DNA from: Candidatus Borrarchaeum weybense
Lineage (GTDB): Archaea; Asgardarchaeota; Sifarchaeia; Borrarchaeales; Borrarchaeaceae
Direction: 5' to 3'
Assembly (NCBI GenBank): GCA_019057385.1
Contig: JAHQJS010000006.1
Span: forward strand, 160,001-224,000
Length of the DNA stretch: 64,000 nt
Part shown: positions 1-64,000 of the stretch, one piece after another
Layout of the letters: each line of letters starts with the position of its first letter
Numbering within the stretch: position 1 is the first letter of the stretch
Made by a program: the position numbers and the translations under genes
Notes under the pieces: model-generated
The model's database searches: none
What the model was told of the DNA's origin: nothing
What the model saw: only the letters and a program-made list of their open reading frames with translations

Positions 1-1
1 T

Positions 2-1747
2 CCCATTAGCCAAGAAGTATCAGATATTGCGACTTTACTCTCCGACTATCAAGGGATTTTAGACTGGAAAAAACAAGTTGAAGGAAATCTAAAAACATAC
101 TGTTTTTCATTCTTAGATGAGCTAAAACCTGTATTAGCAAAGGCCGACGAAAATGAAGACTTTCTCCGCGACTTTGTTGAAAAAAAGCGTGTACAGATAG
201 AAGAGAGCTCCATTGAGGATTTAACGACCGTGTACCTTGAAATTACTGACAGATTCCAAAAGGAAAAAGAAAGAATCATCGATCATATTAAGCTTCTTGA
301 AGGTGAACTTGAAGATCTTTCTTCAACAGCGGGCGAGAGTTTAGATCAAACAGAACTAGCTACGATGAGTGTGCTGGGAAGCCTCAGATACTCAACTGAT
401 CGCGAAATTCCTGATTTATTGGCTGTGGAAAAGCAACTTGAAACACACGTTGCAAAATATTCAGAAAATTATCAAAGAGCAGCACAAGAAGAATTGACAA
501 ATCTCATGGAAGATTTGCAAACGATTAAGCCTCCTTTTAATGCTTACTTTGAGCCAATCATTGAATTAGCCAAAAAAAACATACACGTAATTGGAGATAC
601 AGTTTCCACTTTTGATATTAAAAATTTGATTCAGGATACCAAAAAAGAAATCGTTGTGAAAGGTGGAGACGCGATAGAGAATATAAAATATAAATTGACA
701 TTAAAGGTACGTTTAGCGATAGTAAAAATACTCGAAGGACAGTATCATCTACCAAAAGAAATCCAAGAAGCAGTTTCTGAATTGAATGAGATGAAAACAT
801 CCGTATTAGATCCCTATGCAGTTGCTACACACACTCGCCGCATGATTGAGGTTTACGAGAAGAAAATTGAAGGAGAACTTAATAACTACTTAATAGAAGA
901 GGCCAAAAAACTAGAAGAAATGCTTGCTTCTCTACTTGAAGTTGGTATTGAAAGTGTACAACCGCATCTAGAAACACTTCGAAAATTAAGAACAGTTCTC
1001 CCGGCCGAAATGAGTGAAATGACAGACCATTTTGATAGTATCGAAACAATAAAGACGGATCAAAATCTATTGAAAGATATTCGAGAGCAAGTTAATATTA
1101 AAATCTCAGAACTTGATCGTAGCAACTTCTTACTTCGAAAGCACGGTCAAGGAGAACTAATCAAGCGATTTGAGACATTAATTATAGGGGTACGCAGTAA
1201 AATCGACAAGGAACCTCTTGAATCGTTAATTGGGCTTAGTCAAGATTTAAATGCAGTTATGAATGAGATTAAGTCTATCATCATTGAGATTGACAAAGGA
1301 GAAAGTGACCAGTTTAATGCATCTCTAAATGAAATCAGCAAATATTACTCAACAATAAAAGAAGTCTATAATGCGCATAAAATGAATTTTGATACTGTGA
1401 TTTATCCCGTTTCTAGAATATTTGATTTGAAGGAAAAATTATTGAAAACACCATCGCTTAGTGATGCGAGCGACTTTTTTGAAGAGATCAGAAGGTTGGA
1501 AGAAGGTTGGTCAAAAAAAGTAACTGACATCCATGAATGGCACAAAACACTTCGTGTATTCCTTGCTAGTTTTGATCCAACTGCATCTGAAGGAGAGTTG
1601 TTTAGACAGGTGGAAGACATCAAAAGGTCGATTAAGGAGACGTATCCTGCTGATGATGTCTCATCTTATCTCTCATGGGCAGCAGAGGAGATAGTGGAAA
1701 CTATGTTAAAGAAGAAAAAGAAAGAAATAGAGAAGGAGGAAACTTAA
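2..1747 (+). CDS. Large alpha-helical/coiled-coil protein, 5'-partial (extends beyond the window)
   Basis: The frame of ORF 230..1747 is open back to position 2 (PISQEVSDIATLL...). The protein is E/K/L-rich with heptad character. Its TAA overlaps the next ATG (TAATG at 1745-1749). Confidence 0.85.
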   Translation, partial: PISQEVSDIATLLSDYQGILDWKKQVEGNLKTYCFSFLDELKPVLAKADENEDFLRDFVEKKRVQIEESSIEDLTTVYLEITDRFQKEKERIIDHIKLLEGELEDLSSTAGESLDQTELATMSVLGSLRYSTDREIPDLLAVEKQLETHVAKYSENYQRAAQEELTNLMEDLQTIKPPFNAYFEPIIELAKKNIHVIGDTVSTFDIKNLIQDTKKEIVVKGGDAIENIKYKLTLKVRLAIVKILEGQYHLPKEIQEAVSELNEMKTSVLDPYAVATHTRRMIEVYEKKIEGELNNYLIEEAKKLEEMLASLLEVGIESVQPHLETLRKLRTVLPAEMSEMTDHFDSIETIKTDQNLLKDIREQVNIKISELDRSNFLLRKHGQGELIKRFETLIIGVRSKIDKEPLESLIGLSQDLNAVMNEIKSIIIEIDKGESDQFNASLNEISKYYSTIKEVYNAHKMNFDTVIYPVSRIFDLKEKLLKTPSLSDASDFFEEIRRLEEGWSKKVTDIHEWHKTLRVFLASFDPTASEGELFRQVEDIKRSIKETYPADDVSSYLSWAAEEIVETMLKKKKKEIEKEET

Positions 1748-3174
1748 TGACATGGGAATCTGAGGAAAAAGAAATTGCACCTCGCGCTGAGGTCTTCGCG
1801 ATAGGTATGGGCGAATGTGGATCAAATCTTGTTGGTGCTTACCTCAAGAAGAGCGCAGAAAGAGCGCTTCCTCCCCGTATACGCGGATACTTATTAATGA
1901 ATACCGATAGGGCAGATGTCCAAAAAGTAAGAACATTATATGACATTCCAAAATCTCATACGCTTCTCTATGGAGAAAGCGATACTGGTGTTGGTGGTAA
2001 ATTTTCGGACGGTTATAATTATATCCACCAATCAAAGGACATAATTTTGGATCAGCTTACCCAATTGGGTTATGAAGGTGTCTCAGGATTTGTGATATTT
2101 TCCTCATTGGGTGGAGGAACTGGTTGTGGAGGCACTCCTGCTTTAATAGAAGTTTTAAAACACCGATTTGAAGTCATGGAACAGAGAAGGATCTTTATTT
2201 ACGTTATAGGAGTCCTTCCTTTCAAAAATCAAAGCAGTGAGGCTGTTAACACTGTTTGGGCGATTACTAAATTGTTACGCAACCAATTACAAGATATAGG
2301 TCCTGATCTGATTGTTTTACTAAGTAATCGAGCTATGCTTAAGCGGATTTTGAGTTGGAGGTCTGGTGTTATCGAAGATTTTCTTTCGAAAGAACTAGAC
2401 ATTGATGTAGGTGATATGGGCGATATAGAAAGACTGGTTCCTTCTACCCTAGAAGAAGAAAGCGCCATGATGAAGCAACAAGAGCAGACATTCATTGATT
2501 TAGTCAATCCCTTAGCGCTTGAGGTCACAGATTATATGCTCAGTCCGGGTGTAGTTGAATCAGGAAAACGAGTTTTCCCTACTACCGATTTGGCAGATTA
2601 TTCGCATAAACTAGATCCCATTATTGTCCCCTGCTTGTACACTGACGTTGGATTCATTCCATCCGCAGGAAATATCCAAAAACAGTTCGAGAGGATCGTC
2701 AGTCATACGGTCAATGAGTGCTCTTACACCGAAATTGGAAAAGATCCACGCGCTGAGTCGGTGTACTATGTGTTTTCAGCCCCGTCCGAATTAGCTCGTC
2801 CAGAATTTGACATGCACCTTAAGGCAGGCTTGCAAAAATACGTTCTACCAGGGGCAGCCATAACTCCTTGCTTTGTTCAATTTACGGACCAAGAAAAGGG
2901 TTCAGGTGATGTTACACCTGAAAAGAAACAAGCAAGCCTATTAGTATTACTTGGTCTTCCAAAAATCCCAGAGCTAAAGGACATACTGTTCGAAGCGAAC
3001 CAACTAATCAAACTTCACACAGGCCCATCCCCCATTAAAAGAGAATGGTTCCGTCGTTCAAAAGGCACTACAAAAGAAGCTCTCGAAAAGGCCTTAGCAG
3101 ATCTGAAAGAATTATTTGGGTATTATATAATGTCCGAACCTACAGAGGAAACGTCTTCAGGTGAATCGACTTGA
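1747..3174 (+). CDS. Divergent tubulin/FtsZ-superfamily GTPase with a tubulin-like C-terminus
   Basis: Motifs GMGECGSN (T1), NTD, GVGGKFSDG (T3), SLGGGTGCG (T4), VLPF, EAVN and TTDLAD (T7). Start moved to ATG 1747, which follows the SD-like GAAGGAGGA and overlaps the upstream stop. Confidence 0.93.
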   Translation: MTWESEEKEIAPRAEVFAIGMGECGSNLVGAYLKKSAERALPPRIRGYLLMNTDRADVQKVRTLYDIPKSHTLLYGESDTGVGGKFSDGYNYIHQSKDIILDQLTQLGYEGVSGFVIFSSLGGGTGCGGTPALIEVLKHRFEVMEQRRIFIYVIGVLPFKNQSSEAVNTVWAITKLLRNQLQDIGPDLIVLLSNRAMLKRILSWRSGVIEDFLSKELDIDVGDMGDIERLVPSTLEEESAMMKQQEQTFIDLVNPLALEVTDYMLSPGVVESGKRVFPTTDLADYSHKLDPIIVPCLYTDVGFIPSAGNIQKQFERIVSHTVNECSYTEIGKDPRAESVYYVFSAPSELARPEFDMHLKAGLQKYVLPGAAITPCFVQFTDQEKGSGDVTPEKKQASLLVLLGLPKIPELKDILFEANQLIKLHTGPSPIKREWFRRSKGTTKEALEKALADLKELFGYYIMSEPTEETSSGEST

Positions 3175-4247
3175 GCGCAGATGAGTTAATTGAGAAATTG
3201 TGGACAGTTTCCACAATAAATACCGTTCTAATTAATTTGCTGCTGAATAAAGAAGTAAATGAGACGCTCGATGAAAGATATTGGCAAATAGTCAAAAAAA
3301 TGTTAGATGGCAGTAAAAAACAAATGGGTAAGGCATTATCGGGTCCCGTAGATTCCTTCATTGAAAGTGCGATTACATTAACTAATAAAACATTGTCACA
3401 GATCGATACCCTTCTGGAAAAACTACAGCATGCAAAAGTTGAAGTTGAGAAAGAAGAACAATTCTTGTTTGATGATGAAGGACTCTTCCAACTCGAAGAA
3501 GAAGTTAAAAAGCGTCAGAAGATAGAGGCCGTTGCCAGCTCTACTCCAGAGTTAACACCTCAAGAAACTCCCACGCAATTAATTGAAGAAGTTGAAGTGG
3601 AAGAAGTAAAAGAAGAAGAAAAACCCATGTTTGCCAGACAAAATGATGCTATCGACGAATGGGATTATCTTGAGCATTTAAACAGACTTTTTGAAACCTA
3701 TAGACAGAATTCGCATATGCTTCTGCCAGCTTTCTGGCATGCTGCTACACAGGAACTTCTTTCTTATGAGGCTCGCGACGAAGATCACAAATTCGCCATT
3801 CAGACTCCTGCTGAAACTATTTATCGTCTCATTCGCACATTTCTTAGTGAAGCACCGTTTGCTCGTCTTATGCAAGATATGAAGCAAAAACATGGCGAAT
3901 CAGAACTCACTTCAAGTTATTTGGATGCCATCAAAGCGAAGGTCGATGAATACTATATACGCGTCGAAGAAGATTTAACAAACGAAATCGAATCTTCAAA
4001 GATCATAATAAAAGCCGAACATGAACTTGAGACGTTCAATATGGGTGCAGCAAGCCTTGAAAAGCGAGTGTTGAAGTACATCCGTGATGTTTGCAACAAT
4101 TTATTAACTCAAGCAAAAACTCTGTCCCATCGAAATGAGTTAGAGAGCATCGTATATGCTGAAGCAACAATTTTGCTCTCAAGATTAAATGGAGCCATGA
4201 TTGAGTCTCCACCGTTAGAATTTCTTTTAAAAGCAATGAAGCCGTGA
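3171..4247 (+). CDS. Hypothetical helical protein with an acidic Pro/Glu linker
   Basis: 358-aa ORF. Its TTG start overlaps the tubulin TGA, with AGGTGA upstream. Confidence 0.8.
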   Translation: MSADELIEKLWTVSTINTVLINLLLNKEVNETLDERYWQIVKKMLDGSKKQMGKALSGPVDSFIESAITLTNKTLSQIDTLLEKLQHAKVEVEKEEQFLFDDEGLFQLEEEVKKRQKIEAVASSTPELTPQETPTQLIEEVEVEEVKEEEKPMFARQNDAIDEWDYLEHLNRLFETYRQNSHMLLPAFWHAATQELLSYEARDEDHKFAIQTPAETIYRLIRTFLSEAPFARLMQDMKQKHGESELTSSYLDAIKAKVDEYYIRVEEDLTNEIESSKIIIKAEHELETFNMGAASLEKRVLKYIRDVCNNLLTQAKTLSHRNELESIVYAEATILLSRLNGAMIESPPLEFLLKAMKP

Positions 4248-4439
4248 TCTTCAAAATTCTAAAGCCAGCAGTTACTAAATGATAGTATATATTTCCTTTT
4301 TTATTTTACAAATCAAAATTTTATACTTATTTTTAATAGAATAATTCACAACAAGGAAGAATTAATACTTCATGATTCGATATCCCCAGATTAACATTTT
4401 ATTTCTATATTGTTACAGCAATGGACTTTCTAGCCCTAT

Positions 4440-5861
4440 GTGCCTCAGGAGATGATCCCTATACCACAATCGATTATAGAACAACTAGACAAATTTTTCA
4501 AACCTAGAGCAGTTGCCGTTGTGGGCGTATCGTACCATCCCGAAAAAATCGGTCATATTATTTTTAAAAGCCTGCTTGAATCTCAATACTGTGGCAAGAT
4601 CTATCCCGTAAACCCCAAAGGCGGCGACATTATTGGCCATATGGCTTATCCTTCAATACTTGATTGCCCCGATGATACTGAGTTAGCGGTAATCACAATT
4701 GCGGCAAAATACACTCCTCAGGTTATTGAACAATGCGGAAAAAAGGGTGTACGAAATATAGTAATTGTGAGCGGGGGTTTTAAGGAAGTTGGAAATGAGG
4801 AACTCGAATCCCAAATCGTTGAGATTGCGCGACAAAACGGCATACGTATAATTGGTCCGAACTGTATTGGCATTTATGATGCAATAACTAAAGTGGAAAC
4901 ATTTTTCCAGTCACACGATCGCATGGTTCGTCCTTCCTACAATGCGAAAACCAAGATCTCGTTTCTAACGCAAAGTGGTACATATGGGGCTAGCTTCTTA
5001 GAATTACTTGATGAAGATGGCCTCGGAGTAAGCAAATTTGTTTCTTACGGAAATAAAGCAGATGTTAATGAGACAGATATGCTTCAATATCTTGCAGAGG
5101 ATCAAGACACAAAAGTTATAGCAATTTATCTTGAAGCCATAGGACGTGGCGAGGGAAGAACTTTTTTTGAAGTAGCAAAAGAAGTCACTCGCAAAAAACC
5201 AGTTGTCATTTACAAAACTGGAACAACAACTGAAGGAACAACGGCTGCAAAAAGCCACACTGGTCATTTAAGCAGCCAAGCAGCCGTATACAATGGAGTT
5301 TTTAAGCAAACAGGAATTCTTTCAATCAGAAATTTTGATGAACTTCTTGCAGTTAGTAAAGCTTTAGCATTTCAGCCACTTCCAAAAGGAAATAGATGTG
5401 CATTTGTTTCCAATGGCATAGGTCCAGTAATTGCTATGATTGATGAGGCGGTGAAGAATAAGCTTGAAATTGCGAAATTACAAGAACTTACGCGAGAACA
5501 CTTAAGAGAGAAATTTCCGCCATTCTTCGTAATAGAAAACCCTGTTGATGTTACGGGGTCTGCAACTTCCAAAGATTATGAAATTGCAATAGAAGCATTT
5601 CTTAATGATCCCAATGTTGATATTGTGATGCCTTGGTTTGTATTTCAAGATACTCCTTTAGATGAAAATATAGTCAATGTTCTCGATGAAATGAATAGTA
5701 GGACTCAGAAACCCATATTGATTGGTGCACATGGCGGTCCTTATACAAAGAGAATGTCCAAAATAATACAAGGAAAGGGTATCCCAGTTTTCGATCAAGC
5801 AGGAAAAGTCATTGCCGCAGCATCTGCTCTTTATCGCTATTCTCAATATCTTTCCCGATAA
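4440..5861 (+). CDS. acdA: NDP-forming acyl-CoA synthetase (acetate-CoA ligase) alpha subunit
   Basis: CoA-binding N-terminus (YPVNPKG), GPNCIG, TQSG, phospho-His motif SHTG, NPVDVTG. Confidence 0.9.
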   Translation: MPQEMIPIPQSIIEQLDKFFKPRAVAVVGVSYHPEKIGHIIFKSLLESQYCGKIYPVNPKGGDIIGHMAYPSILDCPDDTELAVITIAAKYTPQVIEQCGKKGVRNIVIVSGGFKEVGNEELESQIVEIARQNGIRIIGPNCIGIYDAITKVETFFQSHDRMVRPSYNAKTKISFLTQSGTYGASFLELLDEDGLGVSKFVSYGNKADVNETDMLQYLAEDQDTKVIAIYLEAIGRGEGRTFFEVAKEVTRKKPVVIYKTGTTTEGTTAAKSHTGHLSSQAAVYNGVFKQTGILSIRNFDELLAVSKALAFQPLPKGNRCAFVSNGIGPVIAMIDEAVKNKLEIAKLQELTREHLREKFPPFFVIENPVDVTGSATSKDYEIAIEAFLNDPNVDIVMPWFVFQDTPLDENIVNVLDEMNSRTQKPILIGAHGGPYTKRMSKIIQGKGIPVFDQAGKVIAAASALYRYSQYLSR

Positions 5862-5924
5862 TCTCATAAAATTAAAGATCAGGATTCTTGGATGAATTCG
5901 CTATGTAGAATAGTTTTTCAGTTT

Positions 5925-6194
5925 CTATTCGTTGGCATCTAAACTTTCTAATTTGCTTATTACGTGTGCTAGTCTCTCACTAATGCTTACAATATCTTTC
6001 AGAATTTTTATTCTGAGTTTTTCTGTAGCATCTTCTTTCAAAGTTACTCCACTTATAATAATTTGAAGACTGCTCGTTAAGGAAACAAGCAGTTGTTCAA
6101 CTTGTTTTTGAATATCTTTAAGATCAATTATCTCTTTCCTGATTACTGGCATTATTATCGCTTTATTCTCTTTCAATAAATCTATGTAGTTCAC
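5925..6194 (-). CDS. Small helical hypothetical protein
   Basis: 89-aa ORF overlapping the upstream gene's stop by 4 bp. Confidence 0.6.
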   Translation of the reverse strand: MNYIDLLKENKAIIMPVIRKEIIDLKDIQKQVEQLLVSLTSSLQIIISGVTLKEDATEKLRIKILKDIVSISERLAHVISKLESLDANE

Positions 6195-6760
6195 TGTTGC
6201 GATTCGTCAGGTTTGAAAAAAAGTTCACCGATTTCTTTTAAAGCCTTCTTAACAGATTCCTTCTTTCCGCGGACTCTAATAATATTGTCTTCTTCGAATT
6301 CCACAATAACTCCACAATTCTCTGCTATATCCGATACACGTTCAACTGGCAACTCTTTATCATATGTAATTCGTGCAAAGCCTACTTCTTTCTCTCGGGG
6401 GAGATCCTTCACGAATCTTACCACTTCTTTATTGGACGACTCAGTACTAGATTGGTCTTTGGCTACATTAGCAAGCTTTTCTTTCCATAAATCGACAAAA
6501 TCCTTACCACGTTCGCTTGCGAATGCAAGAAGCATTTCTCTAACTCTTAATAGTGCAATTTCTAACTCATCAAGAAATTCTACATTTTTCTCGATTGCTT
6601 CTTTTCCATAGAGCTTCAAGTGGGTTAATAAGTATTTACTGTGTCGTAGATCTTTGTTGATTGAGATAGGTAACTCGATGTTTTCACGATTTAGTTTACC
6701 AAAAAGATCATGAAGAAGAGACCATGTCTTTTCTTTTAATTTTATTTCGTCAGCGTCCAT
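6191..6760 (-). CDS. DUF2096-family archaeal protein
   Basis: W..L.dL N-terminus, DLR, and C-terminal AE..GVIVEF...V.G.KE.VKKALKE pattern. Confidence 0.7.
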   Translation of the reverse strand: MDADEIKLKEKTWSLLHDLFGKLNRENIELPISINKDLRHSKYLLTHLKLYGKEAIEKNVEFLDELEIALLRVREMLLAFASERGKDFVDLWKEKLANVAKDQSSTESSNKEVVRFVKDLPREKEVGFARITYDKELPVERVSDIAENCGVIVEFEEDNIIRVRGKKESVKKALKEIGELFFKPDESQQ

Positions 6761-6945
6761 ATCTTTCCCTCGGTGTGATATACACTACAAATTATAATGT
6801 GCTAGATTTATAACTTTATAAAATTCCCAATTATTTCGAAAATGACTTGCATGAAAGTATAATTTCACGTAATTGACAAAAAACTCTAAAATAAACTAAC
6901 TATTATACTGATTGGCAACTCTTATACCTAAAGTAAAATAATTTT

Positions 6946-7473
6946 ATGGAGTCCAACTTACAATCGGGAGGCGTCTCTTTGCCTAAAAGGAAAATAGCAA
7001 TAATGGGCGTAGGAAACACTTTACACAAAGATGAAGGGGTAGGAATTCACATAATACGTGCCCTAGAAAAAGTAAAAAAACGTTACGATCCATTAAAAGA
7101 TGTAGAACTAATTGATGGAGGTACAGGAGGTCTCCTTCTCTTAAAACTAATAGAGGATTTCGATACAGTTTTTATTGTTGATGCCGCTTTAGCAGGAGGC
7201 AAACCGGGAGATATCTATATTTTAAGTCCAGAACAAATTTCCAAATCACCAGATTCTCAACATATGTTTTCAGCTCATGATATCGACCTAACATATACCC
7301 TTCAAGTGGGTAGAGAACTGGGCATGCAAACTGAGGTTATTATAATAGGTGTTGAACCGAAAGACTACACTTCCCATGGTTTAAATCTTTCAGATGAATT
7401 AAGTAATAAAATCACTGAAATAATAAAAACAATAGTTAATGAAGTCAAAAAACTTAAAATGAAGTTTAAGTAA
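6946..7473 (+). CDS. [NiFe]-hydrogenase maturation protease (HybD/HyaD family)
   Basis: GVGNxLxxDEGVG, DGGT, IVDA, SAHD, IGVEP. Alternative TTG start at 6979 after GGGAGG. Confidence 0.93.
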   Translation: MESNLQSGGVSLPKRKIAIMGVGNTLHKDEGVGIHIIRALEKVKKRYDPLKDVELIDGGTGGLLLLKLIEDFDTVFIVDAALAGGKPGDIYILSPEQISKSPDSQHMFSAHDIDLTYTLQVGRELGMQTEVIIIGVEPKDYTSHGLNLSDELSNKITEIIKTIVNEVKKLKMKFK

Positions 7474-7536
7474 CTTGCCAATGTAATCCTCTAAAGTAAT
7501 ATATTCAAATTTTAATTGCGTCCGTTAACGGTTTGA

Positions 7537-10443
7537 GTGGTATTTGTGAAAAAAAAGAGCCTGTTAGTCCTGCTAGTCCTGCTATTAAGTTTTTATATCA
7601 CTTTATTAAAAATTGACACAGTTGTTGCTCTACCAAATTCACAACCGTATTATTATGAAGAAAACGTGACTGTGCGAGTAGATGCAAAGAATGACAGCTT
7701 AAACGAAATTAGGTTTCAAGGAACTCATTTAAACATAACATCCAATGGTGAAATAATCGACATCTCGGACAAATCAGCTTTTGAGAACGCCACTTATGCA
7801 CTTTTAAGTAGCCAACGTGGAGATTATGACTTTAATAGATACGGAAATACATTTCTTCATCAAACAGGTGATGGCTTAATTTTCACTATTGCTTATGCAG
7901 ATCTTAGTCAGAGTGATGCAGAATTAAAAGCAGAAACTGCGAAAGGGATCTTTGAAAATGCTTTCGATGTCACACTATATAATGGTACTAATACAATTGA
8001 TAACGAATATCACATTTTTACATTCGTGAATGATCAATCACATTTTAGCAATATAACTGATAAATTCTGGGATGATGCTAAAGATACTAATGATGTAACT
8101 ACTGGTTTTGCTGGTTTACTCGATGATGATTTAATAATCGATATTAAAGCAAAAGATTATGCGAAAGTCGTTATGGGATTTATAAATAATACTAGAGATA
8201 TTAATAGCACAAGAACAAAATTGCGTGAAGTATTTTTCTCTGTCGAATACTTAGAAGAAGGAATTATGGAACTTTCATCAGGAAATCATAATTTCAGTTT
8301 GAATGACATTTTTCATCATACCGGCGATATTTCGAGGTATGAGCCCTCTAATAGCTCAAGAATTAATGTGTATTTACCAACTCCTTTAGAGCCAAATGTG
8401 ACTGATCCTAATCCTGAATCATATCAATCTCTTCTTAATGTAAATAATGGAACAATAGAGTTTGAATATAATTCAACAATTCCCTCTCTAACTAATTTTA
8501 ACGCAAGTTTTCTTTTTGAAAAATGGCCTTTGCTTCTTGTAGAAAAGACCATATCTATTGAAGATTCCTACTCTAGAGGTGAAGAATTTAAAGTAAAAGT
8601 ATCAGTAACCAACATTGGGGAAGGAAAAGCTAGCGATGTAGTAATTGACGACAATGGAAATTGGGACGCATACCTAGATCTCGTTAGCGGAGAAGATCCA
8701 AGTAGGCAATGGCTATCCATTTTACCAGATGAAACTGTAGATTTCTCATATTGGCTGTATGTGAATGGTTCAGCGCCATCAGAAGTTCTTTTCTTAAATC
8801 CTTCCATTGTGAACTACACTTTCTCATCAAATTTCACAGCAACTATTGTTAGTTTGAATGCTACTTCCAATGATGTGTTGATTCCAATAGAAGACAAGGA
8901 TTTTCCATCTTTAATTGTCACTAGAACGATCTTAAGAGCTGCTTATTCTAGTGGGGAAGAAATTAATGTGACTGTAACTATTGAAAACTTAAGTGATTTG
9001 AGTCCTGATGGTAGCATATCAGTTGTTGAAGGTATCCCGGGGCTTTTTGATAGTTCTTCGATTTCCAATAATACATCTATATTGGAATCTCAGTATGAAT
9101 CAGGAGTATATTGGGTGAACTTTACCTTAGATGCTCCTTCTGATCATGAATCAGTCAATTTTAATTACACTTTCTATTCTTTAAATCCAGGTAAATTATA
9201 TTTTGAACAGGGTAACGCTTCATATTACTACAAAGATGACCCTACTACTATTCAATCTAATATCTTATCATTTATGAGTTATCCGCAAGTCATCCAAGAT
9301 CGTTTTTACCATACCATCAATGTTGAAGCAGATTTCAATTCAATTGTTAACCCAGACACTACTATGACTGTCAATGTAACCATTACCAATTTTAGTAATT
9401 CCTCTAAAAAGTACAGGATTATAAACCGTGCACCATATCGAGTAGTACAAAATCAAATTGAAGCACTTAAACAGATATCTGAAGAAGATAACAATTTTAC
9501 TAAAGAACTTTATCCAGGTGAAAGCTATACTTATAACTATAGCTATTATATTCCTGATCTAGAAGGTTATAATTACAAATATGCTCCTATACTGGTGATC
9601 TCCAATACTTCTACGTCTCTTGATCCAGTAATTGCTTTTTCCGAAGTAGAAAATATCCATATCAATAGAAGACCCAATATCGATTCAGTTTCTTTAAATG
9701 CGACAAAACTAGACCGTGTGCAAGACACCGTTCTTGTAGAAGCTAGTTGTTCAGACGGGGAAACGCCACGAGCTGAATTAAGTGTTTTAATGAGGATTAA
9801 TGACTCAGATGATCGACTCTATAATATAACTATGACATTTGATGAAACGACAAACTTGTTCGTTGGCAATTTTACTCCAGGTGCTGGCGCTGATACCGGA
9901 ATTCACACTTTTCGAATTTATGTCACCGACGAACATGATCTAACAGGTCGCTCATCTTATTATAACTTCACAGTAAAAAACACAAAACCAAAGGTAGAAT
10001 GGATGGAGTTGTATGAAACAAACGTGACAGTAGGTGATACAATAAAGGGATCGCTAGGCGTTAGAGAAGTAGAAACTCCCTTATTTAATCTAAATATCTC
10101 CCTCTACTGTAGTTCTCCAAATGTCAGTATTGTTTACTATGGAACGTTGAGCTTGTTTGAATCGCAGCTTGTTGAAAATGACTTCCGTGTAGGAACATTT
10201 GATATAGAAATAGACACGTCTAATTGGCAAGAAGGTACCTATGATGTATACGTAAATATCGAAGATGACAAGACGTCTATAACTTACTATTATGGAGAAA
10301 TAACCGTTCAAAGAGATGATTCGCCATTTTATGCAAATCCTGACCTAATTTTTGGAATAGCATATAACATCGGAGTCATTTTGTTCTTGATTTTCCAATT
10401 TCGAGGTTTTGCTCTTCTCTTAAAGAGAGAAATTCCTTTTTAG
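7537..10443 (+). CDS. Large membrane-anchored cell-surface glycoprotein with repeated Ig-like domains
   Basis: N-terminal signal peptide, repeated V.V.V.I.N beta-sandwich motifs, many N-x-S/T sequons, C-terminal TM helix. Confidence 0.8.
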   Translation: MVFVKKKSLLVLLVLLLSFYITLLKIDTVVALPNSQPYYYEENVTVRVDAKNDSLNEIRFQGTHLNITSNGEIIDISDKSAFENATYALLSSQRGDYDFNRYGNTFLHQTGDGLIFTIAYADLSQSDAELKAETAKGIFENAFDVTLYNGTNTIDNEYHIFTFVNDQSHFSNITDKFWDDAKDTNDVTTGFAGLLDDDLIIDIKAKDYAKVVMGFINNTRDINSTRTKLREVFFSVEYLEEGIMELSSGNHNFSLNDIFHHTGDISRYEPSNSSRINVYLPTPLEPNVTDPNPESYQSLLNVNNGTIEFEYNSTIPSLTNFNASFLFEKWPLLLVEKTISIEDSYSRGEEFKVKVSVTNIGEGKASDVVIDDNGNWDAYLDLVSGEDPSRQWLSILPDETVDFSYWLYVNGSAPSEVLFLNPSIVNYTFSSNFTATIVSLNATSNDVLIPIEDKDFPSLIVTRTILRAAYSSGEEINVTVTIENLSDLSPDGSISVVEGIPGLFDSSSISNNTSILESQYESGVYWVNFTLDAPSDHESVNFNYTFYSLNPGKLYFEQGNASYYYKDDPTTIQSNILSFMSYPQVIQDRFYHTINVEADFNSIVNPDTTMTVNVTITNFSNSSKKYRIINRAPYRVVQNQIEALKQISEEDNNFTKELYPGESYTYNYSYYIPDLEGYNYKYAPILVISNTSTSLDPVIAFSEVENIHINRRPNIDSVSLNATKLDRVQDTVLVEASCSDGETPRAELSVLMRINDSDDRLYNITMTFDETTNLFVGNFTPGAGADTGIHTFRIYVTDEHDLTGRSSYYNFTVKNTKPKVEWMELYETNVTVGDTIKGSLGVREVETPLFNLNISLYCSSPNVSIVYYGTLSLFESQLVENDFRVGTFDIEIDTSNWQEGTYDVYVNIEDDKTSITYYYGEITVQRDDSPFYANPDLIFGIAYNIGVILFLIFQFRGFALLLKREIPF

Positions 10444-10982
10444 GCAATTATCCCCAATTTTTTTCTTATTTCTTCATAAATTAGGGCGACTGTCTCCTTA
10501 GGGTCGCTACCAGTCGTATCTATTTCGAATACACGTTCCAAACCGTATGTTTCTATTGCATCTTGAGCGCAAATTTTACAAAGTTCAGCATCGATGTTTT
10601 CTAATATTTTTTTAACTTCAAAACCTTTTTTATTTAGCCTTTCATATAGTTCATCAGTAGTAGCATGTAATACTACAACAAGAAGTACATTTTCTAGAGA
10701 GACGATATCTGGCAGAATACTGTCAATGACCGTTAGTTTTCTTATTTTAAGTAGCATATTGTCTATAAACAGCTGTAATTTATCGATATCGGCAATTAAA
10801 GAGTTTCTTTTGATATCCAAACCCAAAAAATAACCATTTCTCACAATATTGCCACTATTTATGTAAATTCCGTTTAACTTTTTACTAAGAAGTTTAGAAA
10901 CGGTTGTTTTTCCAGTTCCTGGTGTTCCTATAATTAATATGACTCTGGGTTTTGAATTATTGTGGGTTTTTTGCAGTGGCAA
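10440..10982 (-). CDS. Adenylate kinase, AK6/Fap7-like
   Basis: P-loop GTPGTGKTT, L.ERL..KG...KI.EN..AE lid, IDTT. Confidence 0.85.
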   Translation of the reverse strand: MPLQKTHNNSKPRVILIIGTPGTGKTTVSKLLSKKLNGIYINSGNIVRNGYFLGLDIKRNSLIADIDKLQLFIDNMLLKIRKLTVIDSILPDIVSLENVLLVVVLHATTDELYERLNKKGFEVKKILENIDAELCKICAQDAIETYGLERVFEIDTTGSDPKETVALIYEEIRKKLGIIA

Positions 10983-11127
10983 TCGTCTCCATTCTATGAT
11001 AACTCAACAATTTCAATTGGCTAGATAAGAAAATCAAAGCATATATTTCTATAGTTGTTTGGACTAGCTATAAAATCAATTCCTTCATAAGACCCGATTA
11101 AGTAATAAACTATTAATTCTACCATTT

Positions 11128-12030
11128 ATGTATCAAAATTTTGAAGGCGACCTCAATTTGGATATTACAGTGCTTATTCCTACAATGAATGAACCAGCGG
11201 TTCAAGACGTGATCAAAGATGTATTTACAGCTTTAGAGGAGCATAACGTGAATGTTATAGTGATAGACAAGTCAAGCGATGATACTCCAATACGTGCAGA
11301 ACAAGCTGGTGCACGCGTTATATTTCAATTGGCACGAGGATACGGTGACGCCTATCTAACTGGTTTCAAATATGCAACTGGTGATATCATTGTCATGCTT
11401 GACGGCGATAGAACCTACGATCCTATGGATATTCCAAGTTTGTTAGAACCTATTTTGCGTGAACAAGCCGATTTTGTTTTGGGAAATCGATTTGCCAATT
11501 TAAAAGAAGGTGCAATGAGTTCTCGGAACAAACTCGGTAACAAAACCATAACTGCTTTTGTTAATCGTTTGTATGATCTTCAGATTTCGGATAGTCAAAG
11601 TGGTATGCGTGCATTTAAAAGAAACATGCTCGATGATGTTAATCTTGATTTAAAGGGTATGCCTTTCGCTACTGAGATGATAATTGAGGCTAGACGTGCT
11701 GGGGTTAGAATTGCTGAAATTCCAATAAGTTATTATCCAAGGGTAGGTTCTGCAAAACTGCGGGCATTTAGACATGGGGCATCAATTTTTGGTACCTTAC
11801 TACGGATGCTTCGAGATTATAATCCTCTGCTCTTATTTGGAAGCATTGGTTTTTTACTCATTATTTCAGGTATTCTTGTTGGATTGCTGCCAGTTTTTGG
11901 ATGGATAATTTCGAGTAGTGCAACAAATCTTACATTTACAATTTTTTCAGTACTTCTTATACTGAGCGGCTTGCAAGTATTACTTTTTGGGTTAATGGCA
12001 GATATACTTGTCAGAAAATTTCATCAATGA
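11128..12030 (+). CDS. GT2 polyprenol-phosphate glycosyltransferase with 2 C-terminal TM helices
   Basis: IPTMNE, DKSSDDT, GYG.A, DGD, D.QSGMRAF, IPI.Y.PR.G.AKL. Confidence 0.9.
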   Translation: MYQNFEGDLNLDITVLIPTMNEPAVQDVIKDVFTALEEHNVNVIVIDKSSDDTPIRAEQAGARVIFQLARGYGDAYLTGFKYATGDIIVMLDGDRTYDPMDIPSLLEPILREQADFVLGNRFANLKEGAMSSRNKLGNKTITAFVNRLYDLQISDSQSGMRAFKRNMLDDVNLDLKGMPFATEMIIEARRAGVRIAEIPISYYPRVGSAKLRAFRHGASIFGTLLRMLRDYNPLLLFGSIGFLLIISGILVGLLPVFGWIISSSATNLTFTIFSVLLILSGLQVLLFGLMADILVRKFHQ

Positions 12031-12085
12031 AAACTCTCTAACTTTGCAAAACCGAAAGTTTCACTTTTTTAACTTAGAGGGAGTG

Positions 12086-12574
12086 TTAACGTACGTCTAG
12101 CCATATTTGAACCCAATTGCCCGTATACTCTATATCTCCAGTGTTTTCGTTGTATCGCCAAAGTTCAAAAATTAGCCTATAGTCATTTCCTCTTTCATTG
12201 ATAGATACATCTACTGGAAATTGCCAAGATTCTCCATCGCTTAGGATTTTCTGATAACTCTTCCTCGTCGAGAGGCTTGCTGGGTGGTCGTTGCTAATGT
12301 CTGTGGTTACATCGCCCAATTTAAATCTAACGACATAATATTCTGCTCTGTTCTCGTGATTCTCAACTAATACATACATGTCAATTGTCTCTCCGACATT
12401 GACTTCCTCTGGGTAATCGGTTGCGGTTTGATTCGGTCCAAGTATGCTAATAACACTGAAAGATTCACTTGGAGGACTTGTCACTGCAGTATAAAGTAAC
12501 ATAGACACTACAATCATTGTAGACACTGCGACTGCAATGAAAATTAGATTTTCTTCCATTCTTCTCTTTGGCAT
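12086..12574 (-). CDS. DUF1616-like membrane protein
   Basis: N-terminal TM helix, E.F....LG....A.DYP, V.NHE, L.FELW. Confidence 0.7.
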   Translation of the reverse strand: MPKRRMEENLIFIAVAVSTMIVVSMLLYTAVTSPPSESFSVISILGPNQTATDYPEEVNVGETIDMYVLVENHENRAEYYVVRFKLGDVTTDISNDHPASLSTRKSYQKILSDGESWQFPVDVSINERGNDYRLIFELWRYNENTGDIEYTGNWVQIWLDVR

Positions 12575-12575
12575 A

Positions 12576-13094
12576 TTACTCTTCCTCCTCCTCCTCTGGT
12601 ATTCCGATTTCCATTTCTAGAAATTCCTCATCTGCCTTTCTTTCAAGCCATTTCCAACCACGTTTTATAAAAATATAACTAAATATGACCACTAAGACAA
12701 TAACTACAGGTATGACAATTATTTGTAGACTTCTGGCAAAACTAGCTCTTGCGTGTAAGTCGTCAGCGTTCTGTTTAACAGTTTCAGCTATACTTTCAGC
12801 CTCTACTGCTTTTTCATATGCCGTTGAATAGTCTCCTTGCCCATATGAATCCCTAGCCTCTTCCAATAATGAAACCGCAGTATTAAGTTGATCTACTAGA
12901 TTTGTTACGTCTCCACCTGCCTGATCTGCTTGAGCAATGCTTTTGTATGCCATATAAATAGAATCTTGCGCTTCATTAATTGCTCTATTGGCTGAGGCTT
13001 GTGAGTTCTGAGCATATGCAGGCGATCCCGTATAGAAGACTATTAAACTTACTAAACTTACTATTATAATGAAAAGTGCTGTGTTCTTCTTCAA
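12576..13094 (-). CDS. Membrane-anchored helical-bundle hypothetical protein
   Basis: Signal peptide, Ala-rich helical ectodomain, TM helix, acidic tail. Confidence 0.75.
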   Translation of the reverse strand: MKKNTALFIIIVSLVSLIVFYTGSPAYAQNSQASANRAINEAQDSIYMAYKSIAQADQAGGDVTNLVDQLNTAVSLLEEARDSYGQGDYSTAYEKAVEAESIAETVKQNADDLHARASFARSLQIIVIPVVIVLVVIFSYIFIKRGWKWLERKADEEFLEMEIGIPEEEEEE

Positions 13095-13205
13095 TAGGTA
13101 TCCTTCCGTGAGAACTCCTTGCTAAATTCTCATCCCGTAAGAGATTGCAACTTGCATTATAAAGCTTACTTTATTTTTTCTCTAAATCAAAGGGGTTTCA
13201 GATTT

Positions 13206-14801
13206 TTATTTTCCTAACCACTGTAAACCTGATTTATATACTTCACGCCAGTATTCGATAGGCTGGATAATCTCCGGTATTCTTTCTACTATATCTGATG
13301 CTAATAGTTGATATCCTTTTTCTACACATGCTAAATCTCCGGCTGCACCATTTACAAAAGCACCTGAAACTGCTGCTCTAAAAGGTGGTGTTTTCCAAGA
13401 TAAAAACGCGCCAACGATACCTGTCAAAACGTCACCAGTTCCTCCTACTGCCATTCCTGGATTGCCAGTTCTATTTATTTTCACACGAATTCCATCAGAA
13501 ATTACGTCGGTATGGGCCTTCAACAATATGGTAACACCTAATTCTTTGGCAGTCTCTGCTATTTTGTCCATTCTTTCTTCGATGTTTTCAGGGGGCGGCA
13601 ATTCTTTTCCTGTTAGAATCTGATATTCTTTAGCATGAGGAGTAAGTACTGCTGGTAATCCCTTTAAAATCGCTGGCTCTTGACTCATAGCTTTTAGTCC
13701 ATCAGCATCTACAACCGTTGGCAAGTTGTTTGTTTTTACCATTTCTAATATCTTAAGGACAGTATCAAAACTCTCTTTTTCGAGTCCCAATCCCGGTCCG
13801 ATGATAAGGCCGGTCGCTTGGTTTAACATTTCTTCTATTATTGGTATACTTTCTTCCGATATCACATTCCCTGGTGTTTCGCGGACGATTATGTCAGGAC
13901 TAAAACTTCGAATATTGACAGCGACTTTTGCTGGGGTAATAACAAACACCAAATCTGCCCCAGTTCTAAGTGCACCCATTCCAGAAAGTGCTGGTGCACC
14001 AGTATAATCTATTCCCCCACCTATTATAACAAGTCTTCCATAATTTCCTTTATGTGAATGAGGTGACCTTTGTTTGATAATATTTGCAAGATCGCCCGGT
14101 CCTACAATATATTCGGCGTCCCAAGGTATTCCAATTTTTTTCACGATTACGTTACCAGTGTATTTCTCGTTTTTCTTCATTACAAGACCGGGTTTTGCTT
14201 TATGAAGTGTAACTGTAATATTTGCCTTTACAGTGGGCCTTTGTGTTTTCCCTGTATTTGGATCCAGTCCTGTTGGTACATCAATAGCGGTAATAAATGC
14301 TCTTTCTGAGGCTGAATTAATGAGTTTAATCGTAGACAAAATCGGTTCTCTTATTTTTCCTTTGATCCCAGTGCCTAGGATTCCATCAATTATTATATCT
14401 GCGGTCGTGATCTCTTTTTTGAGGTCTTGTAATTGAGAGGAATCTTTTAATGACATTAATTTGACAGAAAGAGGAAGTTTTTGCAGAACCTCCCAATTAG
14501 TTCGTGCAAGGTCAGATCTAATTTGTTCAGGTCGACCTAGAAGGAGTACCAAACCTTTACATCCGTAGTGAGAAAGATGTCTAATTGCAACTAGCCCATC
14601 TCCGCCGTTATTGCCTAATCCTGCGAACAAAACTATTTTTTTTCCTGCGATCGATCCCGGATAATTTTCAAGAATTGCATCTATTATGCTTCTACCAGCG
14701 TTTTCCATTAGTAAAAGCGCTGGAACACCAAGATATACAGTGTTCATATCTACAATTGCCATTTCTTCTGATGTTATGACGTCATCAGTCAATTCCATCA
14801 C
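13206..14801 (-). CDS. nnr: Bifunctional NAD(P)H-hydrate epimerase/dehydratase
   Basis: LMENAG, GNNGGDG, D.PTG, HKGNYG, GPGLG, DADG, TPH..E, GGTGDVL. Confidence 0.95.
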   Translation of the reverse strand: MMELTDDVITSEEMAIVDMNTVYLGVPALLLMENAGRSIIDAILENYPGSIAGKKIVLFAGLGNNGGDGLVAIRHLSHYGCKGLVLLLGRPEQIRSDLARTNWEVLQKLPLSVKLMSLKDSSQLQDLKKEITTADIIIDGILGTGIKGKIREPILSTIKLINSASERAFITAIDVPTGLDPNTGKTQRPTVKANITVTLHKAKPGLVMKKNEKYTGNVIVKKIGIPWDAEYIVGPGDLANIIKQRSPHSHKGNYGRLVIIGGGIDYTGAPALSGMGALRTGADLVFVITPAKVAVNIRSFSPDIIVRETPGNVISEESIPIIEEMLNQATGLIIGPGLGLEKESFDTVLKILEMVKTNNLPTVVDADGLKAMSQEPAILKGLPAVLTPHAKEYQILTGKELPPPENIEERMDKIAETAKELGVTILLKAHTDVISDGIRVKINRTGNPGMAVGGTGDVLTGIVGAFLSWKTPPFRAAVSGAFVNGAAGDLACVEKGYQLLASDIVERIPEIIQPIEYWREVYKSGLQWLGK

Positions 14802-14957
14802 CCTATGAAAAAACTAGTTAGGAAAGGAACTTCAAAACACCTTAAGGGAACTTTGTCCCTATAAACATTTCAAGAAACTCTGTATTAAAGTCTGGCAAAA
14901 AACTGACACTACTATGGGTTGTTTGTTGATAGCATTTTCTGTTATGAAATTTTAAAA

Positions 14958-16307
14958 TCAAACGTGGTGTGCTTTTTGAAGGCTGACAGATGAACATGAA
15001 ATGCAGGGATCAAAAGATCTCACTATAAATTTCGCAGTCTCTTGTACGGTCTCAAGAGATTTATTTTTAGTGAATTCTTTTTGACAAATTCTGTTTAGAA
15101 TTTCGTGAATTGAAAAGGTGTTTAACTCTGTTGGGACATGGATTTTTACATCATTGGCGGTCATGTTTTCATTCACTTTATAGTAGTGAATTAAGGTTCC
15201 TCTAGGTGCTTCCACGGCGCTAAATATGTTATCGTATTTTAACTTCGTAGATGTAACAAAAACAGGTTGTTCTTTAGTTATTTCTGTATTATCGAGGATC
15301 AAAAGCCCTTTATATAAGCATACAAGGATTTCAATCAACCTTAAGACATTCATCATTAAAATGTTTTCATCCCATTTCTGAAAATCCTTAAGGATTTCAT
15401 GAACTTCATAAACCCCATATTCGTTTGTTATGTGATACCTCGCTAGAGGTCCTACCAAAAGACCTCTTCCTCTTTCTTGCGTACTTGATGAAGTGAGGCT
15501 TGAAGTTTTTATTCTATTATCAATGATGAACTTGTCATAATCGTTTACATCAAAAGTTGCCAAAGTTTCTCTGTCTTCATTCGCAATTTTTAAGCGCCCA
15601 TCATAGATACTATATGTTCCATCTCTCTGAAGTCCCATATACAACGGATTTTTCAATTCAAACATTTTTACTGTATCATCAATTTTTTCGATTATTTCCT
15701 GTGCAAAATTAAGGAAAAATTTAGCAATAGCAATACCGCTTTTTAAACTCCTTTTTAAAAGGTTTATTTCTTTTTCTGTTAAATTTTTTGACATTCCGCC
15801 GATAATTATAGAAACAGGTTGAACAGCGCGTCCACCTACAATTTCCGTCACATTTTTCCCGATACTTATGAGCTTTGCAGCCTTTACGAAAAGTTCCGAT
15901 CGATTAAGTATTACATCATTTTCTTGACTTGCGGACGCTAGACTTAATAAATCCGGCAGTGCCATGTACACAAAATGTATCATATGATTAGTAATTGTTT
16001 CTCCTATTAAGACTAATTGTCTTGATAAGGCTGAGGCATACGTGGGTTCTATATCCAAGGCTTTTTCAAAAGCTTTACAAGATGCAACTATGTGTGCCGC
16101 AGAACAGAATCCACAAATCTTCGAAACTAATCTAGGAATCTCTGAGATTTTTTTTCCGATAAGGATTTTCTCAATTCCTCTGTAATCTAGCGTTGAGAAA
16201 TTTACTCTTGAAACTTCATCTTTGTCTTTGTTTACAAAGATCTCTATCTGTCCGTGACCTTCAATTCTGGTTAATGGTTTTATTGTCATTTTTTTCGTTT
16301 TGTTCAC
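14958..16307 (-). CDS. mvhA: Group 3c-like [NiFe]-hydrogenase large subunit (MvhA-like), divergent
   Basis: RIEGHG, ICGFC..AH, GPLAR, EAPRGTLIH, DPCISC. Alternative ATG start at 16289. Confidence 0.85.
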   Translation of the reverse strand: MNKTKKMTIKPLTRIEGHGQIEIFVNKDKDEVSRVNFSTLDYRGIEKILIGKKISEIPRLVSKICGFCSAAHIVASCKAFEKALDIEPTYASALSRQLVLIGETITNHMIHFVYMALPDLLSLASASQENDVILNRSELFVKAAKLISIGKNVTEIVGGRAVQPVSIIIGGMSKNLTEKEINLLKRSLKSGIAIAKFFLNFAQEIIEKIDDTVKMFELKNPLYMGLQRDGTYSIYDGRLKIANEDRETLATFDVNDYDKFIIDNRIKTSSLTSSSTQERGRGLLVGPLARYHITNEYGVYEVHEILKDFQKWDENILMMNVLRLIEILVCLYKGLLILDNTEITKEQPVFVTSTKLKYDNIFSAVEAPRGTLIHYYKVNENMTANDVKIHVPTELNTFSIHEILNRICQKEFTKNKSLETVQETAKFIVRSFDPCISCSSVSLQKAHHV

Positions 16308-17058
16308 CCCTCTTCACAAAGCTTTTTGGACGTGTGAATTTTGAATAAATACCACTAGTTATAATGTCCTCAGAAACTTCAATAGATGAAAAGAAATTGA
16401 CAATATTGGACATAAAATCTGGCACTATAGGCCCCATACACCCTTCGCATGGGATATTTGCCTTTATACACTTTGCTTTGCACCCTGCTCTCGTTATGGG
16501 GCCAAGACAAAGTACATTTTCATGTAAAAAACACTCAAAAGGCATTTTTTCTGGTATTAGTTTATCTACTTTTATTTTGCTTTTAAAACCATTATCGGGC
16601 CTTAATTCGCATTCTGAACATAGATTCTTTAGAGATAATTTAACTCTTTCACCATTCAAAAGTGCCATTAGAGTGTTTCCAAGGAAATCTGTAGGAACAG
16701 GACATCCCGGAATGAATCCATCTATCTCTATTATATCGTTAATTGGTATTGGATCTATTTCATCTGAAAGTGAAGTAATTCCACCTGAGATTGCGCAAGT
16801 ACCAAGGGCAATGACCTTCTTAGCCTTCCTTCTGATTTCTAAAAGTTCCTCTTTCTGTTCCTCTTGAGAAACGCTTCCTTCTATTAAAGCTATGTCACAA
16901 TTGTCGATATTGTCGTTATCTTCAATTAGTGGGAAAATAAAATCAACGGACTCTAAAAGTTCTGGAAAGATATCTAATTCTATAATAGAGGTAAGACACC
17001 CGTTACAGGATGTTAATGAAGTTACTAAGATTTTAGGTTTCACTAAGTTTCTCTCCAT
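16261..17058 (-). CDS. mvhG: [NiFe]-hydrogenase small subunit (MvhG-like)
   Basis: SCNGC, EGSV, GTCA..GG, PGCP, C..C, CLGPITRAGC...C.....PCEGC.GP. Confidence 0.9.
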   Translation of the reverse strand: MERNLVKPKILVTSLTSCNGCLTSIIELDIFPELLESVDFIFPLIEDNDNIDNCDIALIEGSVSQEEQKEELLEIRRKAKKVIALGTCAISGGITSLSDEIDPIPINDIIEIDGFIPGCPVPTDFLGNTLMALLNGERVKLSLKNLCSECELRPDNGFKSKIKVDKLIPEKMPFECFLHENVLCLGPITRAGCKAKCIKANIPCEGCMGPIVPDFMSNIVNFFSSIEVSEDIITSGIYSKFTRPKSFVKRGEQNEKNDNKTINQN

Positions 17059-17097
17059 TTTCGATCGTTCTTATGATTATCAAATTGTAAGTTCGCT

Positions 17098-19683
17098 TTA
17101 TTGCGTTGCGGTGATAGTAGGACTCTCTAATCCAGATAATCTTCTATAAAAATCGTTTACTATGGATGCAAATTTATGACTGTCAATAGCGGAAAGCGAA
17201 ACTATGTGGAGTTTATCCTTGAGCTCGGGAACAAGTTCTTTTAGCAACATTATTCTTTTTTCTGCTTTCGAGAAACCGTCTATATATTTACAAGATTCTT
17301 TCTGACACCCTATTACTAACACTCCGTCGAAACCTTGTTCGAAGGAATAGAGTACGAAGCGCACGTCGACTCTTCCCGTACAGGGCACCTTTACAATCAA
17401 AACGTTTGGCGTGTACTGTATTTTCTTTAGACCTGCGTCATCGGCTGCTGAGTAACCGCACGACTCGCATGCAAAGGCGATAATTTTTGGCGATTGTGAA
17501 AATTTTGAGTATGTTTCAATTGTTTTCATCATTTTGAGCGTAGTATCAATCTGCATTTCAATTGCTTTCGTCGGACAAACTGCAACGCAAATGCCGCATC
17601 CCTTACAACTAAATTGATCGATAATTACGTCTTCCGAATCAATGGAAATAGCCCTGTAGGGACATGAAGTAACGCACAATCCGCAGAATCCACATTTGTT
17701 AGTATCTATTGTGATGCCATGAATTTCTGGTATCAAATGATCTTTTGACAAGAGACCGATAACCTTTATCGCAACATCATTTGTTGCAGAAATCGTGGTT
17801 TTATAATCCGCTGGTCCTCTTACAGAACCACAGCCAAAAATACCCGAAGCTAATGTAATGTCTGACATAAATCCTTTAGAATCTAAACTGAAGTCTAAGG
17901 CCGATTCTCTCAGTTCTTTTAAGCTTTTGTTAGGGACCATACCAATGTTTAGAATAATCATGTCGGTTTCAAAACGATCTGATTCTGTCGCTATATATTT
18001 CCTAGTCCCCTCTACTTCGATTTTAAGGATTTTTGCCCAATGAAAAATCTTATGTTCTGGCGTAAACCACATAACTGGGTTCTGTGGTATTCTACTGATA
18101 TCATAGAATACATGAAGTTCGCATTCTGGTAACCTCTTTTCGATTTCATCAATGTACTTTTTAGTAAGGGTACAACAATAGGTAGAGCATTTATCGGTTC
18201 CCCCGACACACTGGATTATTGCTATACTCTTTGGTGGGTTTCCATCAGAAAGTTTGATCAGTTTACCCCTAGTAGGACCATCAGAAGCTAGAATCCTTTC
18301 AAACTCAGCTGATGTCAACACATCATTTTGAGGGTTATGTTGATATGCTGACAAATCTTGAAATAAGTCAGAACCAATTGCTAGCACCTTTGCCCCTACA
18401 TTGATTCTCAATTTTTTGGTTTTTTCTTCTAAGTTAATGGCGTTCGTCGGACAAGATTCTTCACACAGTCTACAGTTTCTACAATCTTCAATAGATTCTT
18501 CATCTATGACAGAGGCGTAGGGATATGCATTTGAAAAAGGGATATGGATGAACTTTCTTTGCTTAAGTCCGAATTCATATTCATCTGGTTTTTCATTTGG
18601 ACACACATTGGAGCATCTCTTACAACCGGTACAATCATCCACGTCGACAAATCTAGGATGGATTAGCAATTCAATTTCAAAATTACCAACGTGCCCAGAC
18701 ACTCTTTCGACAGTGGTGTTTGTAAAAATCTTCACATTTTTCTCTTTCACGACTCGGCTAATTAACTCTGTAAGATAACATGACGCACACTCTTTAACAT
18801 CATGAATAGTACTCCATCTTGCAATCTTTCCACCTAACGTTGGGGATTTTTCGATGAGGATAACTTCCAAGCCCGCCCTTGCAAATGATAAAGCTAAGCT
18901 TATACCCGCAAGTCCACCTCCAATCACTGCAACACTTTTTTGAGTTCTTATAATTTCTTTTACTTTGATGTCTTCTTGAAGAATAACCCGATTAACAGCG
19001 GCTTCTATTAAGATCTTTGCTTTTTCAAGAGCGATTTGTGGTTCTGAATCATTGACCCAGACACATTGCTCCCTGATATTGGCAAATTCTGTGTTTTTGA
19101 TTACTTCAACTGGGAGAAGTCCTTCGAAGATGTCCGCAACCACGAATGAATGAGTTCTTGGTGAGCATGAAGCAACCACGATGCGATTAATAAAGAACTG
19201 ATCAACCCATTCCTCTTTTATGCCCTCCACTTCTCTTATATCACACAATCTATCAACAATGCGTACCGAAACAACGTTTTTTAGAGAGGCAACATACCTC
19301 TTTAAGTCAGCGACATCTAATACACAAGATATTTCTTCAGCACATAAACAGATGATGACACCTATGCGTAGTATTCCTACTTTGGTGATGTCATCTTTGT
19401 CGATTTGATCAAATTGCGCTGTCCCAGAAAGGATGTTATCATTTAATTTCATGATTTTTAGAGCCAATTTGCCTTCTTCAGTCAACATATAGTTCTTTCC
19501 GCTCTTTTTAATCAAATCTCCCATCTTTTTCAGATGGAAGTTAAGTTTCCCCGACGTTTCCAACTTCAACAGCGGCAGAAAAGCGGAAAAAGACAAAACC
19601 CCTTCTCTCTCAAGGAATTGGAGTATTTTTTGCCTTGTTGGATGTGAAAGAACTGAATATAATTCCATAATTGTTAACTCCAT
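17098..19683 (-). CDS. Winged-helix (ArsR-like) DNA-binding domain fused to HdrA and MvhD
   Basis: aa 1-80 carry LSHPTRQKIL...SGKLNFHLKKM.DLI....Y.LTEEG (wHTH). HdrA motifs follow (CLC, SCSPRTH, NIREQC, GGGLAG, CASC, ferredoxins, EFER, QCVG..CS..CC). The C-terminus is MvhD (CESCGY.AAD, VPCTGRV, GC....C). Confidence 0.9.
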   Translation of the reverse strand: MELTIMELYSVLSHPTRQKILQFLEREGVLSFSAFLPLLKLETSGKLNFHLKKMGDLIKKSGKNYMLTEEGKLALKIMKLNDNILSGTAQFDQIDKDDITKVGILRIGVIICLCAEEISCVLDVADLKRYVASLKNVVSVRIVDRLCDIREVEGIKEEWVDQFFINRIVVASCSPRTHSFVVADIFEGLLPVEVIKNTEFANIREQCVWVNDSEPQIALEKAKILIEAAVNRVILQEDIKVKEIIRTQKSVAVIGGGLAGISLALSFARAGLEVILIEKSPTLGGKIARWSTIHDVKECASCYLTELISRVVKEKNVKIFTNTTVERVSGHVGNFEIELLIHPRFVDVDDCTGCKRCSNVCPNEKPDEYEFGLKQRKFIHIPFSNAYPYASVIDEESIEDCRNCRLCEESCPTNAINLEEKTKKLRINVGAKVLAIGSDLFQDLSAYQHNPQNDVLTSAEFERILASDGPTRGKLIKLSDGNPPKSIAIIQCVGGTDKCSTYCCTLTKKYIDEIEKRLPECELHVFYDISRIPQNPVMWFTPEHKIFHWAKILKIEVEGTRKYIATESDRFETDMIILNIGMVPNKSLKELRESALDFSLDSKGFMSDITLASGIFGCGSVRGPADYKTTISATNDVAIKVIGLLSKDHLIPEIHGITIDTNKCGFCGLCVTSCPYRAISIDSEDVIIDQFSCKGCGICVAVCPTKAIEMQIDTTLKMMKTIETYSKFSQSPKIIAFACESCGYSAADDAGLKKIQYTPNVLIVKVPCTGRVDVRFVLYSFEQGFDGVLVIGCQKESCKYIDGFSKAEKRIMLLKELVPELKDKLHIVSLSAIDSHKFASIVNDFYRRLSGLESPTITATQ

Positions 19684-19800
19684 TTTTCAAAAATCAATAT
19701 TTTTCCTTTTTTCCTGTTACATTCAACTGAGAGTGCAAGATTATAATCGTGAATTTTTTGTTAACTTATAAATAATTATCGATGGTTACTTACAAAAACT

Positions 19801-19915
19801 TTTTTGATAATTTTTGTTTACAAAATAGGAAAAAAAATATTTTCTTTTTCAATAGCTTAGGTTGTCTTTTGGGCGTTTAGATAAGTTGACTTTTTGTCAA
19901 TTTTTGTCGCAAAAA
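19801..19915. promoter_or_regulatory. Repeated TTTTTG-N2-AATTTTTGT motifs and a TTGAC-N5-GTCAA palindrome in a divergent promoter
   Basis: TTTTTGATAATTTTTGTTTACAAAA (19801) and TTTTTGTCAATTTTTGTCGCAAAAA (19891), 90 bp apart. Palindrome at 19886-19900. Confidence 0.45.
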
Positions 19916-20034
19916 TTTAGAAACAAAATTTTTGGACAGAATTATATATTCTTGCATATATGGTTGAAATAACACTGAAAAAATTCAATTGGTGAAAATT
20001 ATCAATTAAAATCACTTAAAACTAATATGGAGGA

Positions 20035-20403
20035 ATGTTAATGGCTCAAATTGAAGTTTCTGAAGAAATCAAAAATAAAACTCCTGAAACAAACAATTTC
20101 GCGTGCCCAAACTGGGATACCTGTACTGTCCACCGATGTGATATCTGCGCTTTTGGTAAAAGCTTGACCTATGAATCGGTAAAAACCGCTAATGAACCAA
20201 ATTTAGCATATTCATGTGAAACATTTGGCCAATATGACGTAAAAAATCTAATCTGTAGCAGATGCCCCCTTAAACTGAATTGTATGGAAGAAAAAGAAAA
20301 AAGGCAAGCCTACCTAAACTCTCTGGCAGAAATGGAATCTTTGGTAGGATTAGTTCAGAAGAAAATCGCAGAATCCAAAGTCAATCTGGGAATCAAACTT
20401 TAA
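20035..20403 (+). CDS. Small Cys-rich (8 Cys) putative metal/Fe-S-binding protein
   Basis: GGAGG SD. Motifs CPNWDTC..HRCDIC and CETFGQYD...ICSRCPLKLNC. Confidence 0.75.
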   Translation: MLMAQIEVSEEIKNKTPETNNFACPNWDTCTVHRCDICAFGKSLTYESVKTANEPNLAYSCETFGQYDVKNLICSRCPLKLNCMEEKEKRQAYLNSLAEMESLVGLVQKKIAESKVNLGIKL

Positions 20404-20558
20404 TCGAATGATTCCCCTATTTTTGCCCCTCACTCTTTTTAATCATTATTTTTATGAATCTTTTAAGAAGAAAACTGTATCTTTTTAATCATTAATGCGT
20501 ATTTCGATCGTACATTTCTAAACTGTTGTGAGAGTCTAAAATAAATAAAATATGAAGT

Positions 20559-21884
20559 TTAGGCTTTTTTCTTAGCCTTTAGTTCTTTTACCCTTATCAA
20601 CAATCGTTCTAAGATTTCTTTGTCCGATAAGCATCCTTCTGGCGCTTCTATTACTTTCTTAACGCGAATGGGAACCCCATCCATTCTGTAACCCGTGCCT
20701 TCCGCCTCAATGCCCGCTATCGAGCATGGAAGCAATACATCCGCTAGCTCTGTCGTAGGTGTTTGATGAGGGTCAATTGCTATAAGAGGGATTTCTGCTA
20801 GACGTTTTGCTGCTTTTAATGGAAAATTAGCTACGGCATCCGCCGCAATAACAAGAGCAGCGTCAACCTCTCCTTTTGCCAACACTTCATTTGAGGTAAA
20901 TTCGCCCGGTCCATACCTTGGATAGCCCCTGCTGAAATCAACTGCAAAGGGATATCCTGTTATCCACGTTAGGACCTGACCAATGCCAGTTACATTCCAG
21001 TGTCCTCGCATCGGACAGATCAAAAATTTGGTGAAAGCAGCGAGATCTCGAACAAGACTTAAGGCGATATCAATATTTCTATGCTTTCCGCTACTCATGG
21101 TAAGCCCAAGACCGAAAAAGACAATTCCCATTTTGCTATTCTTTAAGATATTAACGAGCTCAATTATTTCTTCCTTAGAAACTCCACCTACCTCATCAAC
21201 AGCAAGTTCATTGCCTGCTAACACTGTTCTAACAGCACTTATTACTTCGAAATCTGTACCCGGTTTCGGTTGAATGAAGAGATTTGCCAATTTCGCAGTG
21301 TGGGTTTCTCTGGGGTCTACCACTACCATGAGTCTGTCTTTAACACCACGTTCCGTAAAGAATCCCCTTCGATAAACGGAATATCTACTCATATGACGGG
21401 GATGAGCATGAACTGGATTGCAGCCCCAATAGATGATTAAGTCTGCTCGATTCATGATTTCTCCTAAGGTTGCTCCTGATAATCCAATATCCTGCACTCC
21501 TAAAATAGACGGACCGTGACATACAGAAGCGGTCTGATCTATACAACCACCTACTTCTTCGGCTAATGCTACTCCTATGCTTTGGGCCTCGCATTCTGTT
21601 GAAGCCCATCCATAAAGCAACGGCCATTCTGCATTCACTAAAAACTGTGCTGCCTTTTCTATGGCTTCATCTAATTCAACTTCTTTGAGCTTCCCATTTT
21701 CTCTTATCATCGGAGCAGTGATTCTGTGAGATACGTTGTTGGCTGACATGAATTTTGCTGTACCGAGGACACAGGCATTTGCAGTTTCCACAATCTTACC
21801 ATTTTCCACATAAATTTCAATATCGTCGCATAAACATCCACAAAAAGGACAAATGACATTTTTAACAACAGTTTGTTTGCTCAT
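20559..21884 (-). CDS. fwdB: Formylmethanofuran dehydrogenase subunit B (Cys form)
   Basis: CPFCGCLCDD, CHGPS, NRADL..YWGCNP.HAHPRH.SRY, MRGH.NV, YRMDGVP. Confidence 0.96.
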   Translation of the reverse strand: MSKQTVVKNVICPFCGCLCDDIEIYVENGKIVETANACVLGTAKFMSANNVSHRITAPMIRENGKLKEVELDEAIEKAAQFLVNAEWPLLYGWASTECEAQSIGVALAEEVGGCIDQTASVCHGPSILGVQDIGLSGATLGEIMNRADLIIYWGCNPVHAHPRHMSRYSVYRRGFFTERGVKDRLMVVVDPRETHTAKLANLFIQPKPGTDFEVISAVRTVLAGNELAVDEVGGVSKEEIIELVNILKNSKMGIVFFGLGLTMSSGKHRNIDIALSLVRDLAAFTKFLICPMRGHWNVTGIGQVLTWITGYPFAVDFSRGYPRYGPGEFTSNEVLAKGEVDAALVIAADAVANFPLKAAKRLAEIPLIAIDPHQTPTTELADVLLPCSIAGIEAEGTGYRMDGVPIRVKKVIEAPEGCLSDKEILERLLIRVKELKAKKKA

Positions 21885-21900
21885 CCTTTAGTTCACTCCC

Positions 21901-22311
21901 TCACTTTTTGAGCGGCATTATTTTTTTCATTAGTGCAGTAGGGGCTGGCACCCTTTCATTTGGAGCAGGTTCAATAATAGCTTCGATTCCTTTATAGGAT
22001 GGCATTCCTGTGCTATCAGTCTCTGGATTGACCACAGCATTTGCGTAAAGCCCCATTGGAATGAATACAATTCCTCTGTGTGGGGCCTGAGTTGATTCAA
22101 TTCCGCTTACTAAGACTTCACCATAATCAGTTTTAACTTTCACAGTATCGCCATCGTAAATTCCTAGTTCCTTCATGTCATCCGGGTCGATATCACATAC
22201 AGCAGTGCTCAGGACGTATCCTCGTGTGAGTTTTTCACCTTCTAACGCTACTCCTTGCTCAATCGATCGACCGGTAAGAAGGGTGACCTTTTTTGATTTT
22301 TTCATTCCCAT
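21901..22311 (-). CDS. fwdD: Formylmethanofuran dehydrogenase subunit D
   Basis: TGRSI.QG, FIPMG..AN, TGMPSYKG. Adjacent to fwdB. Confidence 0.93.
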   Translation of the reverse strand: MGMKKSKKVTLLTGRSIEQGVALEGEKLTRGYVLSTAVCDIDPDDMKELGIYDGDTVKVKTDYGEVLVSGIESTQAPHRGIVFIPMGLYANAVVNPETDSTGMPSYKGIEAIIEPAPNERVPAPTALMKKIMPLKK

Positions 22312-22409
22312 CTCTTTTCACCATGTTCCTACTGGAAATTTAAGAGGGTATCTTGAAAACTAATATGGATGAATAGTAGGATCTAGTCAACAAATTTTCA
22401 AGTAATGGT

Positions 22410-22449
22410 CTTTCAAATATGTACAATTTGAAAGTTGTCGAAACTTTCA
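22410..22449. promoter_or_regulatory. Overlapping inverted repeats upstream of fwdD
   Basis: CTTTCAAAT-N7-ATTTGAAAG (22410-22434) and TGAAAGTT-N5-AACTTTCA (22429-22449). Confidence 0.45.
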
Positions 22450-22914
22450 CACTCATCTTTCCATTTAAATTTTGCTCATTTTAATGTTTTGAATAGTACA
22501 TTTAGAATATATAAAAAGAATCAATCAACTTCTAAGATGAGAGGCTTATTGTTATTTTCCATGAACAGAAATAGATTGCTTTAGAGCTAAAGTAGAATTT
22601 TTGCCAAAAACAGCACATATAAAGAACCTGTGCTTCTAATACTATATGATGAAAAGTGCAAAGGAGAACAGAGGAACAGATACTAGCTAGACGATATACA
22701 ACCACTTTACGCGTTTCAATGATTTAGTGACTAAAAATACAACTTTTGTTGACCTTGTAATCTTTTTGAAGCCTCATCCTATTCTAATTAAGCGACTGGG
22801 TGTAAACTTCATAAAAAGGTAAATGCTTAAATATCCAAATACTGCTTAAAGGACTGTTGATCGCCTTAATTTTGGGTGATTATCGGCAAACTCCTATGAG
22901 CTTGAGGGACGTTA

Positions 22915-23157
22915 ATGCCTTACGAAATTGTTATCAATGAAAGATTGTGTCATGGATGTGGAGATTGTTACACTGCATGTCCAAAGACTCAATTGTGTTT
23001 AATAAATGAAGATCATGAAAACCTAATTTTTGTTGTTAAAAAAGGGAAGGCTCATGTTGTAAACTCAAAGTTATGTGACGGATGCGGAATGTGTATTGAA
23101 GCTTGCCCTGTTCAAGCAATAAAAATAATCATTTCTGCAAAAGAGGTGCCTCGCTAA
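22915..23157 (+). CDS. fwdG: 2[4Fe-4S] ferredoxin, FwdG-like
   Basis: CHGCGDCYTACP and CDGCGMCIEACP, in fwd context. Confidence 0.8.
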   Translation: MPYEIVINERLCHGCGDCYTACPKTQLCLINEDHENLIFVVKKGKAHVVNSKLCDGCGMCIEACPVQAIKIIISAKEVPR

Positions 23158-23915
23158 TGTTACCGTTACATAGAAAAATTGTTGAACCTGATACGATCAC
23201 AGCAGAATTTAAACTCTTGACGATTGATCTGAAACTTAATTATGACAGAGCACATTGTACAGGTTGTGGTACGTGCATCTTAGTTTGTCCAAAAAATGCT
23301 ATTGAAAGAGGACCTGTAGGCGCTTCCATTAAAGGGGATACCGACACACCTGCAATACTGATCGATGAAAATAAGTGCGTTTACTGTGGCACTTGCGCTT
23401 ATATGTGTCCTTTCTTTGCCTTGAAATTGGAGATAAATGGCGAGCCTAAAAATTTGCTTGCTGAAAACAAAGCGGTTCCGCCATTACCCACAGACTTTGT
23501 CGACCTCGAAAGGAGAAAAGGAATGAAGGCACGAAAGTTATTCAATGGTAAGATAAAACTCTATCCAGAAAATTGCCCTGGAGGTTGTTCGACTTGCGCA
23601 AACATTTGCCCCACTGGAGCACTTTACGTACCACATCCTAAAGAAGGTGGAGAACGAGTTGATAAAATTGCGCTTGACGAATCGAAATGTATCTATTGTG
23701 GAGCCTGTGTTAACGCATGCCCAACAAAATGTACAATAATGAGGGATGAAGATCAGTGTCTTTTTGATACCGAATGCCCTATCGTATGTGTAAACGAATG
23801 TCCTATTGAATTAGAACGTGAAGTCATTTACGATGAAGAAGGGGAATATACAGAATTTTGGCTTAATATAGTAGAAAAATTAAGATCTCCCCTTAAATTC
23901 TACGAACGTGAGTAA
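23157..23915 (+). CDS. fwdF: Polyferredoxin, FwdF-like
   Basis: Four or more CxxCxxCxxxCP motifs, including CPGGCSTC. ATG 23157 overlaps the upstream TAA. Confidence 0.8.
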   Translation: MLPLHRKIVEPDTITAEFKLLTIDLKLNYDRAHCTGCGTCILVCPKNAIERGPVGASIKGDTDTPAILIDENKCVYCGTCAYMCPFFALKLEINGEPKNLLAENKAVPPLPTDFVDLERRKGMKARKLFNGKIKLYPENCPGGCSTCANICPTGALYVPHPKEGGERVDKIALDESKCIYCGACVNACPTKCTIMRDEDQCLFDTECPIVCVNECPIELEREVIYDEEGEYTEFWLNIVEKLRSPLKFYERE

Positions 23916-23976
23916 TGGAATCAAAGAAGAATATTTCGTCACTTTGGAGGTGGTGATAAGAATTTCAGAAGAAGAA

Positions 23977-25950
23977 ATGCGCATTGGAGTTTTCGTTTGT
24001 CGTTGAGGTTTCCAAATTGCAGCTTACGTTGATGTTCCAGCATTAACTGAGTACGCAACTACACTTCCGAACGTTGTACTTGCAGAACAAAATCTCTCTC
24101 TTTGCACAACAGCAGGAGCAGACCTTATAAAGGATAAAATCGTGGTTTACAATTTGGACCGCATCGTTGTCGCGTCCTGTACGCCAAAAACACATGAACC
24201 CGTTTTCAGATCTATACTCAGTGATTTGGGGATGAGTCCTAGTTTCCTAGAGTTCGTAAACATCAGAGAACATGTTGCTTCGGTACATATGGAGACCCCA
24301 AAGAAAGCCTTAGAAAAAGCAAAAGAATTATTGCGGGCTGGCGTAGCCCGTGCGGCGGAGCTTGAAGACGTTCCTAGAAGGGTTATCAGTGTAAATCCGA
24401 CTGCCTTAGTGATCGGTGGCGGGATCGGTGGATTAACTGCAGCATTGAATTTAGGAGATGAAGGAATACAGGTTTATCTCGTCGAAAAGGCACCAAGCGT
24501 TGGTGGACACATGGCAATGCTCGATCGCACGTATCCCACTGATGATTGCAGTATCTGAATCTTGGGTCCAGTAATGCTGGAAGTCGATAGACATCCTAAC
24601 ATTGAAGTTATGAGTTATTCTGAAGTGAAAAGCGTTTCAGGCGTGATCGGTGATTTCGCAGTTACAGTTGAACATAGACCAAGATACGTCAATGAGATAA
24701 GGTGTAATGGATGTGGAGTTTGTATGGATGTTTGTCCGGTCTATGCACCTAATGAGTTCGACTGTAGTCTTGGACCAAGAAAAGCGGTTTATAAGCCATT
24801 TGCACAGGCAGTTCCTAATATTGCTACAATCGACATGGATTATTGTATTCGATGTAAACTCTGTGAACGCGTATGCGAATTAGAAGCAATCGATTTTAAT
24901 CAGCACCTCAAGGAAACAGAATTACATGTAGGGACAATTATCGTTGCTACCGGTTTCGATGAATTCAAACCCTATGGTCTATACGGCTATGGTGAATATG
25001 AGAACGTTCTAACGCAAAATGAATTCGAGCGAATATTGGCGCCGAATGGACCTTCTTCAGGCCACTTACGGAGAATTTCTGACGATAAAGAGCCAAAGCG
25101 AATTGCAATAATACAATGTGTTGGTTCTAGAGACCGAACTAAGAATCTTCACTGTTCAGGATACTGTTGCATGGTTGGGATTAAGAACGCAAAACTTGTC
25201 AAACAGCATTATCCTGATGCTGAAATCACAGTATGTTACATGGACATAAGAGCGTCTGGAAAAGATCTTGAAGAATACTACACGCGTTCTAGAAAACATA
25301 AAATAAAATATCTTCGAGGAAAAGTATCAGACGTATCAGAAGATCCAGAAACTAAAAACCTTATTGTACGCGTTGAAGACACGTTAGCAAATCAGATTAG
25401 AACAATCGAAGCGGACCTAGTTATTCTATCAGTAGCCATGGTTGCAGGCGAGGGAACAGAAAAGATAGCCGAAATTCTAAAACTTGAAAGAAGTTCTGAC
25501 GGCTTTATCAAGGAGTTCCATAACCGACTAAATCCTATTGACACCAAGATCCCCGGCATTTATATTGCGGGGGCAGCACAAGGTCCAAGAGCTATAGGTG
25601 ATACAGTCGCCTCGGCAAAGGGTGCAGCGGCAGCAGCATCGTCGCCAATGATAACGCGAAAGTACGAGATGGAACTTATCAAGGCTCTTGTTGACGAAGA
25701 AAGATGTTCAGGTTGTACTCTTTGTGTCAAAACCTGTCCATACGGTGCTATAACTATGGAGGAAGGTGTTGCAAAGGTGGATGAAGTTCTTTGCCGTGGT
25801 TGTGGTACTTGTACTTCGGTATGTCTATCGAACGCGATTGCGCTACGCTATTATAGAGATGAACAAATGGAAGCCTATATTGACGCTTTATTGGCACCAG
25901 AGGAAACCGTGACCGAGAAAGCCGTAGCGGAGGAAAAAGTAGGAGGTTAG
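23977..25950 (+). CDS. hdrA: Heterodisulfide reductase subunit A, selenoprotein with two UGA-Sec (24004-24006, 24556-24558)
   Basis: A single frame reads MRIGVFVCR-TGA-GFQIA...DDCSI-TGA-ILGP and joins ORFs 24142..24558 and 24562..25950. The paralog at 17098 has Cys at both sites (CLC, CASC). The start could be slightly upstream (GTG 23953). Confidence 0.93.
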
Positions 25951-25954
25951 AACA

Positions 25955-26410
25955 ATGGGTCAGAGTAAGAAACAGAAGGTTGATGCAATTGAGTTCGTAC
26001 CTAAAATCGTCACTTTTGCATGTTGGAAGTGAGGATACGAAGCCGCAGACATGGCTGGTGTTACAAGAACCCAGTATCCTGCCAACGTGTTGCCTATAAG
26101 GGTCCCGTGTGCTGGTCGAGTATCTCCTGACCTCATTATACGAGCGTTGAGACGAGCCGATGCTGTGATAGTTGTCGGTTGATACGAAGGCGAATGCGAC
26201 TTTGAGATTGGGAACAAGATTGCAAAAATGCAGATTGACTATCTCAAAGAAATGCTTAAGACCATCGGATTAGACGAACGTCGTATACAAATGAAATGGT
26301 GTTCCGCCGCTGAAGGCGAAAAATTCGCTCTGATGGCGAATGAAGTGACAAACGAAATCTTAGAATTAGGACCTAATCCACTAAAAAACAGACCTGCTGC
26401 AAAAGAATGA
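25955..26410 (+). CDS. mvhD: Hydrogenase [2Fe-2S] delta subunit MvhD/VhuD, selenoprotein with two UGA-Sec (26030-26032, 26180-26182)
   Basis: AGGAGG SD. Frame reads FACWK-TGA-GYEAADMAG...VPCAGRV...VVG-TGA-YEGEC...WCSAAEG. The fused paralog has CESC and GCQKESC at these positions. Confidence 0.93.
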
Positions 26411-26487
26411 AACTCATGGGAAAACTTAGTTCATGAGTTAACGCCCCTGCGAGGGGTGCGGCAGATATACCTTATCTTTATCATTCT
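26404..26487 (+). promoter_or_regulatory. Candidate SECIS-type RNA structure 3' of mvhD
   Basis: AUGA, then a 10-bp helix AACUCAUGGG/UUCAUGAGUU with an AAAA-starting loop. A second GC hairpin CGCCCCU/AGGGGUG. AGAAUGA(26404)/UCAUUCU(26481) can close the structure. Confidence 0.5.
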
Positions 26488-26506
26488 CTTAGGAGATTAT
26501 ATACAA

Positions 26507-27712
26507 ATGGAAATCGGAGAATTCTTCGCTGTAAGGCCAAAAGAAGGTCTTGAAGAGCTTGAATCCCACGAGTTGAAGTATGGAAACGGTGCAATTCAAG
26601 CTATAATGAATTTCATGCTAAAAAACCAATTAGTTGATGTCTTCTTGTCATTTACAGAACGTAAAGATCATTTTTCACTTAAACCGGTTATTGTAGAAGA
26701 GCCCAAAGAAATATTTGATATTTCTCTTTCACAATTTATTGCGTATAATTTACCAAACATCGATTCTGTTTCAAAATATGTTGCCTCTAAACTCAACGGG
26801 GCAAAAGATAACGACAAAAAAATAGGGGTAATTGCCAGACCCTGTGATATTAGAGCGTTCATAGAACTGGCAAAACGTGATCAAATTTCACTTGATAATC
26901 TTTTTGTGATTGGGCTCGAATGTATTGGTCGAATAGACCCAAGAGAACTCAAAAAAGTCCTTAAAAAAGCCGAGATTGACCCTGAAAGTGTGGTTAACGA
27001 AATAATAAATAACGGAGTCTTGACTCTGGAACTTAATACTGGAACAACTCAAGCCTTCAAGTTGGGCGAAGAAATCGATGTCAGGAGTTATTGTAATCAG
27101 TGCCCAAAGAAGGTTCCGAAAGAAAATGTTGCAGATTTAACCTTCTGGATTGATCATCCTCTTGAAGGAAATGAAGAGATTTTTGAAGTTCGTTCTACGC
27201 AGGGAAAGGAAGTGTTGGAGAAAGCAGCAACTGAAGTAATCGAGGTAGAAAAGCTTTCGGATGAGAATATTCAACAACTCAAGAATTACATTGCCTCCTT
27301 AGAACAAACTGCGCTTGAGCTGCAAGAGTCCGAATTTGCCAAGTTAGACGAAATGTCTGATGAAGAGCGGTTTGATTATATAATTTCAAACTTCGAGCAA
27401 TGCACGAGTTGTATGATGTGTATCCGTGCATGCCCGATCTGCTATTGTAAAGATTGTAATGTTGTACGAAGAAGAAAGGAATTAGATCCTATTATGATTA
27501 ATTTAACCCGCCTATCTCACGTAGGAGATACGTGCATCGCATGCGGAAAATGTAGCGAGGTCTGCCCGAAGTCGATTCCGCTATGTCTCATTTCAAAGAA
27601 ACTAGTGGAAGATTTAAAAGAACTCTGGCCTGGTCACGAGCCTGGTCACACTATAGAGGAAATTCCGCCAAGATCTTGGAAAGGCATGAAAGCAGCGAGT
27701 GGCGCTGAATAA
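26507..27712 (+). CDS. FrhB/FdhB-family F420-binding beta subunit with a C-terminal 2[4Fe-4S] domain
   Basis: ARPCDIRAFIEL.KR.QI...IGLEC.G, C..C, CTSCMMC..ACP.CYC..C, CIACGKC..VCP. ATG 26507 follows AGGAGA. Confidence 0.85.
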   Translation: MEIGEFFAVRPKEGLEELESHELKYGNGAIQAIMNFMLKNQLVDVFLSFTERKDHFSLKPVIVEEPKEIFDISLSQFIAYNLPNIDSVSKYVASKLNGAKDNDKKIGVIARPCDIRAFIELAKRDQISLDNLFVIGLECIGRIDPRELKKVLKKAEIDPESVVNEIINNGVLTLELNTGTTQAFKLGEEIDVRSYCNQCPKKVPKENVADLTFWIDHPLEGNEEIFEVRSTQGKEVLEKAATEVIEVEKLSDENIQQLKNYIASLEQTALELQESEFAKLDEMSDEERFDYIISNFEQCTSCMMCIRACPICYCKDCNVVRRRKELDPIMINLTRLSHVGDTCIACGKCSEVCPKSIPLCLISKKLVEDLKELWPGHEPGHTIEEIPPRSWKGMKAASGAE

Positions 27713-27762
27713 TTAAATAATTCTCAAACTGTCAATAAACCATCAAAATCAGTTATGAGGGT

Positions 27763-28929
27763 ATGAAATTGCAAAAAAGCATGATGACTGCTGAAGATAT
27801 AGTAGATTATTGTTATCAATGTGGCAAATGCTCTGGCAAATGCCCACTCGGACATATTATGGAATCGCCTAGAGTTATAATTCAGAAAGTACTTTCAGGA
27901 GACACCGAAGAGGTGATAAAGTCTAAAGATGTTTGGCGATGCCTCACGTGCAATGAATGCACAGTTCCAGAGTGTCCAATGGCTATCAATTTTGCTGAGT
28001 TTATTCGGACAATACGTACCAATGCGGTACGTGAGGGCTACCAAAACTTCAGAGAAACACATCACGAGGTTTTCAAAACAGCAACTAGATTAATGGCAAA
28101 CCCTAATATTAAGCCGAACAAATTATTGAACTGGCCAGAAGATGCTAAAATAAGTAAGGAAGGAGAAACTGCCCTCTTTGTTGGTTGTTTAGAGTTTTTT
28201 GATAACGTCTCTTATTTTGCCGATATGGGAGCTAAGTACGGTGAGATTTCAAAAGATGCTGTGAGAATCCTTAATGAATTAAATATTGTCCCTGTAGTCG
28301 TTGAGGACGAGAAATGTTGTGGACATGACGTTCTATGGTCTGGCGATGAAGAAACTTTTCTGAAATTGGCAGAGTACAATACAACTGCCTTTAAGAAAGC
28401 TAATGTGAAGCGTATTATAACTACTTGCGCAGAATGCTACCGCACATTAGCAGTAGATTATCCGAATTACGTGCCAGATTTTGATTTTGAGGTTATCCAT
28501 CTCTCCGAATTTCTTGCAAAGAAAATTGATGAAGGAAAATTAAAATTCCCCAGACATTTTAACAGAGTGGTAACGTATCACGATCCATGTCGACTAGGAC
28601 GACACATGAGTGTTTACGATGCTCCTAGAAAAGTGATGGAGCGTATCCCAGGTCTTACCTTAAAAGAAATGAAGAAGAATAAAGAGAAAGCGCTCTGTTG
28701 TGGTGTCAGTTCTTGGCTTAATTGTGATGATTATGCAAAAGCAATAAGGATAGACAGATTGACTGATGCACAAAACACAGGAGCACAAATATTAGTGAAT
28801 ACGTGCCCCAAGTGTGAGATGCATTTCAATTGTCTGAGATGTGAAAAAGGTGAGGACAAACCTTTAGATTTTACAAAATTAGAAGTAATGGACTTCGTGA
28901 CGCTTGTCGCAAAGGCTTTAGGTATTTAA
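27763..28929 (+). CDS. hdrD: HdrD-type protein (2[4Fe-4S] plus two CCG domains)
   Basis: CYQCGKCSGKCP, W.CLTC..C, FVGC, CCG, CAEC, YHDPC.LGRH, CCG, CPKC. Confidence 0.85.
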   Translation: MKLQKSMMTAEDIVDYCYQCGKCSGKCPLGHIMESPRVIIQKVLSGDTEEVIKSKDVWRCLTCNECTVPECPMAINFAEFIRTIRTNAVREGYQNFRETHHEVFKTATRLMANPNIKPNKLLNWPEDAKISKEGETALFVGCLEFFDNVSYFADMGAKYGEISKDAVRILNELNIVPVVVEDEKCCGHDVLWSGDEETFLKLAEYNTTAFKKANVKRIITTCAECYRTLAVDYPNYVPDFDFEVIHLSEFLAKKIDEGKLKFPRHFNRVVTYHDPCRLGRHMSVYDAPRKVMERIPGLTLKEMKKNKEKALCCGVSSWLNCDDYAKAIRIDRLTDAQNTGAQILVNTCPKCEMHFNCLRCEKGEDKPLDFTKLEVMDFVTLVAKALGI

Positions 28930-28944
28930 CTGGGAGGTTCATAC

Positions 28945-30498
28945 ATGGCTAGTCCCAACGAGTCAAACAATGTCGTCTTGGTTATTGGTGGTGGAATTGC
29001 AGGTATCCAGTCTTCATTAGACCTTGCGAAATTGGGTTTTAATATATACCTTGTTGAAAAACGCCCTAGTATTGGAGGCATAATGGCGCAACTCGACAAA
29101 TTATATCCTTCAATGGAAAACAGTCTGTATCACTTAACTCCGAAAATGGGTGATGTACTAGAAAACCCAAATATCGCATTACTCACCTATTCTGAAGTGA
29201 CAAATGTTGATGGATCCGCAGGCGACTTTAAAGTGACTATTCTGCAGCATCCACGCTTTGTCGATGGTACAAAATGCGATGCATGCGATACATGTACGAC
29301 GGTTTGCCCAATGGTGACCGTGGACACAGATTTCGATATGGGGCTGGGAAAAAGAAAAGCAGCGTACACACCATTTACACAGGCAGTACCAAAAACATAC
29401 GTGATCGATAAAGATATCTGCTTATATTTCAACAACAAAATGTGCCAGAGTTGTCAAAAATTATGCCCAAAAGGCGCTATTAACTTTGATCAGGAGCCAG
29501 TTGAGAGGCAAATCGATGTAAATGCGATAATTGTCGCAACTGGGGTACTACGATATAACATATCAAATCTATCAAAGTATGGCTATGATTTTGAAAATGT
29601 TTTGACAGGATTGGAATTTGAAAGAATTCTAACATCGAATGGACCTACTGAGGGTCAAATAATTAGAATTTCTGACAGGCAAATACCAGAAACCATTGCA
29701 TTCATTCCCTTAGACTCATCAAAGTCACAAAAAGCGGTTGCAATAAAACAAAGTATTGAATCCAAAGAAAGAAATCCCAACATAGAGTGCGTTGTTCTCA
29801 TGGATGGAACTTTAGAAGATGAGAAGTTTGCCACATTTATTCAAAGGTCAATGGCAGACGGTGTCAGTTATATTGATGGGATTATTTCCGCAGTAGAAGA
29901 AGATCCAGATCGCAAAGATTTGATTCTTCAATACAAAGACAAAAATTCAGAGGAAAATAAAGAAATAAAAGTCAATATGGCAATCCTCTTTGACCAATTA
30001 CTTCCTTCAAAGGAAGAGATGACCCAGCTGGCATCAGTTTTGGGGTTAAAACTAACCAAGAAAGGGTTCTTTAAAAAGAAATCAAAATCAGAAACTGTTG
30101 AAACAAAAAAGGCTGGAGTCTTTGCTATAGGTGCTGGGCTGCAACCAGAAGATGTTTCGTTGGTATTAACTGATGTTAATACGGTAGTATCAAAAATCGC
30201 CTCACAATTTGCACCACCAGAACTATGGACGCCTAAAGCATTCGTTGAAACAGAATATTGCATTGGTTGCGGATATTGTAGAGAGGCCTGTCCCTTTTAT
30301 GCTATTAGCCTGCAGGTAGTAGAACTAGAGTTACCTGTGGCAGAGGTGGCGGGTATACCTCTCAAAACAAGAAAGGCACAGGTACATGAAAGTCTCTGTA
30401 GAGGTTGCGGAATCTGCGTTTCAGAATGTCCTGTTCAAGCCATCAGATATGGTGACCCACAAACATTGGAGCAAGTACTTTCGGCACCTGTTGAATAG
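28945..30498 (+). CDS. HdrA-like flavoprotein, truncated and partly Cys-degenerate
   Basis: GGGIAG, EK.PSIGG.MAQLDK, inserted and C-terminal ferredoxins, EFER. Lacks the N-terminal domain, CxxC and CVGSR..CS..CC. Confidence 0.85.
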   Translation: MASPNESNNVVLVIGGGIAGIQSSLDLAKLGFNIYLVEKRPSIGGIMAQLDKLYPSMENSLYHLTPKMGDVLENPNIALLTYSEVTNVDGSAGDFKVTILQHPRFVDGTKCDACDTCTTVCPMVTVDTDFDMGLGKRKAAYTPFTQAVPKTYVIDKDICLYFNNKMCQSCQKLCPKGAINFDQEPVERQIDVNAIIVATGVLRYNISNLSKYGYDFENVLTGLEFERILTSNGPTEGQIIRISDRQIPETIAFIPLDSSKSQKAVAIKQSIESKERNPNIECVVLMDGTLEDEKFATFIQRSMADGVSYIDGIISAVEEDPDRKDLILQYKDKNSEENKEIKVNMAILFDQLLPSKEEMTQLASVLGLKLTKKGFFKKKSKSETVETKKAGVFAIGAGLQPEDVSLVLTDVNTVVSKIASQFAPPELWTPKAFVETEYCIGCGYCREACPFYAISLQVVELELPVAEVAGIPLKTRKAQVHESLCRGCGICVSECPVQAIRYGDPQTLEQVLSAPVE

Positions 30499-30646
30499 AT
30501 TCCAATCTAAACTTATCCTCTCTGGTGCCTTCATAAAAAGACGTGATGCAAAAACAGCATGTTAAATAATGTTCAAAAACTGACACGATGGAAAGATTAA
30601 AAGAGATCGTTTCAGCTCATATATTTGAAATTCAGCTCATCTAAAT

Positions 30647-32389
30647 ATGGTGGTAACATTGACAAGGAATCTGTTAATCAAAAATGGAACCGTTTTTGAC
30701 CCAACTAACGAAATTGACGGCGAGAAAATAGATATTGCTATCAAAGACGGGAAAATTGTCGAGAAAGTACCCAAAGATGCTAAAATTATAGATGCTTCAA
30801 ATATGATCGTGATGCCTGGTGGAGTCGACCTTCATGCGCACATTGCAGGGAGCAAAGTAAACAGTGGTCGGCTCTTCAGACCTGAAGATCATCGTTATGA
30901 GGTTTACGCACGTACAGCTACGACTCGCGCTGGCGTGGGACATTCAGTTCCCTCGACATTTACGGCAGGATATCGCTATGTAAATATGGGTTATACTACG
31001 GTAATGGAACCAGCAGTACCTCCACTGAAAGCCAGACATACCCACGAGGAACTAAGAGATACACCCATAATTGATAAGGCGTGCTTCCCACTCTTTGGAA
31101 ACAACTGGTTCGTATTAGAATGCATTGCAAACGACAACCTTGACATGCTTGCCGCATTTATTGCATGGATGCTCAAAGCAACAAAAGGATATGCCATCAA
31201 GCTCGTCAATCCGGGCGGATCAGAAGCCTGGAGTTGGGGTAGAAACGTGGACTCTTTAGATGATCCCGTTCCTAGTTTTAATGTTACTCCACGCCAGATC
31301 ATTAGATACTTGGCACAAGCAAACGAAAAACTAGGGCTTCCTCATCCAATCCATCTCCATACGGTAAATCTCGGACAACCTGGTAACGTTGAAATTACTA
31401 TTGAAACGATGAAAGCGCTAAAAGACATTAAGGTAGCAGGAAATGGGAATGGAGGGCGTAAAGAAGTTCTTCATATGACACATCTTCAATTTCATAGCTA
31501 CGGTGGAACTGGTTGGAGAGATTTCGGTTCTGGTGCCGCTGAAATAGCGGATTATTTGAATAAGAACGACCATGTAAGCTTCGATCTCGGGCAAATAATG
31601 TTCGGAGACACGACTACAATGACTGCGGATGGTCCAATGGAGTATAGCCTATATAAACTGACACATAACAAATGGATGAACGGAGATGTCGAATTAGAAT
31701 GTGGCTCAGGAATAGTGCCTTTTACATATTCTAGAAAAAACCCAGTGAACTCCATTCAGTGGACAATTGGAATGGAATATGCATTATTAATTGAAGATCC
31801 TTGGCGGGTAGTTCTAACAACTGACCATCCTAACGGAGGTCCTTTTACTACATATCCTGGCTTAATTTCATGGCTTATGAGTAAAAAAGCACGTGACGAC
31901 ATATTGAAAGGTGCACATAAAAAAGCAACCAGCGCAAGCACATTAAGTGACATCGACAGAGAACTGACCTTCTATGAAATTGCAATCATGACGCGAGCAG
32001 CCGCTGCAAGATTATTAGGCTTAAAGAATAAAGGACATCTTGGAATTGGAGCAGATGCTGATGTCGCTATCTACAATTTCGACCCCGTAGCTAATCCCTC
32101 TGAAAATCATGTTGCCATACAAAAGGCATTCTCTAATACAGCATACACAATCAAGGACGGCGAAGTAGTTGCAAAAGATGGAAACATTTTAGCCTCGCCA
32201 GAAGGAAGAACTTTTTGGCTAGATATTAAGATCCCAGCAGAACTAGAAAATGCATTGTTACCGGTTTTGGAAGAGAAGTTTCGTAACTATTACACCATTC
32301 AACTCAGCAATTACCCCGTAGAACTAGACTATCTACCTCGCTCTACACCGCTCCAAATGGATGTCACTCAAAATTTTAGTTCTAACTAA
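30647..32389 (+). CDS. fwdA: Formylmethanofuran dehydrogenase subunit A
   Basis: D.HAHIAG.KVN.GR..RPEDH, K.VNPGG, TTMTADGP, TTDHPNGGPF. Confidence 0.96.
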   Translation: MVVTLTRNLLIKNGTVFDPTNEIDGEKIDIAIKDGKIVEKVPKDAKIIDASNMIVMPGGVDLHAHIAGSKVNSGRLFRPEDHRYEVYARTATTRAGVGHSVPSTFTAGYRYVNMGYTTVMEPAVPPLKARHTHEELRDTPIIDKACFPLFGNNWFVLECIANDNLDMLAAFIAWMLKATKGYAIKLVNPGGSEAWSWGRNVDSLDDPVPSFNVTPRQIIRYLAQANEKLGLPHPIHLHTVNLGQPGNVEITIETMKALKDIKVAGNGNGGRKEVLHMTHLQFHSYGGTGWRDFGSGAAEIADYLNKNDHVSFDLGQIMFGDTTTMTADGPMEYSLYKLTHNKWMNGDVELECGSGIVPFTYSRKNPVNSIQWTIGMEYALLIEDPWRVVLTTDHPNGGPFTTYPGLISWLMSKKARDDILKGAHKKATSASTLSDIDRELTFYEIAIMTRAAAARLLGLKNKGHLGIGADADVAIYNFDPVANPSENHVAIQKAFSNTAYTIKDGEVVAKDGNILASPEGRTFWLDIKIPAELENALLPVLEEKFRNYYTIQLSNYPVELDYLPRSTPLQMDVTQNFSSN

Positions 32390-32607
32390 ACTTACATCTT
32401 TTTTTTCAACTTTAAAATGATTTTATAGCGCAGGTTTTTTTCCCCGTGAAATCTTTCAAAGATAAGCCTAATGTCTCTTATCTAGTGTATGCTCAGTTTT
32501 CGAAAATAGTCAATATCTTCAAAATCTGAATCATTCACGTTTCTGAGGAAATGGTTTTTAAGGATCGATAATGATGATTCATACAACGAGTCTTGGTGAT
32601 GCTATAA

Positions 32608-33573
32608 ATGCCTTGGATACCTCTTTCAACAGTGAAACCCTTTGAAATAGATAGAGCTACACGCCAACGTCTCTATTTTGGACTTGGTGAATTTCCACCG
32701 TTGAACCTTGTCGATCCTAAAGAGGTTGAAAAGTATCTGCGCTGGCATCCAAAACTGGTAAATAACGAGGAAATCATCTCAGTAACGGAAGTCTATGGCT
32801 ATTATCCTGACCTCTATGAGCATTGGTCTCGGAATAAAGTCTACCTTATAGACTTTTTAACTGAGGGTATTCCCATTTCCTCTATTGAGGGTGGCGGTTT
32901 AGATCTCGTAAAAGAAAATGTAGTTGGAAAAGTTGTAGACCCAGATGCTGGCATTCGAGAGCGGTCTGTGCAAACTAAACTCTACCAGAGTGGGTATCCA
33001 GTGCCTGAACCAAGAGGCTTATCGCTTCCTATGCAAGCAGAAGATGAAGAAATCTTAAAACACGCGAAACCTAAGTCTGTGCTTTGGATGGACTATATAA
33101 ATTCTAAATACACCTTTGAGAAGTATATGCTTCGACTATGCCTCGGAGAGGAAAGGGTAAACAGTTCATTCCAAGATATAAGTGACCTTATTATAGCAAT
33201 GTGGGATCTTGGTATTGCCCATGGTGATCTAAAAGGAGAGCATATTCTTAGAACAAAGAAGGATAACTGGGTAATTATTGACCTTGGAGAAGCGAAGGAT
33301 GATGAATATACAGCCCGTGTTGCCGACTTATATGTCCTCGTCACTGATACAACTGTATTTATCGAGAGACACTTACGATCAAGAAATTTGGATGAAGAAG
33401 CATTTAATCATGCCTTAACTGATTTGGGCGATGCACTAACTTTATTCTTAGAAAATATCAGTACTTCTGTACGACAAAACTTGATGACGGATGTTTGGCG
33501 ACGAATTCGAAAAGAAGCAACAATATTAGGTGATGCTTTTCGGAATATCGTTGTATCTGCCTTTCCGACGTAA
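32608..33573 (+). CDS. Atypical protein kinase (RIO/Bud32/Kdo-like fold)
   Basis: VVGK, RE...LY..G.PVP.P, MDYI, HGDLKGEHIL, IIDLG. Confidence 0.75.
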   Translation: MPWIPLSTVKPFEIDRATRQRLYFGLGEFPPLNLVDPKEVEKYLRWHPKLVNNEEIISVTEVYGYYPDLYEHWSRNKVYLIDFLTEGIPISSIEGGGLDLVKENVVGKVVDPDAGIRERSVQTKLYQSGYPVPEPRGLSLPMQAEDEEILKHAKPKSVLWMDYINSKYTFEKYMLRLCLGEERVNSSFQDISDLIIAMWDLGIAHGDLKGEHILRTKKDNWVIIDLGEAKDDEYTARVADLYVLVTDTTVFIERHLRSRNLDEEAFNHALTDLGDALTLFLENISTSVRQNLMTDVWRRIRKEATILGDAFRNIVVSAFPT

Positions 33574-33737
33574 TTTATTCCAGTAAAGCGATTTTTTGCC
33601 TGTCTACCTTTTCTTTTCATCTTTCTTTGTCGTTTGAGAATCTTCTTTTCTTTAATTACCGGGTTAGATTCACAAGAAATAAGAATAATGAATACGGTGT
33701 CTACTCAGAATCGAACTGAAGGCGAGGATGATTAAGA

Positions 33738-35606
33738 ATGAAAACACTAGTGCTTGGTAATTCGCTGCTAACGGTAACGATTAATGAAAATGCCGACATT
33801 TCAGAAATGTATTTCCCGTATGTAGGACTCTACCAGTTGGTAGATAAGATGTATTTGGGAGTCTGGGAGAAATCAAAAGGTATTAACTGGCTTAAGGACT
33901 CGCACCACTGGGCTGTTTCTCAGTCCTATATAGATGATTCTCAAATTGGAGTAACTCATGCCATTAATAAACATGATATTAGCCTAACGATAAGAGATTT
34001 TGTATATCCTTATCTCCCGATTTTTGTACGAGATATTGTCATTGAGAGTCCCAACAAACGGGAAATTAAACTATTCAGTTATCATGATATACATTTTACA
34101 GGTATGGCGATTCCTGATTCAGCAGTTTATGATGAAAAGATTAAAAGCATCGTACATTACGAACTTTCAAATTATGTTCTAATTGGAAGTATCCCACACT
34201 TTACACAACTGGCATGTGGTCGTGCAGATTTTAAAGATTTGCGTGGGACTTTTGTAGACGCTGAGGATGGTAATCTATCAGGCTGCCCTGCCTCACATGG
34301 ACCAGTAGATTCAGCGTTAGGGATTAATGTGAGTTTGGATCCACAAAAAAATCCATTTTCGCGGGTTTCATTGTTCTTTTGTGCTGGACAAGGATATCAT
34401 GAGGCGAACAAAGCTCGAAAAGTTGTGCTCTATAAAACAATTGATAAGTTATATGATGAGACCTTCATCTTTTGGAATCGATGGCTAAAGAATGCAAGAG
34501 ATTCAGCAAATGCCGAAAATGTAACTGACAAACGCCTTAAGAAAATTTTTAACATTTCGGCTATAATCACGGCTCTAATGTCTGATCACAAAACAGGTTC
34601 GATCATTGCCTCGCCAGATGCAGATATAGTTCGACATGGAGGAGATTCTTACCTTTACTGTTGGCCGAGGGACGCCGCCTTTGTTGTTAAGGGATATGAT
34701 TCAATCGAAAAGTTCTCGTTATCTCGCAAATTCTTCGATTTTGCAATCAATACTATTGGAAGTGGTAACTATTTTCTTCATAGATATTGTCCAGAAGGCT
34801 CATTTGGACCAACATGGCACGAACATCCCTTCATTCAGATCGATCAGACTGGAGCAGTTCTATTTGCGCTTGATAGTCATTGTAGATCATTGCCGGATCT
34901 AGAGTATCTAAGAAACCATAAATTGTGGGAAATGATAAAAGACGCAACAGAATTTCTAATGAAATGGAGAGACGAAGAAACCAAACTGCCGAAGCCTATA
35001 AGCTATGATCTTTGGGAGGAAAGAAAGGGAATCTTCACTTATTCGTCTTCTGCTGTTTATGGCGGGCTCTTAGGAGCATCTAGAATCGCCCACAATCTCG
35101 GAAAACTGGGTTTTTCAAAACGTTGGCATGAAGGGGCAGAGGAGATAAAAGAGGCGATCCAGAGATTCCTATGGAATCCAAATACCCAGAGATTTAGAAG
35201 ATCAATAAAACCAGAAGACGATACTATCGATTCATCGTTATTTGGCATTTGGTTTTTTGATGTCCTTCCACCTTCAGATGAACGTGTGCGTTCTACCATG
35301 AAAGCAATAGAAGATCATCTTTTGAAAGAACGTGGAGTTTTCAGATATCAAGGTGATAATTATCAAGGTTATGAAAATCCTTGGATTATCTGCACACTAT
35401 TTCTTGCGGAATATTATCTCTGGATTAATGAGACCAAAAAAGCTATTAGATTATTTCATCTAGTTGCAGACAATGCTTTAGAGACCTATCTACTTCCAGA
35501 ACAAGTTGATTCTAATGGAAATCCATTAAGTGTTGTGCCATTAACATGGTCACATGCGCAGTATTTAATTGCTTTTAAGCAGTTAGCAAAGAAATTAGCT
35601 AAATAA
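33738..35606 (+). CDS. Glycoside hydrolase family 15 (glucoamylase/trehalase-like)
   Basis: YCWPRD, QIDQTG, YDLWEE, DSSL, LPEQ, PLTWSHA. Confidence 0.93.
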   Translation: MKTLVLGNSLLTVTINENADISEMYFPYVGLYQLVDKMYLGVWEKSKGINWLKDSHHWAVSQSYIDDSQIGVTHAINKHDISLTIRDFVYPYLPIFVRDIVIESPNKREIKLFSYHDIHFTGMAIPDSAVYDEKIKSIVHYELSNYVLIGSIPHFTQLACGRADFKDLRGTFVDAEDGNLSGCPASHGPVDSALGINVSLDPQKNPFSRVSLFFCAGQGYHEANKARKVVLYKTIDKLYDETFIFWNRWLKNARDSANAENVTDKRLKKIFNISAIITALMSDHKTGSIIASPDADIVRHGGDSYLYCWPRDAAFVVKGYDSIEKFSLSRKFFDFAINTIGSGNYFLHRYCPEGSFGPTWHEHPFIQIDQTGAVLFALDSHCRSLPDLEYLRNHKLWEMIKDATEFLMKWRDEETKLPKPISYDLWEERKGIFTYSSSAVYGGLLGASRIAHNLGKLGFSKRWHEGAEEIKEAIQRFLWNPNTQRFRRSIKPEDDTIDSSLFGIWFFDVLPPSDERVRSTMKAIEDHLLKERGVFRYQGDNYQGYENPWIICTLFLAEYYLWINETKKAIRLFHLVADNALETYLLPEQVDSNGNPLSVVPLTWSHAQYLIAFKQLAKKLAK

Positions 35607-35639
35607 AAAAAGAATGAACTCTCAAAGAGAGAATTCATC

Positions 35640-36995
35640 TTAAGCTTTAACTTTTCGTATCAAATATCTTTGGATAAACTTGTAAAAGAAGAAGCTTGCA
35701 GGTGACGCAAATACGCGAAAGATCTTTTGGCCGAGCGGAGCCTTTTCTGGGTATGCCCAATCCCATAAAGTTTTGTTGAAAAGCGTGTCAATTGCACTTG
35801 GAACGGCTATTTTTGCCCAGACACTTAGATCTGCAAATTTATTAATAGCATCCAAATTGAAATACTTGTCTTGATTCTCAAAACTCATCTTTTTCAAAAG
35901 GTCAATTCGTCTTTCAATTCTAGCAATGTATAATTCTAATTGCTCAATTGTTTGTATGTAATCATCATCAGTAAAAACAACTTGTGTTAGTTCTTCTTTT
36001 CTATATTCGCTTAATTCATTATCTTGCAGAAAAATAGGTGTCCGCCAAAGGATACTCTCAAATTTATTCAACTGCAAATACTTATTCCAAACTGTAGTGC
36101 GTTTAAACTTTTTTGCTATCCAATTCCTAAAGAAATAATAATTTTTCTTAAGTTTATACTTGAAATTTCCAATTTCTTTTATTCTCTCCTTCAATCTCCG
36201 GTCAAGGTCAAATATCTGATTCATGTATCTATCTAGGTCTATATCTAAGCCCTTTAACTCATCTGATTCCAAAAAGTAGAATTCGTAATAGCGTTTAGCA
36301 TCAAAGGGAGAATGTGGTCTTAATATCCCAGTTAATCGTCGAAAGAATCTTGCTAAGCCGTCTACGAACAGGTGTATAAAAGTAGACGAGTTGACTATCT
36401 TTGAATATACCTTTTCGAAATGGACACGAGTTGTTAACTCTTCGGGCTTTAATAGTCCCATGGCATGATCTCCTGGTTGGAGAAAAACTTCGCATCCTTT
36501 TACGGCATCTTTTAATGTTTTATGTTTTCCAAGATCGTCTTTCATCAACACTGGAAAGCCGTGCGCGGCGGTATTAAGAAAATAATAGTCTTTTAGACCG
36601 CCTGCTGCTGGAAAAACTTGGAATATTACTCTCTCAAGGTCGCCTGGGTGATCTGCATCTACAACACCTTGTATAGATATGCCTTTTGAGAAAGCGAGAA
36701 ATGTGTACATTACATATCTTTCTTCGACCTTAAGTCCAGGTAATTTTAGGAGAAATCCTATCATTTCTGAAAGGCCCTTAGCTTTCGCCCATTCATGCGT
36801 CATTATTAGATATTTTTGTCGTTCAAGATCGGATTGGATAAATTTGAAAAGGCTAAGTGTGTCACGTTCTTCCACGAGTTTTTCTAGTTGTTTGTACATA
36901 TCATCGTAGGTCGTTTCGTATTTCTCAACGACTGTATCCCTGCTTTTCTCTTCATATCTTAGTTCTCTCTCTGTGATTGCTACTTTCATCTTCAA
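35640..36995 (-). CDS. Hypothetical soluble protein
   Basis: 451-aa ORF with AGGTGA upstream and no recognised motifs. Confidence 0.8.
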   Translation of the reverse strand: MKMKVAITERELRYEEKSRDTVVEKYETTYDDMYKQLEKLVEERDTLSLFKFIQSDLERQKYLIMTHEWAKAKGLSEMIGFLLKLPGLKVEERYVMYTFLAFSKGISIQGVVDADHPGDLERVIFQVFPAAGGLKDYYFLNTAAHGFPVLMKDDLGKHKTLKDAVKGCEVFLQPGDHAMGLLKPEELTTRVHFEKVYSKIVNSSTFIHLFVDGLARFFRRLTGILRPHSPFDAKRYYEFYFLESDELKGLDIDLDRYMNQIFDLDRRLKERIKEIGNFKYKLKKNYYFFRNWIAKKFKRTTVWNKYLQLNKFESILWRTPIFLQDNELSEYRKEELTQVVFTDDDYIQTIEQLELYIARIERRIDLLKKMSFENQDKYFNLDAINKFADLSVWAKIAVPSAIDTLFNKTLWDWAYPEKAPLGQKIFRVFASPASFFFYKFIQRYLIRKVKA

Positions 36996-37237
36996 TTTGT
37001 TTCTTCACCTTTGTACGAACTTATCTTTCTCGTAATGAAAATATGTTCCTTCTAAATAGAACTCAATTAATTATCTATATACTATATTCATCAAGTAATA
37101 AGAACTTACCATATAACCTTAACTTACTTTAATATCGCGTTATTTTACAGCTATATAGCCCATTCATAGTAATTAAATGCTTTTGTGATTTTGAGCGTTT
37201 TTATTGCGTTACTCGATTTAAAATCCTCAAGATGTGC

Positions 37238-37262
37238 CACTTTAAACTGCCAGTTTAAAGTG
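37238..37262. promoter_or_regulatory. Perfect 12-bp inverted repeat (candidate operator) upstream of cdhC
   Basis: CACTTTAAACTG-C-CAGTTTAAAGTG. Confidence 0.55.
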
Positions 37263-37406
37263 ATAGTTTGTGATCGTTTTAAAAGAATTATTCTAAAAGG
37301 TAATCCTTTTAAAAACATGGTAACTATGCAAATCCGTTGATGCTATCAACCACAAAATACATGTATCAAACTAATATAGCATATGGAAGATAAAAATTAT
37401 TTTCTC

Positions 37407-37439
37407 GACTTCTGCTCCCATGCGTAGGAGTCAGAAGTT
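37407..37439 (+). promoter_or_regulatory. Stem-loop in the cdhC 5' leader
   Basis: GACTTCTG-CTCC...GGAG-T-CAGAAGTT, a 12-bp stem with one bulge. Confidence 0.45.
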
Positions 37440-37472
37440 TCCTATTATTAGAGAATCAGAAGAGGTGTAAAA

Positions 37473-38960
37473 ATGAGTTTTGAGGATATGCCCGTTGAGG
37501 TGGGCGTCATCTATGAGGGTGAGCGCGTTCGCAAGGCGCAGATGCTTGTTGAGTTCGGAGGACCGAAGATTGAGCACAAGTACGAACTGTGCCGGGCAAA
37601 AAAGATGGATGAAATAGAGGACATGAAAGTAATCATAGAAGGACCAGATATTTCGGAATTGGAAGAAGGAAAAAGTTATCCCTTTGGAATGGTCATAGAA
37701 GTTGCAGGAGAGCAAGTCGAAGAAGAACTTGAGGGTGTCATTGAACGGCGTATGCACGAATTTTGCAACTATATCCAGGGTTTTATGCATCTAAATCAGC
37801 GTTATGACATTTGGTGTCGTGTATCAAAAGATGCGTTCAAAAAGGGTTTGAATTCTTTCCAGTACATTGGTACAATTCTGATGCGACTTTACAAAGCAGA
37901 ACTATCTATCATTGAGAAATGTCAGATGCGATTTATTACCGATCCGAAGAAAGCAGAGCAGGGCTATGAAGAGGCATTGCAGATCTATGAAGCACGAGAC
38001 GCAAGAGCTAGAGCACTCAGCGATGATGACGTTGAAGAATTCTATGGATGCGTTCTCTGTCAATCTTTTGCACCTAGCCATTGTTGTGTCATCACTCCAC
38101 AAAGAATGGCGTTATGTGGAGCTATTTCATGGTTTGATGCCCGTGCATCTGCAAGAATCGATCCTAAAGGTCCAAACTTCAAAATTGAAAAAGGAGAATG
38201 TCTTGATCCGATCAAAGGTGAATATACTGGGGCAAATGAGGCAGTGAAAGAAAAGTCGCTCGGAGAGGTAGAGCGAGTCTATTTGCATACAATCTTCGAA
38301 TATCCTCACACGAGTTGCGGCTGTTTCGAAGCTATCGCGTTCTACATCCCAGAAGTCGATGGAATCGCACTTGCTCACAGAGATTTTCGTGGACCAACCG
38401 TCAACGGTTTAGCCTTTTCAACAATGGCGACATCTGTTGGTGGAGGTCTCCAGACTGAAGGTTTTCTTGGAATCTCTATTGAATACATGCGGTCACCTAA
38501 GTTTCTCCAAGCAGATGGAGGATGGTCGCGTGTTGTATGGGCGCCCGCAGACATAAAAGAGCGTGTAAAGGACGGAATACCAGAAGAACTCTTTGACAAA
38601 GTAGCAACAGAAAATGATGCAATGGCCGTAGAAGACCTAGAAGCATTTTTGAAAGAGAAACAGCACCCAGTAGTTGAAAAATGGGTTGAAGAAGCAATCG
38701 AAGAAGCGCCAGAAATACCGGCAGAAGCAGCAGCACCAACTCCTGAGATGCAATATAAAATGCCTCAGCCGATGCAAGTTCCTCAGATGAACGTGCCGAT
38801 CACAGCAATGCCTGGAATGGGTGGCATCCAACTTCAAGGATTTATCTCTCTCCCAGGATTAGTTCCACCAGGCGGCGGCGAAGATAAAATCACCTTAGTC
38901 TTGAAAGGCGTCAAGATTTTTGCAGAGAAAGCGTATATTAAACGAGAAAAGAAGGGATGA
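37473..38960 (+). CDS. cdhC: Acetyl-CoA decarbonylase/synthase beta subunit
   Basis: YEGERVRK, HLNQRYDIW, CQSFAPSH, CGAISW, HTSCGCFE, ADGGW.RVVW. Confidence 0.96.
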   Translation: MSFEDMPVEVGVIYEGERVRKAQMLVEFGGPKIEHKYELCRAKKMDEIEDMKVIIEGPDISELEEGKSYPFGMVIEVAGEQVEEELEGVIERRMHEFCNYIQGFMHLNQRYDIWCRVSKDAFKKGLNSFQYIGTILMRLYKAELSIIEKCQMRFITDPKKAEQGYEEALQIYEARDARARALSDDDVEEFYGCVLCQSFAPSHCCVITPQRMALCGAISWFDARASARIDPKGPNFKIEKGECLDPIKGEYTGANEAVKEKSLGEVERVYLHTIFEYPHTSCGCFEAIAFYIPEVDGIALAHRDFRGPTVNGLAFSTMATSVGGGLQTEGFLGISIEYMRSPKFLQADGGWSRVVWAPADIKERVKDGIPEELFDKVATENDAMAVEDLEAFLKEKQHPVVEKWVEEAIEEAPEIPAEAAAPTPEMQYKMPQPMQVPQMNVPITAMPGMGGIQLQGFISLPGLVPPGGGEDKITLVLKGVKIFAEKAYIKREKKG

Positions 38961-38964
38961 TAAA

Positions 38965-40203
38965 ATGGCAAGCACATCGTTAGAAGAACTACTCGCACTT
39001 CTAGGTAAAGTTGAAGAGATTGAACTGGAAAACGTTAAACTTGAGGCAGATGAGTTAATTCTATCGCTTGCAACGCGTATGCTTCTCCCTTCGGCAACGA
39101 AATCTCCCGTACAAATGCCTATAGTACCTCAGCAGGCTATGCTTAAACCAGAACTTGAAAAACCTAGATTGCCAGAATTTCAGGAGATAGAGTTTGAGCC
39201 TCCTGCTATAGAGTATCCCGGGGAGGTTGTTGAGGTTCAAATTGGTGCAACAAAATCAGAAGGTGGCACCCGCGACTATTCAGTAAAACTTGGCGGACAA
39301 AACATCATGCCCTTCTATAAATGGTTACGCGAAACACCTAATCCTCCCGTCGTTAGCTTAGACGTGTTCGATATGCCTATCACACTCGCTAAGGCTGTTC
39401 GCACGCATATAGATGACGTCATAGAAGATCCTGGGGAATGGGCAAAAAGATGCGTTGATAAGTTCAACGCTGATATGGTTACAATACATTTGATATCAAC
39501 AGATCCTTATCTACAGGACACATCTGCAAAAGATGCTGCAAAAACAGTCGAAGAGGTACTTCAGGCTGTGAAGTGTCCAATAATTATTGGAGGATCTGGA
39601 AATAAAGATAAAGATCCAGAAGTATTAACAAGGGCGGCAGAAGTTGCAGATGGAGAAGCAGTATTACTTAATTCAGCTGATATGCATATCTATAAACCCG
39701 TTGTAGATGCTGCAAAGAAATATGGTCATGTCGTGCTTAGTTGGACGCAGATGGAAATAAACGATCAGAGAAAACTTAATACACTAATAATGGAGGAAGG
39801 ATTTCCTAGAGAAAGAATGATTATCGACCCAACAACCGCATCATTGGGATACGGTTTGGAGTATACCTACTCGATCATGGAGCGAGTAAAACTTGCGGCA
39901 CTTAAAGGTGATGAGATACTTCAGATGCCCATATCTTCTGGAACTACAAATGCATGGGGTGCTCGAGAAGCGTGGTTAAGTGACAAAAAATGCGCGCAGT
40001 TCGGCTTGCCATGGGGCTCACGGGATTTGAGAGGACCACTATGGGAGACATTGAGTGCTATGTCCGTGATGCTGGCGGGAGCTGACCTGCTAATGATGAT
40101 GCATCCAGGTGCAGTTGCAGGGTTCAAGGAACTCGTGAAAGCATTCTTAGATACAACAGAGAGGGATTTGCCGCCAATCGGCGAATGGATAACAATGAAA
40201 TGA
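38965..40203 (+). CDS. cdhD: Corrinoid Fe-S protein small (delta) subunit
   Basis: IGATKSEGGTR, HLISTDP, GGSGN..KDP, DPTT..LGYG, NAWGAREAW, MMMHP. ATG at 38965. Confidence 0.95.
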   Translation: MASTSLEELLALLGKVEEIELENVKLEADELILSLATRMLLPSATKSPVQMPIVPQQAMLKPELEKPRLPEFQEIEFEPPAIEYPGEVVEVQIGATKSEGGTRDYSVKLGGQNIMPFYKWLRETPNPPVVSLDVFDMPITLAKAVRTHIDDVIEDPGEWAKRCVDKFNADMVTIHLISTDPYLQDTSAKDAAKTVEEVLQAVKCPIIIGGSGNKDKDPEVLTRAAEVADGEAVLLNSADMHIYKPVVDAAKKYGHVVLSWTQMEINDQRKLNTLIMEEGFPRERMIIDPTTASLGYGLEYTYSIMERVKLAALKGDEILQMPISSGTTNAWGAREAWLSDKKCAQFGLPWGSRDLRGPLWETLSAMSVMLAGADLLMMMHPGAVAGFKELVKAFLDTTERDLPPIGEWITMK

Positions 40204-40218
40204 AGTGAGGGATGAAGA

Positions 40219-41631
40219 ATGAGCAAGAGATTAAAACCGCTGGATATTTTCAAATACCTTCCAAAAACGAATTGCAAAATTTGTGGCGAAGAGACGTGCA
40301 TGGCATTTGCCATGAAACTCATCGAACGCGGAGTAGAATTAAAAGATTGCACACCACTATTCGAAGAGCCAAATTATCAAGAAAATAAGGATACTTTGAT
40401 AGCAATACTTCGACCTCCAGTTCAACCTGTTAGAATCGGTACTGGTGAGAAGTCAGTTATTATTGGAGGAGAAGAGGTCGTATATCGTCATCAATTAACA
40501 TTTTACAACGAAACAAAATTCTTTGTAGATGTTCATGACGAAATGGAGAATAAAGAACTGACTGAGCGTGTGAAATTTGTTGATGAATATAAATTGTTTA
40601 GAATTGGTGAATATCTGAACCTCAATGGGATCGCAGTACGCTCCGTTTCAAAAGATCCTACTAAATTTGCAAATGCTATCAAAGAGGTACTCAAACTAAC
40701 AAAGATGCCTATTATGTTGTGCAGTTTTGACCCTAAAGTAATGAAAGCAGGTTTAGAAGCTGCAAAGGACAGACTTCCTCTTATATACGCCGCCACATTA
40801 GCAAATTGGAAAGACATGGCACAATTAGCACGTGAATATAATTGTCCCCTAGCAGTCTTTTCTACCGATCTAACCATGTTACAGTCCGTAGTAGTCGCAC
40901 TTCGCAAAACTGGACTTGATGATCTCGTACTTGACCCTGGTACTTACGGTGGCGAGAATATAGGTCGTACGTTAAATAATTTCACTATGCTTAGAGTGGC
41001 AGCGATTCAAGCTAGTAACGAAAACGTTGGACATCCATTAATAGCAGTCCCAGCTACAGTGTACTTAGAAGCCGATAAAGGTGTTGAAACAGCATGGAAT
41101 GAAACGATTGTAGGAGCAATGTTAATTAATAGATTCGCAAGCTTGATGGTTATTCATAATATTGAACTTTGGTCTCACCTAGCACTTCAAACCCTAAGAC
41201 AATCTATCTATCAAGACCCACGAATACATCCTTCAGTAGAACCTGGTCTAACTGTAATTGGTAACCCCGATGAAAACAGTCCTGTTTTCTTGACGACGAA
41301 CTTTGCGCTTACTTTCTACACAGTAAAATCAGATCTTGAGCAGGCTAAGATAGATAGTTGGTTGTTAGCGGTAGATACTGAAGGGATTGGTGTTGAGAGT
41401 GCGGTGGCAGGCGGACAACTCAGTGCAGAAAAGGTAGCTGACCTATTTAAAGACACGGGTATCGAGGACAAAGTCAAACACAGAAAAGTTATCATTCCAG
41501 GAATGGCTTCGCGAATTAGCGGAGAAACTGAAGATGCTACAGGAGGCTGGACGGTTTTAGTAGGACCGCGTGATTCCAGTGGTATTCAGAAGTTTTTGAA
41601 GGAAAAATGGACCGCTGAAGCTACCGCCTAA
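40219..41631 (+). CDS. cdhE: Corrinoid Fe-S protein large (gamma) subunit
   Basis: LPKTNCK.CG..TCMAFA, GGEEV.YRH, TTNFALT, VGPRDSS. Confidence 0.96.
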   Translation: MSKRLKPLDIFKYLPKTNCKICGEETCMAFAMKLIERGVELKDCTPLFEEPNYQENKDTLIAILRPPVQPVRIGTGEKSVIIGGEEVVYRHQLTFYNETKFFVDVHDEMENKELTERVKFVDEYKLFRIGEYLNLNGIAVRSVSKDPTKFANAIKEVLKLTKMPIMLCSFDPKVMKAGLEAAKDRLPLIYAATLANWKDMAQLAREYNCPLAVFSTDLTMLQSVVVALRKTGLDDLVLDPGTYGGENIGRTLNNFTMLRVAAIQASNENVGHPLIAVPATVYLEADKGVETAWNETIVGAMLINRFASLMVIHNIELWSHLALQTLRQSIYQDPRIHPSVEPGLTVIGNPDENSPVFLTTNFALTFYTVKSDLEQAKIDSWLLAVDTEGIGVESAVAGGQLSAEKVADLFKDTGIEDKVKHRKVIIPGMASRISGETEDATGGWTVLVGPRDSSGIQKFLKEKWTAEATA

Positions 41632-41655
41632 TTTCTTTTCTCTTTTCTTTTTTTA
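41632..41655 (+). terminator. Oligo-T archaeal terminator after cdhE
   Basis: TTTCTTTTCTCTTTTCTTTTTTT immediately after the TAA. Confidence 0.6.
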
Positions 41656-41656
41656 T

Positions 41657-41704
41657 AGGAAACGGCACAAGAAAGCCTCACAGCTTGAGCCTGAGGTAGT
41701 TCAC
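41657..41704 (+). mobile_element. 48-bp single-hairpin IS200/IS605-type remnant
   Basis: TTTAT target-like sequence at 41652-56, AAAG at +16..+19, CCTCA...TGAGG hairpin, GTAGTTCAC end shared with the 49278-49456 element. Confidence 0.55.
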
Positions 41705-41710
41705 TTTGCT

Positions 41711-43048
41711 CTATTTGAATTCATCTAGGCTCAATTGTCGAGTTGTTTCTTTTTTAAGCGGTGGAGGGACATAATCAAGTACTTCATTCTTGTTAGACCT
41801 TCCCTCCAGCAGTAAGCGACCATATTCCCCATCATATCCTGGAGAAATATGTAATTGATTTAGACGCGTTTTTAAAATTGTATTTGCAATGTCTGCTGTG
41901 GTAACTTCAAGTAATTCTTCTAGAGAACTATTTAATAGAACTTCAAACTCGTTACCGAATGCATATATTAGTTTTTGATATTCTGACCATACACTTTTAG
42001 CATAAATTGTAGCAATATCTTTGGCTACAGCAATGATTTCTGAAAGTGGAATTAACGTCTTAAAATCTTGTTTCTTTTCTGGTTTATATCCTTCTTCTCG
42101 ATCTGCAAGTTCTTCTATTCGATGAAGAACTCCAACTGTGAAAGGTTTATTACAAATTGGACAAAGGCAATTATTTCGCTCAATAGCATAATTAGGGTGC
42201 ATTCTGACACCATATTCATGTTCATTTTTGTTTCCATCTTTGTAATAAATCCGTCCTTTTCTATGACCATCATAATGGTATTTTCCATAAGCAGGATTAA
42301 CTTCTATAGTCATTGGAAATTCTAGGATATTTTTATTTCTTATAGCATTAATCAAATTTGTATAAGTCAATTCATTTAAGTTGAAAACATTGGCTTCTCT
42401 TCCGATACGCCAGGGCCAAGGTGAGTGACAGTCGCTATTGCTAACGAATATGTATTTATCTAAAGCTGAAATCCTCCAATTCATAGCCAAATCAGAAGAA
42501 AGACCTGTTTCAAGCGCATGAATTTCATCAATTTTGTCTTGATAACATTCTTCTAGGGAATTAAAGCCACGTGCTCCTAAAACAGAAAAATAAGTTGTCC
42601 AAATATGAGCAGGAATGCATTCGATCTCTTTATCAGTTTCTTTCATTATTTCAAGTAGTTCAGCAGGAGTCATCCTTAAATCTGGGCGACCATCACTAGA
42701 CAGCTTCCCATATTTGGATAGAACATCATTTAATTGTATAGCAGCATCAAAACTTGGGACAAGTAAATGTTGGTGAATCTGCTTGCTTTTTCCTTCATAC
42801 TCAAAAATAGTATTGACTTCTCCAGTTAAGATAAAATTCATACTATTATATGAGAATAATTTACTGCCTTCGAGTGGAGTCAATTTTTCTCTTAATTCTG
42901 CAAGCCAATTAGGATGAGTAATGTCTCCTGTTCCAATTAAGTCTAGTCCTTTAAGAGGTCCGTAATGGGCTAAATTCTCCAAATCCATTTTTTTTGAAGT
43001 ACCGCCAGAATATTTCGAATGAACATGAAAATCGACAAAGAAAACCAA
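41711..43048 (-). CDS. endoQ: Endonuclease Q family (PHP domain) protein
   Basis: D.H.HSKYS, GTGD..HP, PAHIWT, ETGLSSD, NSD.HS, GREAN, GKYH.DGHR, CPIC, PGYDGEYG, and a C-terminal PIP-like QLSLDEF. Confidence 0.88.
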   Translation of the reverse strand: MVFFVDFHVHSKYSGGTSKKMDLENLAHYGPLKGLDLIGTGDITHPNWLAELREKLTPLEGSKLFSYNSMNFILTGEVNTIFEYEGKSKQIHQHLLVPSFDAAIQLNDVLSKYGKLSSDGRPDLRMTPAELLEIMKETDKEIECIPAHIWTTYFSVLGARGFNSLEECYQDKIDEIHALETGLSSDLAMNWRISALDKYIFVSNSDCHSPWPWRIGREANVFNLNELTYTNLINAIRNKNILEFPMTIEVNPAYGKYHYDGHRKGRIYYKDGNKNEHEYGVRMHPNYAIERNNCLCPICNKPFTVGVLHRIEELADREEGYKPEKKQDFKTLIPLSEIIAVAKDIATIYAKSVWSEYQKLIYAFGNEFEVLLNSSLEELLEVTTADIANTILKTRLNQLHISPGYDGEYGRLLLEGRSNKNEVLDYVPPPLKKETTRQLSLDEFK

Positions 43049-43116
43049 ATAAAGATCGCTCCATGCAATTGTATTATATATTCTTCGTTGTTTGGGGTCT
43101 TTTGTTTAAATTTTTT

Positions 43117-45237
43117 TCACGAAGGATATTCTAATTTATTTTCGAGATCAAATTTGAAATACACAAAACAACAGCTCAAGATTGCGATAATAGAAACAGA
43201 AAATGGAACGATTCGTTGCCAAAGTGGATATTTATAGAATAACAGAATTTCAAATGCCATATTTTCAGAATCTATGGACAATTCAATAAATCCAATTTCA
43301 CTCATTTTGATTTCGACAAGATTTTCAGTAGTCTCAACTTGCCAATAGGGAAAATACACTTCTTTAACAAGGAGTTCTATTCGGGGAGTATTTTTTGTTA
43401 CTTTAATCAAGATCTTATCTGGATCTGGCCGTTCATAAGTTATTTCAGCATGACCTATTTTTACATCTATGAATGACACATTAAAGTTTGCTTCATAGAG
43501 ATAGAGTGAATCAATATTTAGTATAAGGTGAAATTGATGTGCTTGAAGCAACTGGAGTTTTTCTTCTGATCCGATTAACACCCATTTTATCCCGTAAAGA
43601 GAAGCTCGTTCAAGTAAATATTCGTAAACCCATTCTTCTGAAGGGACAAGATCATTGATGGTATATGATGTAAGATTCTGAAAAGGATGGAGAAACCGTG
43701 CTTGCGGGAACCAACCATCTAATAAGGGTTTATCAGTGTAATATGGGAGAGAATAGATCCAAGAGGGGCTTTTTATTGAGAGAATTCGTCCATATGCCTC
43801 AGAGTCTCTTAAATATGTGATAAGCTGTTGTGGGATCTCTTGGTTCTTTTGAAATATATCTTCAGCATAAAGTGTTCCTCCTTGTCCATACCTTGGTTGA
43901 ATAAATGGTACTATAAAAGAAAAGATGATTAGAGATAGGAGTAAAGATGATACAAGCCTATTTGAGAATGAAATAGTATGGTAATTATCCTTGAAGAAGG
44001 TCACAAGAAAGAGGAACATTCGAGCCCCCAGCAACGAAACTGGTATAGAAGCATAGAGCATAAATCGTAAAATATCTAAATTTTGATTTAAAGGAAAAAT
44101 CGAGAAAAGAATCGCACGAGGACCTAATGTCAGCCAGAAGAATAATACAAACCAACTAAAGCAAAAAATCATGTTTATATCAAAGGTAAACTGAGATTTT
44201 GTGAATTGAGGGGAAATATAGATAAAAAGTATGAGAGTTACGCAAATAAGCAGAAGCAACATGTGCTTTATGGTAACAATAAACCCATTGTTTAAAAAAG
44301 CGTAAAACGTGTAGGAAATAATAATCGCAAAAAATACTAAAGCAAACACTATTCTGATTCTTTTATCTTTTTTTGAAGGTAATATGCTATATAAGACCAA
44401 AAAAAATAACACTGCGCTCAGTAAGATGTGAGATAAGCCAATTATCGAAATATAAAATCTAAGAAGTACTTTAAGTGATAGAATAGGTGCTGAAGGATTC
44501 AAGAAATTACCATAATAGTTGATATTTACAATGAATGGTATAATCCATACTGCAGCAATTGCCAAAGCTGCCAGTGTCACCAAAGATAAGAGTTTAACAA
44601 TTATAAGATTGCGAGAATATACAACTTCGAATATTGAAAACATGCACAGTAAGAAAAATCCGATAAACGCACTTAAATGATGTATAAGAATTAAGGATCC
44701 CAGTAGAAGACCTGGAATCACAAAAGAGCCATTCTTTTTGTATGAATGAATAAATTTTCCTAAAGTAAGACATACTAAAGGAAACGCTACAACATTCGGA
44801 AATCTACCGTAATATAATAAATTCATAATGAAAACTGGAGACAGTCCTAAAAGAAAAGCGGCTAAAATTGATTCATTCTCATTAAAACTTAGATTTTTTG
44901 CAAGATAATAGGCACAAAAAGGTGTTGAAGAAAAGAAGATAATAGAGAGAATTTTGAAAGAAAGAAGTGCTGATGAGCCTGTTGATAAACTTGCTGATAA
45001 ATAATAACTTGCTGGAGGATAATAAAGAAGAAATGGATACCCTGCATACCAGGCGTGACACCAAGGTTTTAAAAGACCATATCTAGAGAGATATAGAATC
45101 TTAAATATATGTGAATTGGTATCAACACCACCTGGAATACCAGGGGGGAGTATCCAGGATGCTATTGCAAAGAAATAGAGAGAAATAAAAAAAAGCCAGT
45201 AATGACATTTTTCTAGTTGAATAAATCTGGTCCTCAT
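43117..45237 (-). CDS. Polytopic GT-C-fold membrane protein (PTPS-related membrane domain)
   Basis: D...H, W...WYAGYP.L.YYPP, many TM helices, soluble C-terminal domain and a final TM helix. Confidence 0.75.
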   Translation of the reverse strand: MRTRFIQLEKCHYWLFFISLYFFAIASWILPPGIPGGVDTNSHIFKILYLSRYGLLKPWCHAWYAGYPFLLYYPPASYYLSASLSTGSSALLSFKILSIIFFSSTPFCAYYLAKNLSFNENESILAAFLLGLSPVFIMNLLYYGRFPNVVAFPLVCLTLGKFIHSYKKNGSFVIPGLLLGSLILIHHLSAFIGFFLLCMFSIFEVVYSRNLIIVKLLSLVTLAALAIAAVWIIPFIVNINYYGNFLNPSAPILSLKVLLRFYISIIGLSHILLSAVLFFLVLYSILPSKKDKRIRIVFALVFFAIIISYTFYAFLNNGFIVTIKHMLLLLICVTLILFIYISPQFTKSQFTFDINMIFCFSWFVLFFWLTLGPRAILFSIFPLNQNLDILRFMLYASIPVSLLGARMFLFLVTFFKDNYHTISFSNRLVSSLLLSLIIFSFIVPFIQPRYGQGGTLYAEDIFQKNQEIPQQLITYLRDSEAYGRILSIKSPSWIYSLPYYTDKPLLDGWFPQARFLHPFQNLTSYTINDLVPSEEWVYEYLLERASLYGIKWVLIGSEEKLQLLQAHQFHLILNIDSLYLYEANFNVSFIDVKIGHAEITYERPDPDKILIKVTKNTPRIELLVKEVYFPYWQVETTENLVEIKMSEIGFIELSIDSENMAFEILLFYKYPLWQRIVPFSVSIIAILSCCFVYFKFDLENKLEYPS

Positions 45238-45280
45238 TTAATAAGGCCTCTCTCTCATTTAAGGAAAATTCTTGAGTAAG

Positions 45281-46018
45281 TTATAAACGTAACTTTTTGA
45301 ATCTAACTCTCAGCACCGTTAAAAAAAAGCCCAAAATGTCATTTAATCCAAGTTTTGACTCCCCGATACGACGATCTATAAAGGTAATTGGCACTTCTTT
45401 CACTTTAAATCTATTTCTCAAGGTTTCTACTAACATGTCAAGTTGAAAAGCATAGCCTGAGCTTTTTACAGCGGACATATCAATTTTATTCAGGACTTTA
45501 GCACGATAGGCCCTGTATCCACTTGTAACATCTTTTGCAAATCTATTTATTTGCAGTATTAATGCTGCTAAAGTATTGGCACCCTTCGAGACCATTTTAC
45601 GGTAAATTCCCCAGCCTACAATGTTTCCACCCACGATGTAGCGCGAGCCAATAGCTAGATCATAACCTTTAAGTACTGCATCTACAAGTCTTGGAATGTC
45701 TCGCGGATTATGCGAGTGATCAGCGTCCATTTCCATGGCAATTTTGCCAGATGCCTTTTTGAATCCCGCTTTATACGCTGATCCAAGGCCAGACTTAACT
45801 TTTCGGTGGATTACCGTAATATTTGGGAATTTTTTTGCTAAAGTGTCCGCAAGCTCTCCAGTTCCATCCGGACTATTATCATCAACAATAATTAGTTCAC
45901 CATGAAGATCATTCTCCTTAAAAACGTCAATTATCTTTGGAACAAGAGTTTCAATGTTCTCTCGCTCGTTGTACGTGGGTAAAACAATTGAAACTAACGG
46001 ATTCTCACGATCATTCAT
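45281..46018 (-). CDS. Polyprenol-phosphate mannose synthase (DPM1-like GT2)
   Basis: LPTYNEREN, VDDNSPDGT, GLGSAY, MDAD.SH.P, GSRY, D.TSGYR, F.DR..GESK. Confidence 0.92.
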   Translation of the reverse strand: MNDRENPLVSIVLPTYNERENIETLVPKIIDVFKENDLHGELIIVDDNSPDGTGELADTLAKKFPNITVIHRKVKSGLGSAYKAGFKKASGKIAMEMDADHSHNPRDIPRLVDAVLKGYDLAIGSRYIVGGNIVGWGIYRKMVSKGANTLAALILQINRFAKDVTSGYRAYRAKVLNKIDMSAVKSSGYAFQLDMLVETLRNRFKVKEVPITFIDRRIGESKLGLNDILGFFLTVLRVRFKKLRL

Positions 46019-46135
46019 GGAACTATCACTTATCGAATCTATGCTCTAATCATATTTCATTGAAGAAGAAAATAAACACTAGAGAACTAATTACAAGTAT
46101 GCAAAATTTAAAGTTTGCCACGTATTTCGAAAAGC

Positions 46136-46969
46136 CTAATGATCTTCATTTCGATGATTGTTTTCTCTTTTAATCATGTTAGTAACTTTTTCTTTCCCTT
46201 TTCGGAGATATTTCGTCCAGTCAACCATAATCACTAAGAGCATTACTGAGATTGTGATAATTAGAGTAACTACTGGGACGATTGGATCTTGAGAAGAAGT
46301 TATTTGTCCATTTCGGATAGCTTCAATGTCGATTCCATAAAGAAGAAGGACTTGTCTACCTGCTTCTGTTTCCGCAGCACTACGAACAAGATATGCAATA
46401 CCAACTGCAAGTAACACTTTGCCAATGAAACAAGCAACTAGTGCATATCCTATATTATAGTTCACCATACCTAAAACAATTAGAAGCAGATCGTCAGGCA
46501 GTGGTGTTGCGGCAAAGAATATTATAAGAGGGATTCCATAGCCTTTTTTCACCAATTTCGCGAGTGAATCAAGTCGTTTTCCGTAAGAAGTATCTTCAAT
46601 CATTTCGCTCGTACCTCTTCCCAGGAGCCATGCACTAAGTTCGCCTATGGATGCTCCAAATCCAGCAGCTACGCCTACGAGTAATGGGTTGATAGGAAGT
46701 ACCACAACAATAATTGCCAGAGCAATTATGTAGGGGACTGGCATGATCACAGAGACGTTTCCAATAATCGAGATTAAAAAGATGGCTACGTAAACGCCAA
46801 GATCGCCGTAGTTGGAGTGGAAATAGAGCACGAAGCGTACCATGAGTTCGCCAATGTTTATACCTATTAGAGCGATTGCAATCATCCCACCAAAAAAGGC
46901 AACAAACAATCCAGCAATTATCAGATTTTTTACTCGTTTACTACGCAAGAGCTCTTTGTCAAAAGGCAT
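46136..46969 (-). CDS. DedA/VTT-family membrane protein (putative lipid-carrier flippase)
   Basis: P.PY, G.GA.IGE...W.LGRG, FAATPLPDD, GK. Confidence 0.8.
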   Translation of the reverse strand: MPFDKELLRSKRVKNLIIAGLFVAFFGGMIAIALIGINIGELMVRFVLYFHSNYGDLGVYVAIFLISIIGNVSVIMPVPYIIALAIIVVVLPINPLLVGVAAGFGASIGELSAWLLGRGTSEMIEDTSYGKRLDSLAKLVKKGYGIPLIIFFAATPLPDDLLLIVLGMVNYNIGYALVACFIGKVLLAVGIAYLVRSAAETEAGRQVLLLYGIDIEAIRNGQITSSQDPIVPVVTLIITISVMLLVIMVDWTKYLRKGKEKVTNMIKRENNHRNEDH

Positions 46970-47086
46970 TCATATCACAATTTTCTGATTTTTGCGAAGA
47001 AGACTGTTAGTGAAAACTCGAAACGGCCATATATAACTCATTCGCAAAGAACGGTAAATAGTGAAAAAAGGAGTGAAAGCCGCAAT

Positions 47087-48349
47087 TTACATATCTGTCT
47101 CTTGGATAGCTTGATTAACAAAGACACGTTTATTTGGTGCGATATCTTTATCTATTACAACTCCTGGTCCTACCCACACTTTATTGCCAATTTTTCGTCC
47201 AGGCATAATGCTACAATTTACTTCAAGAGTTGTTTGGTCTCCAATAATTGCGCCCAATTTAGTTCGTCCGGTATCTATTTTATCTCCGTTAACAAGGGCA
47301 TATATCGTCTCTCCTGCGCTATAGTTGATGATGTGCGTTCCTGCACCTATGTAAACGTTATTTGCAATAACACTATCGCCAATGAAGCTCAAGCGATTGA
47401 TAAATGAACTGCCGAGTATTACTGAATTTTTGATTTCGACGCCAAAACCAATTACTACATTGCTTTCAATAGCCGTGTGATCACGGATCAATGAGTTATC
47501 TCCAATAAACGTGTCTTTCCCAATGTAAACCGGTCCTTTAATAACTGCTCCTGGGCGAATTTTTACGCCGTCTGAAATCCAAACAGGTCCTTCTACTTTC
47601 CCATCTATCTCGGCATCTTTAGAGATGTATGACCCTTCTTTCATTAATCGATCCATAACAAATTGAGCAGCAGTCAATGTATCCCATGGATACTCTACAT
47701 CAATCCATTGTCCTTCCCAGATAGCAGCATATACATTTCCACGTTTACATAGTTGATTAATCGCCAGATCTAATTGCTGATTTTCCTTAAGGAGTTTAAA
47801 AATCTCAGGACGGAACATATACAAACTTGAAACCGCATATTTACTTAATTCTGATCCTGGGACAGGTTTCTCTATAATTTGCTCTATTCTTCCATCTGAT
47901 ACGTCAAGTGCTGCGACACCATACCGACTCACATCAGGAGCAAGTGTTAGTGCTATAGTGCTATCAGCATTAAATTCATTAAAGGTGTCTATCGTTCGTT
48001 GAACCATCTCCTTATCGACAAAGAAGTCAGCATGAGCAAGTAGAAAATAAGTTTCATCTTTTAATTCGTTTTCTGACTTTAAAATAGCATCTTCTATTCC
48101 AATTTGGTTTTCTTGGACTATATATTTTATATCTACTTCAAAATCAAACCCTGACCCGAAATAATCTATAATGGATTCCTTTTGGTAACCTACAACCACC
48201 ACAAGATCCGTAATACCCACAGACTTAAGCAAATCTATAATATGTTCGAGGATTGGTTTGCCACAGATGTTGAACATAGGTTTAGGTCTGTTTACAGAGA
48301 GCGGTCTTAGTCTGCTTCCTTCACCTGCAGCAAGGATTAATGCTTTCAA
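47087..48349 (-). CDS. Sugar-1-phosphate nucleotidylyltransferase/acetyltransferase (archaeal GlmU-like)
   Basis: ILAAGEGSRLRPL...PKP, EKP, W.DV.YPWD, and hexapeptide repeats. Confidence 0.88.
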   Translation of the reverse strand: MKALILAAGEGSRLRPLSVNRPKPMFNICGKPILEHIIDLLKSVGITDLVVVVGYQKESIIDYFGSGFDFEVDIKYIVQENQIGIEDAILKSENELKDETYFLLAHADFFVDKEMVQRTIDTFNEFNADSTIALTLAPDVSRYGVAALDVSDGRIEQIIEKPVPGSELSKYAVSSLYMFRPEIFKLLKENQQLDLAINQLCKRGNVYAAIWEGQWIDVEYPWDTLTAAQFVMDRLMKEGSYISKDAEIDGKVEGPVWISDGVKIRPGAVIKGPVYIGKDTFIGDNSLIRDHTAIESNVVIGFGVEIKNSVILGSSFINRLSFIGDSVIANNVYIGAGTHIINYSAGETIYALVNGDKIDTGRTKLGAIIGDQTTLEVNCSIMPGRKIGNKVWVGPGVVIDKDIAPNKRVFVNQAIQETDM

Positions 48350-48350
48350 T

Positions 48351-48623
48351 TTATTTCTCCTCCATTTTTTTAATAAGTTTGACTTCGTTTTTGGCTAAGA
48401 TATATGTTCTTATAAATCCTACCAAGCTAGGAATCAGGATTATACATGACGCAATGGCTACATAAAGGTAAAGTTGTAATGGTTTAAAAAGAAGATAGGC
48501 AAGGAACATTCCAATAAACAATCCTGTCGCTAAGACAAATATCATAAAATAGTTTAAAGAAAGAGTGTAAAGCCTAAATAATCTTTTTTTGTCAGTTTCC
48601 TTATTTTCTTGTGAATCTGCCAT
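48351..48623 (-). CDS. Small 2-TM hypothetical protein
   Basis: 90-aa ORF with two hydrophobic helices, GAGG SD, abutting the downstream gene. Confidence 0.65.
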   Translation of the reverse strand: MADSQENKETDKKRLFRLYTLSLNYFMIFVLATGLFIGMFLAYLLFKPLQLYLYVAIASCIILIPSLVGFIRTYILAKNEVKLIKKMEEK

Positions 48624-48756
48624 TTAAATAGCCTCATTGAATTTCATTTTGATGGATCACGGACATAAAAAATGATGTCATGATGGAACTCCTAGTCAAA
48701 TGGCGGAATATTATCGAATAAAAATATTTTGAGAGGAAATTGGAAAATTAAGAAGA

Positions 48757-49239
48757 CTAAAGCTTGTAGCCAATCTTTCTAAGAAATTCTTTTCGTTCTT
48801 TCTTTTCTTGTTCCCCTTCGATTCCTTTTGGAGAAAAGCCATCAATAACGCCCAATATTCCGTTTCCCTGTTCAGTAGTAGTAACAATGATCTCTACAGG
48901 ATTAGCAGTTGCACAGAAAATTCCACATACCTCTGGAACGAGTTTTATTCGATTGAGGACGTTGATCGGATAACCATTTTTCATATGTATGACAAAAGAA
49001 TGTCCTGCTCCAATTTTCATCGCATTTTTTGCCGCGATTTGTATCAAGTTTTCATCATTCCCCTCCGTACGTATCAGGCATGGTCCAGATGCTTCACAAA
49101 AAGCAATTCCAAATTTTATGGTTGGGGCAGAATCGGCTAAAGCCTCATACAAATCTTCGATCGATTTGATAAAATGTGTCTGCCCAAGAATGCAATTAGT
49201 CTCCTCTGGAATATCAAGTTTAACAGTTTTTAATTCCAT
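48757..49239 (-). CDS. Adenosine-specific kinase family protein (DUF355)
   Basis: [40 protein letters not shown]. Confidence 0.9.
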
Positions 49240-49277
49240 TTGGATCGCCCTTTAGGATGTGCTTTTAGAAACTTTAT

Positions 49278-49456
49278 AATACTTTCCGCAAGAAGACCCC
49301 CCAACTTGTTGGGGGGATGAATTGCGTGTTTTACGTGTTTCACTTTCACCGTAGTGTCCCTCAGCTTTAAATAGCTTTTTACGTATAGTACATCTAGTAA
49401 AATGAATTTCAGGGGAACACAGGGAGAAGTCTGATTGTAGGGTGGTGGTAGTTCAC
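49278..49456 (+). mobile_element. 179-bp non-autonomous IS200/IS605-family element (MITE/PATE)
   Basis: TTTAT at 49273-77, AAGA at +16..+19, left-end hairpin CCCCCCAA-CTTG-TTGGGGGG-ATGAATTGC, and a decayed right end GAAG...GTAGTTCAC. Confidence 0.65.
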
Positions 49457-49576
49457 GTATGTAATATTTTTTAACTTGATCGGCAGGAAGTACCAGATTT
49501 AGATCAATCACAGTAATAAAAACCAAATGTCTATAATCATTTAAAGGTTAAAAATTTCAAAAGGAAGAGGATCTTC

Positions 49577-49957
49577 ATGTCTTCTGAAGAAAAGGATGAA
49601 AAAATGAAGAAAATTGAAACAATGATTAAAAAAACCATAGACTATGCAAAAAAGAAAAGAATAGAACATAAAAGATTTGATGAAGTTCAAGAACCATTAC
49701 GTTGCTCTAAATGTGGCAAAATAGTCTTTCGTTATAGTACCCTGCCATATAAGAGTGTGGTATGTCCTGACTGCAGTAGAGACAGAACGAAGATAGATGT
49801 TAGCACAAAAATAAAAACCTTTGAAAAAGAAAGTTCGAAAGTGGAGAACAAGGAGACAATTACAAGAAAAAAAACATTTGAAATTATACGAACAGAATCT
49901 GGAATTAAGGTAAGACAAAAAGTGATTGAACAAGATGAGCAAGATGAGCAAGAGTGA
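49577..49957 (+). CDS. Small Zn-ribbon hypothetical protein
   Basis: CSKCG...CPDC, Lys/Glu-rich, GAGG SD. Confidence 0.7.
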   Translation: MSSEEKDEKMKKIETMIKKTIDYAKKKRIEHKRFDEVQEPLRCSKCGKIVFRYSTLPYKSVVCPDCSRDRTKIDVSTKIKTFEKESSKVENKETITRKKTFEIIRTESGIKVRQKVIEQDEQDEQE

Positions 49958-50522
49958 TGATGACAAATTTCCTTGCGAAGAAGAAGCGTTAGAGTTGCTT
50001 AACAAATATGGTGTAGATAAAAACATCATTGAACATTCAAAAGCGGTGTGCAAAAAAGCACTTGAAATTGCTGAAAAAATTATTCAGAAAGGATTAACGA
50101 CTGTAAATATCGGCTTAATAAGGGCAAGTGCACTTCTCCACGATATTGGACGTTATAATGAAAACAGTATACGACATGGGGTTGTAGGAGGAGAACTAAT
50201 TCGAAAATTAGGATATTCTTCTAAATTGGCAAGAATAGTAGAAAGACATGTATTATGTGGCATCTCAGAAAGATTTGCTAAAAAATTCGAATTTCCTAAT
50301 AGAAAGTTCATCCCTGAGACCGTAGAGGAACTCATAATATGTTATGCTGACAAACTAGTTGCTGGTAGAAGAGTAGTTGATTTAAAAAAAAGGTTTTCTT
50401 ATTGGATACGAAAATATGGTAGGACCCAGTTACTAGATGAAAGCATCAGAAGAACGAAACGTGTAGAGAAAAAAGTTCTTGAGTTAATGGGAAATTACAC
50501 TGAAAAAAATCCCAACAAATGA
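49935..50522 (+). CDS. HD-domain (HDIG-type) phosphohydrolase
   Basis: H...V, LLHDIGR, HG..G, ERH, E.I.CYADK. Start at ATG 49935 or 49944. Confidence 0.85.
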   Translation: MSKMSKSDDDKFPCEEEALELLNKYGVDKNIIEHSKAVCKKALEIAEKIIQKGLTTVNIGLIRASALLHDIGRYNENSIRHGVVGGELIRKLGYSSKLARIVERHVLCGISERFAKKFEFPNRKFIPETVEELIICYADKLVAGRRVVDLKKRFSYWIRKYGRTQLLDESIRRTKRVEKKVLELMGNYTEKNPNK

Positions 50523-50760
50523 GAATATTTTTTGTTATTATCTAAAAGAGACAGCAAGTTACTCTTGGTTTCTTTTTTCAATGTACTCAGTCTTTATAAT
50601 TGTCACTCTTCAAAATTATTATTTTTCCCTTTTTCTCGTAAAAGACGGAAAGTTTTCTTTGTAAAAAGAAGCACGTATTTGTATATGAAACTGGACCCTA
50701 GAGATCCGATGCCTCAAATGAGGGCTACGAATGACAAGCAAAAGGATGAGAAAATATTTA

Positions 50761-51894
50761 CTAAGCCAAAGTCACTTCAAATTTACATACAGGATCGCCC
50801 AATGTTTTGCACTGAACTTCTCTTACATAAGCTTTCGATGACCCCTTATAATGAACTTTATTTATAATACGTTCAAGGCTTGCTTCGAGTTCTCCTGCTA
50901 TAACATCACAAACAGGTATAAATGCTCCTTGGGGAAAACCAAGTGTATAAGGGCTTTCTTGAAGTACTAAAAACGCTTTTTTTTCCGTTAAAAACTGAAG
51001 TTCTACATCCACATCTGAAAGACCCACTAAAACTTCTTGGACAAAAGCTTTTAGAAGGGACATCATATTCTCGAACGTTTCGGGCAATTTTATCGCACTG
51101 TGATCGATATATTCTTGATATGCTTGTTGCCCTGCACGCCGACCTGTTGCATGCAATATTCCTTGCGTAATTTCATTTAATCCCATAATTCGCAGAATTG
51201 AACTCCAAACATAAATTATCCAATTGCGATAAGCTTCATCAAAACGGGTTCTTTTCTTAATCCAGTTGACAACTGAGGATTGGATTTCCGAAAGTTTTGA
51301 AGATTGAGTTGGATCTTCTATCAGATCTTCAGTTGTAGTTGCTACACCCTCTATAGGTTGTTCACGTATCTTGATTTCGAAGTTACACGAGGGGTTATTC
51401 ATGGCTTTGCATTTTCTCTCAACCACATGAGCAAAGTATTCTTTATGGCGCAAATCTTTATAATAATTAAGCATACGCTCCAATAAAGCCTCAATAAAGC
51501 CTGATATGAAACTACATAAAGGTATCCTTGAATTTTGTACCTCATACGTAAAAACACTTTCTCTTAAATCAAGTATAGCTGATGTTTCATTCGTTGGAGT
51601 TAATGATATCTTGCTCGAAAGAGGAGTAATTATTGTAGTTAAGAACCTTTGAATAAACTTCAGGACATCTTCAAAATTAGGTGGCGGGACAACTTCAGTT
51701 TCTTCAAACTTATTTTCTATAAAATAATCATTGAACAGAGCATGCGCAGCATATCTCCCTGAACTGTGTAATAGACCAACAGACCTTTCAGTATAGCCTA
51801 AAATTTCCACAAAAGATCTAAGAACCCATCTCAGCCAGTCACGGTAAATATTTTTTATGGAGACCCTTCCTTTAAACACACTGTCATAGTTCAT
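50761..51894 (-). CDS. Tandem V4R-domain protein
   Basis: Two internal repeats, each with L...GR.A, S.F/Y, P.C..I.G..EA.LER and E..C......C.F. Confidence 0.8.
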   Translation of the reverse strand: MNYDSVFKGRVSIKNIYRDWLRWVLRSFVEILGYTERSVGLLHSSGRYAAHALFNDYFIENKFEETEVVPPPNFEDVLKFIQRFLTTIITPLSSKISLTPTNETSAILDLRESVFTYEVQNSRIPLCSFISGFIEALLERMLNYYKDLRHKEYFAHVVERKCKAMNNPSCNFEIKIREQPIEGVATTTEDLIEDPTQSSKLSEIQSSVVNWIKKRTRFDEAYRNWIIYVWSSILRIMGLNEITQGILHATGRRAGQQAYQEYIDHSAIKLPETFENMMSLLKAFVQEVLVGLSDVDVELQFLTEKKAFLVLQESPYTLGFPQGAFIPVCDVIAGELEASLERIINKVHYKGSSKAYVREVQCKTLGDPVCKFEVTLA

Positions 51895-52337
51895 TTTTCC
51901 GCCTCTAAACTGACATTAATATTTATTTATTGAGTTATGAGATAGTATCACAAATGTACCTCTGCTTATTTACTATTATGTCTTGACTTTTGTTAGAAAA
52001 TTCCCTTGTTGAAAGTCATATCTTGCAAATCTTGATTATGAGAATATAAATCAAGGACTGAGATAAACTTTTTGTAATATATTAATTCATTAACTAATAT
52101 TTTTAAGATGAGAAAATAGGCAGAGAATCACAAAATAACTGTTCTATAAAACCTTTAAAATAAAATATTTGCAAGCAATAGATTTCTTCGGATTGGAACT
52201 TTGTATTTATGGCTTCAAAACACAATATGCATTTAGATTTCAAGACGCATATCCACATAGCGGATAACTTATGACAAATATTTGAATTTGATTAGAGATC
52301 TGGGCTAAAAAAAGATTTTAAATGTTCGTGATTAATT

Positions 52338-53534
52338 TTGAGAATAATACAGGTATGCTCATATTTCCCAAGTACAAAATGGATGCCATATTATGGAGGC
52401 ATTGAGTCTTATATCCTAAATTTATCGAAATTTCTAGTTAAGAATGGACATAAAGTCACGGTTATAACATCGAAAATCCCTCGAAACTCCCCGAGATTAG
52501 AAAACAAAGAAGGCGTAAAAATTGCCCGTTTAACCACACCTGCCATAGTTAGTGGTTTTCCATTGATGCCACATCTCTTTTTTAAATTATTTGCTATATC
52601 CAAAAATGCGGATATAATTCATGCACACATCAATTCGCCAAGTATTATAGAAATTGCCGCTTTTGTAAGTAAGATTTCAAATAAACCTCTTGTGGTGACT
52701 TACCATGCCGATCCTATAATACAAGACCTAAATACCGAAGCCTCTAGATATGTTAAACCTATTTTAGGAACCTATCTTAACAAATCCATGGATTTGATCT
52801 TGAAAAGGGCTCATAAGATCATAGTTACAACTCCACTTTATATGGAGAAGTCAAATTTCTTACAAAATTATTTGCACAAGGTCGTTGTAATTCCTAATAG
52901 TATTGATATCGATTTTTTTAGCGAACAGAATTCACAAGTTATTCAGGATCTTGAGAGAGAATACAATATAAAAAACAACAGAATAATACTTTTCGTTGGT
53001 AGACTTGTGAAGTACAAAGGTATTGAGTATCTTTTTAAGGCAATGAAAACCGTAATATCGACTTTTAAAAATACTTGCCTGTTAATTGTAGGAGATGGCC
53101 CTTTAAGGAACAATCTTGAATATTTATCTAATAAAATGAACCTTGAGGGTAATATAGTCTTTGTTGGTAATGTAAATAGCCGAAAATTGCGGAATATCTA
53201 TAGAATTGCAGATCTTTTTGTTCTTCCCTCAATTTCTAATTCCGAAGGATTTGGAATTGTTCTACTAGAAGCTATGGCACATGCTAAACCTGTAGTTGCT
53301 TCAAATGTAGGTGGCATTCCGCATATAGTCAAAAATGGGTTTAATGGACTACTGGTAGCGCCAAGAAATTATAAAGAATTAGGAAATAGAATAATTGATT
53401 TACTCTCAAATCATGTTAACTCTCAGAAATTAGGACAAAGAGGACAAGAATACATCATTAAAAATTATTCCTGGGAACAAACAGTAAAGCAAATAATTGA
53501 AGTCTATCAAGACATCAGCGAATCACAAGAATAA
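52338..53534 (+). CDS. GT4 glycosyltransferase
   Basis: GGIE, FVGRL..YKG, GDGP, EGFGIVLLEAM, GGIP. Confidence 0.93.
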   Translation: MRIIQVCSYFPSTKWMPYYGGIESYILNLSKFLVKNGHKVTVITSKIPRNSPRLENKEGVKIARLTTPAIVSGFPLMPHLFFKLFAISKNADIIHAHINSPSIIEIAAFVSKISNKPLVVTYHADPIIQDLNTEASRYVKPILGTYLNKSMDLILKRAHKIIVTTPLYMEKSNFLQNYLHKVVVIPNSIDIDFFSEQNSQVIQDLEREYNIKNNRIILFVGRLVKYKGIEYLFKAMKTVISTFKNTCLLIVGDGPLRNNLEYLSNKMNLEGNIVFVGNVNSRKLRNIYRIADLFVLPSISNSEGFGIVLLEAMAHAKPVVASNVGGIPHIVKNGFNGLLVAPRNYKELGNRIIDLLSNHVNSQKLGQRGQEYIIKNYSWEQTVKQIIEVYQDISESQE

Positions 53535-53559
53535 ATTCTCAAAAATTGAAAGTCGAGAA

Positions 53560-54522
53560 TTAAATCTGCCCTTTTTGATCTACAAACCATTCAAAGGTCT
53601 CTTTTATGCCAAGATCAAAATTATACTTTGGTTGATAACCTAAAACTTCCTTTGCCTTAGAGATATCTGCTAAACTATCCTTTACATCTCCTGGTCGAGG
53701 TGCAATGAATTTAGGCTCTAAGTATTCTTTTTTGAATAATTTAAGAAGTTTCTTCGCAACTTTGAGCAATGAAATGTTTCGACCGCTTCCAATGTTGAAT
53801 GTTGCATTCGAAATATTTGGAGTAAATGCTGCTAAAAGATTTGCATCAACAACATCTCTTACGAAAGTGAAATCGCGAGTTTGAAGTCCATCACCGTGGA
53901 TTAACGGTGGTAAATCTCTTAAGATTCGATTGATCCAGATAGGAATCACGCCACTATATTCACTCACGGTCTGCCTTGGACCATAAACATTGAAATATCG
54001 AAGTGAAACACATTGGAGTCCATATATAGGATAATAAATCTCAGCATACATTTCACCGACACATTTTGAAACCGCATACGGAGAAATTGGACAACGCTGC
54101 ATTGTTTCTCTCTTTGGAAGTTCTAATGTATTACCATAAACTGAGGAACTTGAAGCGAATACAAAGCGTTTGACGTCTGTATTCTTTGCTGCAGTTAATA
54201 AGTTAAGTGTTCCATTTATATTGACAGTAGCGGTCTCCCTTGGAAATTCAATCGAACGATCAACACTGGCTAATGCCGCTTGATGAAAAATAATATCTAC
54301 ATCTTTTAGAAGACTGACAATTAGATCATAATCCCTGATGTCTCCTTCAACGAACTCAAATCCATCGTTTTTCATAGCAAATAATAAATGCTCCAATTTT
54401 CCGACAGAAAGGTTGTCAATACCAACAACTTTTGCACCACGTTGAAGTAATTTATCTACCATATGACTACCAATAAAGCCTGCAGCGCCTGTAACCAAAA
54501 CCTTATAGTCAGTTAGATCCAT
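53560..54522 (-). CDS. NAD-dependent UDP-sugar 4-epimerase (extended SDR)
   Basis: GAAGFIG, ASSSSVYG, YAVSK, RYFNVYGPRQ, GDG.QTRDF. Confidence 0.93.
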   Translation of the reverse strand: MDLTDYKVLVTGAAGFIGSHMVDKLLQRGAKVVGIDNLSVGKLEHLLFAMKNDGFEFVEGDIRDYDLIVSLLKDVDIIFHQAALASVDRSIEFPRETATVNINGTLNLLTAAKNTDVKRFVFASSSSVYGNTLELPKRETMQRCPISPYAVSKCVGEMYAEIYYPIYGLQCVSLRYFNVYGPRQTVSEYSGVIPIWINRILRDLPPLIHGDGLQTRDFTFVRDVVDANLLAAFTPNISNATFNIGSGRNISLLKVAKKLLKLFKKEYLEPKFIAPRPGDVKDSLADISKAKEVLGYQPKYNFDLGIKETFEWFVDQKGQI

Positions 54523-54534
54523 AATTACTTTCTC

Positions 54535-55914
54535 CTATGAAATTGGTACACCTAGTCCACGATATGCAAAGCCTGCATTTGTTACTTCATTTGAATCAAA
54601 GATATTTCGTGTATCAACAATTACGGCAGGTTGCCTTACACACTTTGAGAGATTCTCTAAATTCAGTTGCTTAAATTCAGCGTGTGCGGTGCAAAACACT
54701 AGAGCATCCGCGTTTTGAATTGCATCTTCTACGGATAATTCAGTTAGCATACCAAAAACAATCTCATTTTCAAAGAGTGGATCATAACATGCTATCTCCG
54801 TGTCATATTTCTTAAGAGCGTTAATAATTCGTTCAGCGGGGGCATATTGAACATCTTTCACGCCTGATTTATAAGATATTCCTAAAACGACAATCTTTGA
54901 ACCTTTTATCGGCTTTCCAATCCCATTTAGCGCTTCGAAAATTAGATTAACTATGTTATCTGGCATTCTGTCATTAATTTCTCTGGCCAATCGAACGAGA
55001 TATGGAATATAACCAACTCTATTCGCCACTTGAATGAGGTAATAAGGATTTGCGGGAAGACAAGGACCTCCTACACCTGGACCTGGATAATGTGGAATAA
55101 AATTCCATTTTGTTGTAGCGGCATCTATTGTTTCAATAATATTTATTCCGATTTTTTCAAACAAAATTGCTAATTCATTAATTAAAGCAATGTTTACATC
55201 CCTGAAGATGTTTTCAGTTAATTTTACTGCATTTGCTGTTCTAGGATTACTTACTTTTACAACTTTGACACCCATTGCAGCTTTGTATAAGGCTGCAGCG
55301 ATATTACTACTGTTTTCGTTAATACCACCGACTATTCGAGGGATAGTTTTTAAACATTCGAAAATTTTGCCAGGATCCGCACGTTCGGGACAACTTACGA
55401 TCCCCAAATCTTTCCCTAACACAAGATTTGTTTTTTCTTCAATAAATGGTGCAATTATTTCTTCTACAATGCCAGGCGCAATAGTGCTTTCAACAATGAC
55501 CAGTGATCCTTTCTTGAGTCCTTTTACAAGATCTCGACATACAGCCATGAGATCAGAATAATTTGGGTTTTTATTGTTATCGACAGGAGTAGGTACACAT
55601 ATTATAATGGCATCTGCTTCATTTATCGCGCTAGGTACATCTGTAGATGCAATGAAGTTTCCTGAGGATATAGAGTCCTTTAAAATTTCCTCAATGCCCG
55701 TTTCATCTATATAGGTAATGCCTTTATTAATATTCTCAACAACTTCTTCAGAAATATCTGCACCTATTACTTTTGCTCCTGCCTGAGCAAAAACTAGTGC
55801 GGTAGGTAAGCCAATTCTCCCAATTCCAATTACACAAACTTTGATTTTACCATCTTTGAGTTTATCAGCAATTTCAGTTTCTTTAAGGCTTAAAAAGTCC
55901 ATAAAGGTCACCAT
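54535..55914 (-). CDS. UDP-N-acetylhexosamine 6-dehydrogenase (WecC/WbpO family)
   Basis: G.GRIGLP, CVPTP, EST, PER..PG, K..EN..RDVNIA, GPGVGGPCLP. Confidence 0.92.
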   Translation of the reverse strand: MVTFMDFLSLKETEIADKLKDGKIKVCVIGIGRIGLPTALVFAQAGAKVIGADISEEVVENINKGITYIDETGIEEILKDSISSGNFIASTDVPSAINEADAIIICVPTPVDNNKNPNYSDLMAVCRDLVKGLKKGSLVIVESTIAPGIVEEIIAPFIEEKTNLVLGKDLGIVSCPERADPGKIFECLKTIPRIVGGINENSSNIAAALYKAAMGVKVVKVSNPRTANAVKLTENIFRDVNIALINELAILFEKIGINIIETIDAATTKWNFIPHYPGPGVGGPCLPANPYYLIQVANRVGYIPYLVRLAREINDRMPDNIVNLIFEALNGIGKPIKGSKIVVLGISYKSGVKDVQYAPAERIINALKKYDTEIACYDPLFENEIVFGMLTELSVEDAIQNADALVFCTAHAEFKQLNLENLSKCVRQPAVIVDTRNIFDSNEVTNAGFAYRGLGVPIS

Positions 55915-56269
55915 AGATATTGAAATATATCTCCCAATTACATCTTAAGGGTAGCCACATTTTACTCTTTCGTGGTACACAAAGAAGATTCTATTTTCGT
56001 AAAGGTATTTATGTATTCAACCTAACAGGGCCTTTCTTATTTATAATTAGCCTAATTCATGGCCTTTATATAATATTTGAAATATTAAAGGGCTGGAGTG
56101 CTTTTTGGAACAGGATTCAGTAGCCTAGTAGCTATACTTATCCTTTCAAGTTTTCAATTGGTTCTTTTTAGATTCTTATCTAACATGATAAAAATGATTG
56201 AAACAAAAACACCTGAGGACTAATTAGAGACCTGAAATTATGACAGAAAGATCATTTTTATTTAAGAAC

Positions 56270-56962
56270 TCACATTTGTTGACTAACTTTCAGGACAATT
56301 TTTTCATTCAAACTTTTTTGAACAAGAGCGTCTATATCTATCATAGCTTCGATCTCTAAAATCTTCTCAAGACGTCCTCTCGTTACAGGTTTTTTTGGAG
56401 GTAAAGTACAAGGAGCCGATTGGCGAGCAGCAATATCATAGGTACCAATTTCCTTAGCTTTATCTACTACCTCTTGTTTATCCCATGCAATTAATGGTCG
56501 AAATATAACACAACTTTTGATTGCCTGATGAAGGATTACCAAATTATCTAACGTTTGACTGGCCTGTTCACCTATTATCTCACCTGTTGCGATCGCACAC
56601 CCACCTTCAATCCTTGCGATCTTTTCTGCAATTCGGTACATCATTCTTTTACAGAAAATGCATGTATATTTTGCAGAAGTCTTCAAGGAGTTTTTCAAAA
56701 AAATATTCATAGTAAAACCTTGAGGGACTATGTACAGTTTTGCTTCTTTGTCTGGAATGATGAATTCGGTTAGTTTTCTTGCAATGCCAATAGTATTCTG
56801 TCTTGTTGATTCCCCAGTATATGGACTATTATCAAGATACAGAAAAATTGGTGTAAATCCTTTTTTAATTAGTGTATAGCACGCTACTGGGCTATCCAGT
56901 CCACCAGAAAGCAAACAGATAACATTCTTTGCATTAAACAGGTCAATATCTAGTTCTGTCAA
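56270..56962 (-). CDS. ThiI-like PP-loop sulfurtransferase, catalytic domain only
   Basis: SGGLDS, CIFCKR.M, TGE.IG.QASQTL, RPLI..DK, C.L.P..P. TTG start after GAGGAG. No THUMP domain. Confidence 0.82.
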   Translation of the reverse strand: MTELDIDLFNAKNVICLLSGGLDSPVACYTLIKKGFTPIFLYLDNSPYTGESTRQNTIGIARKLTEFIIPDKEAKLYIVPQGFTMNIFLKNSLKTSAKYTCIFCKRMMYRIAEKIARIEGGCAIATGEIIGEQASQTLDNLVILHQAIKSCVIFRPLIAWDKQEVVDKAKEIGTYDIAARQSAPCTLPPKKPVTRGRLEKILEIEAMIDIDALVQKSLNEKIVLKVSQQM

Positions 56963-57235
56963 GGAATTCTCCTCTTGGCTTAATAAGCATCTCTCCGTGT
57001 CTTTCTAAAACAATGCTGAGTTTTAATATCATTCTTACTGAGATATATACCAAAGAGAAAATTGTAATAATAAATAAAGTGATAGAGACTCCTGTCATCT
57101 CCCATCATACTTAAAAACACTTCGTGAGTTTTAAGGCTAAAGATTAGATTATAACTCTTGTTTCAGCAAAATAATAATGTTTTGATAGATCACTTATATC
57201 CTTAAAGACGTTGTATTTTCAAGGCGGATATTTTC

Positions 57236-58306
57236 ATGCGAAAGTACTTAAAAAGATTAACGCTTCTTATTGGTGGATTAGTTCTTTTTATAATAAGTTT
57301 TTGGTATATTGGCCTTTCTGAAGTCTTTAGTGAACTTTTAAAGGCAGATCCTCTTCTCTTATTTATTGCATATGTACTATTCTTCATTATGATGGGGATT
57401 CGAACCATTAGATGGAAAATGCTTCTAAGACATCTAAATATTTCGGTCGGATACAAAGAGGTACTTGGAACGTTATTAAGTTCCTACTATGTACATGCCG
57501 TCTCCCCTAGGGCACTTGGAGAGATGTATAGAGCATATATGATTTCTAAAATTGATCTAAATGTATCCAAAACCTCCTCTCTTGGAAACACTTTTGCAAC
57601 AGTAGTAATAGAAAAAGTTTTTGATGTCCTTCTTGTCATTGTAACAGGAGTAATTGGACTTATTTGGTTGCTTCTTTATTCAACAGGCGATCTTACGACT
57701 ATCATCCTCTTTTTTGGCTTAGCTATTCTTATTGCGTGTTTGATAATTGGCGCATGTTTTAATAAAGGCATTTTCTTGAAAATCTCGAATTTTTTACAGG
57801 CCATCCTGGGTATTTGGCCAAAAAAACTAGGAAGAGAAAGATTGCAGCACTTTGTTCAAGTCAATTTAGACAGGTTTTCTACGTCACTTGAGGTTTTAAG
57901 AGGTGACAGAACAATTTTGATTAGGACGATCTTAATCTCTACTGTCATTTGGCTGATTGAAGTATTAAAATTAAGCTTTATCTTTTTAGCTCTTGAAATC
58001 CCTCTTTCTTATTTTGAAACTGGGTATATTTATTCAATTTCTGCGATTATAGGCTTTGTTAGTATGATACCTGGGGGCATAGGGTCTCAAGAAATAGCAT
58101 TTATATTACTTTGTAGTCTAAGAGGAGTTTCAACAGAATCATCAGGCGCTGCAGTTTTACTATATCGCTCAATTTTTCTCATTGGTAATGTTATAGTTGG
58201 TGGAATAGCCTTCTTTTTAATTGGCTCAAGAGTGCCAATAAAATCTACGATAGAAAGCAAATTCGATGAAAACGCAACTGAATCAAACCAAACTATTAAA
58301 CCTTAA
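57236..58306 (+). CDS. Lysylphosphatidylglycerol-synthase TM / flippase-like protein (UPF0104)
   Basis: R..RW, P...GE..R, EK.FD, PGG.G..E, YR. Confidence 0.85.
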   Translation: MRKYLKRLTLLIGGLVLFIISFWYIGLSEVFSELLKADPLLLFIAYVLFFIMMGIRTIRWKMLLRHLNISVGYKEVLGTLLSSYYVHAVSPRALGEMYRAYMISKIDLNVSKTSSLGNTFATVVIEKVFDVLLVIVTGVIGLIWLLLYSTGDLTTIILFFGLAILIACLIIGACFNKGIFLKISNFLQAILGIWPKKLGRERLQHFVQVNLDRFSTSLEVLRGDRTILIRTILISTVIWLIEVLKLSFIFLALEIPLSYFETGYIYSISAIIGFVSMIPGGIGSQEIAFILLCSLRGVSTESSGAAVLLYRSIFLIGNVIVGGIAFFLIGSRVPIKSTIESKFDENATESNQTIKP

Positions 58307-58621
58307 CTATGTACGCTTCCTCTCTTAGAATGGTATAGATGGTATAATCTTAAACTGTATTAGTATTTGTGGAATGTTCACTGTTATTTTTCTGCTAACA
58401 ATGGCCATAGTCTTCCTTTTAAAAAAAGATCGTTTTAAATGACTTAATCCAAATTATCCCAAGGATTTTTCGGCGATAAAGTTAAAAACGCTGTTTGGAT
58501 TGAATTCCCAAATACTTAACAGGATTATAGTTATCTAGAATTTAGAAACGCCGAAATATAAGACGATCTCTCCAACTAAAGAGGGATAAGATACTAAGAT
58601 CTTAAAAATCTGTTATGTCAT

Positions 58622-59671
58622 GTGGAGTTGGTGAACACTTTGCTATTTATCCTAATTTATATCATGATTATAATAGCAGTGTTTTTGGTCGTTTTAATCC
58701 CAAAATCAAGAAAGACATGGGGGTATTTTCTCTTTTGGATAATTATTTTTCTGATAGTCGTTTTCCCGAATTTATTTCAAAGTATTTTACGTCTATTATA
58801 CTTAGAAGGTTTGCTGAGGCTAAATTTAGCAACAGAGACTATTTTGTTCTTAGTAATAATGTTTCTTCTCTTCATATATATCGCAAGTATTAATACTCAA
58901 GTTACACAATTAAGAAAAGGAATTTTATCTCTTTTAAGGAAAGAAACAGTTTCAAAAAAGATTTCAATTATTATGCCTGCATATAACGAAGCTGAAAACC
59001 TTGAAGATCTCATACCTGTCTTAGCAAAGAATGCCCCGCAACAATATGAATTTGTTTTGGTTGATGATGGAAGTATTGATAATACGAGTGAAATCTGTGA
59101 GAAATTTGCTAATATGTATGACTGTGTCAAATTCATTCGTCATCCTGAAAATCGTGGAAAAACCAAAGCTTTTGAAACTGGTGTCTTTAATTCGGAAGGT
59201 GATATTTTAGTTCTTTTAGAAACAGATTGGCAATATGAGCCAAACGATATTGAACCTCTTGTAACACCGATTGAGAAGGGATATGATATTGTAAATGGTT
59301 GGAGGATTTTAAGGGCTGATAAACTATATCGTATTATTATGTCAAAAACCTATAACTTACTTCAAAGACAAATGCTCAACACACCATTTCGAGATCATAA
59401 CTCAGGGTTTAAAGCGTTCAAACGTGAGACTATAGAATCACTGTTCAAACTCTTACCTAATTTGGAATTGATTGGGCCTCATCGATTTCTCCTCGCAATT
59501 GCAAATATTAATAACTATAGAATAACAGAAGTACCAATTCATCATTATCCTCGAAAAAAGGGTAAGTCGTACATAAGAGTTGATAAGACCCCATTTATAG
59601 TGATTCGTGATATGTTAAAATTACGTTTTTTGCTGAGTTATAAAAGAAAAAAACTACAGATAAGAACTTGA
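58622..59671 (+). CDS. GT2 glycosyltransferase with an N-terminal 3-TM (DUF2304-like) domain
   Basis: Three TM helices, then MPAYNE, VDDGS.D.T, N.GK..A, D.NSGFK.F, H.PR..GKS. Confidence 0.85.
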   Translation: MELVNTLLFILIYIMIIIAVFLVVLIPKSRKTWGYFLFWIIIFLIVVFPNLFQSILRLLYLEGLLRLNLATETILFLVIMFLLFIYIASINTQVTQLRKGILSLLRKETVSKKISIIMPAYNEAENLEDLIPVLAKNAPQQYEFVLVDDGSIDNTSEICEKFANMYDCVKFIRHPENRGKTKAFETGVFNSEGDILVLLETDWQYEPNDIEPLVTPIEKGYDIVNGWRILRADKLYRIIMSKTYNLLQRQMLNTPFRDHNSGFKAFKRETIESLFKLLPNLELIGPHRFLLAIANINNYRITEVPIHHYPRKKGKSYIRVDKTPFIVIRDMLKLRFLLSYKRKKLQIRT

Positions 59672-59697
59672 ATTCTTAAAGCGGAAGAGGAAAAGCA

Positions 59698-60780
59698 TTG
59701 ACTACTTCACAGAAGCAACCGGCTTCTCAATCCAACCTAAAACGCTTAGAATTCTTGCTGGGTAACTTAAAGCAATATTTAATATCACACAAATCATCAT
59801 TTTTATTATATTGTACTTTAGGTTTGATTTTTGCATTCGCAATTTACATCAGAATTAATGGACTTGGTTATTATCAGAGAGCGTCTGATAGTTTTATGCT
59901 CTATACCTTTTCAAACGAAATTTTTAACGGCCAAAATCCATATCTTAGAATTTTATCATCAGACATGATTAGAAATCGTAAATATCCCACTTATCCTCCA
60001 CTTTACTACTACTTAGGTGTAATACCTTTATACTTTGGATATTCTAGTTATCCAGCATGGATTGTATTCACAAAACTTGTCTTTTTGATACCCACAGATT
60101 TTGGCATTGCAGTCCTGATATTTATTATTTTGAAAAATCGGACAGATATTAACCCATGGTATAGCGTTTTTTCTGTTTTTGTCTGGTTTTTCAATAGACC
60201 GAATCTTTCTATATATTTTTATGCTCTAATTGATTCTTTTACTATCTTTTTTGTCCTTTTGAGTCTATATTTCTTTACTTACCGACCTAATTTCTCCTAT
60301 TTTTTGCTTGGAGTTGCAATAGCTATTAAACTCTTCCCTATTTTTTTGCTCCCACTCTATTTAATTACACACCGCAAAAAAAACATTTACACTTTGTTGG
60401 CGTATTTGTTCTATGCATTAATATGTGTCATTCTTGTTTCATTACCCTATTTGATTTGGAATATAGAGGCATATTATAGATCTTTATTATTTTCAGCAAC
60501 AAGAGCTGAATCTAGATTCTCAACAGCTACTTTAACGATGGCACCGTGGATCGAAAAATACACTTTTTTAAGTCGACTTCCCATGTTGTTTGCATACTTT
60601 TTAGTTTATTACATTCATTGGAAGAAACAATTTGATATTTATCTATTCTCAGCAATAAGTTTTTTGATCTGGCCTCTAATAAATCCAGTTGTATTCAATC
60701 AATATTTTGTGTGGTTCGTCCCTTTTGCTTTAATCTCGTTTGGAATTCATCTCGACATGATTATATCTAAGCACTCTTGA
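59698..60780 (+). CDS. GT-C mannosyltransferase-like protein (GT87/PIG-M-like)
   Basis: NPY, YPPL, D, G.AIAIK.FP, N.V..QYFVW, multiple TM helices. Confidence 0.72.
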   Translation: MTTSQKQPASQSNLKRLEFLLGNLKQYLISHKSSFLLYCTLGLIFAFAIYIRINGLGYYQRASDSFMLYTFSNEIFNGQNPYLRILSSDMIRNRKYPTYPPLYYYLGVIPLYFGYSSYPAWIVFTKLVFLIPTDFGIAVLIFIILKNRTDINPWYSVFSVFVWFFNRPNLSIYFYALIDSFTIFFVLLSLYFFTYRPNFSYFLLGVAIAIKLFPIFLLPLYLITHRKKNIYTLLAYLFYALICVILVSLPYLIWNIEAYYRSLLFSATRAESRFSTATLTMAPWIEKYTFLSRLPMLFAYFLVYYIHWKKQFDIYLFSAISFLIWPLINPVVFNQYFVWFVPFALISFGIHLDMIISKHS

Positions 60781-60940
60781 GAAACATTCTCCGGCTAAAA
60801 ATTTCCACAAAAGTATTATTATTAATTGGAATTATTCTATTTCGTTAGTACTTATTTTAGCATTTATAGAGTTTAGTTTAGACTATCAGCGTTTCATAGA
60901 AACACATACAAATGCTTATATGCAAAATATAATTGTGAAT

Positions 60941-62335
60941 TCAATTCCTTTTTGCATGAAGACGTCTAACTACTGTTGGAACTATGCATATAAGAATTAA
61001 AACAATTGGGAATAGTATTGTAAGTGGAGAAATAAAGAAAAGACGACTATCTATTCCTCCACCATTTAGTAAATACATAAGGTTATGCAAAAGAGGATTT
61101 TCTATTCCTTGATCTACATGATAATCTGCTAGTACCCCCATAGCATTCGCAAAGATACTGTAGCCCATGAGAATGAAAAAGAGTACAAAAAACCGTCTTT
61201 GGTCTTTATATTTTTCGATTACCTGAAATAATGGCAATGTAAAAACGGGGATTACATTTAGTAAATATCGAGGTCCATAGCATGCTCCTCCATGCCAATG
61301 AATAAACACAGAATAAAACAAATTGATAATTATAAATGACGAGAGAAAGAGAACTGTTTCTGGTTTATATTTTTTATAAAGAGAGAAAAATCCAAAGGGG
61401 GACAGTAATAAAATCGGAGAAAGATAGAATAAGCCACGATAAGGGCTAAATAGTAGCCCATAGAGGCCAATATGAACTGGATTTGAAAAGGTACTTATGC
61501 CCTGCATATTTCCTTCGGACGTATGAGAAATATAAGGGGTAATAAAAGGACTTTCAAAGCAAACATAATGATATATGCCCAAAATCATAAGAAAGAGGGC
61601 TACTGGAACACTAAAATAGATTATTTCTTTTTTAGTATTGTAGAATATAAAATAAAATAAAAATGGAACTAAGAGAAGGAGGTTTGGATATTCTACAAGA
61701 AATGAATAGCCCATAGCAACTCCTGAAAGAAAAATGAATGTTTTTTTGTTTTCTTGAATGAATAAGCGTGCACAATATATCGAAAGTAAAATTAGAAACG
61801 CAGAAAATCCATGTGCAAAGAAGGTTTTTGAATATACCCATGTAATTGTGCCAAAGGCATAAGTGAGTGCCGTGAGGAGCTTCGAAGTCTTGTTACCGCC
61901 TAGAAATCCTGATATTTCATATACTAAAATAACCGATAGAGCTGAAACGATAGCAATAAGAGAAATGAGCAGATATCGAATCCGCCACCACTCAATTAGA
62001 AATTTTGCAGTGAAATAAATAGGTACTCCTACAAATGAAAGACCAGGAGGCTTGTCCGAATAATAATGTCCGTTATAATAACTGACATCACGCCAATCCT
62101 TAACATAGCCGTCGATAACGAATGTCTGTTCTTCTACTATCGCTTGTATTAGCGAATGTCGACTCCACTCGTTTGCTGAATGAAAACCACTGATGAAATA
62201 CAAATATATTCCCAACACTACAATGAAGAGTTTAACACGTGTGGAATTAAGCCTTTTAAGAATTTGTTTTGCAAAGACAAGTCGCTTATTCCACTTACCC
62301 ATACGCTCACCAATTCTGAACGTACTTGATAGCAT
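60941..62335 (-). CDS. GT-C (ArnT/PMT-like) polytopic glycosyltransferase
   Basis: YSDKPPG.S, P.RGLF..SP, W.GG...GPRYL, about 11 TM helices. The real start may be the second Met. Confidence 0.75.
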   Translation of the reverse strand: MLSSTFRIGERMGKWNKRLVFAKQILKRLNSTRVKLFIVVLGIYLYFISGFHSANEWSRHSLIQAIVEEQTFVIDGYVKDWRDVSYYNGHYYSDKPPGLSFVGVPIYFTAKFLIEWWRIRYLLISLIAIVSALSVILVYEISGFLGGNKTSKLLTALTYAFGTITWVYSKTFFAHGFSAFLILLSIYCARLFIQENKKTFIFLSGVAMGYSFLVEYPNLLLLVPFLFYFIFYNTKKEIIYFSVPVALFLMILGIYHYVCFESPFITPYISHTSEGNMQGISTFSNPVHIGLYGLLFSPYRGLFYLSPILLLSPFGFFSLYKKYKPETVLFLSSFIIINLFYSVFIHWHGGACYGPRYLLNVIPVFTLPLFQVIEKYKDQRRFFVLFFILMGYSIFANAMGVLADYHVDQGIENPLLHNLMYLLNGGGIDSRLFFISPLTILFPIVLILICIVPTVVRRLHAKRN

Positions 62336-62559
62336 AGCAGTCTTTTTTTATATTTTGTAAACCTTCAAAATAGTTGCTAACCTTTCGAAGGATTTAGATC
62401 AAAAAGTTCTTTGATCTTTATTCTACGTTAATAAATCAACTAATAAACTGCCAGTTATGAAAGGGATGGTTAAATTGACCTCTGAACATGTTTCATTTGA
62501 ATTGTATTGATAAATTACTTACGGAAATATATGATATAGAAGGAAACCAAGTATTTAGA

Positions 62560-62700
62560 ATTGTATGAATATCCAGATAGTTAATTATCGTTGGAACTAT
62601 ACTTATAAGAATTACAATAATCAGGAACAATATCGTAAGTGGTGACACAACAAAATAAAGAAGGCCGTAAAGGAATAACCCATAGAATGCGAAATATATA
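62560..62700 (-). pseudogene. Decayed paralogous fragment of the 3' end of the adjacent GT-C gene
   Basis: 62590-62645 matches 60975-61030 at 46/56 nt and translates SPLTILFLIIVILISIVPT versus SPLTILFPIVLILICIVPT. The frame is closed upstream. Confidence 0.6.
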
Positions 62701-62859
62701 TATGAAAATCACGGCCGAACGGATATCTAACATAACGGAGTTTAAATGGAGTTCATCAAGAAGGTAGAAATTGAGAAGTATAAGAAAATGCACGATCATA
62801 ATTGCTTCGTTTTCTTCTGTTTTATGCTTCATACCCACTGCAACAATACTTTAACTTAA

Positions 62860-63696
62860 ATGATGAGGTTGCCATTATTGGACAAAAGAATGATCCTTCT
62901 TCAGACGAGAACTAAAAAAAGCTGTATAAGATGTGGAAAGTGTTGCCAAATTGGATTGATATTGACTCATAAAGATGTCAGACATATCGCTGAGTTTCTC
63001 GAAACGATACCTTATGATACTTGGAAACAATTTGCATTTGATTGTTGGACTGCGTTTCGACCACATCTCTTCAATGTACCTGATATAGAAAAGAAAGTTG
63101 AGGAATTCATAGAAATCGTTAAAACTAAATTTCATGCGATTTCAATATATCAACTCTCTGAAACTGATCAAAACCTTGTATTTGGGCTTGATCATTCGTT
63201 ATCTGCAGCGTATAAAACGATTTGTAGATTTTTTAATCCTATAACAAGCGATTGTCTTGTTTATTCGGTGCGTCCAGACATTTGTAGGTTATATCCCTAT
63301 CTAGTTCACTATAGCGATCAAAAAAAGGAGATAATGATTTCTATAGATAAAGGATGTCCTGGAGAGGGTATACCTATGACTAAAGAATTCCAAAAAGAAT
63401 TGTTTAAACTAGCCTACCAACGAGTTCAACGAATGCGCCTATATTATGCAAAATTGTACAAATTTGTCAGTGAAAACTATCCCATGGAAAAAAACCTTCT
63501 AAAAGCAACCTTAGACGCTCTTCATGGTTTTGAAAAAGTTTCAGAACGGGTTGCACAAAAAGCTGTAGAAAGATTAATCACAGCTTTTCGAGAAGGGAGA
63601 CACATCGGTTCAGATGATCTCTATGAAAAGATTAGTTGCAAAAAAATGAAGATAATAGATCTTTTTAATGAAACCTATGGCTCTCACCTTCCTTAG
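62860..63696 (+). CDS. YkgJ/CxxCxxCC-family cysteine-cluster protein
   Basis: CIRCGKCC, C.F......C.VY..RP..CR.YP, CPG. Confidence 0.85.
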   Translation: MMRLPLLDKRMILLQTRTKKSCIRCGKCCQIGLILTHKDVRHIAEFLETIPYDTWKQFAFDCWTAFRPHLFNVPDIEKKVEEFIEIVKTKFHAISIYQLSETDQNLVFGLDHSLSAAYKTICRFFNPITSDCLVYSVRPDICRLYPYLVHYSDQKKEIMISIDKGCPGEGIPMTKEFQKELFKLAYQRVQRMRLYYAKLYKFVSENYPMEKNLLKATLDALHGFEKVSERVAQKAVERLITAFREGRHIGSDDLYEKISCKKMKIIDLFNETYGSHLP

Positions 63697-63807
63697 AAAC
63701 TGAGATGTTGCTTCTTAGCTGTGGATATGTCACATACAAAAGCTAATTAAAAAAATTTAAATTAGATATGTATTTGCTGAATACAACTCAAAATTGGAGG
63801 ACTAATT

Positions 63808-64000
63808 TTGTCAAAAAGACCTTTACCCGCATCACGCGCAACGAAGCCATTACTTCTCGTTTCTAAGAAAAAAGGCGACACAACACACGTAAAAAAAGAT
63901 GAAGCTAGAAGAAATAATATCATGGTCGCCAAATTAATTAGTGAATCTCTGCGTACAACCCTAGGGCCCAGAGGCCGAGATAAACTGATAATAGGTGTGC
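63808..64000 (+). CDS. Thermosome/group II chaperonin subunit, 3'-partial
   Basis: GGAGG SD and TTG start. Translates ...EARRNNIMVAKLISESLRTTLGPRGRDKLII. Not in the ORF track. Confidence 0.88.
   Translation, partial: MSKRPLPASRATKPLLLVSKKKGDTTHVKKDEARRNNIMVAKLISESLRTTLGPRGRDKLIIGV

Follow-up and report, generated by a model that had tools for sequence, protein, structure and literature searches.

A conserved three-gene module of Asgard archaea places an Asg.Tub tubulin-family GTPase between two candidate partner proteins

CetZ proteins have a euryarchaeal distribution. A "CetZ-like group in Asgardarchaeota" was named Asg.Tub by Santana-Molina, del Saz-Navarro & Devos in 2023; the published set comprises four sequences (KXH77455.1, OLS30664.1 from Thor AB-25, OLS26264.1 from Heimdall LC-3, and PWI48967.1), the group falls outside canonical CetZ at an unstable position in the published trees, its neighbours were described merely as unknown coiled-coil genes, and no function or biochemistry is reported in published work (PMC9871819). 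Under the name "CetZ-related Asgard archaeal clade", the group serves as outgroup in the AtubAB papers of 2026 (PMC13394414; 10.64898/2026.02.15.705738).

We analyzed a 64,000-nt window from Candidatus Borrarchaeum weybense (Sif/Borrarchaeia type), spanning positions 160,001–224,000 of the forward strand of contig JAHQJS010000006.1. At its left end lie three co-directional genes, here A, B, and C, all on the + strand and coupled through a TAATG and a TTGA overlap, each with a Shine-Dalgarno-like motif. The coupled arrangement described in an earlier note on this DNA is thus borne out, as open reading frames, overlaps, and motifs can all be read in the sequence. The features are as follows (window coordinates):

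1..1747 (ORF 2-1747, 5'-open), + strand: gene A, the 3' 1747 nt of a 2721-nt gene encoding 906 aa
1735..1739, + strand: Shine-Dalgarno-like GGAGG, 7 nt before the gene B ATG and 5 nt before TAATG, read from sequence
1745..1749, + strand: TAATG, gene A stop codon and gene B start codon with a one-base overlap
1747..3174, + strand: gene B, 475 aa, tubulin/FtsZ-superfamily GTPase of the Asg.Tub (CetZ-related Asgard) clade
1789..2343, + strand: GTPase domain of gene B, residues 15-199, from the Pfam stretch and the genome search
2110..2130, + strand: tubulin signature GGGTGCG at residues 122-128 (T4 loop), with no variation among 19 diverse orthologues
2581..2598, + strand: TTDLAD, candidate T7 loop, residues 279-284, with D281 and D284 invariant; putative assignment from position and pattern
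3160..3164, + strand: Shine-Dalgarno-like GGTGA, 6 nt before the gene C TTG start, read from sequence
3171..3174, + strand: TTGA, gene C start codon (TTG) overlapping the gene B stop codon
3171..4247, + strand: gene C, 358 aa, described from AF2 model, alignment, and conservation
4295..4307, + strand: T-rich tract CCTTTTTTATTTT, 48 nt past the gene C stop, candidate archaeal oligo-T terminator (putative function)

The operon start had been placed left of the window, and upstream sequence confirms this: gene A begins 973 nt further left, at G000:C6:159027 (= L002:11027), and is preceded by a 360-nt gap and then a divergent gene. At the other end, the T-rich tract and a 190-nt AT-rich gap lie between gene C and the next gene. 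Oligo-T is a known termination signal of archaeal RNA polymerase, and the tract likely marks the operon end. Neither the operon nor its surroundings matched any RNA family in Rfam. Because all three show protein-level conservation across more than 100 species, we regard the genes as real; A and C are each single-copy in this genome.

By sequence, B is a tubulin/CetZ-like GTPase and a member of the Asg.Tub clade. It matches PF00091 at 63.9 bits (cut-off 33) over residues 15–199, and all 19 orthologues score above the gathering threshold of that model. Its T4 loop carries Cys where the GGGTG(S/T)G signature has Ser/Thr, and GGGTGCG, the T1/T3/T5/T6 residues, and D281/D284 are invariant across lineages down to 40% identity. 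TTDLAD resembles the NxDxxD pattern of the FtsZ T7 loop, whose acidic residues activate GTP hydrolysis in the adjacent subunit. Compared with solved structures, the B profile lies closest to CetZ1, CetZ, and CetZ2, followed by beta- and gamma-tubulin. B is far below the level of the FtsZ equivalog TIGR00065 (24 bits vs a cut-off of 295.2), and it lies further from eukaryote-type tubulins, which match at 8e-7 or weaker vs 2.8e-13 for CetZ1. A helical region toward the C-terminus is conserved and family-specific, and a lineage-specific insertion of ∼45 residues precedes the putative H7. None of the 19 members matched the CetZ_C, FtsZ_C, or Tubulin_C models in the C-terminal half, the CetZ_C (PF21011) search being run at a maximum E-value of 10 with HMMER filters that discard most matches above ∼0.1. 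Clade membership follows from the Heimdall LC-3 record named "Tubulin-like protein CetZ", which matches B over its full length (52% identity, E = 5e-147) and has an N-terminus identical to the published OLS26264.1; the Thor AB_25 contig, a published Asg.Tub source, is also in our locus set (L072). The filament system had been called undescribed; its tubulin-family protein is not entirely so, as it belongs to a clade named in 2023.

Gene A, earlier read as a giant coiled-coil protein of at least 581 aa, is indeed helical and measures 906 aa in full, but its confident AF2 model (all-alpha, ∼30 helices, pLDDT 83.9, pTM 0.39) is a rod of consecutive helical bundles, not a single long coiled coil. 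Copies of A range from 900 to 1170 aa, and weak internal similarity links segments 330–455 and 456–592 (HHalign probability 76%). Searches of Pfam, NCBIfam, PADLOC, and PHROGs assigned A to no family, with two weak phage-tail rows lacking a passing stretch. None of the Foldseek matches to the A model was significant, the top rows being a dynein tail (E = 0.012, probability 0.41), PRC1, and a gamma-TuRC chain. A VIA fold search gave generic helical bundles, and the ESM Atlas returned solely the Thor orthologue cluster of A itself. As to spectrin-repeat/EzrA-like rods, the fold searches with the whole model thus offered only generic helical-bundle rows; EzrA came up only at Z 7.4, meaningless at an rmsd of 21.6. 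Profile searches of PDB sequences with A yielded coiled-coil noise only (in the A and C searches, for instance, apolipoprotein and spike HR).

The proposed two-domain layout of gene C with an acidic linker was upheld. An N-terminal three-helix bundle (∼residues 1–90, nt 3171–3440) and a conserved, all-alpha C-terminal domain (151–358, nt 3621–4244; AF2 pLDDT >90 over residues 150–358) flank a disordered, unconserved acidic linker (∼residues 89–145 or 91–150, the latter nt 3441–3620; pLDDT <50). C matched no family in Pfam, NCBIfam, PADLOC, or PHROGs; its model had no PDB match at E ≤ 0.001 in Foldseek and reached TM ≤ 0.27 in the ESM Atlas, and its profile had no significant match among PDB sequences, only coiled-coil noise. 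In the VIA searches, the N-terminal bundle drew so many generic matches (BAG, spectrin, and Not5 types; Z 9–12.7) that they filled the results, and the C-terminal domain was barely probed. The first helix has a KD19 hydropathy of 1.8–2.35 in Hod orthologues, comparable to a transmembrane segment (Hod/Heimdall), but 1.19 in the window's own copy, below the usual transmembrane threshold, so membrane anchoring is unsupported for the Borrarchaeum protein. Among 1.84 billion proteins, C-like sequences form only 53 representative clusters; the sole cluster with a source name is from Hodarchaeales, where the gene adjoins a tubulin gene, and C was not found outside a tubulin-gene context.

Across the 80 loci examined, from Thor, Hermod, Hod/Heimdall, Sif/Borr, and Asgardarchaeum, the order A-B-C is essentially always preserved, and the three genes overlap or mostly lie 0–20 nt apart in nearly all lineages. 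Gene-neighbourhood conservation, suggested earlier as a check across archaea, is strong among Asgard archaea: C follows B in all 75 loci with room for it, and at least 65 of 66 have A ahead of B. B occurs in 126 and C in 123 of 400 Asgard species genomes, in the same families, and the three genes are strictly co-inherited. The module was not found in the other 274 sampled genomes, including all 135 of the largest family; since two thirds of the sample do without it, it is dispensable for basic Asgard cell biology. Word-index homologue searches recovered only close relatives of A and C (7 and 12 matches, respectively), and distant orthologues of both were drawn from loci around B. The three proteins diverge in parallel: against Thor, Hod, and the most distant group (f15/f9), B keeps ∼60/52/41% identity, C ∼28/22/21%, and A ∼27/20/20%. 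In some Hodarchaeales a second A-B pair occurs that lacks C, and C is therefore not obligatory for every A-B pair. A 311-aa gene upstream of this second copy was considered as a C relative and rejected (HHalign probability 0.1). The module sits on the chromosome between stable flanks, is passed on vertically, and gave no matches to phage or defense families. An acdA-like metabolic gene is also retained downstream in Thor and Sif, 70–300 nt away.

These patterns strongly support, at the level of comparative genomics (order, short gaps, and co-occurrence), the earlier proposal that A and C are dedicated partners of the tubulin; the physical contacts and the scaffold, anchor, MAP, or nucleator roles that came with it are conjectural. 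In a single multimer prediction of B with the C-terminal domain of C (residues 145–358), run with our own alignments and without controls, ipSAE was 0.00 and 0.00, and we give this prediction no weight in either direction.

Since the trio is co-inherited in about a third of Asgard species, a filament system is the probable prediction, and we consider it most likely, with moderate confidence, that the Asgard-wide A – Asg.Tub – C module is a dedicated filament system of the tubulin superfamily, distinct from the FtsZ divisome. B would bind GTP and polymerize head to tail, with the T7 acids D281 and D284 of one subunit completing the GTPase site of the next to give dynamic filaments. Because A and C have no informative fold or sequence match, the roles suggested for them are read from architecture alone. 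A, co-produced with B from a coupled message, may be an elongated rod of helical bundles serving, along single filaments or between them, as scaffold or cross-linker. C could serve as a bipartite adaptor whose conserved C-terminal helical domain docks on B or A and whose flexible linker joins this domain to the N-terminal three-helix bundle, which would attach elsewhere. The membrane is one possible target of this attachment, given that helix 1 of the Hod/Heimdall orthologues equals a transmembrane segment in hydrophobicity. If CetZ is a guide, the system would serve to control cell shape or the organization of the cell interior.

As with certain divergent tubulin relatives that form no long polymers, B could instead be a GTP-controlled switch or assembly factor, cooperating with A and C in a discrete complex. 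This would suit the C-terminal half of B, devoid of the three standard C-terminal domain matches in 19 of 19 members, as well as its insertion of ∼45 residues before the putative H7 and its conserved family-specific helical region, but the T7 acidic pair, relevant only for head-to-tail stacking, is invariant family-wide, and to our knowledge every characterized family near B (CetZ, tubulin, TubZ) polymerizes; we judge this account unlikely. An accessory part in FtsZ-based division of the carrier lineages seems slightly more improbable still. B is an FtsZ paralogue, and the helical rod EzrA and the linker-containing tethers ZipA and SepF are FtsZ division partners in bacteria and archaea, so A and C have architectural precedents there. 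Against this stand the 24-bit score of B on the FtsZ equivalog and the patchy occurrence of the module, found in no sampled genome of the largest Asgard family. Moreover, as the earlier note observed for the window, no division genes flank the operon: two true FtsZ genes (FtsZ1 and FtsZ2, with PF00091 scores of 164 and 141 bits) and SepF are encoded on other contigs of the same genome, which makes it unlikely that the trio is the core divisome.

It is very unlikely that the synteny is conserved in the absence of a physical partnership, with A and C serving another process. The partnership with B is itself a prediction from gene patterns, and the retention of the acdA-like gene in Thor and Sif illustrates that synteny by itself can persist, but that gene sits at a distance, whereas A, B, and C overlap or nearly abut; B and C also share one phyletic pattern, and C was not found in other surroundings. 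Less plausible again is a TubZRC-type DNA-segregation machine, in which B filaments would move chromosomes or an element with C or A as DNA adaptor. Type III partition systems typically pair a tubulin-family protein with adaptors in an operon, as here, and TubZ-like clusters are among the language-model neighbours of B. Yet neither A nor C matches a helix-turn-helix or other DNA-binding family, all three proteins are acidic (pI 4.8–5.1), the chromosomal, vertically inherited module has stable flanks and no phage or defense family matches, and the best solved matches of B are CetZ, not TubZ.

Returning to the dedicated filament system, in a bolder version the trio would build a GTP-driven skeleton of filaments, attached to the membrane, from which Asgard cells or their protrusions take their shape, with C as tether and A as a rod very distantly related to eukaryotic microtubule-associated helical rods. 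We regard this as a long shot; the suggested kinship of A rests on dynein tail and PRC1 as non-significant top Foldseek rows. If true, it would provide a third Asgard tubulin lineage with MAP-like partners of its own, predating or paralleling the eukaryotic tubulin–MAP partnership. Irrespective of this, conservation of the trio defines a concrete, testable three-protein system with one polymer candidate and two partner candidates of defined domains, which could reveal how archaeal tubulin relatives recruit accessory proteins and would also contribute two protein families, perhaps with one new fold.

Outside the Asg.Tub clade, CetZ resembles B as a non-division tubulin paralogue of archaea and is the source of its best solved matches over the GTPase domain (PDB 4b46, 2.8e-13; 4b45, 8.8e-8; 3zid, 1.3e-8; the structures compared being Haloferax volcanii CetZ1/CetZ2 and Methanosaeta thermophila CetZ). 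The PKIPEL helix of B also faintly, though not significantly, resembles PRIKEL in the CetZ1 C-terminal helix. Unlike CetZ, the B family shows no CetZ_C match in 19 of 19 members; B also exceeds CetZ by ∼80 residues, carries an insertion ahead of H7 and a conserved C-terminal region of its own, and has a different gene context. OdinTubulin and AtubA/B/C share superfamily and phylum with B, and OdinTubulin is likewise flanked by unknown coiled-coil genes, but OdinTubulin and AtubB match B far more weakly than CetZ does and their neighbouring genes are unrelated.

The partners find architectural parallels only. EzrA is a spectrin-like helical rod, as A is a rod of repeated helical bundles, and ZipA and SepF combine an anchor, a flexible linker, and a polymer-binding domain, as C joins an end domain to a conserved globular domain through a disordered linker; these FtsZ partners share no sequence or significant structural similarity with A or C. 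BtubA/B–BtubC of Prosthecobacter and TubZ–TubR(–TubY) resemble the trio in encoding a tubulin-family polymer in one operon with dedicated non-tubulin accessory proteins. A and C are not homologous to BtubC or TubR, matching neither TPR nor winged-helix families, and the small winged-helix TubR adaptor adjacent to the tubulin gene in TubZRC has no counterpart in the acidic A and C, in which no DNA-binding family was found. In contrast to the BtubA/B heterodimer pair, the module has a single tubulin-family gene, and unlike both systems it is chromosomal and Asgard-wide. Relative to the 2023 account of Asg.Tub, in which the trio, its distribution, and the partner families are undefined (PMC9871819), the genomic evidence adds the fixed A-B-C trio, its Asgard distribution, the partner families A and C, and the Sif/Borrarchaeia lineage: a third tubulin-superfamily lineage, hitherto only a phylogenetic outgroup, is inherited with two private partners across Asgard lineages.

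The tubulin-like gene of this stretch (B) sits between two genes for proteins of other families, A (906-aa, all-helical) and C (358-aa, two-domain, helical). The operon and its nearest neighbors are arranged as follows, with positions in the window unless marked L002, the upstream stretch that includes the window edge:

L002:9724–10665, minus strand: upstream divergent gene, N-terminal helix-turn-helix (HTH) fused to a ThiN thiamine-phosphate synthase domain (PF10120, 1.9e-52)
2–1747, plus strand: gene A, frame open at its 5′ end in the window (ORF)
1747–3174, plus strand: gene B, 475-aa tubulin/FtsZ-superfamily GTPase (ORF)
3171–4247, plus strand: gene C (ORF)
4440–5861, plus strand: next gene after the operon, ADP-forming acetyl-CoA synthetase alpha-type (acdA-like) protein with CoA_binding_2, Succ_CoA_lig, and Ligase_CoA_2 domains
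5925–6760 (minus) and 6946–7473 (plus): DUF2096 protein (four-helix bundle plus KH-like domain), 89-aa ORF, and HycI-type hydrogenase maturation protease

The stop/start coupling with SD-like motifs claimed in the earlier note was confirmed at both junctions by reading the sequence, and the operon does begin left of the window, as the note had also held. At the A/B junction, GGAGG (1735–1739) is followed after 5 bases by TAATG (1745–1749), in which the stop codon of A and the ATG of B have one base in common; at the B/C junction, GGTGA (3160–3164) precedes TTGA (3171–3174) by 6 bases, and C starts with a TTG inside the stop codon of B. The upstream DNA completes A to 906 codons, with its start 973 nt beyond the window edge. 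Because a 360-nt gap and the divergent HTH-ThiN gene lie ahead of A, the operon consists of exactly three genes. On the 3′ side of C, an AT-rich spacer of 190 nt that includes a T-rich tract (4295–4307) separates the operon from the next gene, and no Rfam families were found in or around the operon.

The neighborhood of the tubulin gene is kept almost without exception. A genome search recovered orthologs in the same A-B-C order in 12 genomes; in one of these, C was absent from the fetched stretch, and the phylum search located a C match on that contig, ∼8 kb downstream. Among 80 further named loci from Thor, Hermod, Heimdall/Hod, Borr/Sif, and Asgardarchaeum abyssi, C lies downstream of B in all 75 with room for it, and A was initially scored upstream of B in 61 of 66. 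Of the five loci where A seemed to be lost, three have runs of N in their records, and a fourth (L102) still carries the C-terminal half of A further upstream; A was not found at the fifth (L105). Both of these Heimdall/Hod loci carry an extra unknown gene directly upstream of B, placed between A and B in L102:

L102:2145–5753, plus strand: extra gene, 1202 aa
L105:3301–5622, plus strand: extra gene, 773 aa

The two extra proteins are 61% identical to one another, contain an internal repeat, match no Pfam family, and do not resemble A. Gaps within the trio are mostly 0–20 nt, and the next downstream gene is 70–300 nt off.

Among 400 Asgard species genomes, the B profile was detected in 126 and the C profile was detected in 123, with matches spread over the same families (for example 76 and 74 of 89 in the f7-type family, 21 and 20 of 22 in f21, 15 and 16 of 19 in f12, and 4/4 for each in f15 and f1). 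Families without one also lack the other, such as f10 (0/135), f5 (0/31), and f3 (0/4). The few mismatches between B and C trace to fragments where contigs end. Searched exhaustively against 1.84 billion proteins, the C profile returned only 53 representative clusters, and the sole divergent cluster with a source name is from Hodarchaeales, where its locus tag adjoins that of the tubulin gene. Identity to the window's proteins declines in parallel in the three families from Thor through Hod to the most distant group (f15/f9), at ∼60, ∼52, and ∼41% for B, ∼28, ∼22, and ∼21% for C, and ∼27, ∼20, and ∼20% for A. This pattern fits inheritance of A, B, and C as one unit, in which B would be a slow-evolving, polymer-type protein and A and C its faster-evolving partners.

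B matches the Pfam Tubulin/FtsZ GTPase domain (63.9 bits, cut-off 33) and falls below the FtsZ equivalog model (24 bits, cut-off 295). In an alignment of 19 orthologs with identities as low as 40%, the T1 glycines, GVGG (T3), GGGTGCG (T4), a PF..Q..E stretch, and SN (T6) are invariant, as are D281 and D284 in TTDLAD, a pair with the same pattern as the NxDxxD of the FtsZ T7 loop. The best-conserved parts are the GTPase domain and a C-terminal helical region specific to this family (residues 401–440); a ∼45-residue insertion that precedes the putative H7 is poorly conserved, as is the tail, whose acidic character in the window's protein is common, within the alignment, only to its close Sif/Borr relative. 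The best matches of the B profile to solved proteins are CetZ1 (2.8e-13), Methanosaeta CetZ (1.3e-8), and CetZ2 (8.8e-8), followed more weakly by beta-tubulin (8e-7), gamma-tubulin (3.5e-6), and OdinTubulin (1.2e-5), with no FtsZ among the best 60. CetZ-type clusters are also the language-model neighbors of B, and CetZ_C, FtsZ_C, and Tubulin_C matched none of the 19 family members.

The tubulin-like clade of B is already published, so the protein at the center of the filament system that the earlier note called undescribed is not entirely new. Santana-Molina et al. (2023; PMC9871819) named a “novel CetZ-like group in Asgardarchaeota”, Asg.Tub, with unstable placement between CetZ and tubulins, and reported that its neighbor genes were unknown and for the most part coiled-coil. 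Their supplementary set has four members (Thor SMTZ1-83 and AB-25, Heimdall LC-3 and B3-JM-08). The published fragments share the motifs of B, the LC-3 N-terminus is identical to a B match named “Tubulin-like protein CetZ [Heimdallarchaeota LC_3]”, and the Thor AB_25 contig is among our loci. Our full-text literature search found neither a description of the trio, its distribution, or the A and C families nor experiments on the trio. New here are its Sif/Borr lineage, the confinement of C to the trio context within a library of 1.84 billion proteins, and three features detailed below: in Hod, a C whose N-terminal helix is hydrophobic; in Hodarchaeales, an additional A-B pair that lacks C; and, in Thor and Sif, an acdA-like gene kept downstream.

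A and C have no family in Pfam, NCBIfam, or PADLOC and no meaningful one in PHROGs, and neither matched a solved structure significantly by sequence. An AlphaFold2 model of A from its own alignment predicts ∼30 helices in consecutive bundles (pLDDT 83.9), and its pTM of 0.39 is consistent with an elongated shape. Internal repeats are weakly detectable, conservation is even over the length and slightly greater in the last 150 residues, and fold searches returned helical rows, none significant. The model of C comprises an N-terminal three-helix bundle (residues 1–90, pLDDT ∼70), an acidic, unconserved linker (pLDDT <50), and an all-alpha C-terminal domain (150–358, pLDDT >90) that bears the invariant residues. 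It had no match in Foldseek or Atlas; the VIA lists for C were taken up by the generic N-terminal bundle and hardly probed the C-terminal domain. All three proteins are acidic, and hydropathy revealed no transmembrane-like stretch in A or B. The first helix of C reaches membrane-segment hydrophobicity in Hod/Heimdall orthologs (19-residue Kyte-Doolittle maximum 1.8–2.35), is weaker in Thor (1.2–1.5), and is weakest in the window's protein (1.19), and it may serve as a membrane anchor in some lineages. In Hod/Heimdall C (first ∼75 residues in L098, L100, L103, L106–L109, L112, and L113; e.g. L113:7378–7600), the N-terminus is longer and carries an FW..RGN motif ahead of the helix of transmembrane-range hydropathy.

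Several Hodarchaeales-type genomes also carry a second, divergent A-B pair (A ∼1141 aa, B ∼444 aa) from which C is absent:

L118:6920–11680, minus strand: second A-B pair
L119:3060–7831, plus strand: second A-B pair
L120:1055–5827, plus strand: second A-B pair

An unrelated 311-aa unknown gene lies upstream of this pair, and a convergent gene lies downstream, whose 740-aa product has a GTPase domain of the RagA/Gtr1 type (PF04670, 8e-30). In 55 of 81 loci, all Thor or Sif/Borr and none Hod/Heimdall, the gene after C on its own strand is of the acdA-like family; at 70–210 nt from C and without overlap, this gene looks more like a case of retained synteny than a fourth member of the operon. In 41 Thor-type loci (within L040–L095), the same ∼638-aa gene stands head to head with A on the opposite strand, a position held in the window by the HTH-ThiN gene, which makes the ∼638-aa neighbor specific to Thor. 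Further downstream in the window, the 89-aa ORF directly follows the DUF2096 gene with a stop/start overlap, and the HycI-type protease gene is divergent from both. A 968-aa protein (7537–10443, plus strand) with hydrophobic N-terminal signal-like and C-terminal segments and abundant N-x-S/T sequons is probably a glycosylated surface protein.

The public records nearest to B (91–98% identity) are MAGs named Candidatus Borrarchaeum yapensis, Borrarchaeota, and Sifarchaeum marinoarchaea, which places the source among Asgard archaea of the Sif/Borrarchaeia type. The source genome (4.18 Mb in 8 contigs, completeness 100, contamination 7) encodes two more PF00091 proteins that score at the FtsZ level, on contigs C5 and C4, as well as SepF on C4. 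B is thus a third paralog unlinked to division genes, in agreement with the earlier note, which saw none flanking the operon within the window.

The evidence fits best with the trio as a dedicated filament module, whose contacts and cellular role are all inferred. B would polymerize with GTP, since the conserved acidic T7 pair has a role only between stacked subunits; for the same reason, a non-polymerizing GTPase within a complex is unlikely. A would act as a rod-like scaffold or cross-linker, and C as an adaptor that docks through its conserved domain on A or B, with its opposite end attached elsewhere, in some lineages perhaps at the membrane. That A and C are dedicated partners, as first proposed, is strongly supported by the strict co-inheritance and order of the three genes, and their specific roles stay inferential; set against this record, mere synteny, the reading we favor for the acdA-like gene, is very improbable for A-B-C.

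A role for the filament module outside core division is more likely, because the genome encodes FtsZ1, FtsZ2, and SepF away from the operon and the trio is missing from two thirds of Asgard genomes; its use as a division accessory is accordingly rather improbable. A TubZRC-like segregation system is the most doubtful of these readings, and the closest solved relatives of B are CetZ proteins. By analogy with CetZ, cell shape or internal organization is the natural guess for the role of the trio.

Follow-up and report, generated by a model that had tools for sequence, protein, structure and literature searches.

Among the closest described relatives of the locus analyzed here are the MvhAGD-HdrABC complexes of methanogens, from Methanothermococcus thermolithotrophicus (PDB 5ODC) and, as part of the Mvh-Hdr-Fmd supercomplex, from M. 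marburgensis (PMC13580544). Among the HdrA clusters, HA4 hands the high-potential electron to HdrB, and HA3 is a shuttle cluster that changes position between conformational states (PMC13580544). The HdrA2 of Methanosarcina acetivorans (NCBIfam NF040770) also has HdrA and a C-terminal MvhD in one chain, and its partners are HdrB2C2, not a hydrogenase of its own. [NiFe] hydrogenases are wired to transcription in the group 2b systems, where HoxBC/HupUV signal with HoxJ/HoxA via a histidine kinase and a separate response regulator, with no HdrA or MvhD. Trigger enzymes that double as repressors, such as PutA, BirA, and NadR, carry an N-terminal DNA-binding domain and have an operator in their own promoter, and in PutA, a proline dehydrogenase and repressor, the flavin redox state decides DNA occupancy. 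Finally, ArsR/SmtB-type and archaeal DUF7347 regulators are small stand-alone dimers, often metal-sensing, and bind dyad-symmetric targets in which one helical turn separates the half-sites. No known group is closer to eukaryotes than the Asgard archaea, whose syntrophic life is explained by models that hinge on H2 metabolism.

The Asgard operon described here shares with MvhAGD-HdrABC the subunit families, the HdrA cofactor ligands, including those of HA4 in this copy, and the adjacent hydrogenase genes. It differs in an N-terminal winged helix (wHTH), which HdrA2 also lacks, in the joining of MvhD to the HdrA C-terminus, in an operon without hdrB/C, in being all-Cys, and in its MvhA, which has K for R in the L1 motif and no His after the C-terminal CxxC; moreover, its host has no known methanogenesis heterodisulfide. 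In contrast to group 2b, the DNA-binding domain would sit within the hydrogenase complex itself. The logic proposed is that of PutA, although PutA, BirA, and NadR have unrelated folds (a ribbon-helix-helix in PutA), contain no hydrogenase or Fe-S relay, and bind DNA demonstrably, whereas binding by wHTH-HdrA-MvhD is predicted. The wHTH shares fold and sequence family with the ArsR/SmtB-type and archaeal DUF7347 regulators (PagR, CadC, SmtB, rmsd about 2 Å), and its candidate target resembles theirs in dyad symmetry and half-site spacing, but here the domain is mounted on a 756-aa redox enzyme body.

The three-gene operon and its distribution

Within the whole 64-kb stretch of DNA that was analyzed (the window), three minus-strand genes occupy positions 14958-19683, in the order wHTH-HdrA-MvhD, mvhG, and mvhA-like. 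The fusion gene is an ORF of 861 aa at 17098-19683; its start was assigned to M6, the first residue of the wHTH, with the ATG at 19668, which fits the M(D/E)(I/L)YSIL of 60+ orthologs and gives a protein of 856 aa (17098..19668). This protein is laid out as wHTH (aa 6-86), an acidic flexible linker (aa 87-105), HdrA (aa 106-724), and MvhD (aa 731-852). A preliminary description had placed mvhG and an mvhA-like gene directly after the fusion gene, and family matches to both agreed with it. The mvhG-like small subunit (265 aa, 16261..17058, minus strand) matched Pfam Oxidored_q6 (E 4e-22) and NCBIfam VhuG (126 bits). The mvhA-like large subunit (449 aa, 14958..16307, minus strand, likely start M7 at 16289) is, by sequence, nearest to 5ODC_F among solved structures (E 6e-57 over aa 6-440), and it scored 194 bits with NCBIfam VhuA, below the cut-off of 800. 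The absence of hdrB/C noted in that description held for the operon in about 65 loci, and failed beyond it, where a CCG-domain gene lies at 27763-28929; genome-wide, 53 CCG-domain matches were found in about 27 ORFs. The operon was also correctly described as the all-Cys paralog of a Sec-containing copy, which is located at 23977-25950 on the plus strand, has TGA read through at codons 10 and 194, and lacks the wHTH.

A search for the wHTH+HdrA+MvhD architecture returned 178 distinct orthologs, all with DUF7347, HdrA, and MvhD. The fusion was carried by 123 of 400 Asgard genomes, nearly always as one copy per genome and as one ORF of 840-900 aa, and the order hdrA-mvhG-mvhA was found in about 65 loci. 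Non-Asgard homologs begin at aa ~104 and are devoid of the wHTH. The fusion is ancient and widespread, being present in about one-third of the sampled Asgard genomes. Our literature search found no paper on DUF7347/PF24038 or on a winged helix attached to HdrA in Asgard archaea, and no published description of the wHTH-HdrA-MvhD architecture; a survey of archaeal fusions recorded HdrA-HdrA-MvhD and not wHTH-HdrA-MvhD.

The winged-helix domain and the promoter palindrome

The N-terminal domain had been read as an ArsR-like winged helix, and Pfam DUF7347 at aa 7-74 (42.4 bits against a cut-off of 27.6; HTH_20 and HTH_45 also matched, weakly), the AF2 fold, and Foldseek matches were all in agreement. 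The model had a pLDDT of 87.8 and the topology H-H-b-H-H-hairpin-H, followed by a low-confidence linker. From this model, the Foldseek matches, the invariant residues, and the pI, the winged helix was mapped to 19426..19668 on the minus strand, with a recognition helix at aa 44-57 (SGKLNFHLKKMGDL), a beta-hairpin wing at aa 58-67, and a C-terminal helix at aa 69-86; G45, L47, F49, H50, L57, K60, Y65, L67, and G71 were invariant in orthologs. Among the listed Foldseek PDB matches, 49 of 50 were wHTH regulators or DNA-binding proteins, including ArsR/SmtB, PagR (rmsd 2.1 Å over 80 residues), CadC, SmtB, AntR, HlyU, and a QsrR-DNA complex, and profile relatives were proteins of 90-330 aa with an N-terminal wHTH and HTH_20/HTH_5. 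The domain has a pI of 9.65, and the median over 43 orthologs is 9.4, while the remainder of the chain has a pI of 5.95. The domain is conserved to the same degree as the catalytic body, with a mean column identity of 63% compared with 67% for the whole protein. It is attached through a flexible, acidic linker of ~20 residues and varying length. Prediction of a homodimer from two isolated wHTH domains scored 0.33 against a mark of 0.42 and counts neither for nor against a dimer, and a search for stand-alone close copies (<473 aa) returned only one contig-end fragment. Collectively, the modeled fold and its relatives support the N-terminal domain as a genuine regulator-type wHTH.

The operon promoters contained a palindrome, GAYAA-N6-TTRTC, in 50 of 63 orthologous cases, which, as these promoters are phylogenetically related, do not amount to 50 independent events. 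The 63 promoter regions, which total 28 kb, contained 66 strict matches, where dinucleotide shuffles predict 0.35; the remaining non-coding sequence at these loci gave nine in 76 kb, and whole genomes were near control, with 22-38 per genome against 18-20. The remaining perfect palindromes in one Loki-type genome were intragenic and, therefore, probably due to chance. The full dyad-symmetric form is TTGAYAA-N6-TTRTCAA, with half-site centers 11 bp apart. Archaeal repressors bind just downstream of the TATA box, and a TATA-like box was found immediately upstream of the proximal palindrome in at least 23 of the 50 loci, often 3-5 nt away.

Since a matching palindrome stands in most operon promoters, the enzyme is predicted to control its own genes. 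On balance, we lean toward a trigger enzyme with predicted DNA binding, in which the cytosolic hydrogenase is active and its flavoprotein subunit doubles as a repressor of the operon that encodes it. MvhA-MvhG would be a cytosolic group-3c-like [NiFe] hydrogenase, and its electron-accepting subunit is one polypeptide made of MvhD, a complete HdrA, and a basic N-terminal ArsR/DUF7347-type winged helix. Because HdrA is a dimer, two wHTH domains would be held together, and the pair would bind the dyad, repressing the operon and, in many genomes, divergent neighboring redox genes. The HdrA N-terminal domain, which bears HA3, carries the wHTH via the linker, so the electron load, set by H2 and acceptor availability, could alter the geometry or availability of the wHTH and would thus couple expression to redox state; such H2- or redox-state gating of DNA binding is a plausible inference. 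A stronger version, possible though doubtful, is that the hydrogenase complex as such acts as a transcription factor, which would make it a one-component H2 sensor-regulator shared across H2-dependent Asgard lineages. Oxidation (or production) of H2 at MvhA would load the MvhD-HdrA relay, the HA3-bearing N-terminal arm would move and thereby shift both wHTH domains tethered to the HdrA dimer, and occupancy of TTGAYAA-N6-TTRTCAA would directly report the H2 or redox state, controlling the operon itself and neighboring redox operons.

The palindrome could also be bound by another, unlinked regulator. The wHTH would then be a structural or protein-docking module without DNA binding, which might stabilize the complex or bring in another protein, as wHTH folds are often reused for protein-protein contacts, and the palindrome would be the site of a separate trans-acting H2/redox regulator. 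We regard this as rather unlikely. The cluster encoding a 205-aa, a 243-aa, and an Mtd-like protein carries a palindrome separate from that of the operon, even at a distance of 7.7 kb, suggesting that a regulon-wide factor encoded elsewhere is possible. The phyletic spread of the 205-aa gene almost equals that of the fusion, leaving no control group of fusion-less genomes for absence of the motif, and neither the 205-aa nor the 243-aa protein, which co-occur, had protein-atlas matches beyond chance level. Against a docking role, the wHTH is strongly basic on an acidic protein, its nearest relatives in sequence and fold are all DNA-binding regulators, and it hangs on a flexible, length-variable linker rather than being packed on the body; in addition, the palindrome tracks the operon through three upstream contexts, being placed before frhB where this gene precedes.

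In the window's own clade, the wHTH is nearly unchanged despite a degenerate palindrome, which would also fit a docking module. A five-way footprint alignment of the divergent promoter region (19669..20034) showed a degenerate copy at 19800..19827 (gene strand TTGTAAAC-AAAAA-TTATCAA), which scores 10.8 with the PWM, compared with 12.1 or more for every training site. By this score it ranks first in the window and 16th in the 4.18 Mb genome, and it is conserved in loci L079, L086, L087, and L006 and in the paralog clade L007/L089. A second conserved block, ATCGA(C/T)AATTATTTAT at 19765..19783, places a GAYAA half-site against a TATA-like run, ~100 nt before the start codon. The top matches of the family PWM in this genome (C5:299267, C4:497122, and others) were partly intragenic and had no obvious H2/redox theme. 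Operator evidence for this clade is weak, and the canonical motif is probably not its operator.

Redox subunits and the role of the hydrogenase

The best NCBIfam match to the fusion protein was HdrA2 (aa 106-853), with 566 bits, below the family cut-off of 1100, and the HdrA equivalogs scored 354-425 bits, also below their cut-offs of 1300-1400. The solved HdrA, 5ODC_A, aligned to aa 106-724 (E 2e-104), and MvhD, 5ODC_D, to aa 731-852 (E 8e-26), the latter region also matching Pfam FlpD/MvhD (PF02662) at aa 734-852 (E 8e-36, 123 bits against a cut-off of 22.3). The [2Fe-2S] cysteines of the MvhD part, C739, C742, C768, C793, and C798, were at least 98% conserved in orthologs. All the HdrA features listed in the preliminary description were recovered by alignment or ortholog comparison: the N-domain cluster cysteines (112/114/147/173), the GGGxAG FAD motif at G255-G260, EFER at 460-463, both 2x[4Fe-4S] ferredoxin domains (inserted and C-terminal), and the complete set of HA4 ligands CS..CC (C492/499/503/504) followed by Lys. 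The CxxC at 299/302 is equivalent to C194/C197 of 5ODC, and G255-G260, E460-R463, and C299/C302, which align to 5ODC_A, were invariant in 25 orthologs.

The large subunit found its best matches among group 3 enzymes (MvhA, the NiFe large subunit 7T2R, and Frh), and no kinase or response regulator gene was found in the conserved operon, in line with the proposal that the system is unlike the kinase-coupled group 2b. The four Ni-Fe cysteines are kept in KICGFC and DPCISC. The L1 motif reads KICGFCSAAH, with K in place of the R of RxCGxCxxxH, and the C-terminus reads DPCISCSSV plus a short tail, with V in place of the His after CxxC. The comparison of these motifs took in 64 orthologs, most of which stop at ...CATH (DPCxxCxxH), without extension, and most of which have Q for the L1 His.

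Lack of the C-terminal extension is a trait of regulatory hydrogenases and is shared by HoxBC/HupUV, although some catalytic hydrogenases lack it too. Along with the Q for the L1 His, the missing hdrB/C, the near-constant single copy, and the HA4 cysteines, some or all of which are gone in 94% of orthologs (HA4 is complete in 11 of 178), it would suit a dedicated one-component H2/redox sensor, the candidate put forward in the preliminary description, a module with no net metabolic flux that only sets the DNA-binding state of the wHTH. This is improbable, however, since HA4 is retained in the fusion protein of the window, the MvhA encoded with it ends in a tail, and the other Fe-S and FAD ligands are about 100% conserved across orthologs, including two ferredoxin domains that a sensor does not obviously need. 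An FrhB-like subunit is co-transcribed in many lineages, suggesting a real electron acceptor, and HdrA-linked NiFe hydrogenase clusters are reported to be strongly expressed in cultured Asgard archaea, where they are treated as metabolic enzymes (bioRxiv 10.1101/2025.02.26.640444). With its degenerate operator and retained HA4, the copy of the window's clade may still feed an HdrBC/HdrD-type partner encoded elsewhere.

If the trigger-enzyme subunit does bind its own promoter, the pair would be the first cis-element and regulator for Asgard H2 metabolism, the hydrogenase would have its DNA-binding output built in, in contrast to the bacterial H2 sensors that work through kinases, and, with PutA as the first, it would be the second flavoenzyme whose DNA binding may be gated by redox state. 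Most 'MvhADG-HdrA' clusters in Asgard metabolic reconstructions are without both HdrBC and the HA4 that feeds HdrB, and bifurcation of the heterodisulfide type should not be taken for granted in them.

Integrity of the fusion gene

It is hardly conceivable that the fusion arose from misassembly or faulty gene calling, or that it is the remnant of a decaying gene, because independent contigs from three studies run across the junction (about 19365-19443) with no indels, one frame and one start are common to all the distinct orthologs, and the wHTH is strongly conserved; these data, with the number of orthologs and of carrier genomes, rule out an artefact or a singleton. On the far side of the promoter region, the divergent orf122 (20035..20403, plus strand) encodes a small 8-Cys protein with no family match, and its position next to the operon is conserved in the window's clade only.

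Architecture and spread of the fusion

Three closely packed ORFs occupy 14958-19683 on the minus strand. The first (17098-19683, minus strand; 861 aa) carries an archaeal winged-helix domain at residues 7-74 (DUF7347, Pfam 42 bits, cut-off 27.6; HTH_20 and HTH_45 matched more weakly), a variable acidic linker at 87-105, a full HdrA at 106-724 and an MvhD/FlpD domain at 731-852. The HdrA aligned with residues 5-648 of chain A of 5ODC, the solved M. thermolithotrophicus MvhAGD-HdrABC (E 1.7e-104), and the MvhD domain matched chain D (E 7.6e-26; Pfam 123 bits). More than 60 orthologs begin with M(D/E)(I/L)YSIL, and therefore the window gene most likely starts with the ATG at 19668 (M6 of the ORF). 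The mvhG and mvhA-like genes named in the preliminary description do follow downstream, encoding an MvhG/VhuG-type small subunit of 265 aa on the same strand and a large subunit of 449 aa (14958-16307, minus strand) that matched 5ODC chain F across residues 6-440 (E 5.8e-57).

The N-terminal domain had been described as a winged helix, and this was borne out by the DUF7347 match above cut-off, by an AlphaFold2 model (43-sequence alignment) with a pLDDT of 87.8, and by Foldseek, where 49 of the 50 PDB matches listed were winged-helix regulators or DNA-binding proteins. The model showed a helix-helix-strand-helix-recognition helix-beta hairpin-helix topology, and its confidence fell to 57-67 in the final 20 residues, which correspond to the linker. 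The best fits were to the compact ArsR/SmtB group (PagR, 2.1 Å over 80 residues; CadC, 2.1 Å over 85), followed by SmtB, AntR, HlyU and the QsrR-DNA complex; E-values were modest (3e-3 to 4e-2, probability 1.0), as expected for a domain of only 80 residues. Searching 1.84 billion representative sequences with the profile returned 2214 relatives, most of them 90-330 aa long and carrying the domain N-terminally. In the relatives that were sampled, DUF7347 coincided with HTH_20/HTH_5; in some it was repeated in tandem and in one it was accompanied by a MalT-like TPR region, and by these architectures they are of the regulator type. The domain is basic, with a pI of 9.65 (median of 9.4 in 43 orthologs) versus an acidic 5.95 for the remainder of the protein, and it is conserved to the same degree as the enzyme body (mean column identity of 63% and 67%, respectively). 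G45, L47, F49, H50, K60, Y65 and L67 are invariant in the recognition helix and wing. The same genome encodes a second DUF7347 winged helix, fused to B12-binding_2 and B12-binding domains in a 381-aa protein (L002:598-1743; contig C7, about 869317-870462); this one-component-like arrangement recalls the B12-dependent photoregulators.

The fusion junction is genuine, as it was crossed (about 19365-19443) by contigs from three studies without insertions, deletions or joints; an assembly artefact is thus excluded in practice, with a negligible residual chance. Nor is the fusion a singleton: in a search of 5.8 billion proteins, more than 100 clusters (about 50% identity) shared the DUF7347, HdrA and MvhD make-up; their only annotations were 'hydrogenase iron-sulfur subunit' or 'FAD-dependent oxidoreductase', and their source MAGs bore the Asgard labels Loki, Thor, Odin, Hel, Hod, Hermod, Jord and Kari. 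In about 65 loci the fusion gene was followed by mvhG and then by mvhA, and hdrB/C came next in none of them, in line with the earlier statement that the operon lacks these genes. Bacterial and euryarchaeal HdrA-MvhD homologs align only from query residue ~104 onward and accordingly have no winged helix. The fusion-type domain was found in 123 of 400 genomes of the phylum, nearly always as one copy within an ORF 840-900 aa long, with an uneven distribution (90 of 135 genomes in one family, missing from many other families). The window's genome (4.18 Mb, 8 contigs), nearest to Ca. Borrarchaeum yapensis (96% aa) and then to Ca. Sifarchaeum (83%), has a single such operon; Sif-type genomes (loci L006/L007 and L087/L089) have two paralogous ones with about 58% aa identity. 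A chromosome labelled Bathyarchaeota carries one full-length ortholog with the HdrA cluster HA4, and two Asgard-like loci within MAGs labelled bacterial (Nanopelagicaceae, Deferrimicrobium) are probably binning errors (L064, L038, L085 set).

Redox ligands of HdrA and the large subunit

The cofactor set ascribed to HdrA was present in full: the N-domain cysteines (112, 114, 147 and 173), the GGGxAG FAD motif and EFER (460-463), both double-cluster ferredoxin domains, and the HA4 ligands C492, C499, C503 and C504. The CxxC pair 299/302 corresponds to C194/C197 of 5ODC, and its second Cys is the Sec site of selenoprotein forms. Among 178 distinct orthologs, the Fe-S and flavin ligands except those of HA4 were 93-100% conserved; all four HA4 cysteines were kept in only 11, the window's included, and 91 had none. 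A 2026 supercomplex study described HA4 as the relay of the high-potential electron from FAD to HdrB, and HA3 as a shuttle cluster, carried by the Mvh-Hdr mobile arm from one conformational state to another (PMC13580544). The loss of HA4 thus fits the missing hdrB/C. Judged by these ligands, most fusion-family members cannot be heterodisulfide-type bifurcating enzymes, and most Asgard 'Mvh-HdrA' clusters are without the HdrB-feeding branch. Since the window copy retains HA4, and 16 MvhD domains and 53 matches to the CCG domain (in about 27 ORFs) were counted in its genome, it is possible that a partner of this copy is encoded elsewhere. This large expansion of Hdr/Mvh modules also includes five [NiFe] large-subunit-like genes, among them those of a second Mvh-like cluster at C6:683889-688297.

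The operon's MvhA is, by its sequence, atypical. Most orthologs terminate right at DPCxSCATH, without the C-terminal extension, and in most Q replaces the L1 His. In the window clade, to which the operon described here belongs, the L1 His is kept, the L1 Arg is replaced by K, and the His after the CxxC is replaced by Val, followed by a short tail.

A palindrome in the operon promoters

A candidate operator, the dyad TTGAYAA-N6-TTRTCAA, recurred within the 150 nt preceding fusion-operon start codons. Counted with the strict pattern GAYAA-N6-TTRTC, it had 79 matches across the 783 kb of loci retrieved, and some 70 of them were upstream of the operon. The 63 defined promoter regions (28 kb) contained 66 strict matches against 0.35 expected from dinucleotide shuffles, and 50 of them had at least one, although these are not 50 independent events because the loci are related; the rest of the non-coding DNA of the same loci had 9 in 76 kb. 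In three Asgard genomes there were 22-38 copies per genome versus 18-20 for the reversed control, which rules the palindrome out as a general promoter element; in one of these genomes, three of 38 copies lay in the fusion-operon promoter and the other perfect copies were intragenic. The proximal copy lies a median of 125 nt upstream of the first start codon and, in at least 23 of 50 loci, starts 3-5 nt past a TTTATATA-type TATA box. The zone just downstream of the TATA box is where archaeal repressors block polymerase recruitment. Where two sites were present, the second lay 133-169 bp farther upstream in 11 of 14 loci. One helical turn (11 bp) separates the centres of the two half-sites, a spacing that suits a dimeric winged helix.

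The palindrome accompanied the operon across three upstream contexts: divergent 205-aa/243-aa/Mtd-like/CDC48 genes; frhB with a divergent Sec-HdrA cluster; and, in the window clade, orf122 with fwdB/D. In many lineages the operon was opened by an FrhB/FdhB-like gene of about 372-385 aa that stood just before the fusion gene in the same orientation (L017:4793-5911 and some 14 more loci). The strict sites then lay upstream of this gene, and the arrangement hints that the complex has another flavin subunit and electron acceptor. The 205-aa/243-aa cluster had its own copy even at 7.7 kb from the operon.

The strict pattern was absent from the fusion-operon promoter of the window clade. With a PWM built on 65 distinct promoter sites, the best match in the entire 64-kb window was nevertheless inside this promoter (19800-19827), its score of 10.8 being below every training site and ranking 16 in its own genome. 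The block GTAAAC-AAAAA-TTRTC was kept in five clade members and in the paralogous-operon promoter of Sif-type genomes, as was a second block at 19765-19783 with one GAYAA half-site beside a TATA-like run. Position 46, at the start of the recognition helix, is K/R in the window and paralog (L007/L089) clades versus Q in the others; its coincidence with the divergent promoter blocks is suggestive, nothing more.

Possible function and neighbouring genes

We somewhat favor an active cytosolic hydrogenase whose HdrA-MvhD subunit would be a putative repressor of its own operon and, in many genomes, of the divergent redox genes. The winged helix is tethered directly to the HA3-carrying HdrA domain, and for this reason the redox or turnover state is proposed to control its putative DNA binding. 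Such a hydrogenase-repressor would count as a trigger enzyme of the kind exemplified by PutA and BirA, with the DNA binding here being predicted. It is rather unlikely that the winged helix is instead a non-DNA-binding docking module and that a different factor occupies the palindrome. A dedicated H2 sensor without metabolic flux appears more doubtful still, and a small share of the probability falls to none of these readings. The proposed hydrogenase-repressor does not belong to the group 2b sensors, and the fusion and MvhA-like products fall by score outside the curated HdrA, HdrA2 and VhuA families. Published reconstructions class these Asgard clusters as ordinary MvhADG-HdrABC, and a winged-helix domain on them is mentioned in none of the papers retrieved; the fusion is a new architecture uniting two known kinds.

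Divergent from the operon, orf122 (20035-20403, plus strand) encodes a small 8-Cys protein that matched no family and is kept beside the operon in the window clade only (L006, L079, L086, L087). The neighboring cluster (23977-26371, plus strand) encodes an HdrA with in-frame TGA at codons 10 and 194 read as Sec, followed by an MvhD domain with two in-frame TGA, and is accompanied by FrhB-like and CCG-domain genes and divergent fwdB/D-like genes. In other loci, two paralogous proteins of about 205 and 243 aa, of no recognized family, are usually encoded divergently from the operon together with an Mpt_N gene, which is methylene-H4MPT dehydrogenase-like (e.g., L034:3253-5703, minus strand; L095:2502-5001). 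This cluster occurred in 118 of 400 genomes, with a phyletic spread almost identical to that of the fusion.

Follow-up and report, generated by a model that had tools for sequence, protein, structure and literature searches.

Gene content and layout of the locus

The window, 64,000 nucleotides long, comes from an Asgard archaeon of the Borrarchaeum/Sifarchaeum genus that lacks Mcr, and it carries a cluster of ten genes at positions 20559-32389. All ten were found in the order and orientation given by an earlier sequence-only reading, with a co-oriented run diverging from fwdD and fwdB. On the reverse strand, fwdB (20559-21884, 441 aa) encodes the catalytic W/Mo-pterin subunit of formylmethanofuran dehydrogenase (TIGR03129, 615 bits for a cut-off of 328), and fwdD (21901-22311, 136 aa) has the Pfam Molydop_binding domain and scores 129 bits with the FwdD model NF042908, below the cut-off of 175. 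The divergent intergenic region that follows (22312-22914, 603 nt) has a mean column identity of 88% among three genomes of the genus and contains a TTAAATAT box some 70 nt upstream of the fwdG-like ATG.

The forward-strand run opens with a FwdG-like 2x[4Fe-4S] ferredoxin gene (22915-23157, 80 aa, two CX2CX2CX3CP motifs) and a short polyferredoxin gene of the FwdF/FmdF type (23157-23915, 252 aa, homologous to FmdF/FwdF). Next come hdrA (23977-25950, 657 aa with TGA read as U, five domains, NF040770 790 bits) and mvhD (25955-26410, 151 aa, Pfam FlpD 142 bits, VhuD model E 2.5e-38), the stop codon of the latter being overlapped by a SECIS-like three-way-junction RNA (26394-26464, forward strand). 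They are followed by a flavin/F420-type FdhB/ElpB-like module with a C-terminal 2x[4Fe-4S] domain (26507-27712, 401 aa), an HdrD-like fusion of HdrC and HdrB (27763-28929, 388 aa, two Pfam CCG domains, 109 bits), hdrA', a truncated HdrA paralogue retaining the FAD and both ferredoxin domains (28945-30498, 517 aa), and fwdA, the amidohydrolase subunit of formylmethanofuran dehydrogenase (30647-32389, 580 aa, TIGR03121 854 bits, cut-off 393).

A 148-nt gap precedes fwdA. It holds a conserved TATA-like box, CATATATT (30618-30625, forward strand, 22-29 nt upstream of the ATG), in a block invariant in four genomes, and no SD-like sequence was seen 5' of fwdA, while one is present for the seven upstream genes. 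For these reasons the box may be an internal promoter, and fwdA may be transcribed separately.

No molybdopterin or hydrogenase gene lies within the co-oriented run, so that the FdhB-like module has neither an FdhA/ElpA nor an MvhAG partner there. MvhAG-like genes sit in the neighbouring divergent unit: an MvhAG-type hydrogenase (14958-17058) and a wHTH-HdrA-MvhD gene directly adjoin fwdB, a neighbourhood conserved in the genus. As the earlier reading had noted, fdhA, separate hdrB/C and fwdC are absent from the window; all are present elsewhere in the genome, including a canonical mvhD-fdhA-fdhB set at 922.9-926.5 kb of contig C6 and about ten hdrB paralogues.

In-frame UGA codons in hdrA and mvhD

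Standard ORF calling breaks up hdrA and conceals mvhD, because each has two in-frame TGA codons. In hdrA these are codons 10 and 194 (24004-24006 and 24556-24558), and in mvhD codons 26 and 76 (26030-26032 and 26180-26182), a third TGA (26408-26410) being the mvhD stop. When TGA is translated as U, all four in-frame codons fall at conserved Cys positions (motifs VCRUG and DDCSIU in hdrA), and they are read here as selenocysteine from this sequence context. The SECIS-like RNA has a fold energy of -32.8 kcal/mol (z -3.2) and had no match in Rfam. The two genes are separate, with a TAG and only 4 nt between them; hdrA therefore has no 3' UTR of its own and would have to share the element after mvhD, which points to one SECIS-like element common to both. 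In this, hdrA-mvhD has the features of the Asgard pair of a multi-Sec HdrA and a two-Sec MvhD with one SECIS.

HdrA, the polyferredoxin and their predicted contact

HdrA has the five domains of a bifurcating HdrA, with Sec in place of Cys at two sites: the N-terminal shuttle-cluster domain, FAD, Cys/Sec pair, HA4 motif (HCSGYCC) and two ferredoxin domains are all present. MvhD has the features of an MvhD/ElpC [2Fe-2S] subunit (131 bits with the VhuD model, below its exception cut-off of 215). HdrA2, the HdrA::MvhD fusion of Methanosarcina, was rejected, since there are two genes here and the NF040770 score is below the cut-off of 1100.

On the side of formylmethanofuran dehydrogenase, the active-site motifs SVCHGP and PMRGHWNVTG of FwdB are intact, and FwdD retains TGRS and GMPSYKG. 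A complete FwdABCD(G) set is encoded, with FwdA, FwdB, FwdD and the FwdG-like protein in the cluster and FwdC elsewhere; fwdC is a single copy (C6:4671-5444), in a fwdC-mch pair near ftr, 155 kb from the cluster. The assignment of the polyferredoxin as an FmdF/FwdF homologue held: its best PDB sequence match is FmdF, 7bkb_K (E 2.4e-44), and its 12 best Foldseek matches are all FmdF/FwdF (TM 0.71). Its score with NF042909 is 122 bits, far under the cut-off of 375. It holds four conserved clusters and a Cys-rich insert specific to the genus, and has only two ferredoxin modules. The FwdG-like ferredoxin precedes fwdF in fwd operons free of hdr genes too, and both are members of such operons in Freyarchaeia (G117, G121) and family f13. 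Homology and gene neighbourhood identify the small ferredoxin as the FwdG, and the 252-aa polyferredoxin as the FwdF, of Asgard archaea.

Modelling of HdrA (residues 195-657) with FwdF predicted an interface with ipSAE values of 0.79, 0.79 and 0.78, the best of three controls reaching 0.00. The ipSAE mark is reached by 58 of 80 solved complexes and by 2 of 110 mismatched pairs, a yardstick that is only rough here, our alignments being our own. Contacts agreed between the runs to at least 98%, with a partner pLDDT of 73 or more. In the model, FwdF contacts the inserted ferredoxin domain of HdrA, the site used by FmdF/MvhB in solved complexes (PMC12350162). The FwdF-HdrA link supposed by the sequence-only reading is thus predicted at the known place; for the same reason, the score may partly echo memory of the solved structures.

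The FdhB-like module

The proposed stand-alone F420 module proved to be a full-length FdhB/ElpB homologue by sequence (7bkb_E, 3.7e-46; 8rvu_E, 8e-39) and by fold. Its AF2 model (pLDDT 93) matched 7bkb_E with a TM of 0.84 in Foldseek, followed by 8rvu_E (ElpB), second best (TM 0.79/0.83). Foldseek gave 23 structural matches with E <= 0.001, every one a flavin-binding module of the FrhB family and 20 of them from F420-dependent enzymes; the exceptions are HCAR and P. furiosus SHI. The protein has the FrhB/FdhB fold with a [4Fe-4S] cluster, whose cysteines are all retained (C113, C138, C196 and C199).

The FAD site is conserved in part. In FrhB, the FAD loops are residues 23-30 ('QDGG'), 71-77 and 131-138 (PMC3930138). 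Here, loop 1 (pyrophosphate) is retained as GNGA and the Cys-bearing loop 3 (isoalloxazine) as GLECIG, but at loop 2 (adenine), where FdhB has GSxxC, the sequence is LSQFIAYN with a 5-residue insert, and ADLACGxWG has become VADLTFWI. FrhB_C scores 67 bits and FrhB_N 20.5, under its cut-off of 22, compared with 60 bits for FrhB_N in the canonical FdhB paralogue of the genome. The LSQ(F/Y) loop is common to the Asgard clade despite identities of 30-40%, and is therefore a selected variant rather than decay. Several trio copies have lost the GxG loop and the fourth Cys of the cluster; the copy studied here has both. In the genome, CofD, CofE and the F420-dependent Mtd are present, and a search for the Fo synthase CofG/CofH found none. 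Fold and cofactor genes thus favour the earlier view of an F420 donor module, but the diverged FAD loop, the sub-threshold FrhB_N and the failure to find CofG/CofH leave F420 use uncertain.

The HdrD-like protein and HdrA'

The HdrD-like protein has two 4Fe-4S motifs and two complete CCG motifs, with HdrC and HdrB matches in the PDB, which confirms an HdrD-type CCG protein. HdrA' has no N-terminal domain, Cys/Sec pair or CSxxCC (HA4 cluster) motif and falls in the HdrA tree into a clade of its own on a long branch; the idea that it is a second canonical bifurcating HdrA was rejected on account of these missing parts. Atabeyarchaeia have neither hdrD nor hdrA' in their cluster, so that conservation of the unit does not extend to the third arm.

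McrA and ComA were not found in the genome, which scored 100% complete with 7% contamination. CoM-S-S-CoB is therefore not the acceptor, in line with the unknown thiol pair of the earlier reading, and the separate HdrB and HdrC associated with that disulfide are replaced by a fused chain.

Distribution in Asgard and other archaea

The four other genomes of the genus all have these ten genes in the same order (5/5 with this one), so that the arrangement is not due to chance. The core in Atabeyarchaeia is fwdDB<>fwdG-fwdF-hdrA-mvhD-fdhB-fwdA, fwdA adjoining fdhB in 3/3 genomes. A trio of hdrA, mvhD and fdhB between fwdF and fwdA is thus found in 5/5 genomes of the genus and 3/3 Atabeyarchaeia. 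Freyarchaeia have a plain operon, fwdDB<>fwdG-fwdF-fwdA-fwdC-mch, without hdr genes. Other layouts with hdrA-mvhD beside fwd occur in families f2, f5 and f21 and in one Hadarchaeota MAG, and the hdr-in-fwd layout accordingly recurs across lineages. Contig C8 also carries a paralogous set.

In a quick tree (SH-aLRT 85-100), fwd-linked HdrAs span at least three HdrA clades; in these three families and the Hadarchaeota MAG, the hdrAs beside fwd are of other types. The HdrA of this cluster groups with those of the trio, which occurs alone in most Asgard families; identities to the trio are 51-56% for hdrA, about 47-62% for mvhD and 32-40% for fdhB. The best explanation would be that the widespread Asgard trio was inserted into the fwd operon in this lineage.

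Comparison with known systems

An F420H2-driven Elp-Hdr-Fmd complex has been purified, that of Methanothermobacter marburgensis being ElpABC-HdrABC-MvhB-FwdABCDFG (PDB 8RVU; PMC12350162), and ANME/Methanosarcinales have hdrABC-mvhD-fdhB-'Molybdop' clusters, sometimes with a second HdrA and HdrD, for which F420 was proposed as mid-potential couple and two-step bifurcation discussed (PMC12054007; PMC9012536). Since both are published, the cluster is not a new kind of system. It would be a variant of a known one, with an altered Hdr set in the fwd operon of a non-methanogen.

Elp-Hdr-Fmd shares with the cluster the path from an FdhB-type through an MvhD-type subunit to HdrA, and a polyferredoxin that, on the inserted ferredoxin domain of HdrA, joins Fwd (a predicted contact here). 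The cluster differs in having no ElpA (truncated FdhA) scaffold and no MvhB, the short FwdF being predicted to touch HdrA directly; HdrB and HdrC are in one HdrD-like chain, a truncated HdrA' is added, HdrA and MvhD appear from their in-frame UGA to be selenoproteins, and the host is without Mcr and ComA. Fdh-Hdr-Fmd of Methanospirillum hungatei (PDB 7BKB) provides the best sequence and fold matches for the FdhB-like protein and FwdF, and FmdF binds HdrA directly there, as predicted here; FmdF of class II methanogens is reported to come from Asgard or Bathyarchaeia (PMC13580544). In contrast to 7BKB, the cluster has no FdhA, which excludes formate as donor; FwdF is 252 rather than 388 aa long, the disulfide arm is another one, and the host is a non-methanogen.

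The ANME/Methanosarcinales clusters likewise combine HdrA, MvhD and FdhB with an added HdrD and second HdrA, but they lie outside fwd operons, their molybdopterin subunit is dead and their HdrBC is separate; in the cluster studied here, HdrA' lacks the N-terminal domain and HA4 motif. The hdrA-mvhD-frhB trio is known from Korarchaeia and most Asgard families (PMC10667645); in the genus and Atabeyarchaeia it sits inside the fwd operon. The FwdI Fwd of Ca. Ethanoperedens (PDB 8RJA; PMC11493965) also ties an FrhB-family module genetically to Fwd in a non-methanogenic C1 pathway. However, FwdI takes the place of FwdF and carries its ferredoxin domain at the N-terminus. In the cluster, FwdF is retained, HdrA-MvhD stand in between, and the FdhB-like protein matches 8rja_E with a TM of only 0.53. 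An F420-reducing Fwd of the FwdI type was rejected because of FwdF and the C-terminal position of the ferredoxin domain.

Proposed mechanism and alternatives

We give an even chance to the cluster being the Asgard counterpart, in a non-methanogenic host, of the (Fdh/Elp)-Hdr-Fmd machinery of methanogens. Fwd would be catalytically intact (FwdABD here, FwdC elsewhere), with its own FwdG and a shortened FwdF. The FdhB-like subunit would exchange hydride with a two-electron carrier of middle potential, in all likelihood F420 completed from scavenged Fo. From HdrA, the low-potential electron would pass by the inserted ferredoxin domain to FwdF/FwdG and FwdB (CO2 <-> formyl-methanofuran). The high-potential electron would go by the HA4 cluster to a reductase of the CCG type; this would be the fused HdrD-like protein here and one encoded away from the cluster in Atabeyarchaeia, and the disulfide would be other than CoM/CoB. 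The direction could be that of CO2 fixation into the Wood-Ljungdahl pathway (forward) or that of C1 oxidation with confurcation (backward).

An unlikely alternative is a wire without bifurcation, in which Fwd, FwdF, HdrA, MvhD and FdhB couple formyl-methanofuran oxidation to F420 reduction, or the reverse with reduced ferredoxin, HdrD-HdrA' being a separate enzyme. Its models are the FwdI-type Fwd, for which direct coupling to F420 was demonstrated (PMC11493965), and the hdrA-mvhD-frhB trio of Korarchaeia, which was proposed to act as an Fd:F420 oxidoreductase (PMC10667645). The CCG protein missing from the Atabeyarchaeia cluster, the trio standing alone in most Asgard families and the oxidative running of the pathway predicted for Borrarchaeota (bioRxiv 10.1101/2020.10.19.343400) agree with it. 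Yet HdrA has every bifurcating feature, superfluous for a plain wire, the third arm could come in trans from the hdrB paralogues, and FwdF is retained whereas FwdI-type enzymes replace it.

It is also rather improbable that co-regulation alone explains the cluster, separate Fwd and Hdr enzymes exchanging electrons via free ferredoxin and being clustered by common pathway and redox state. The unlinked fwdC, a fwdA perhaps under its own promoter and the lability of methanogen supercomplexes (PMC12350162) would fit, and gene adjacency alone is weak evidence of binding; against this stand the repeated, independent linkage of fwd and hdrA-mvhD in several lineages, always including the polyferredoxin, and the high-confidence FwdF-HdrA interface predicted at a known site. 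That the mid-potential partner is different, the diverged subunit using another flavin or deazaflavin or serving as Fe-S adaptor to a partner encoded elsewhere, such as the MvhAG-type hydrogenase beside fwdB, is quite doubtful: the altered, clade-wide LSQ(F/Y) loop, the FrhB_N score, the missing Fo synthase and the conserved hydrogenase neighbourhood speak for it, but the FrhB-family, mostly F420-dependent structural matches, the retained GNGA and Cys-bearing loops, and CofD, CofE and Mtd speak against it.

The Hdr-Fwd machines solved in methanogens thus probably exist, altered, outside methanogenesis. Ftr, Mch and MfnB are also encoded in the genome, and cdhC/D/E lie 5 kb downstream of the cluster.

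Organisation of the gene cluster

A sequence-only reading had claimed a ten-gene cluster at 20559-32389 and proposed that it encodes an F420H2-driven Hdr-Fwd electron-bifurcating supercomplex. The cluster itself is real, its ten genes being recovered by ORF listing, translation of TGA as selenocysteine (Sec), and Pfam/NCBIfam scans. On the minus strand, fwdB (TIGR03129, 615 bits) is adjoined by fwdD. Past a 603-nt gap, the plus strand carries the genes for an 80-aa 2x[4Fe-4S] ferredoxin (fwdG-like) and a 252-aa polyferredoxin (fwdF), then hdrA, mvhD and an FdhB-like gene, an HdrC+HdrB fusion gene ("hdrD"), the N-terminally truncated paralogue hdrA', and last fwdA (TIGR03121, 854 bits). Plus-strand intergenic gaps are successively -1, 61, 4, 96 (with a SECIS-like element inside), 50, 15 and 148 nt. 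Shine-Dalgarno-like GGAGG or GAGG sequences precede the first seven plus-strand genes; fwdA has none, and a conserved TATA-like CATATATT box is found 22-29 nt upstream of its ATG. We infer from this layout a single transcript from fwdG to hdrA', to which a leaderless fwdA transcript is possibly added.

Within the gap preceding fwdA, positions 30588-30646, which contain CATATATT, are strongly conserved in four genomes; they hold an ATG-led frame of 18 codons in this genome, which two relatives do not keep in frame. Three genomes of the genus share 88% identity over the divergent fwdD/fwdG-like intergenic region (22312-22914, 603 nt), a level of conservation close to that of the flanking genes; the region is probably the site of regulatory sequences or long leaders. 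An Rfam scan of 20000-33000 gave no relevant match, and counts from a sigma-70 promoter and terminator scan, a method unsuited to archaeal promoters, did not exceed the shuffle level.

Selenocysteine codons

Table-11 ORF calling split hdrA and missed mvhD. Two in-frame TGA codons are present in hdrA (VCRUG, DDCSIU, U being Sec) and two in mvhD (FACWKUG, VVGUYEGEC). Since each of these internal codons aligns with a conserved Cys, a recoded genetic code, with TGA read as Trp or Gly, was rejected. A third TGA, the stop codon of mvhD, is part of the AUGA core in a SECIS-like three-way junction (RNA folding, -32.8 kcal/mol, z -3.2). For this reason, and because the 32 codons past it have no homologue and FdhB homologues begin at the next Met, we also rejected a 585-aa MvhD-FdhB fusion, the product expected if the three mvhD TGAs were all read as Sec. 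As the hdrA-mvhD gap is 4 nt, the Sec codons of hdrA must depend on the element downstream of mvhD, and this sharing is the sole sequence-based argument placing both genes on one mRNA.

The encoded proteins

The motifs of FwdB (SVCHGP, PMRGHWNVTG) and FwdD (TGRS, GMPSYKG) are intact, and the Fwd of the cluster looks catalytically competent. Homology identifies the polyferredoxin as FmdF/FwdF-type: its top sequence match in the PDB is Methanospirillum hungatei FmdF (7bkb_K, E 2.4e-44), and the best 12 matches of a fold search are all FmdF/FwdF (TM 0.71). It has four conserved clusters only, plus a genus-specific Cys-rich insert modelled with low confidence, and scores far under the cut-off of the FwdF model. 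This insert (residues 192-215, window 23730-23800; five extra Cys, pLDDT < 50) is missing from the Atabeyarchaeia and Freyarchaeia homologues, and may form an additional cluster or serve in docking.

HdrA has all five domains of bifurcating HdrA. The HdrD-like protein combines CX2CX2CX3CP and CX2CX2CX4CP motifs with two complete CCG motifs (C142/CC185-186/C222xxC225 and C276/CC312-313/C348xxC351). HdrA' retains the FAD motif and both ferredoxin domains; it has neither the N-terminal domain nor the CSxxCC motif, and ENSLYHL stands in place of the DCSIU of HdrA. Read against the scheme of PMC13580544, HdrA' is thus without the MvhD entry point, without the HA3 shuttle cluster, and without HA4, which leads to HdrC. 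On these motifs, we rejected HdrA' as a canonical second bifurcating HdrA.

For the FdhB-like protein, where the sequence-only reading placed an F420/FAD module, the structure model (pLDDT 93, pTM 0.93) keeps the FdhB fold, with TM 0.84 to M. hungatei FdhB and 0.79 to ElpB. Both proteins also align to it end to end (E 3.7e-46 and 8e-39, respectively). Measured by the FAD-loop definitions of FrhB (PMC3930138), the FdhB-like protein retains its pyrophosphate loop (GNGA) and the loop carrying a Cys (GLECIG); in place of loop 71-77 it has LSQFIAYN plus five residues, and VADLTFWI is found where ADLACGxWG is expected. The FrhB_N score is 20.5 for a cut-off of 22, against 60 for the canonical FdhB of the genome. 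The LSQ(F/Y) loop is common to Asgard homologues at only 30-40% identity, as judged from alignments a maintained variant rather than decay. A search of 1.8 billion proteins gave only 27 representative clusters that match the FdhB-like protein below 1e-30. Given these fold matches and the FmdF homology of the polyferredoxin, membership in FwdI-type systems, with direct F420-Fwd coupling, was rejected.

Predicted FwdF-HdrA contact

A complex of FwdF with the Sec-free part of HdrA (residues 195-657) was modelled from custom alignments. The interface between these two proteins, on which the proposed supercomplex depends, is indeed predicted, with ipSAE values of 0.79, 0.79 and 0.78, the best of three controls scoring 0.00. 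Among 80 solved complexes, 58 attain that mark, as do 2 among 110 mismatched pairs, counts that are only a rough guide here because of the custom alignments. At least 98% of contacts are common to the runs, and partner pLDDT is at least 73. Contacts involve fragment residues 58-104 of HdrA (about 252-298 in the full-length protein), i.e. the inserted ferredoxin domain, and, on FwdF, the N-terminus and the loop of the second cluster. M. hungatei FmdF and Methanothermobacter marburgensis MvhB bind this same domain of HdrA (PMC12350162, section 8; PMC13580544). As similar complexes have been solved, the model testifies to likeness, may derive from those structures, and does not show binding. Co-regulation of the genes without contact between their products is an alternative that we consider less probable; the predicted interface counts against it.

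Pathway context in the host genome

The Borrarchaeum genome (4.18 Mb, 8 contigs) has completeness and contamination scores of 100% and 7%; the same genus includes the MAGs Ca. Borrarchaeum yapensis and Ca. Sifarchaeum marinoarchaea. Neither McrA nor ComA was found in it, so that the host presumably lacks CoM and CoB, judging by gene content, and the usual methanogen Hdr substrate is not expected. About ten HdrB paralogues are encoded. Ftr, MfnB and a Mer-like protein scoring below cut-off are also present, and cdhC, cdhD and cdhE lie in the window, 5 kb downstream of the cluster. With these H4MPT Wood-Ljungdahl genes, the Fwd of the cluster serves a real pathway. The single fwdC copy is 155 kb upstream of the cluster, where fwdC-mch neighbours a TnpB-like gene (contig C6:3630-8255), with ftr 2.4 kb off. 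In other Asgard families, fwdC-mch is directly 3' of fwdA; its separation here may be a transposon-associated rearrangement.

The Fo synthase CofG/CofH was not found in the genome (top scores 49 and 39 bits, respectively). CofD (345 bits, plus three weaker paralogues), CofE (269 bits) and F420-dependent Mtd (309 bits) are encoded, and the host may scavenge Fo or have an unrecognised Fo synthase. F420 supply is uncertain. A donor other than F420 would suit the lack of Fo synthase hits and the swapped loop; with the FdhB fold and an F420-dependent Mtd at hand, we hold it to be the less probable reading. A canonical mvhD-fdhA-fdhB set, with molybdopterin and Fe4S4 domains and strong FrhB_N and FrhB_C scores for its FdhB, lies at C6:922898-926499; the genome therefore encodes two kinds of FdhB, a classical one and the diverged form that is linked to fwd.

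Linkage of hdr and fwd genes across genomes

The ten-gene order is complete in four other genomes of the genus. FwdA was detected in 274 of 400 Asgard genomes, and an FdhB-like gene in 212. Among the matches listed, fwdA lies next to fdhB in this genus (5/5) and in family f4 (3/3) only; the latter includes the Atabeyarchaeia genome of PMC11291895. The f4 order is fwdB-fwdD<>fwdG-fwdF-hdrA-mvhD-fdhB-fwdA, hdrD and hdrA' being absent. Two Freyarchaeia genomes and family f13 have fwdB-fwdD<>fwdG-fwdF-fwdA-fwdC-mch, without hdr genes. Since both ferredoxins are found in such hdr-free operons, the fwdG and fwdF products are Fwd subunits; this order also suggests an insertion of the hdr genes between fwdF and fwdA, and a relocation of fwdC-mch.

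Most Loki-type families have the hdrA-mvhD-fdhB trio alone. Such a trio was proposed to be a Fd:F420 oxidoreductase in Korarchaeia (PMC10667645). For the present cluster, we rank a plain F420 wire as less probable. Other linkages are hdrA..mvhD-hdrA-hdrA'<>fwdA-fwdD-fwdB (family f2), mvhD-hdrA-hdrA'-hdrD<>fwdA-fwdC-mch (f5), fwdA-..-hdrA-mvhD-fwdG-fwdF-fwdC (f21), and hdrA-mvhD-fwdD-fwdB-fwdA (a Hadarchaeota MAG). In a quick tree, the HdrA of the window clusters with those of Atabeyarchaeia and of the trios (SH-aLRT 91), other fwd-linked HdrAs form a separate clade mixed with unlinked paralogues, and HdrA' falls in a third, long-branched clade. By these sequence comparisons, linkage of hdrA-mvhD with fwd arose more than once; no other indirect evidence for a functional tie is as strong.

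The same genome has a paralogous set at contig C8:195488-204205 (fwdD-fwdA; a 310-aa polyferredoxin and a Cys-only hdrA-mvhD fusion of 792 aa; FeS-ferredoxin-fwdB). We rejected its reading as a simple second Fwd: in the FwdB (PMIGHYN), Ile stands in for the catalytic Arg, and the FwdD motifs are degraded. The set is flanked by a homologue of "methanogenesis marker 8" (TIGR03275, 294 bits); the genome is without Mcr.

A lineage-specific variant of Hdr-Fwd machinery

In methanogens, Hdr-Fwd/Fmd complexes couple CoM-S-S-CoB reduction, with which methanogenesis ends, to CO2 reduction, with which it begins. To our knowledge, such supercomplexes are known from methanogens only (structures 2021-2026). 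Here, an HdrA-MvhD-FdhB module has been taken up by a catalytically intact-looking Fwd operon in a host without Mcr or ComA.

The cluster is a lineage-specific variant of known machinery. F420H2-driven Hdr co-purifies with Fwd and polyferredoxin in Elp-Hdr-Fmd, whose Elp-Hdr core is solved (PMC12350162), and F420-coupled Fwd is described in ethanotrophs (PMC11493965). Supercomplexes were predicted in Methanocella from Hdr-Fwd gene clustering, and hdrABC-mvhD-fdhB clusters with a second HdrA and HdrD are known, with the idea of a two-step bifurcation (PMC12054007). Class II methanogen FmdF reportedly originates from Asgard or Bathyarchaeia (PMC13580544). Unlike the methanogen systems, the Asgard cluster has no FdhA/ElpA or MvhB, its FwdF is short, HdrC and HdrB are fused, a truncated HdrA' is added, core subunits are selenoproteins, and the host presumably lacks CoM/CoB and has an uncertain F420 supply. 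None of the papers searched describes an Hdr module embedded in the fwd operon of an Asgard archaeon, and the Atabeyarchaeia paper (PMC11291895) makes no mention of one.

The sequence-only interpretation is reasonable and withstands two of the three refutations that it named, as the FwdF-HdrA interface is predicted and the FdhB fold retained. We see about an even chance that the products form a working HdrA-MvhD-FdhB/FwdF-Fwd unit with a CCG-type third arm. If they cooperate, flavin-based bifurcation at CO2 entry would be general to the archaeal Wood-Ljungdahl pathway, and a defined, expressible protein set would be available for finding the Hdr disulfide outside methanogens. A fuller proposal, rather unlikely in our estimate, is that of a Se-dependent bi- or confurcating Hdr-Fwd supercomplex in non-methanogenic Asgard archaea devoid of Mcr and ComA. 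Its stand-alone FdhB-type module, using F420 from scavenged Fo or another flavin carrier, and its fused HdrD-type reductase, acting on some disulfide, would drive or drain CO2/formyl-methanofuran chemistry, and HdrA' would supply a second flavin step. If true, Hdr-coupled CO2 reduction would be a general archaeal Wood-Ljungdahl device and not a methanogen invention, and the cluster would point to the long-sought non-methanogen Hdr substrate. The cluster also bears on the Asgard energy-metabolism models behind eukaryogenesis scenarios.

Neighbouring genes in the window

Just past fwdB, positions 14958-19683 encode an MvhAG-type [NiFe] hydrogenase along with a wHTH(DUF7347)-HdrA-MvhD fusion of 861 aa; in two further genomes of the genus, at least the fusion gene is beside fwdB. 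H2 may serve as an alternative input to this fwd/hdr island, or as a regulatory one. Unrelated to the cluster, two ORFs, one of 499 aa in the tubulin/FtsZ family (1675-3174) and one of 968 aa with a TRAP-beta-like domain (7537-10443), are possible eukaryote-signature proteins.
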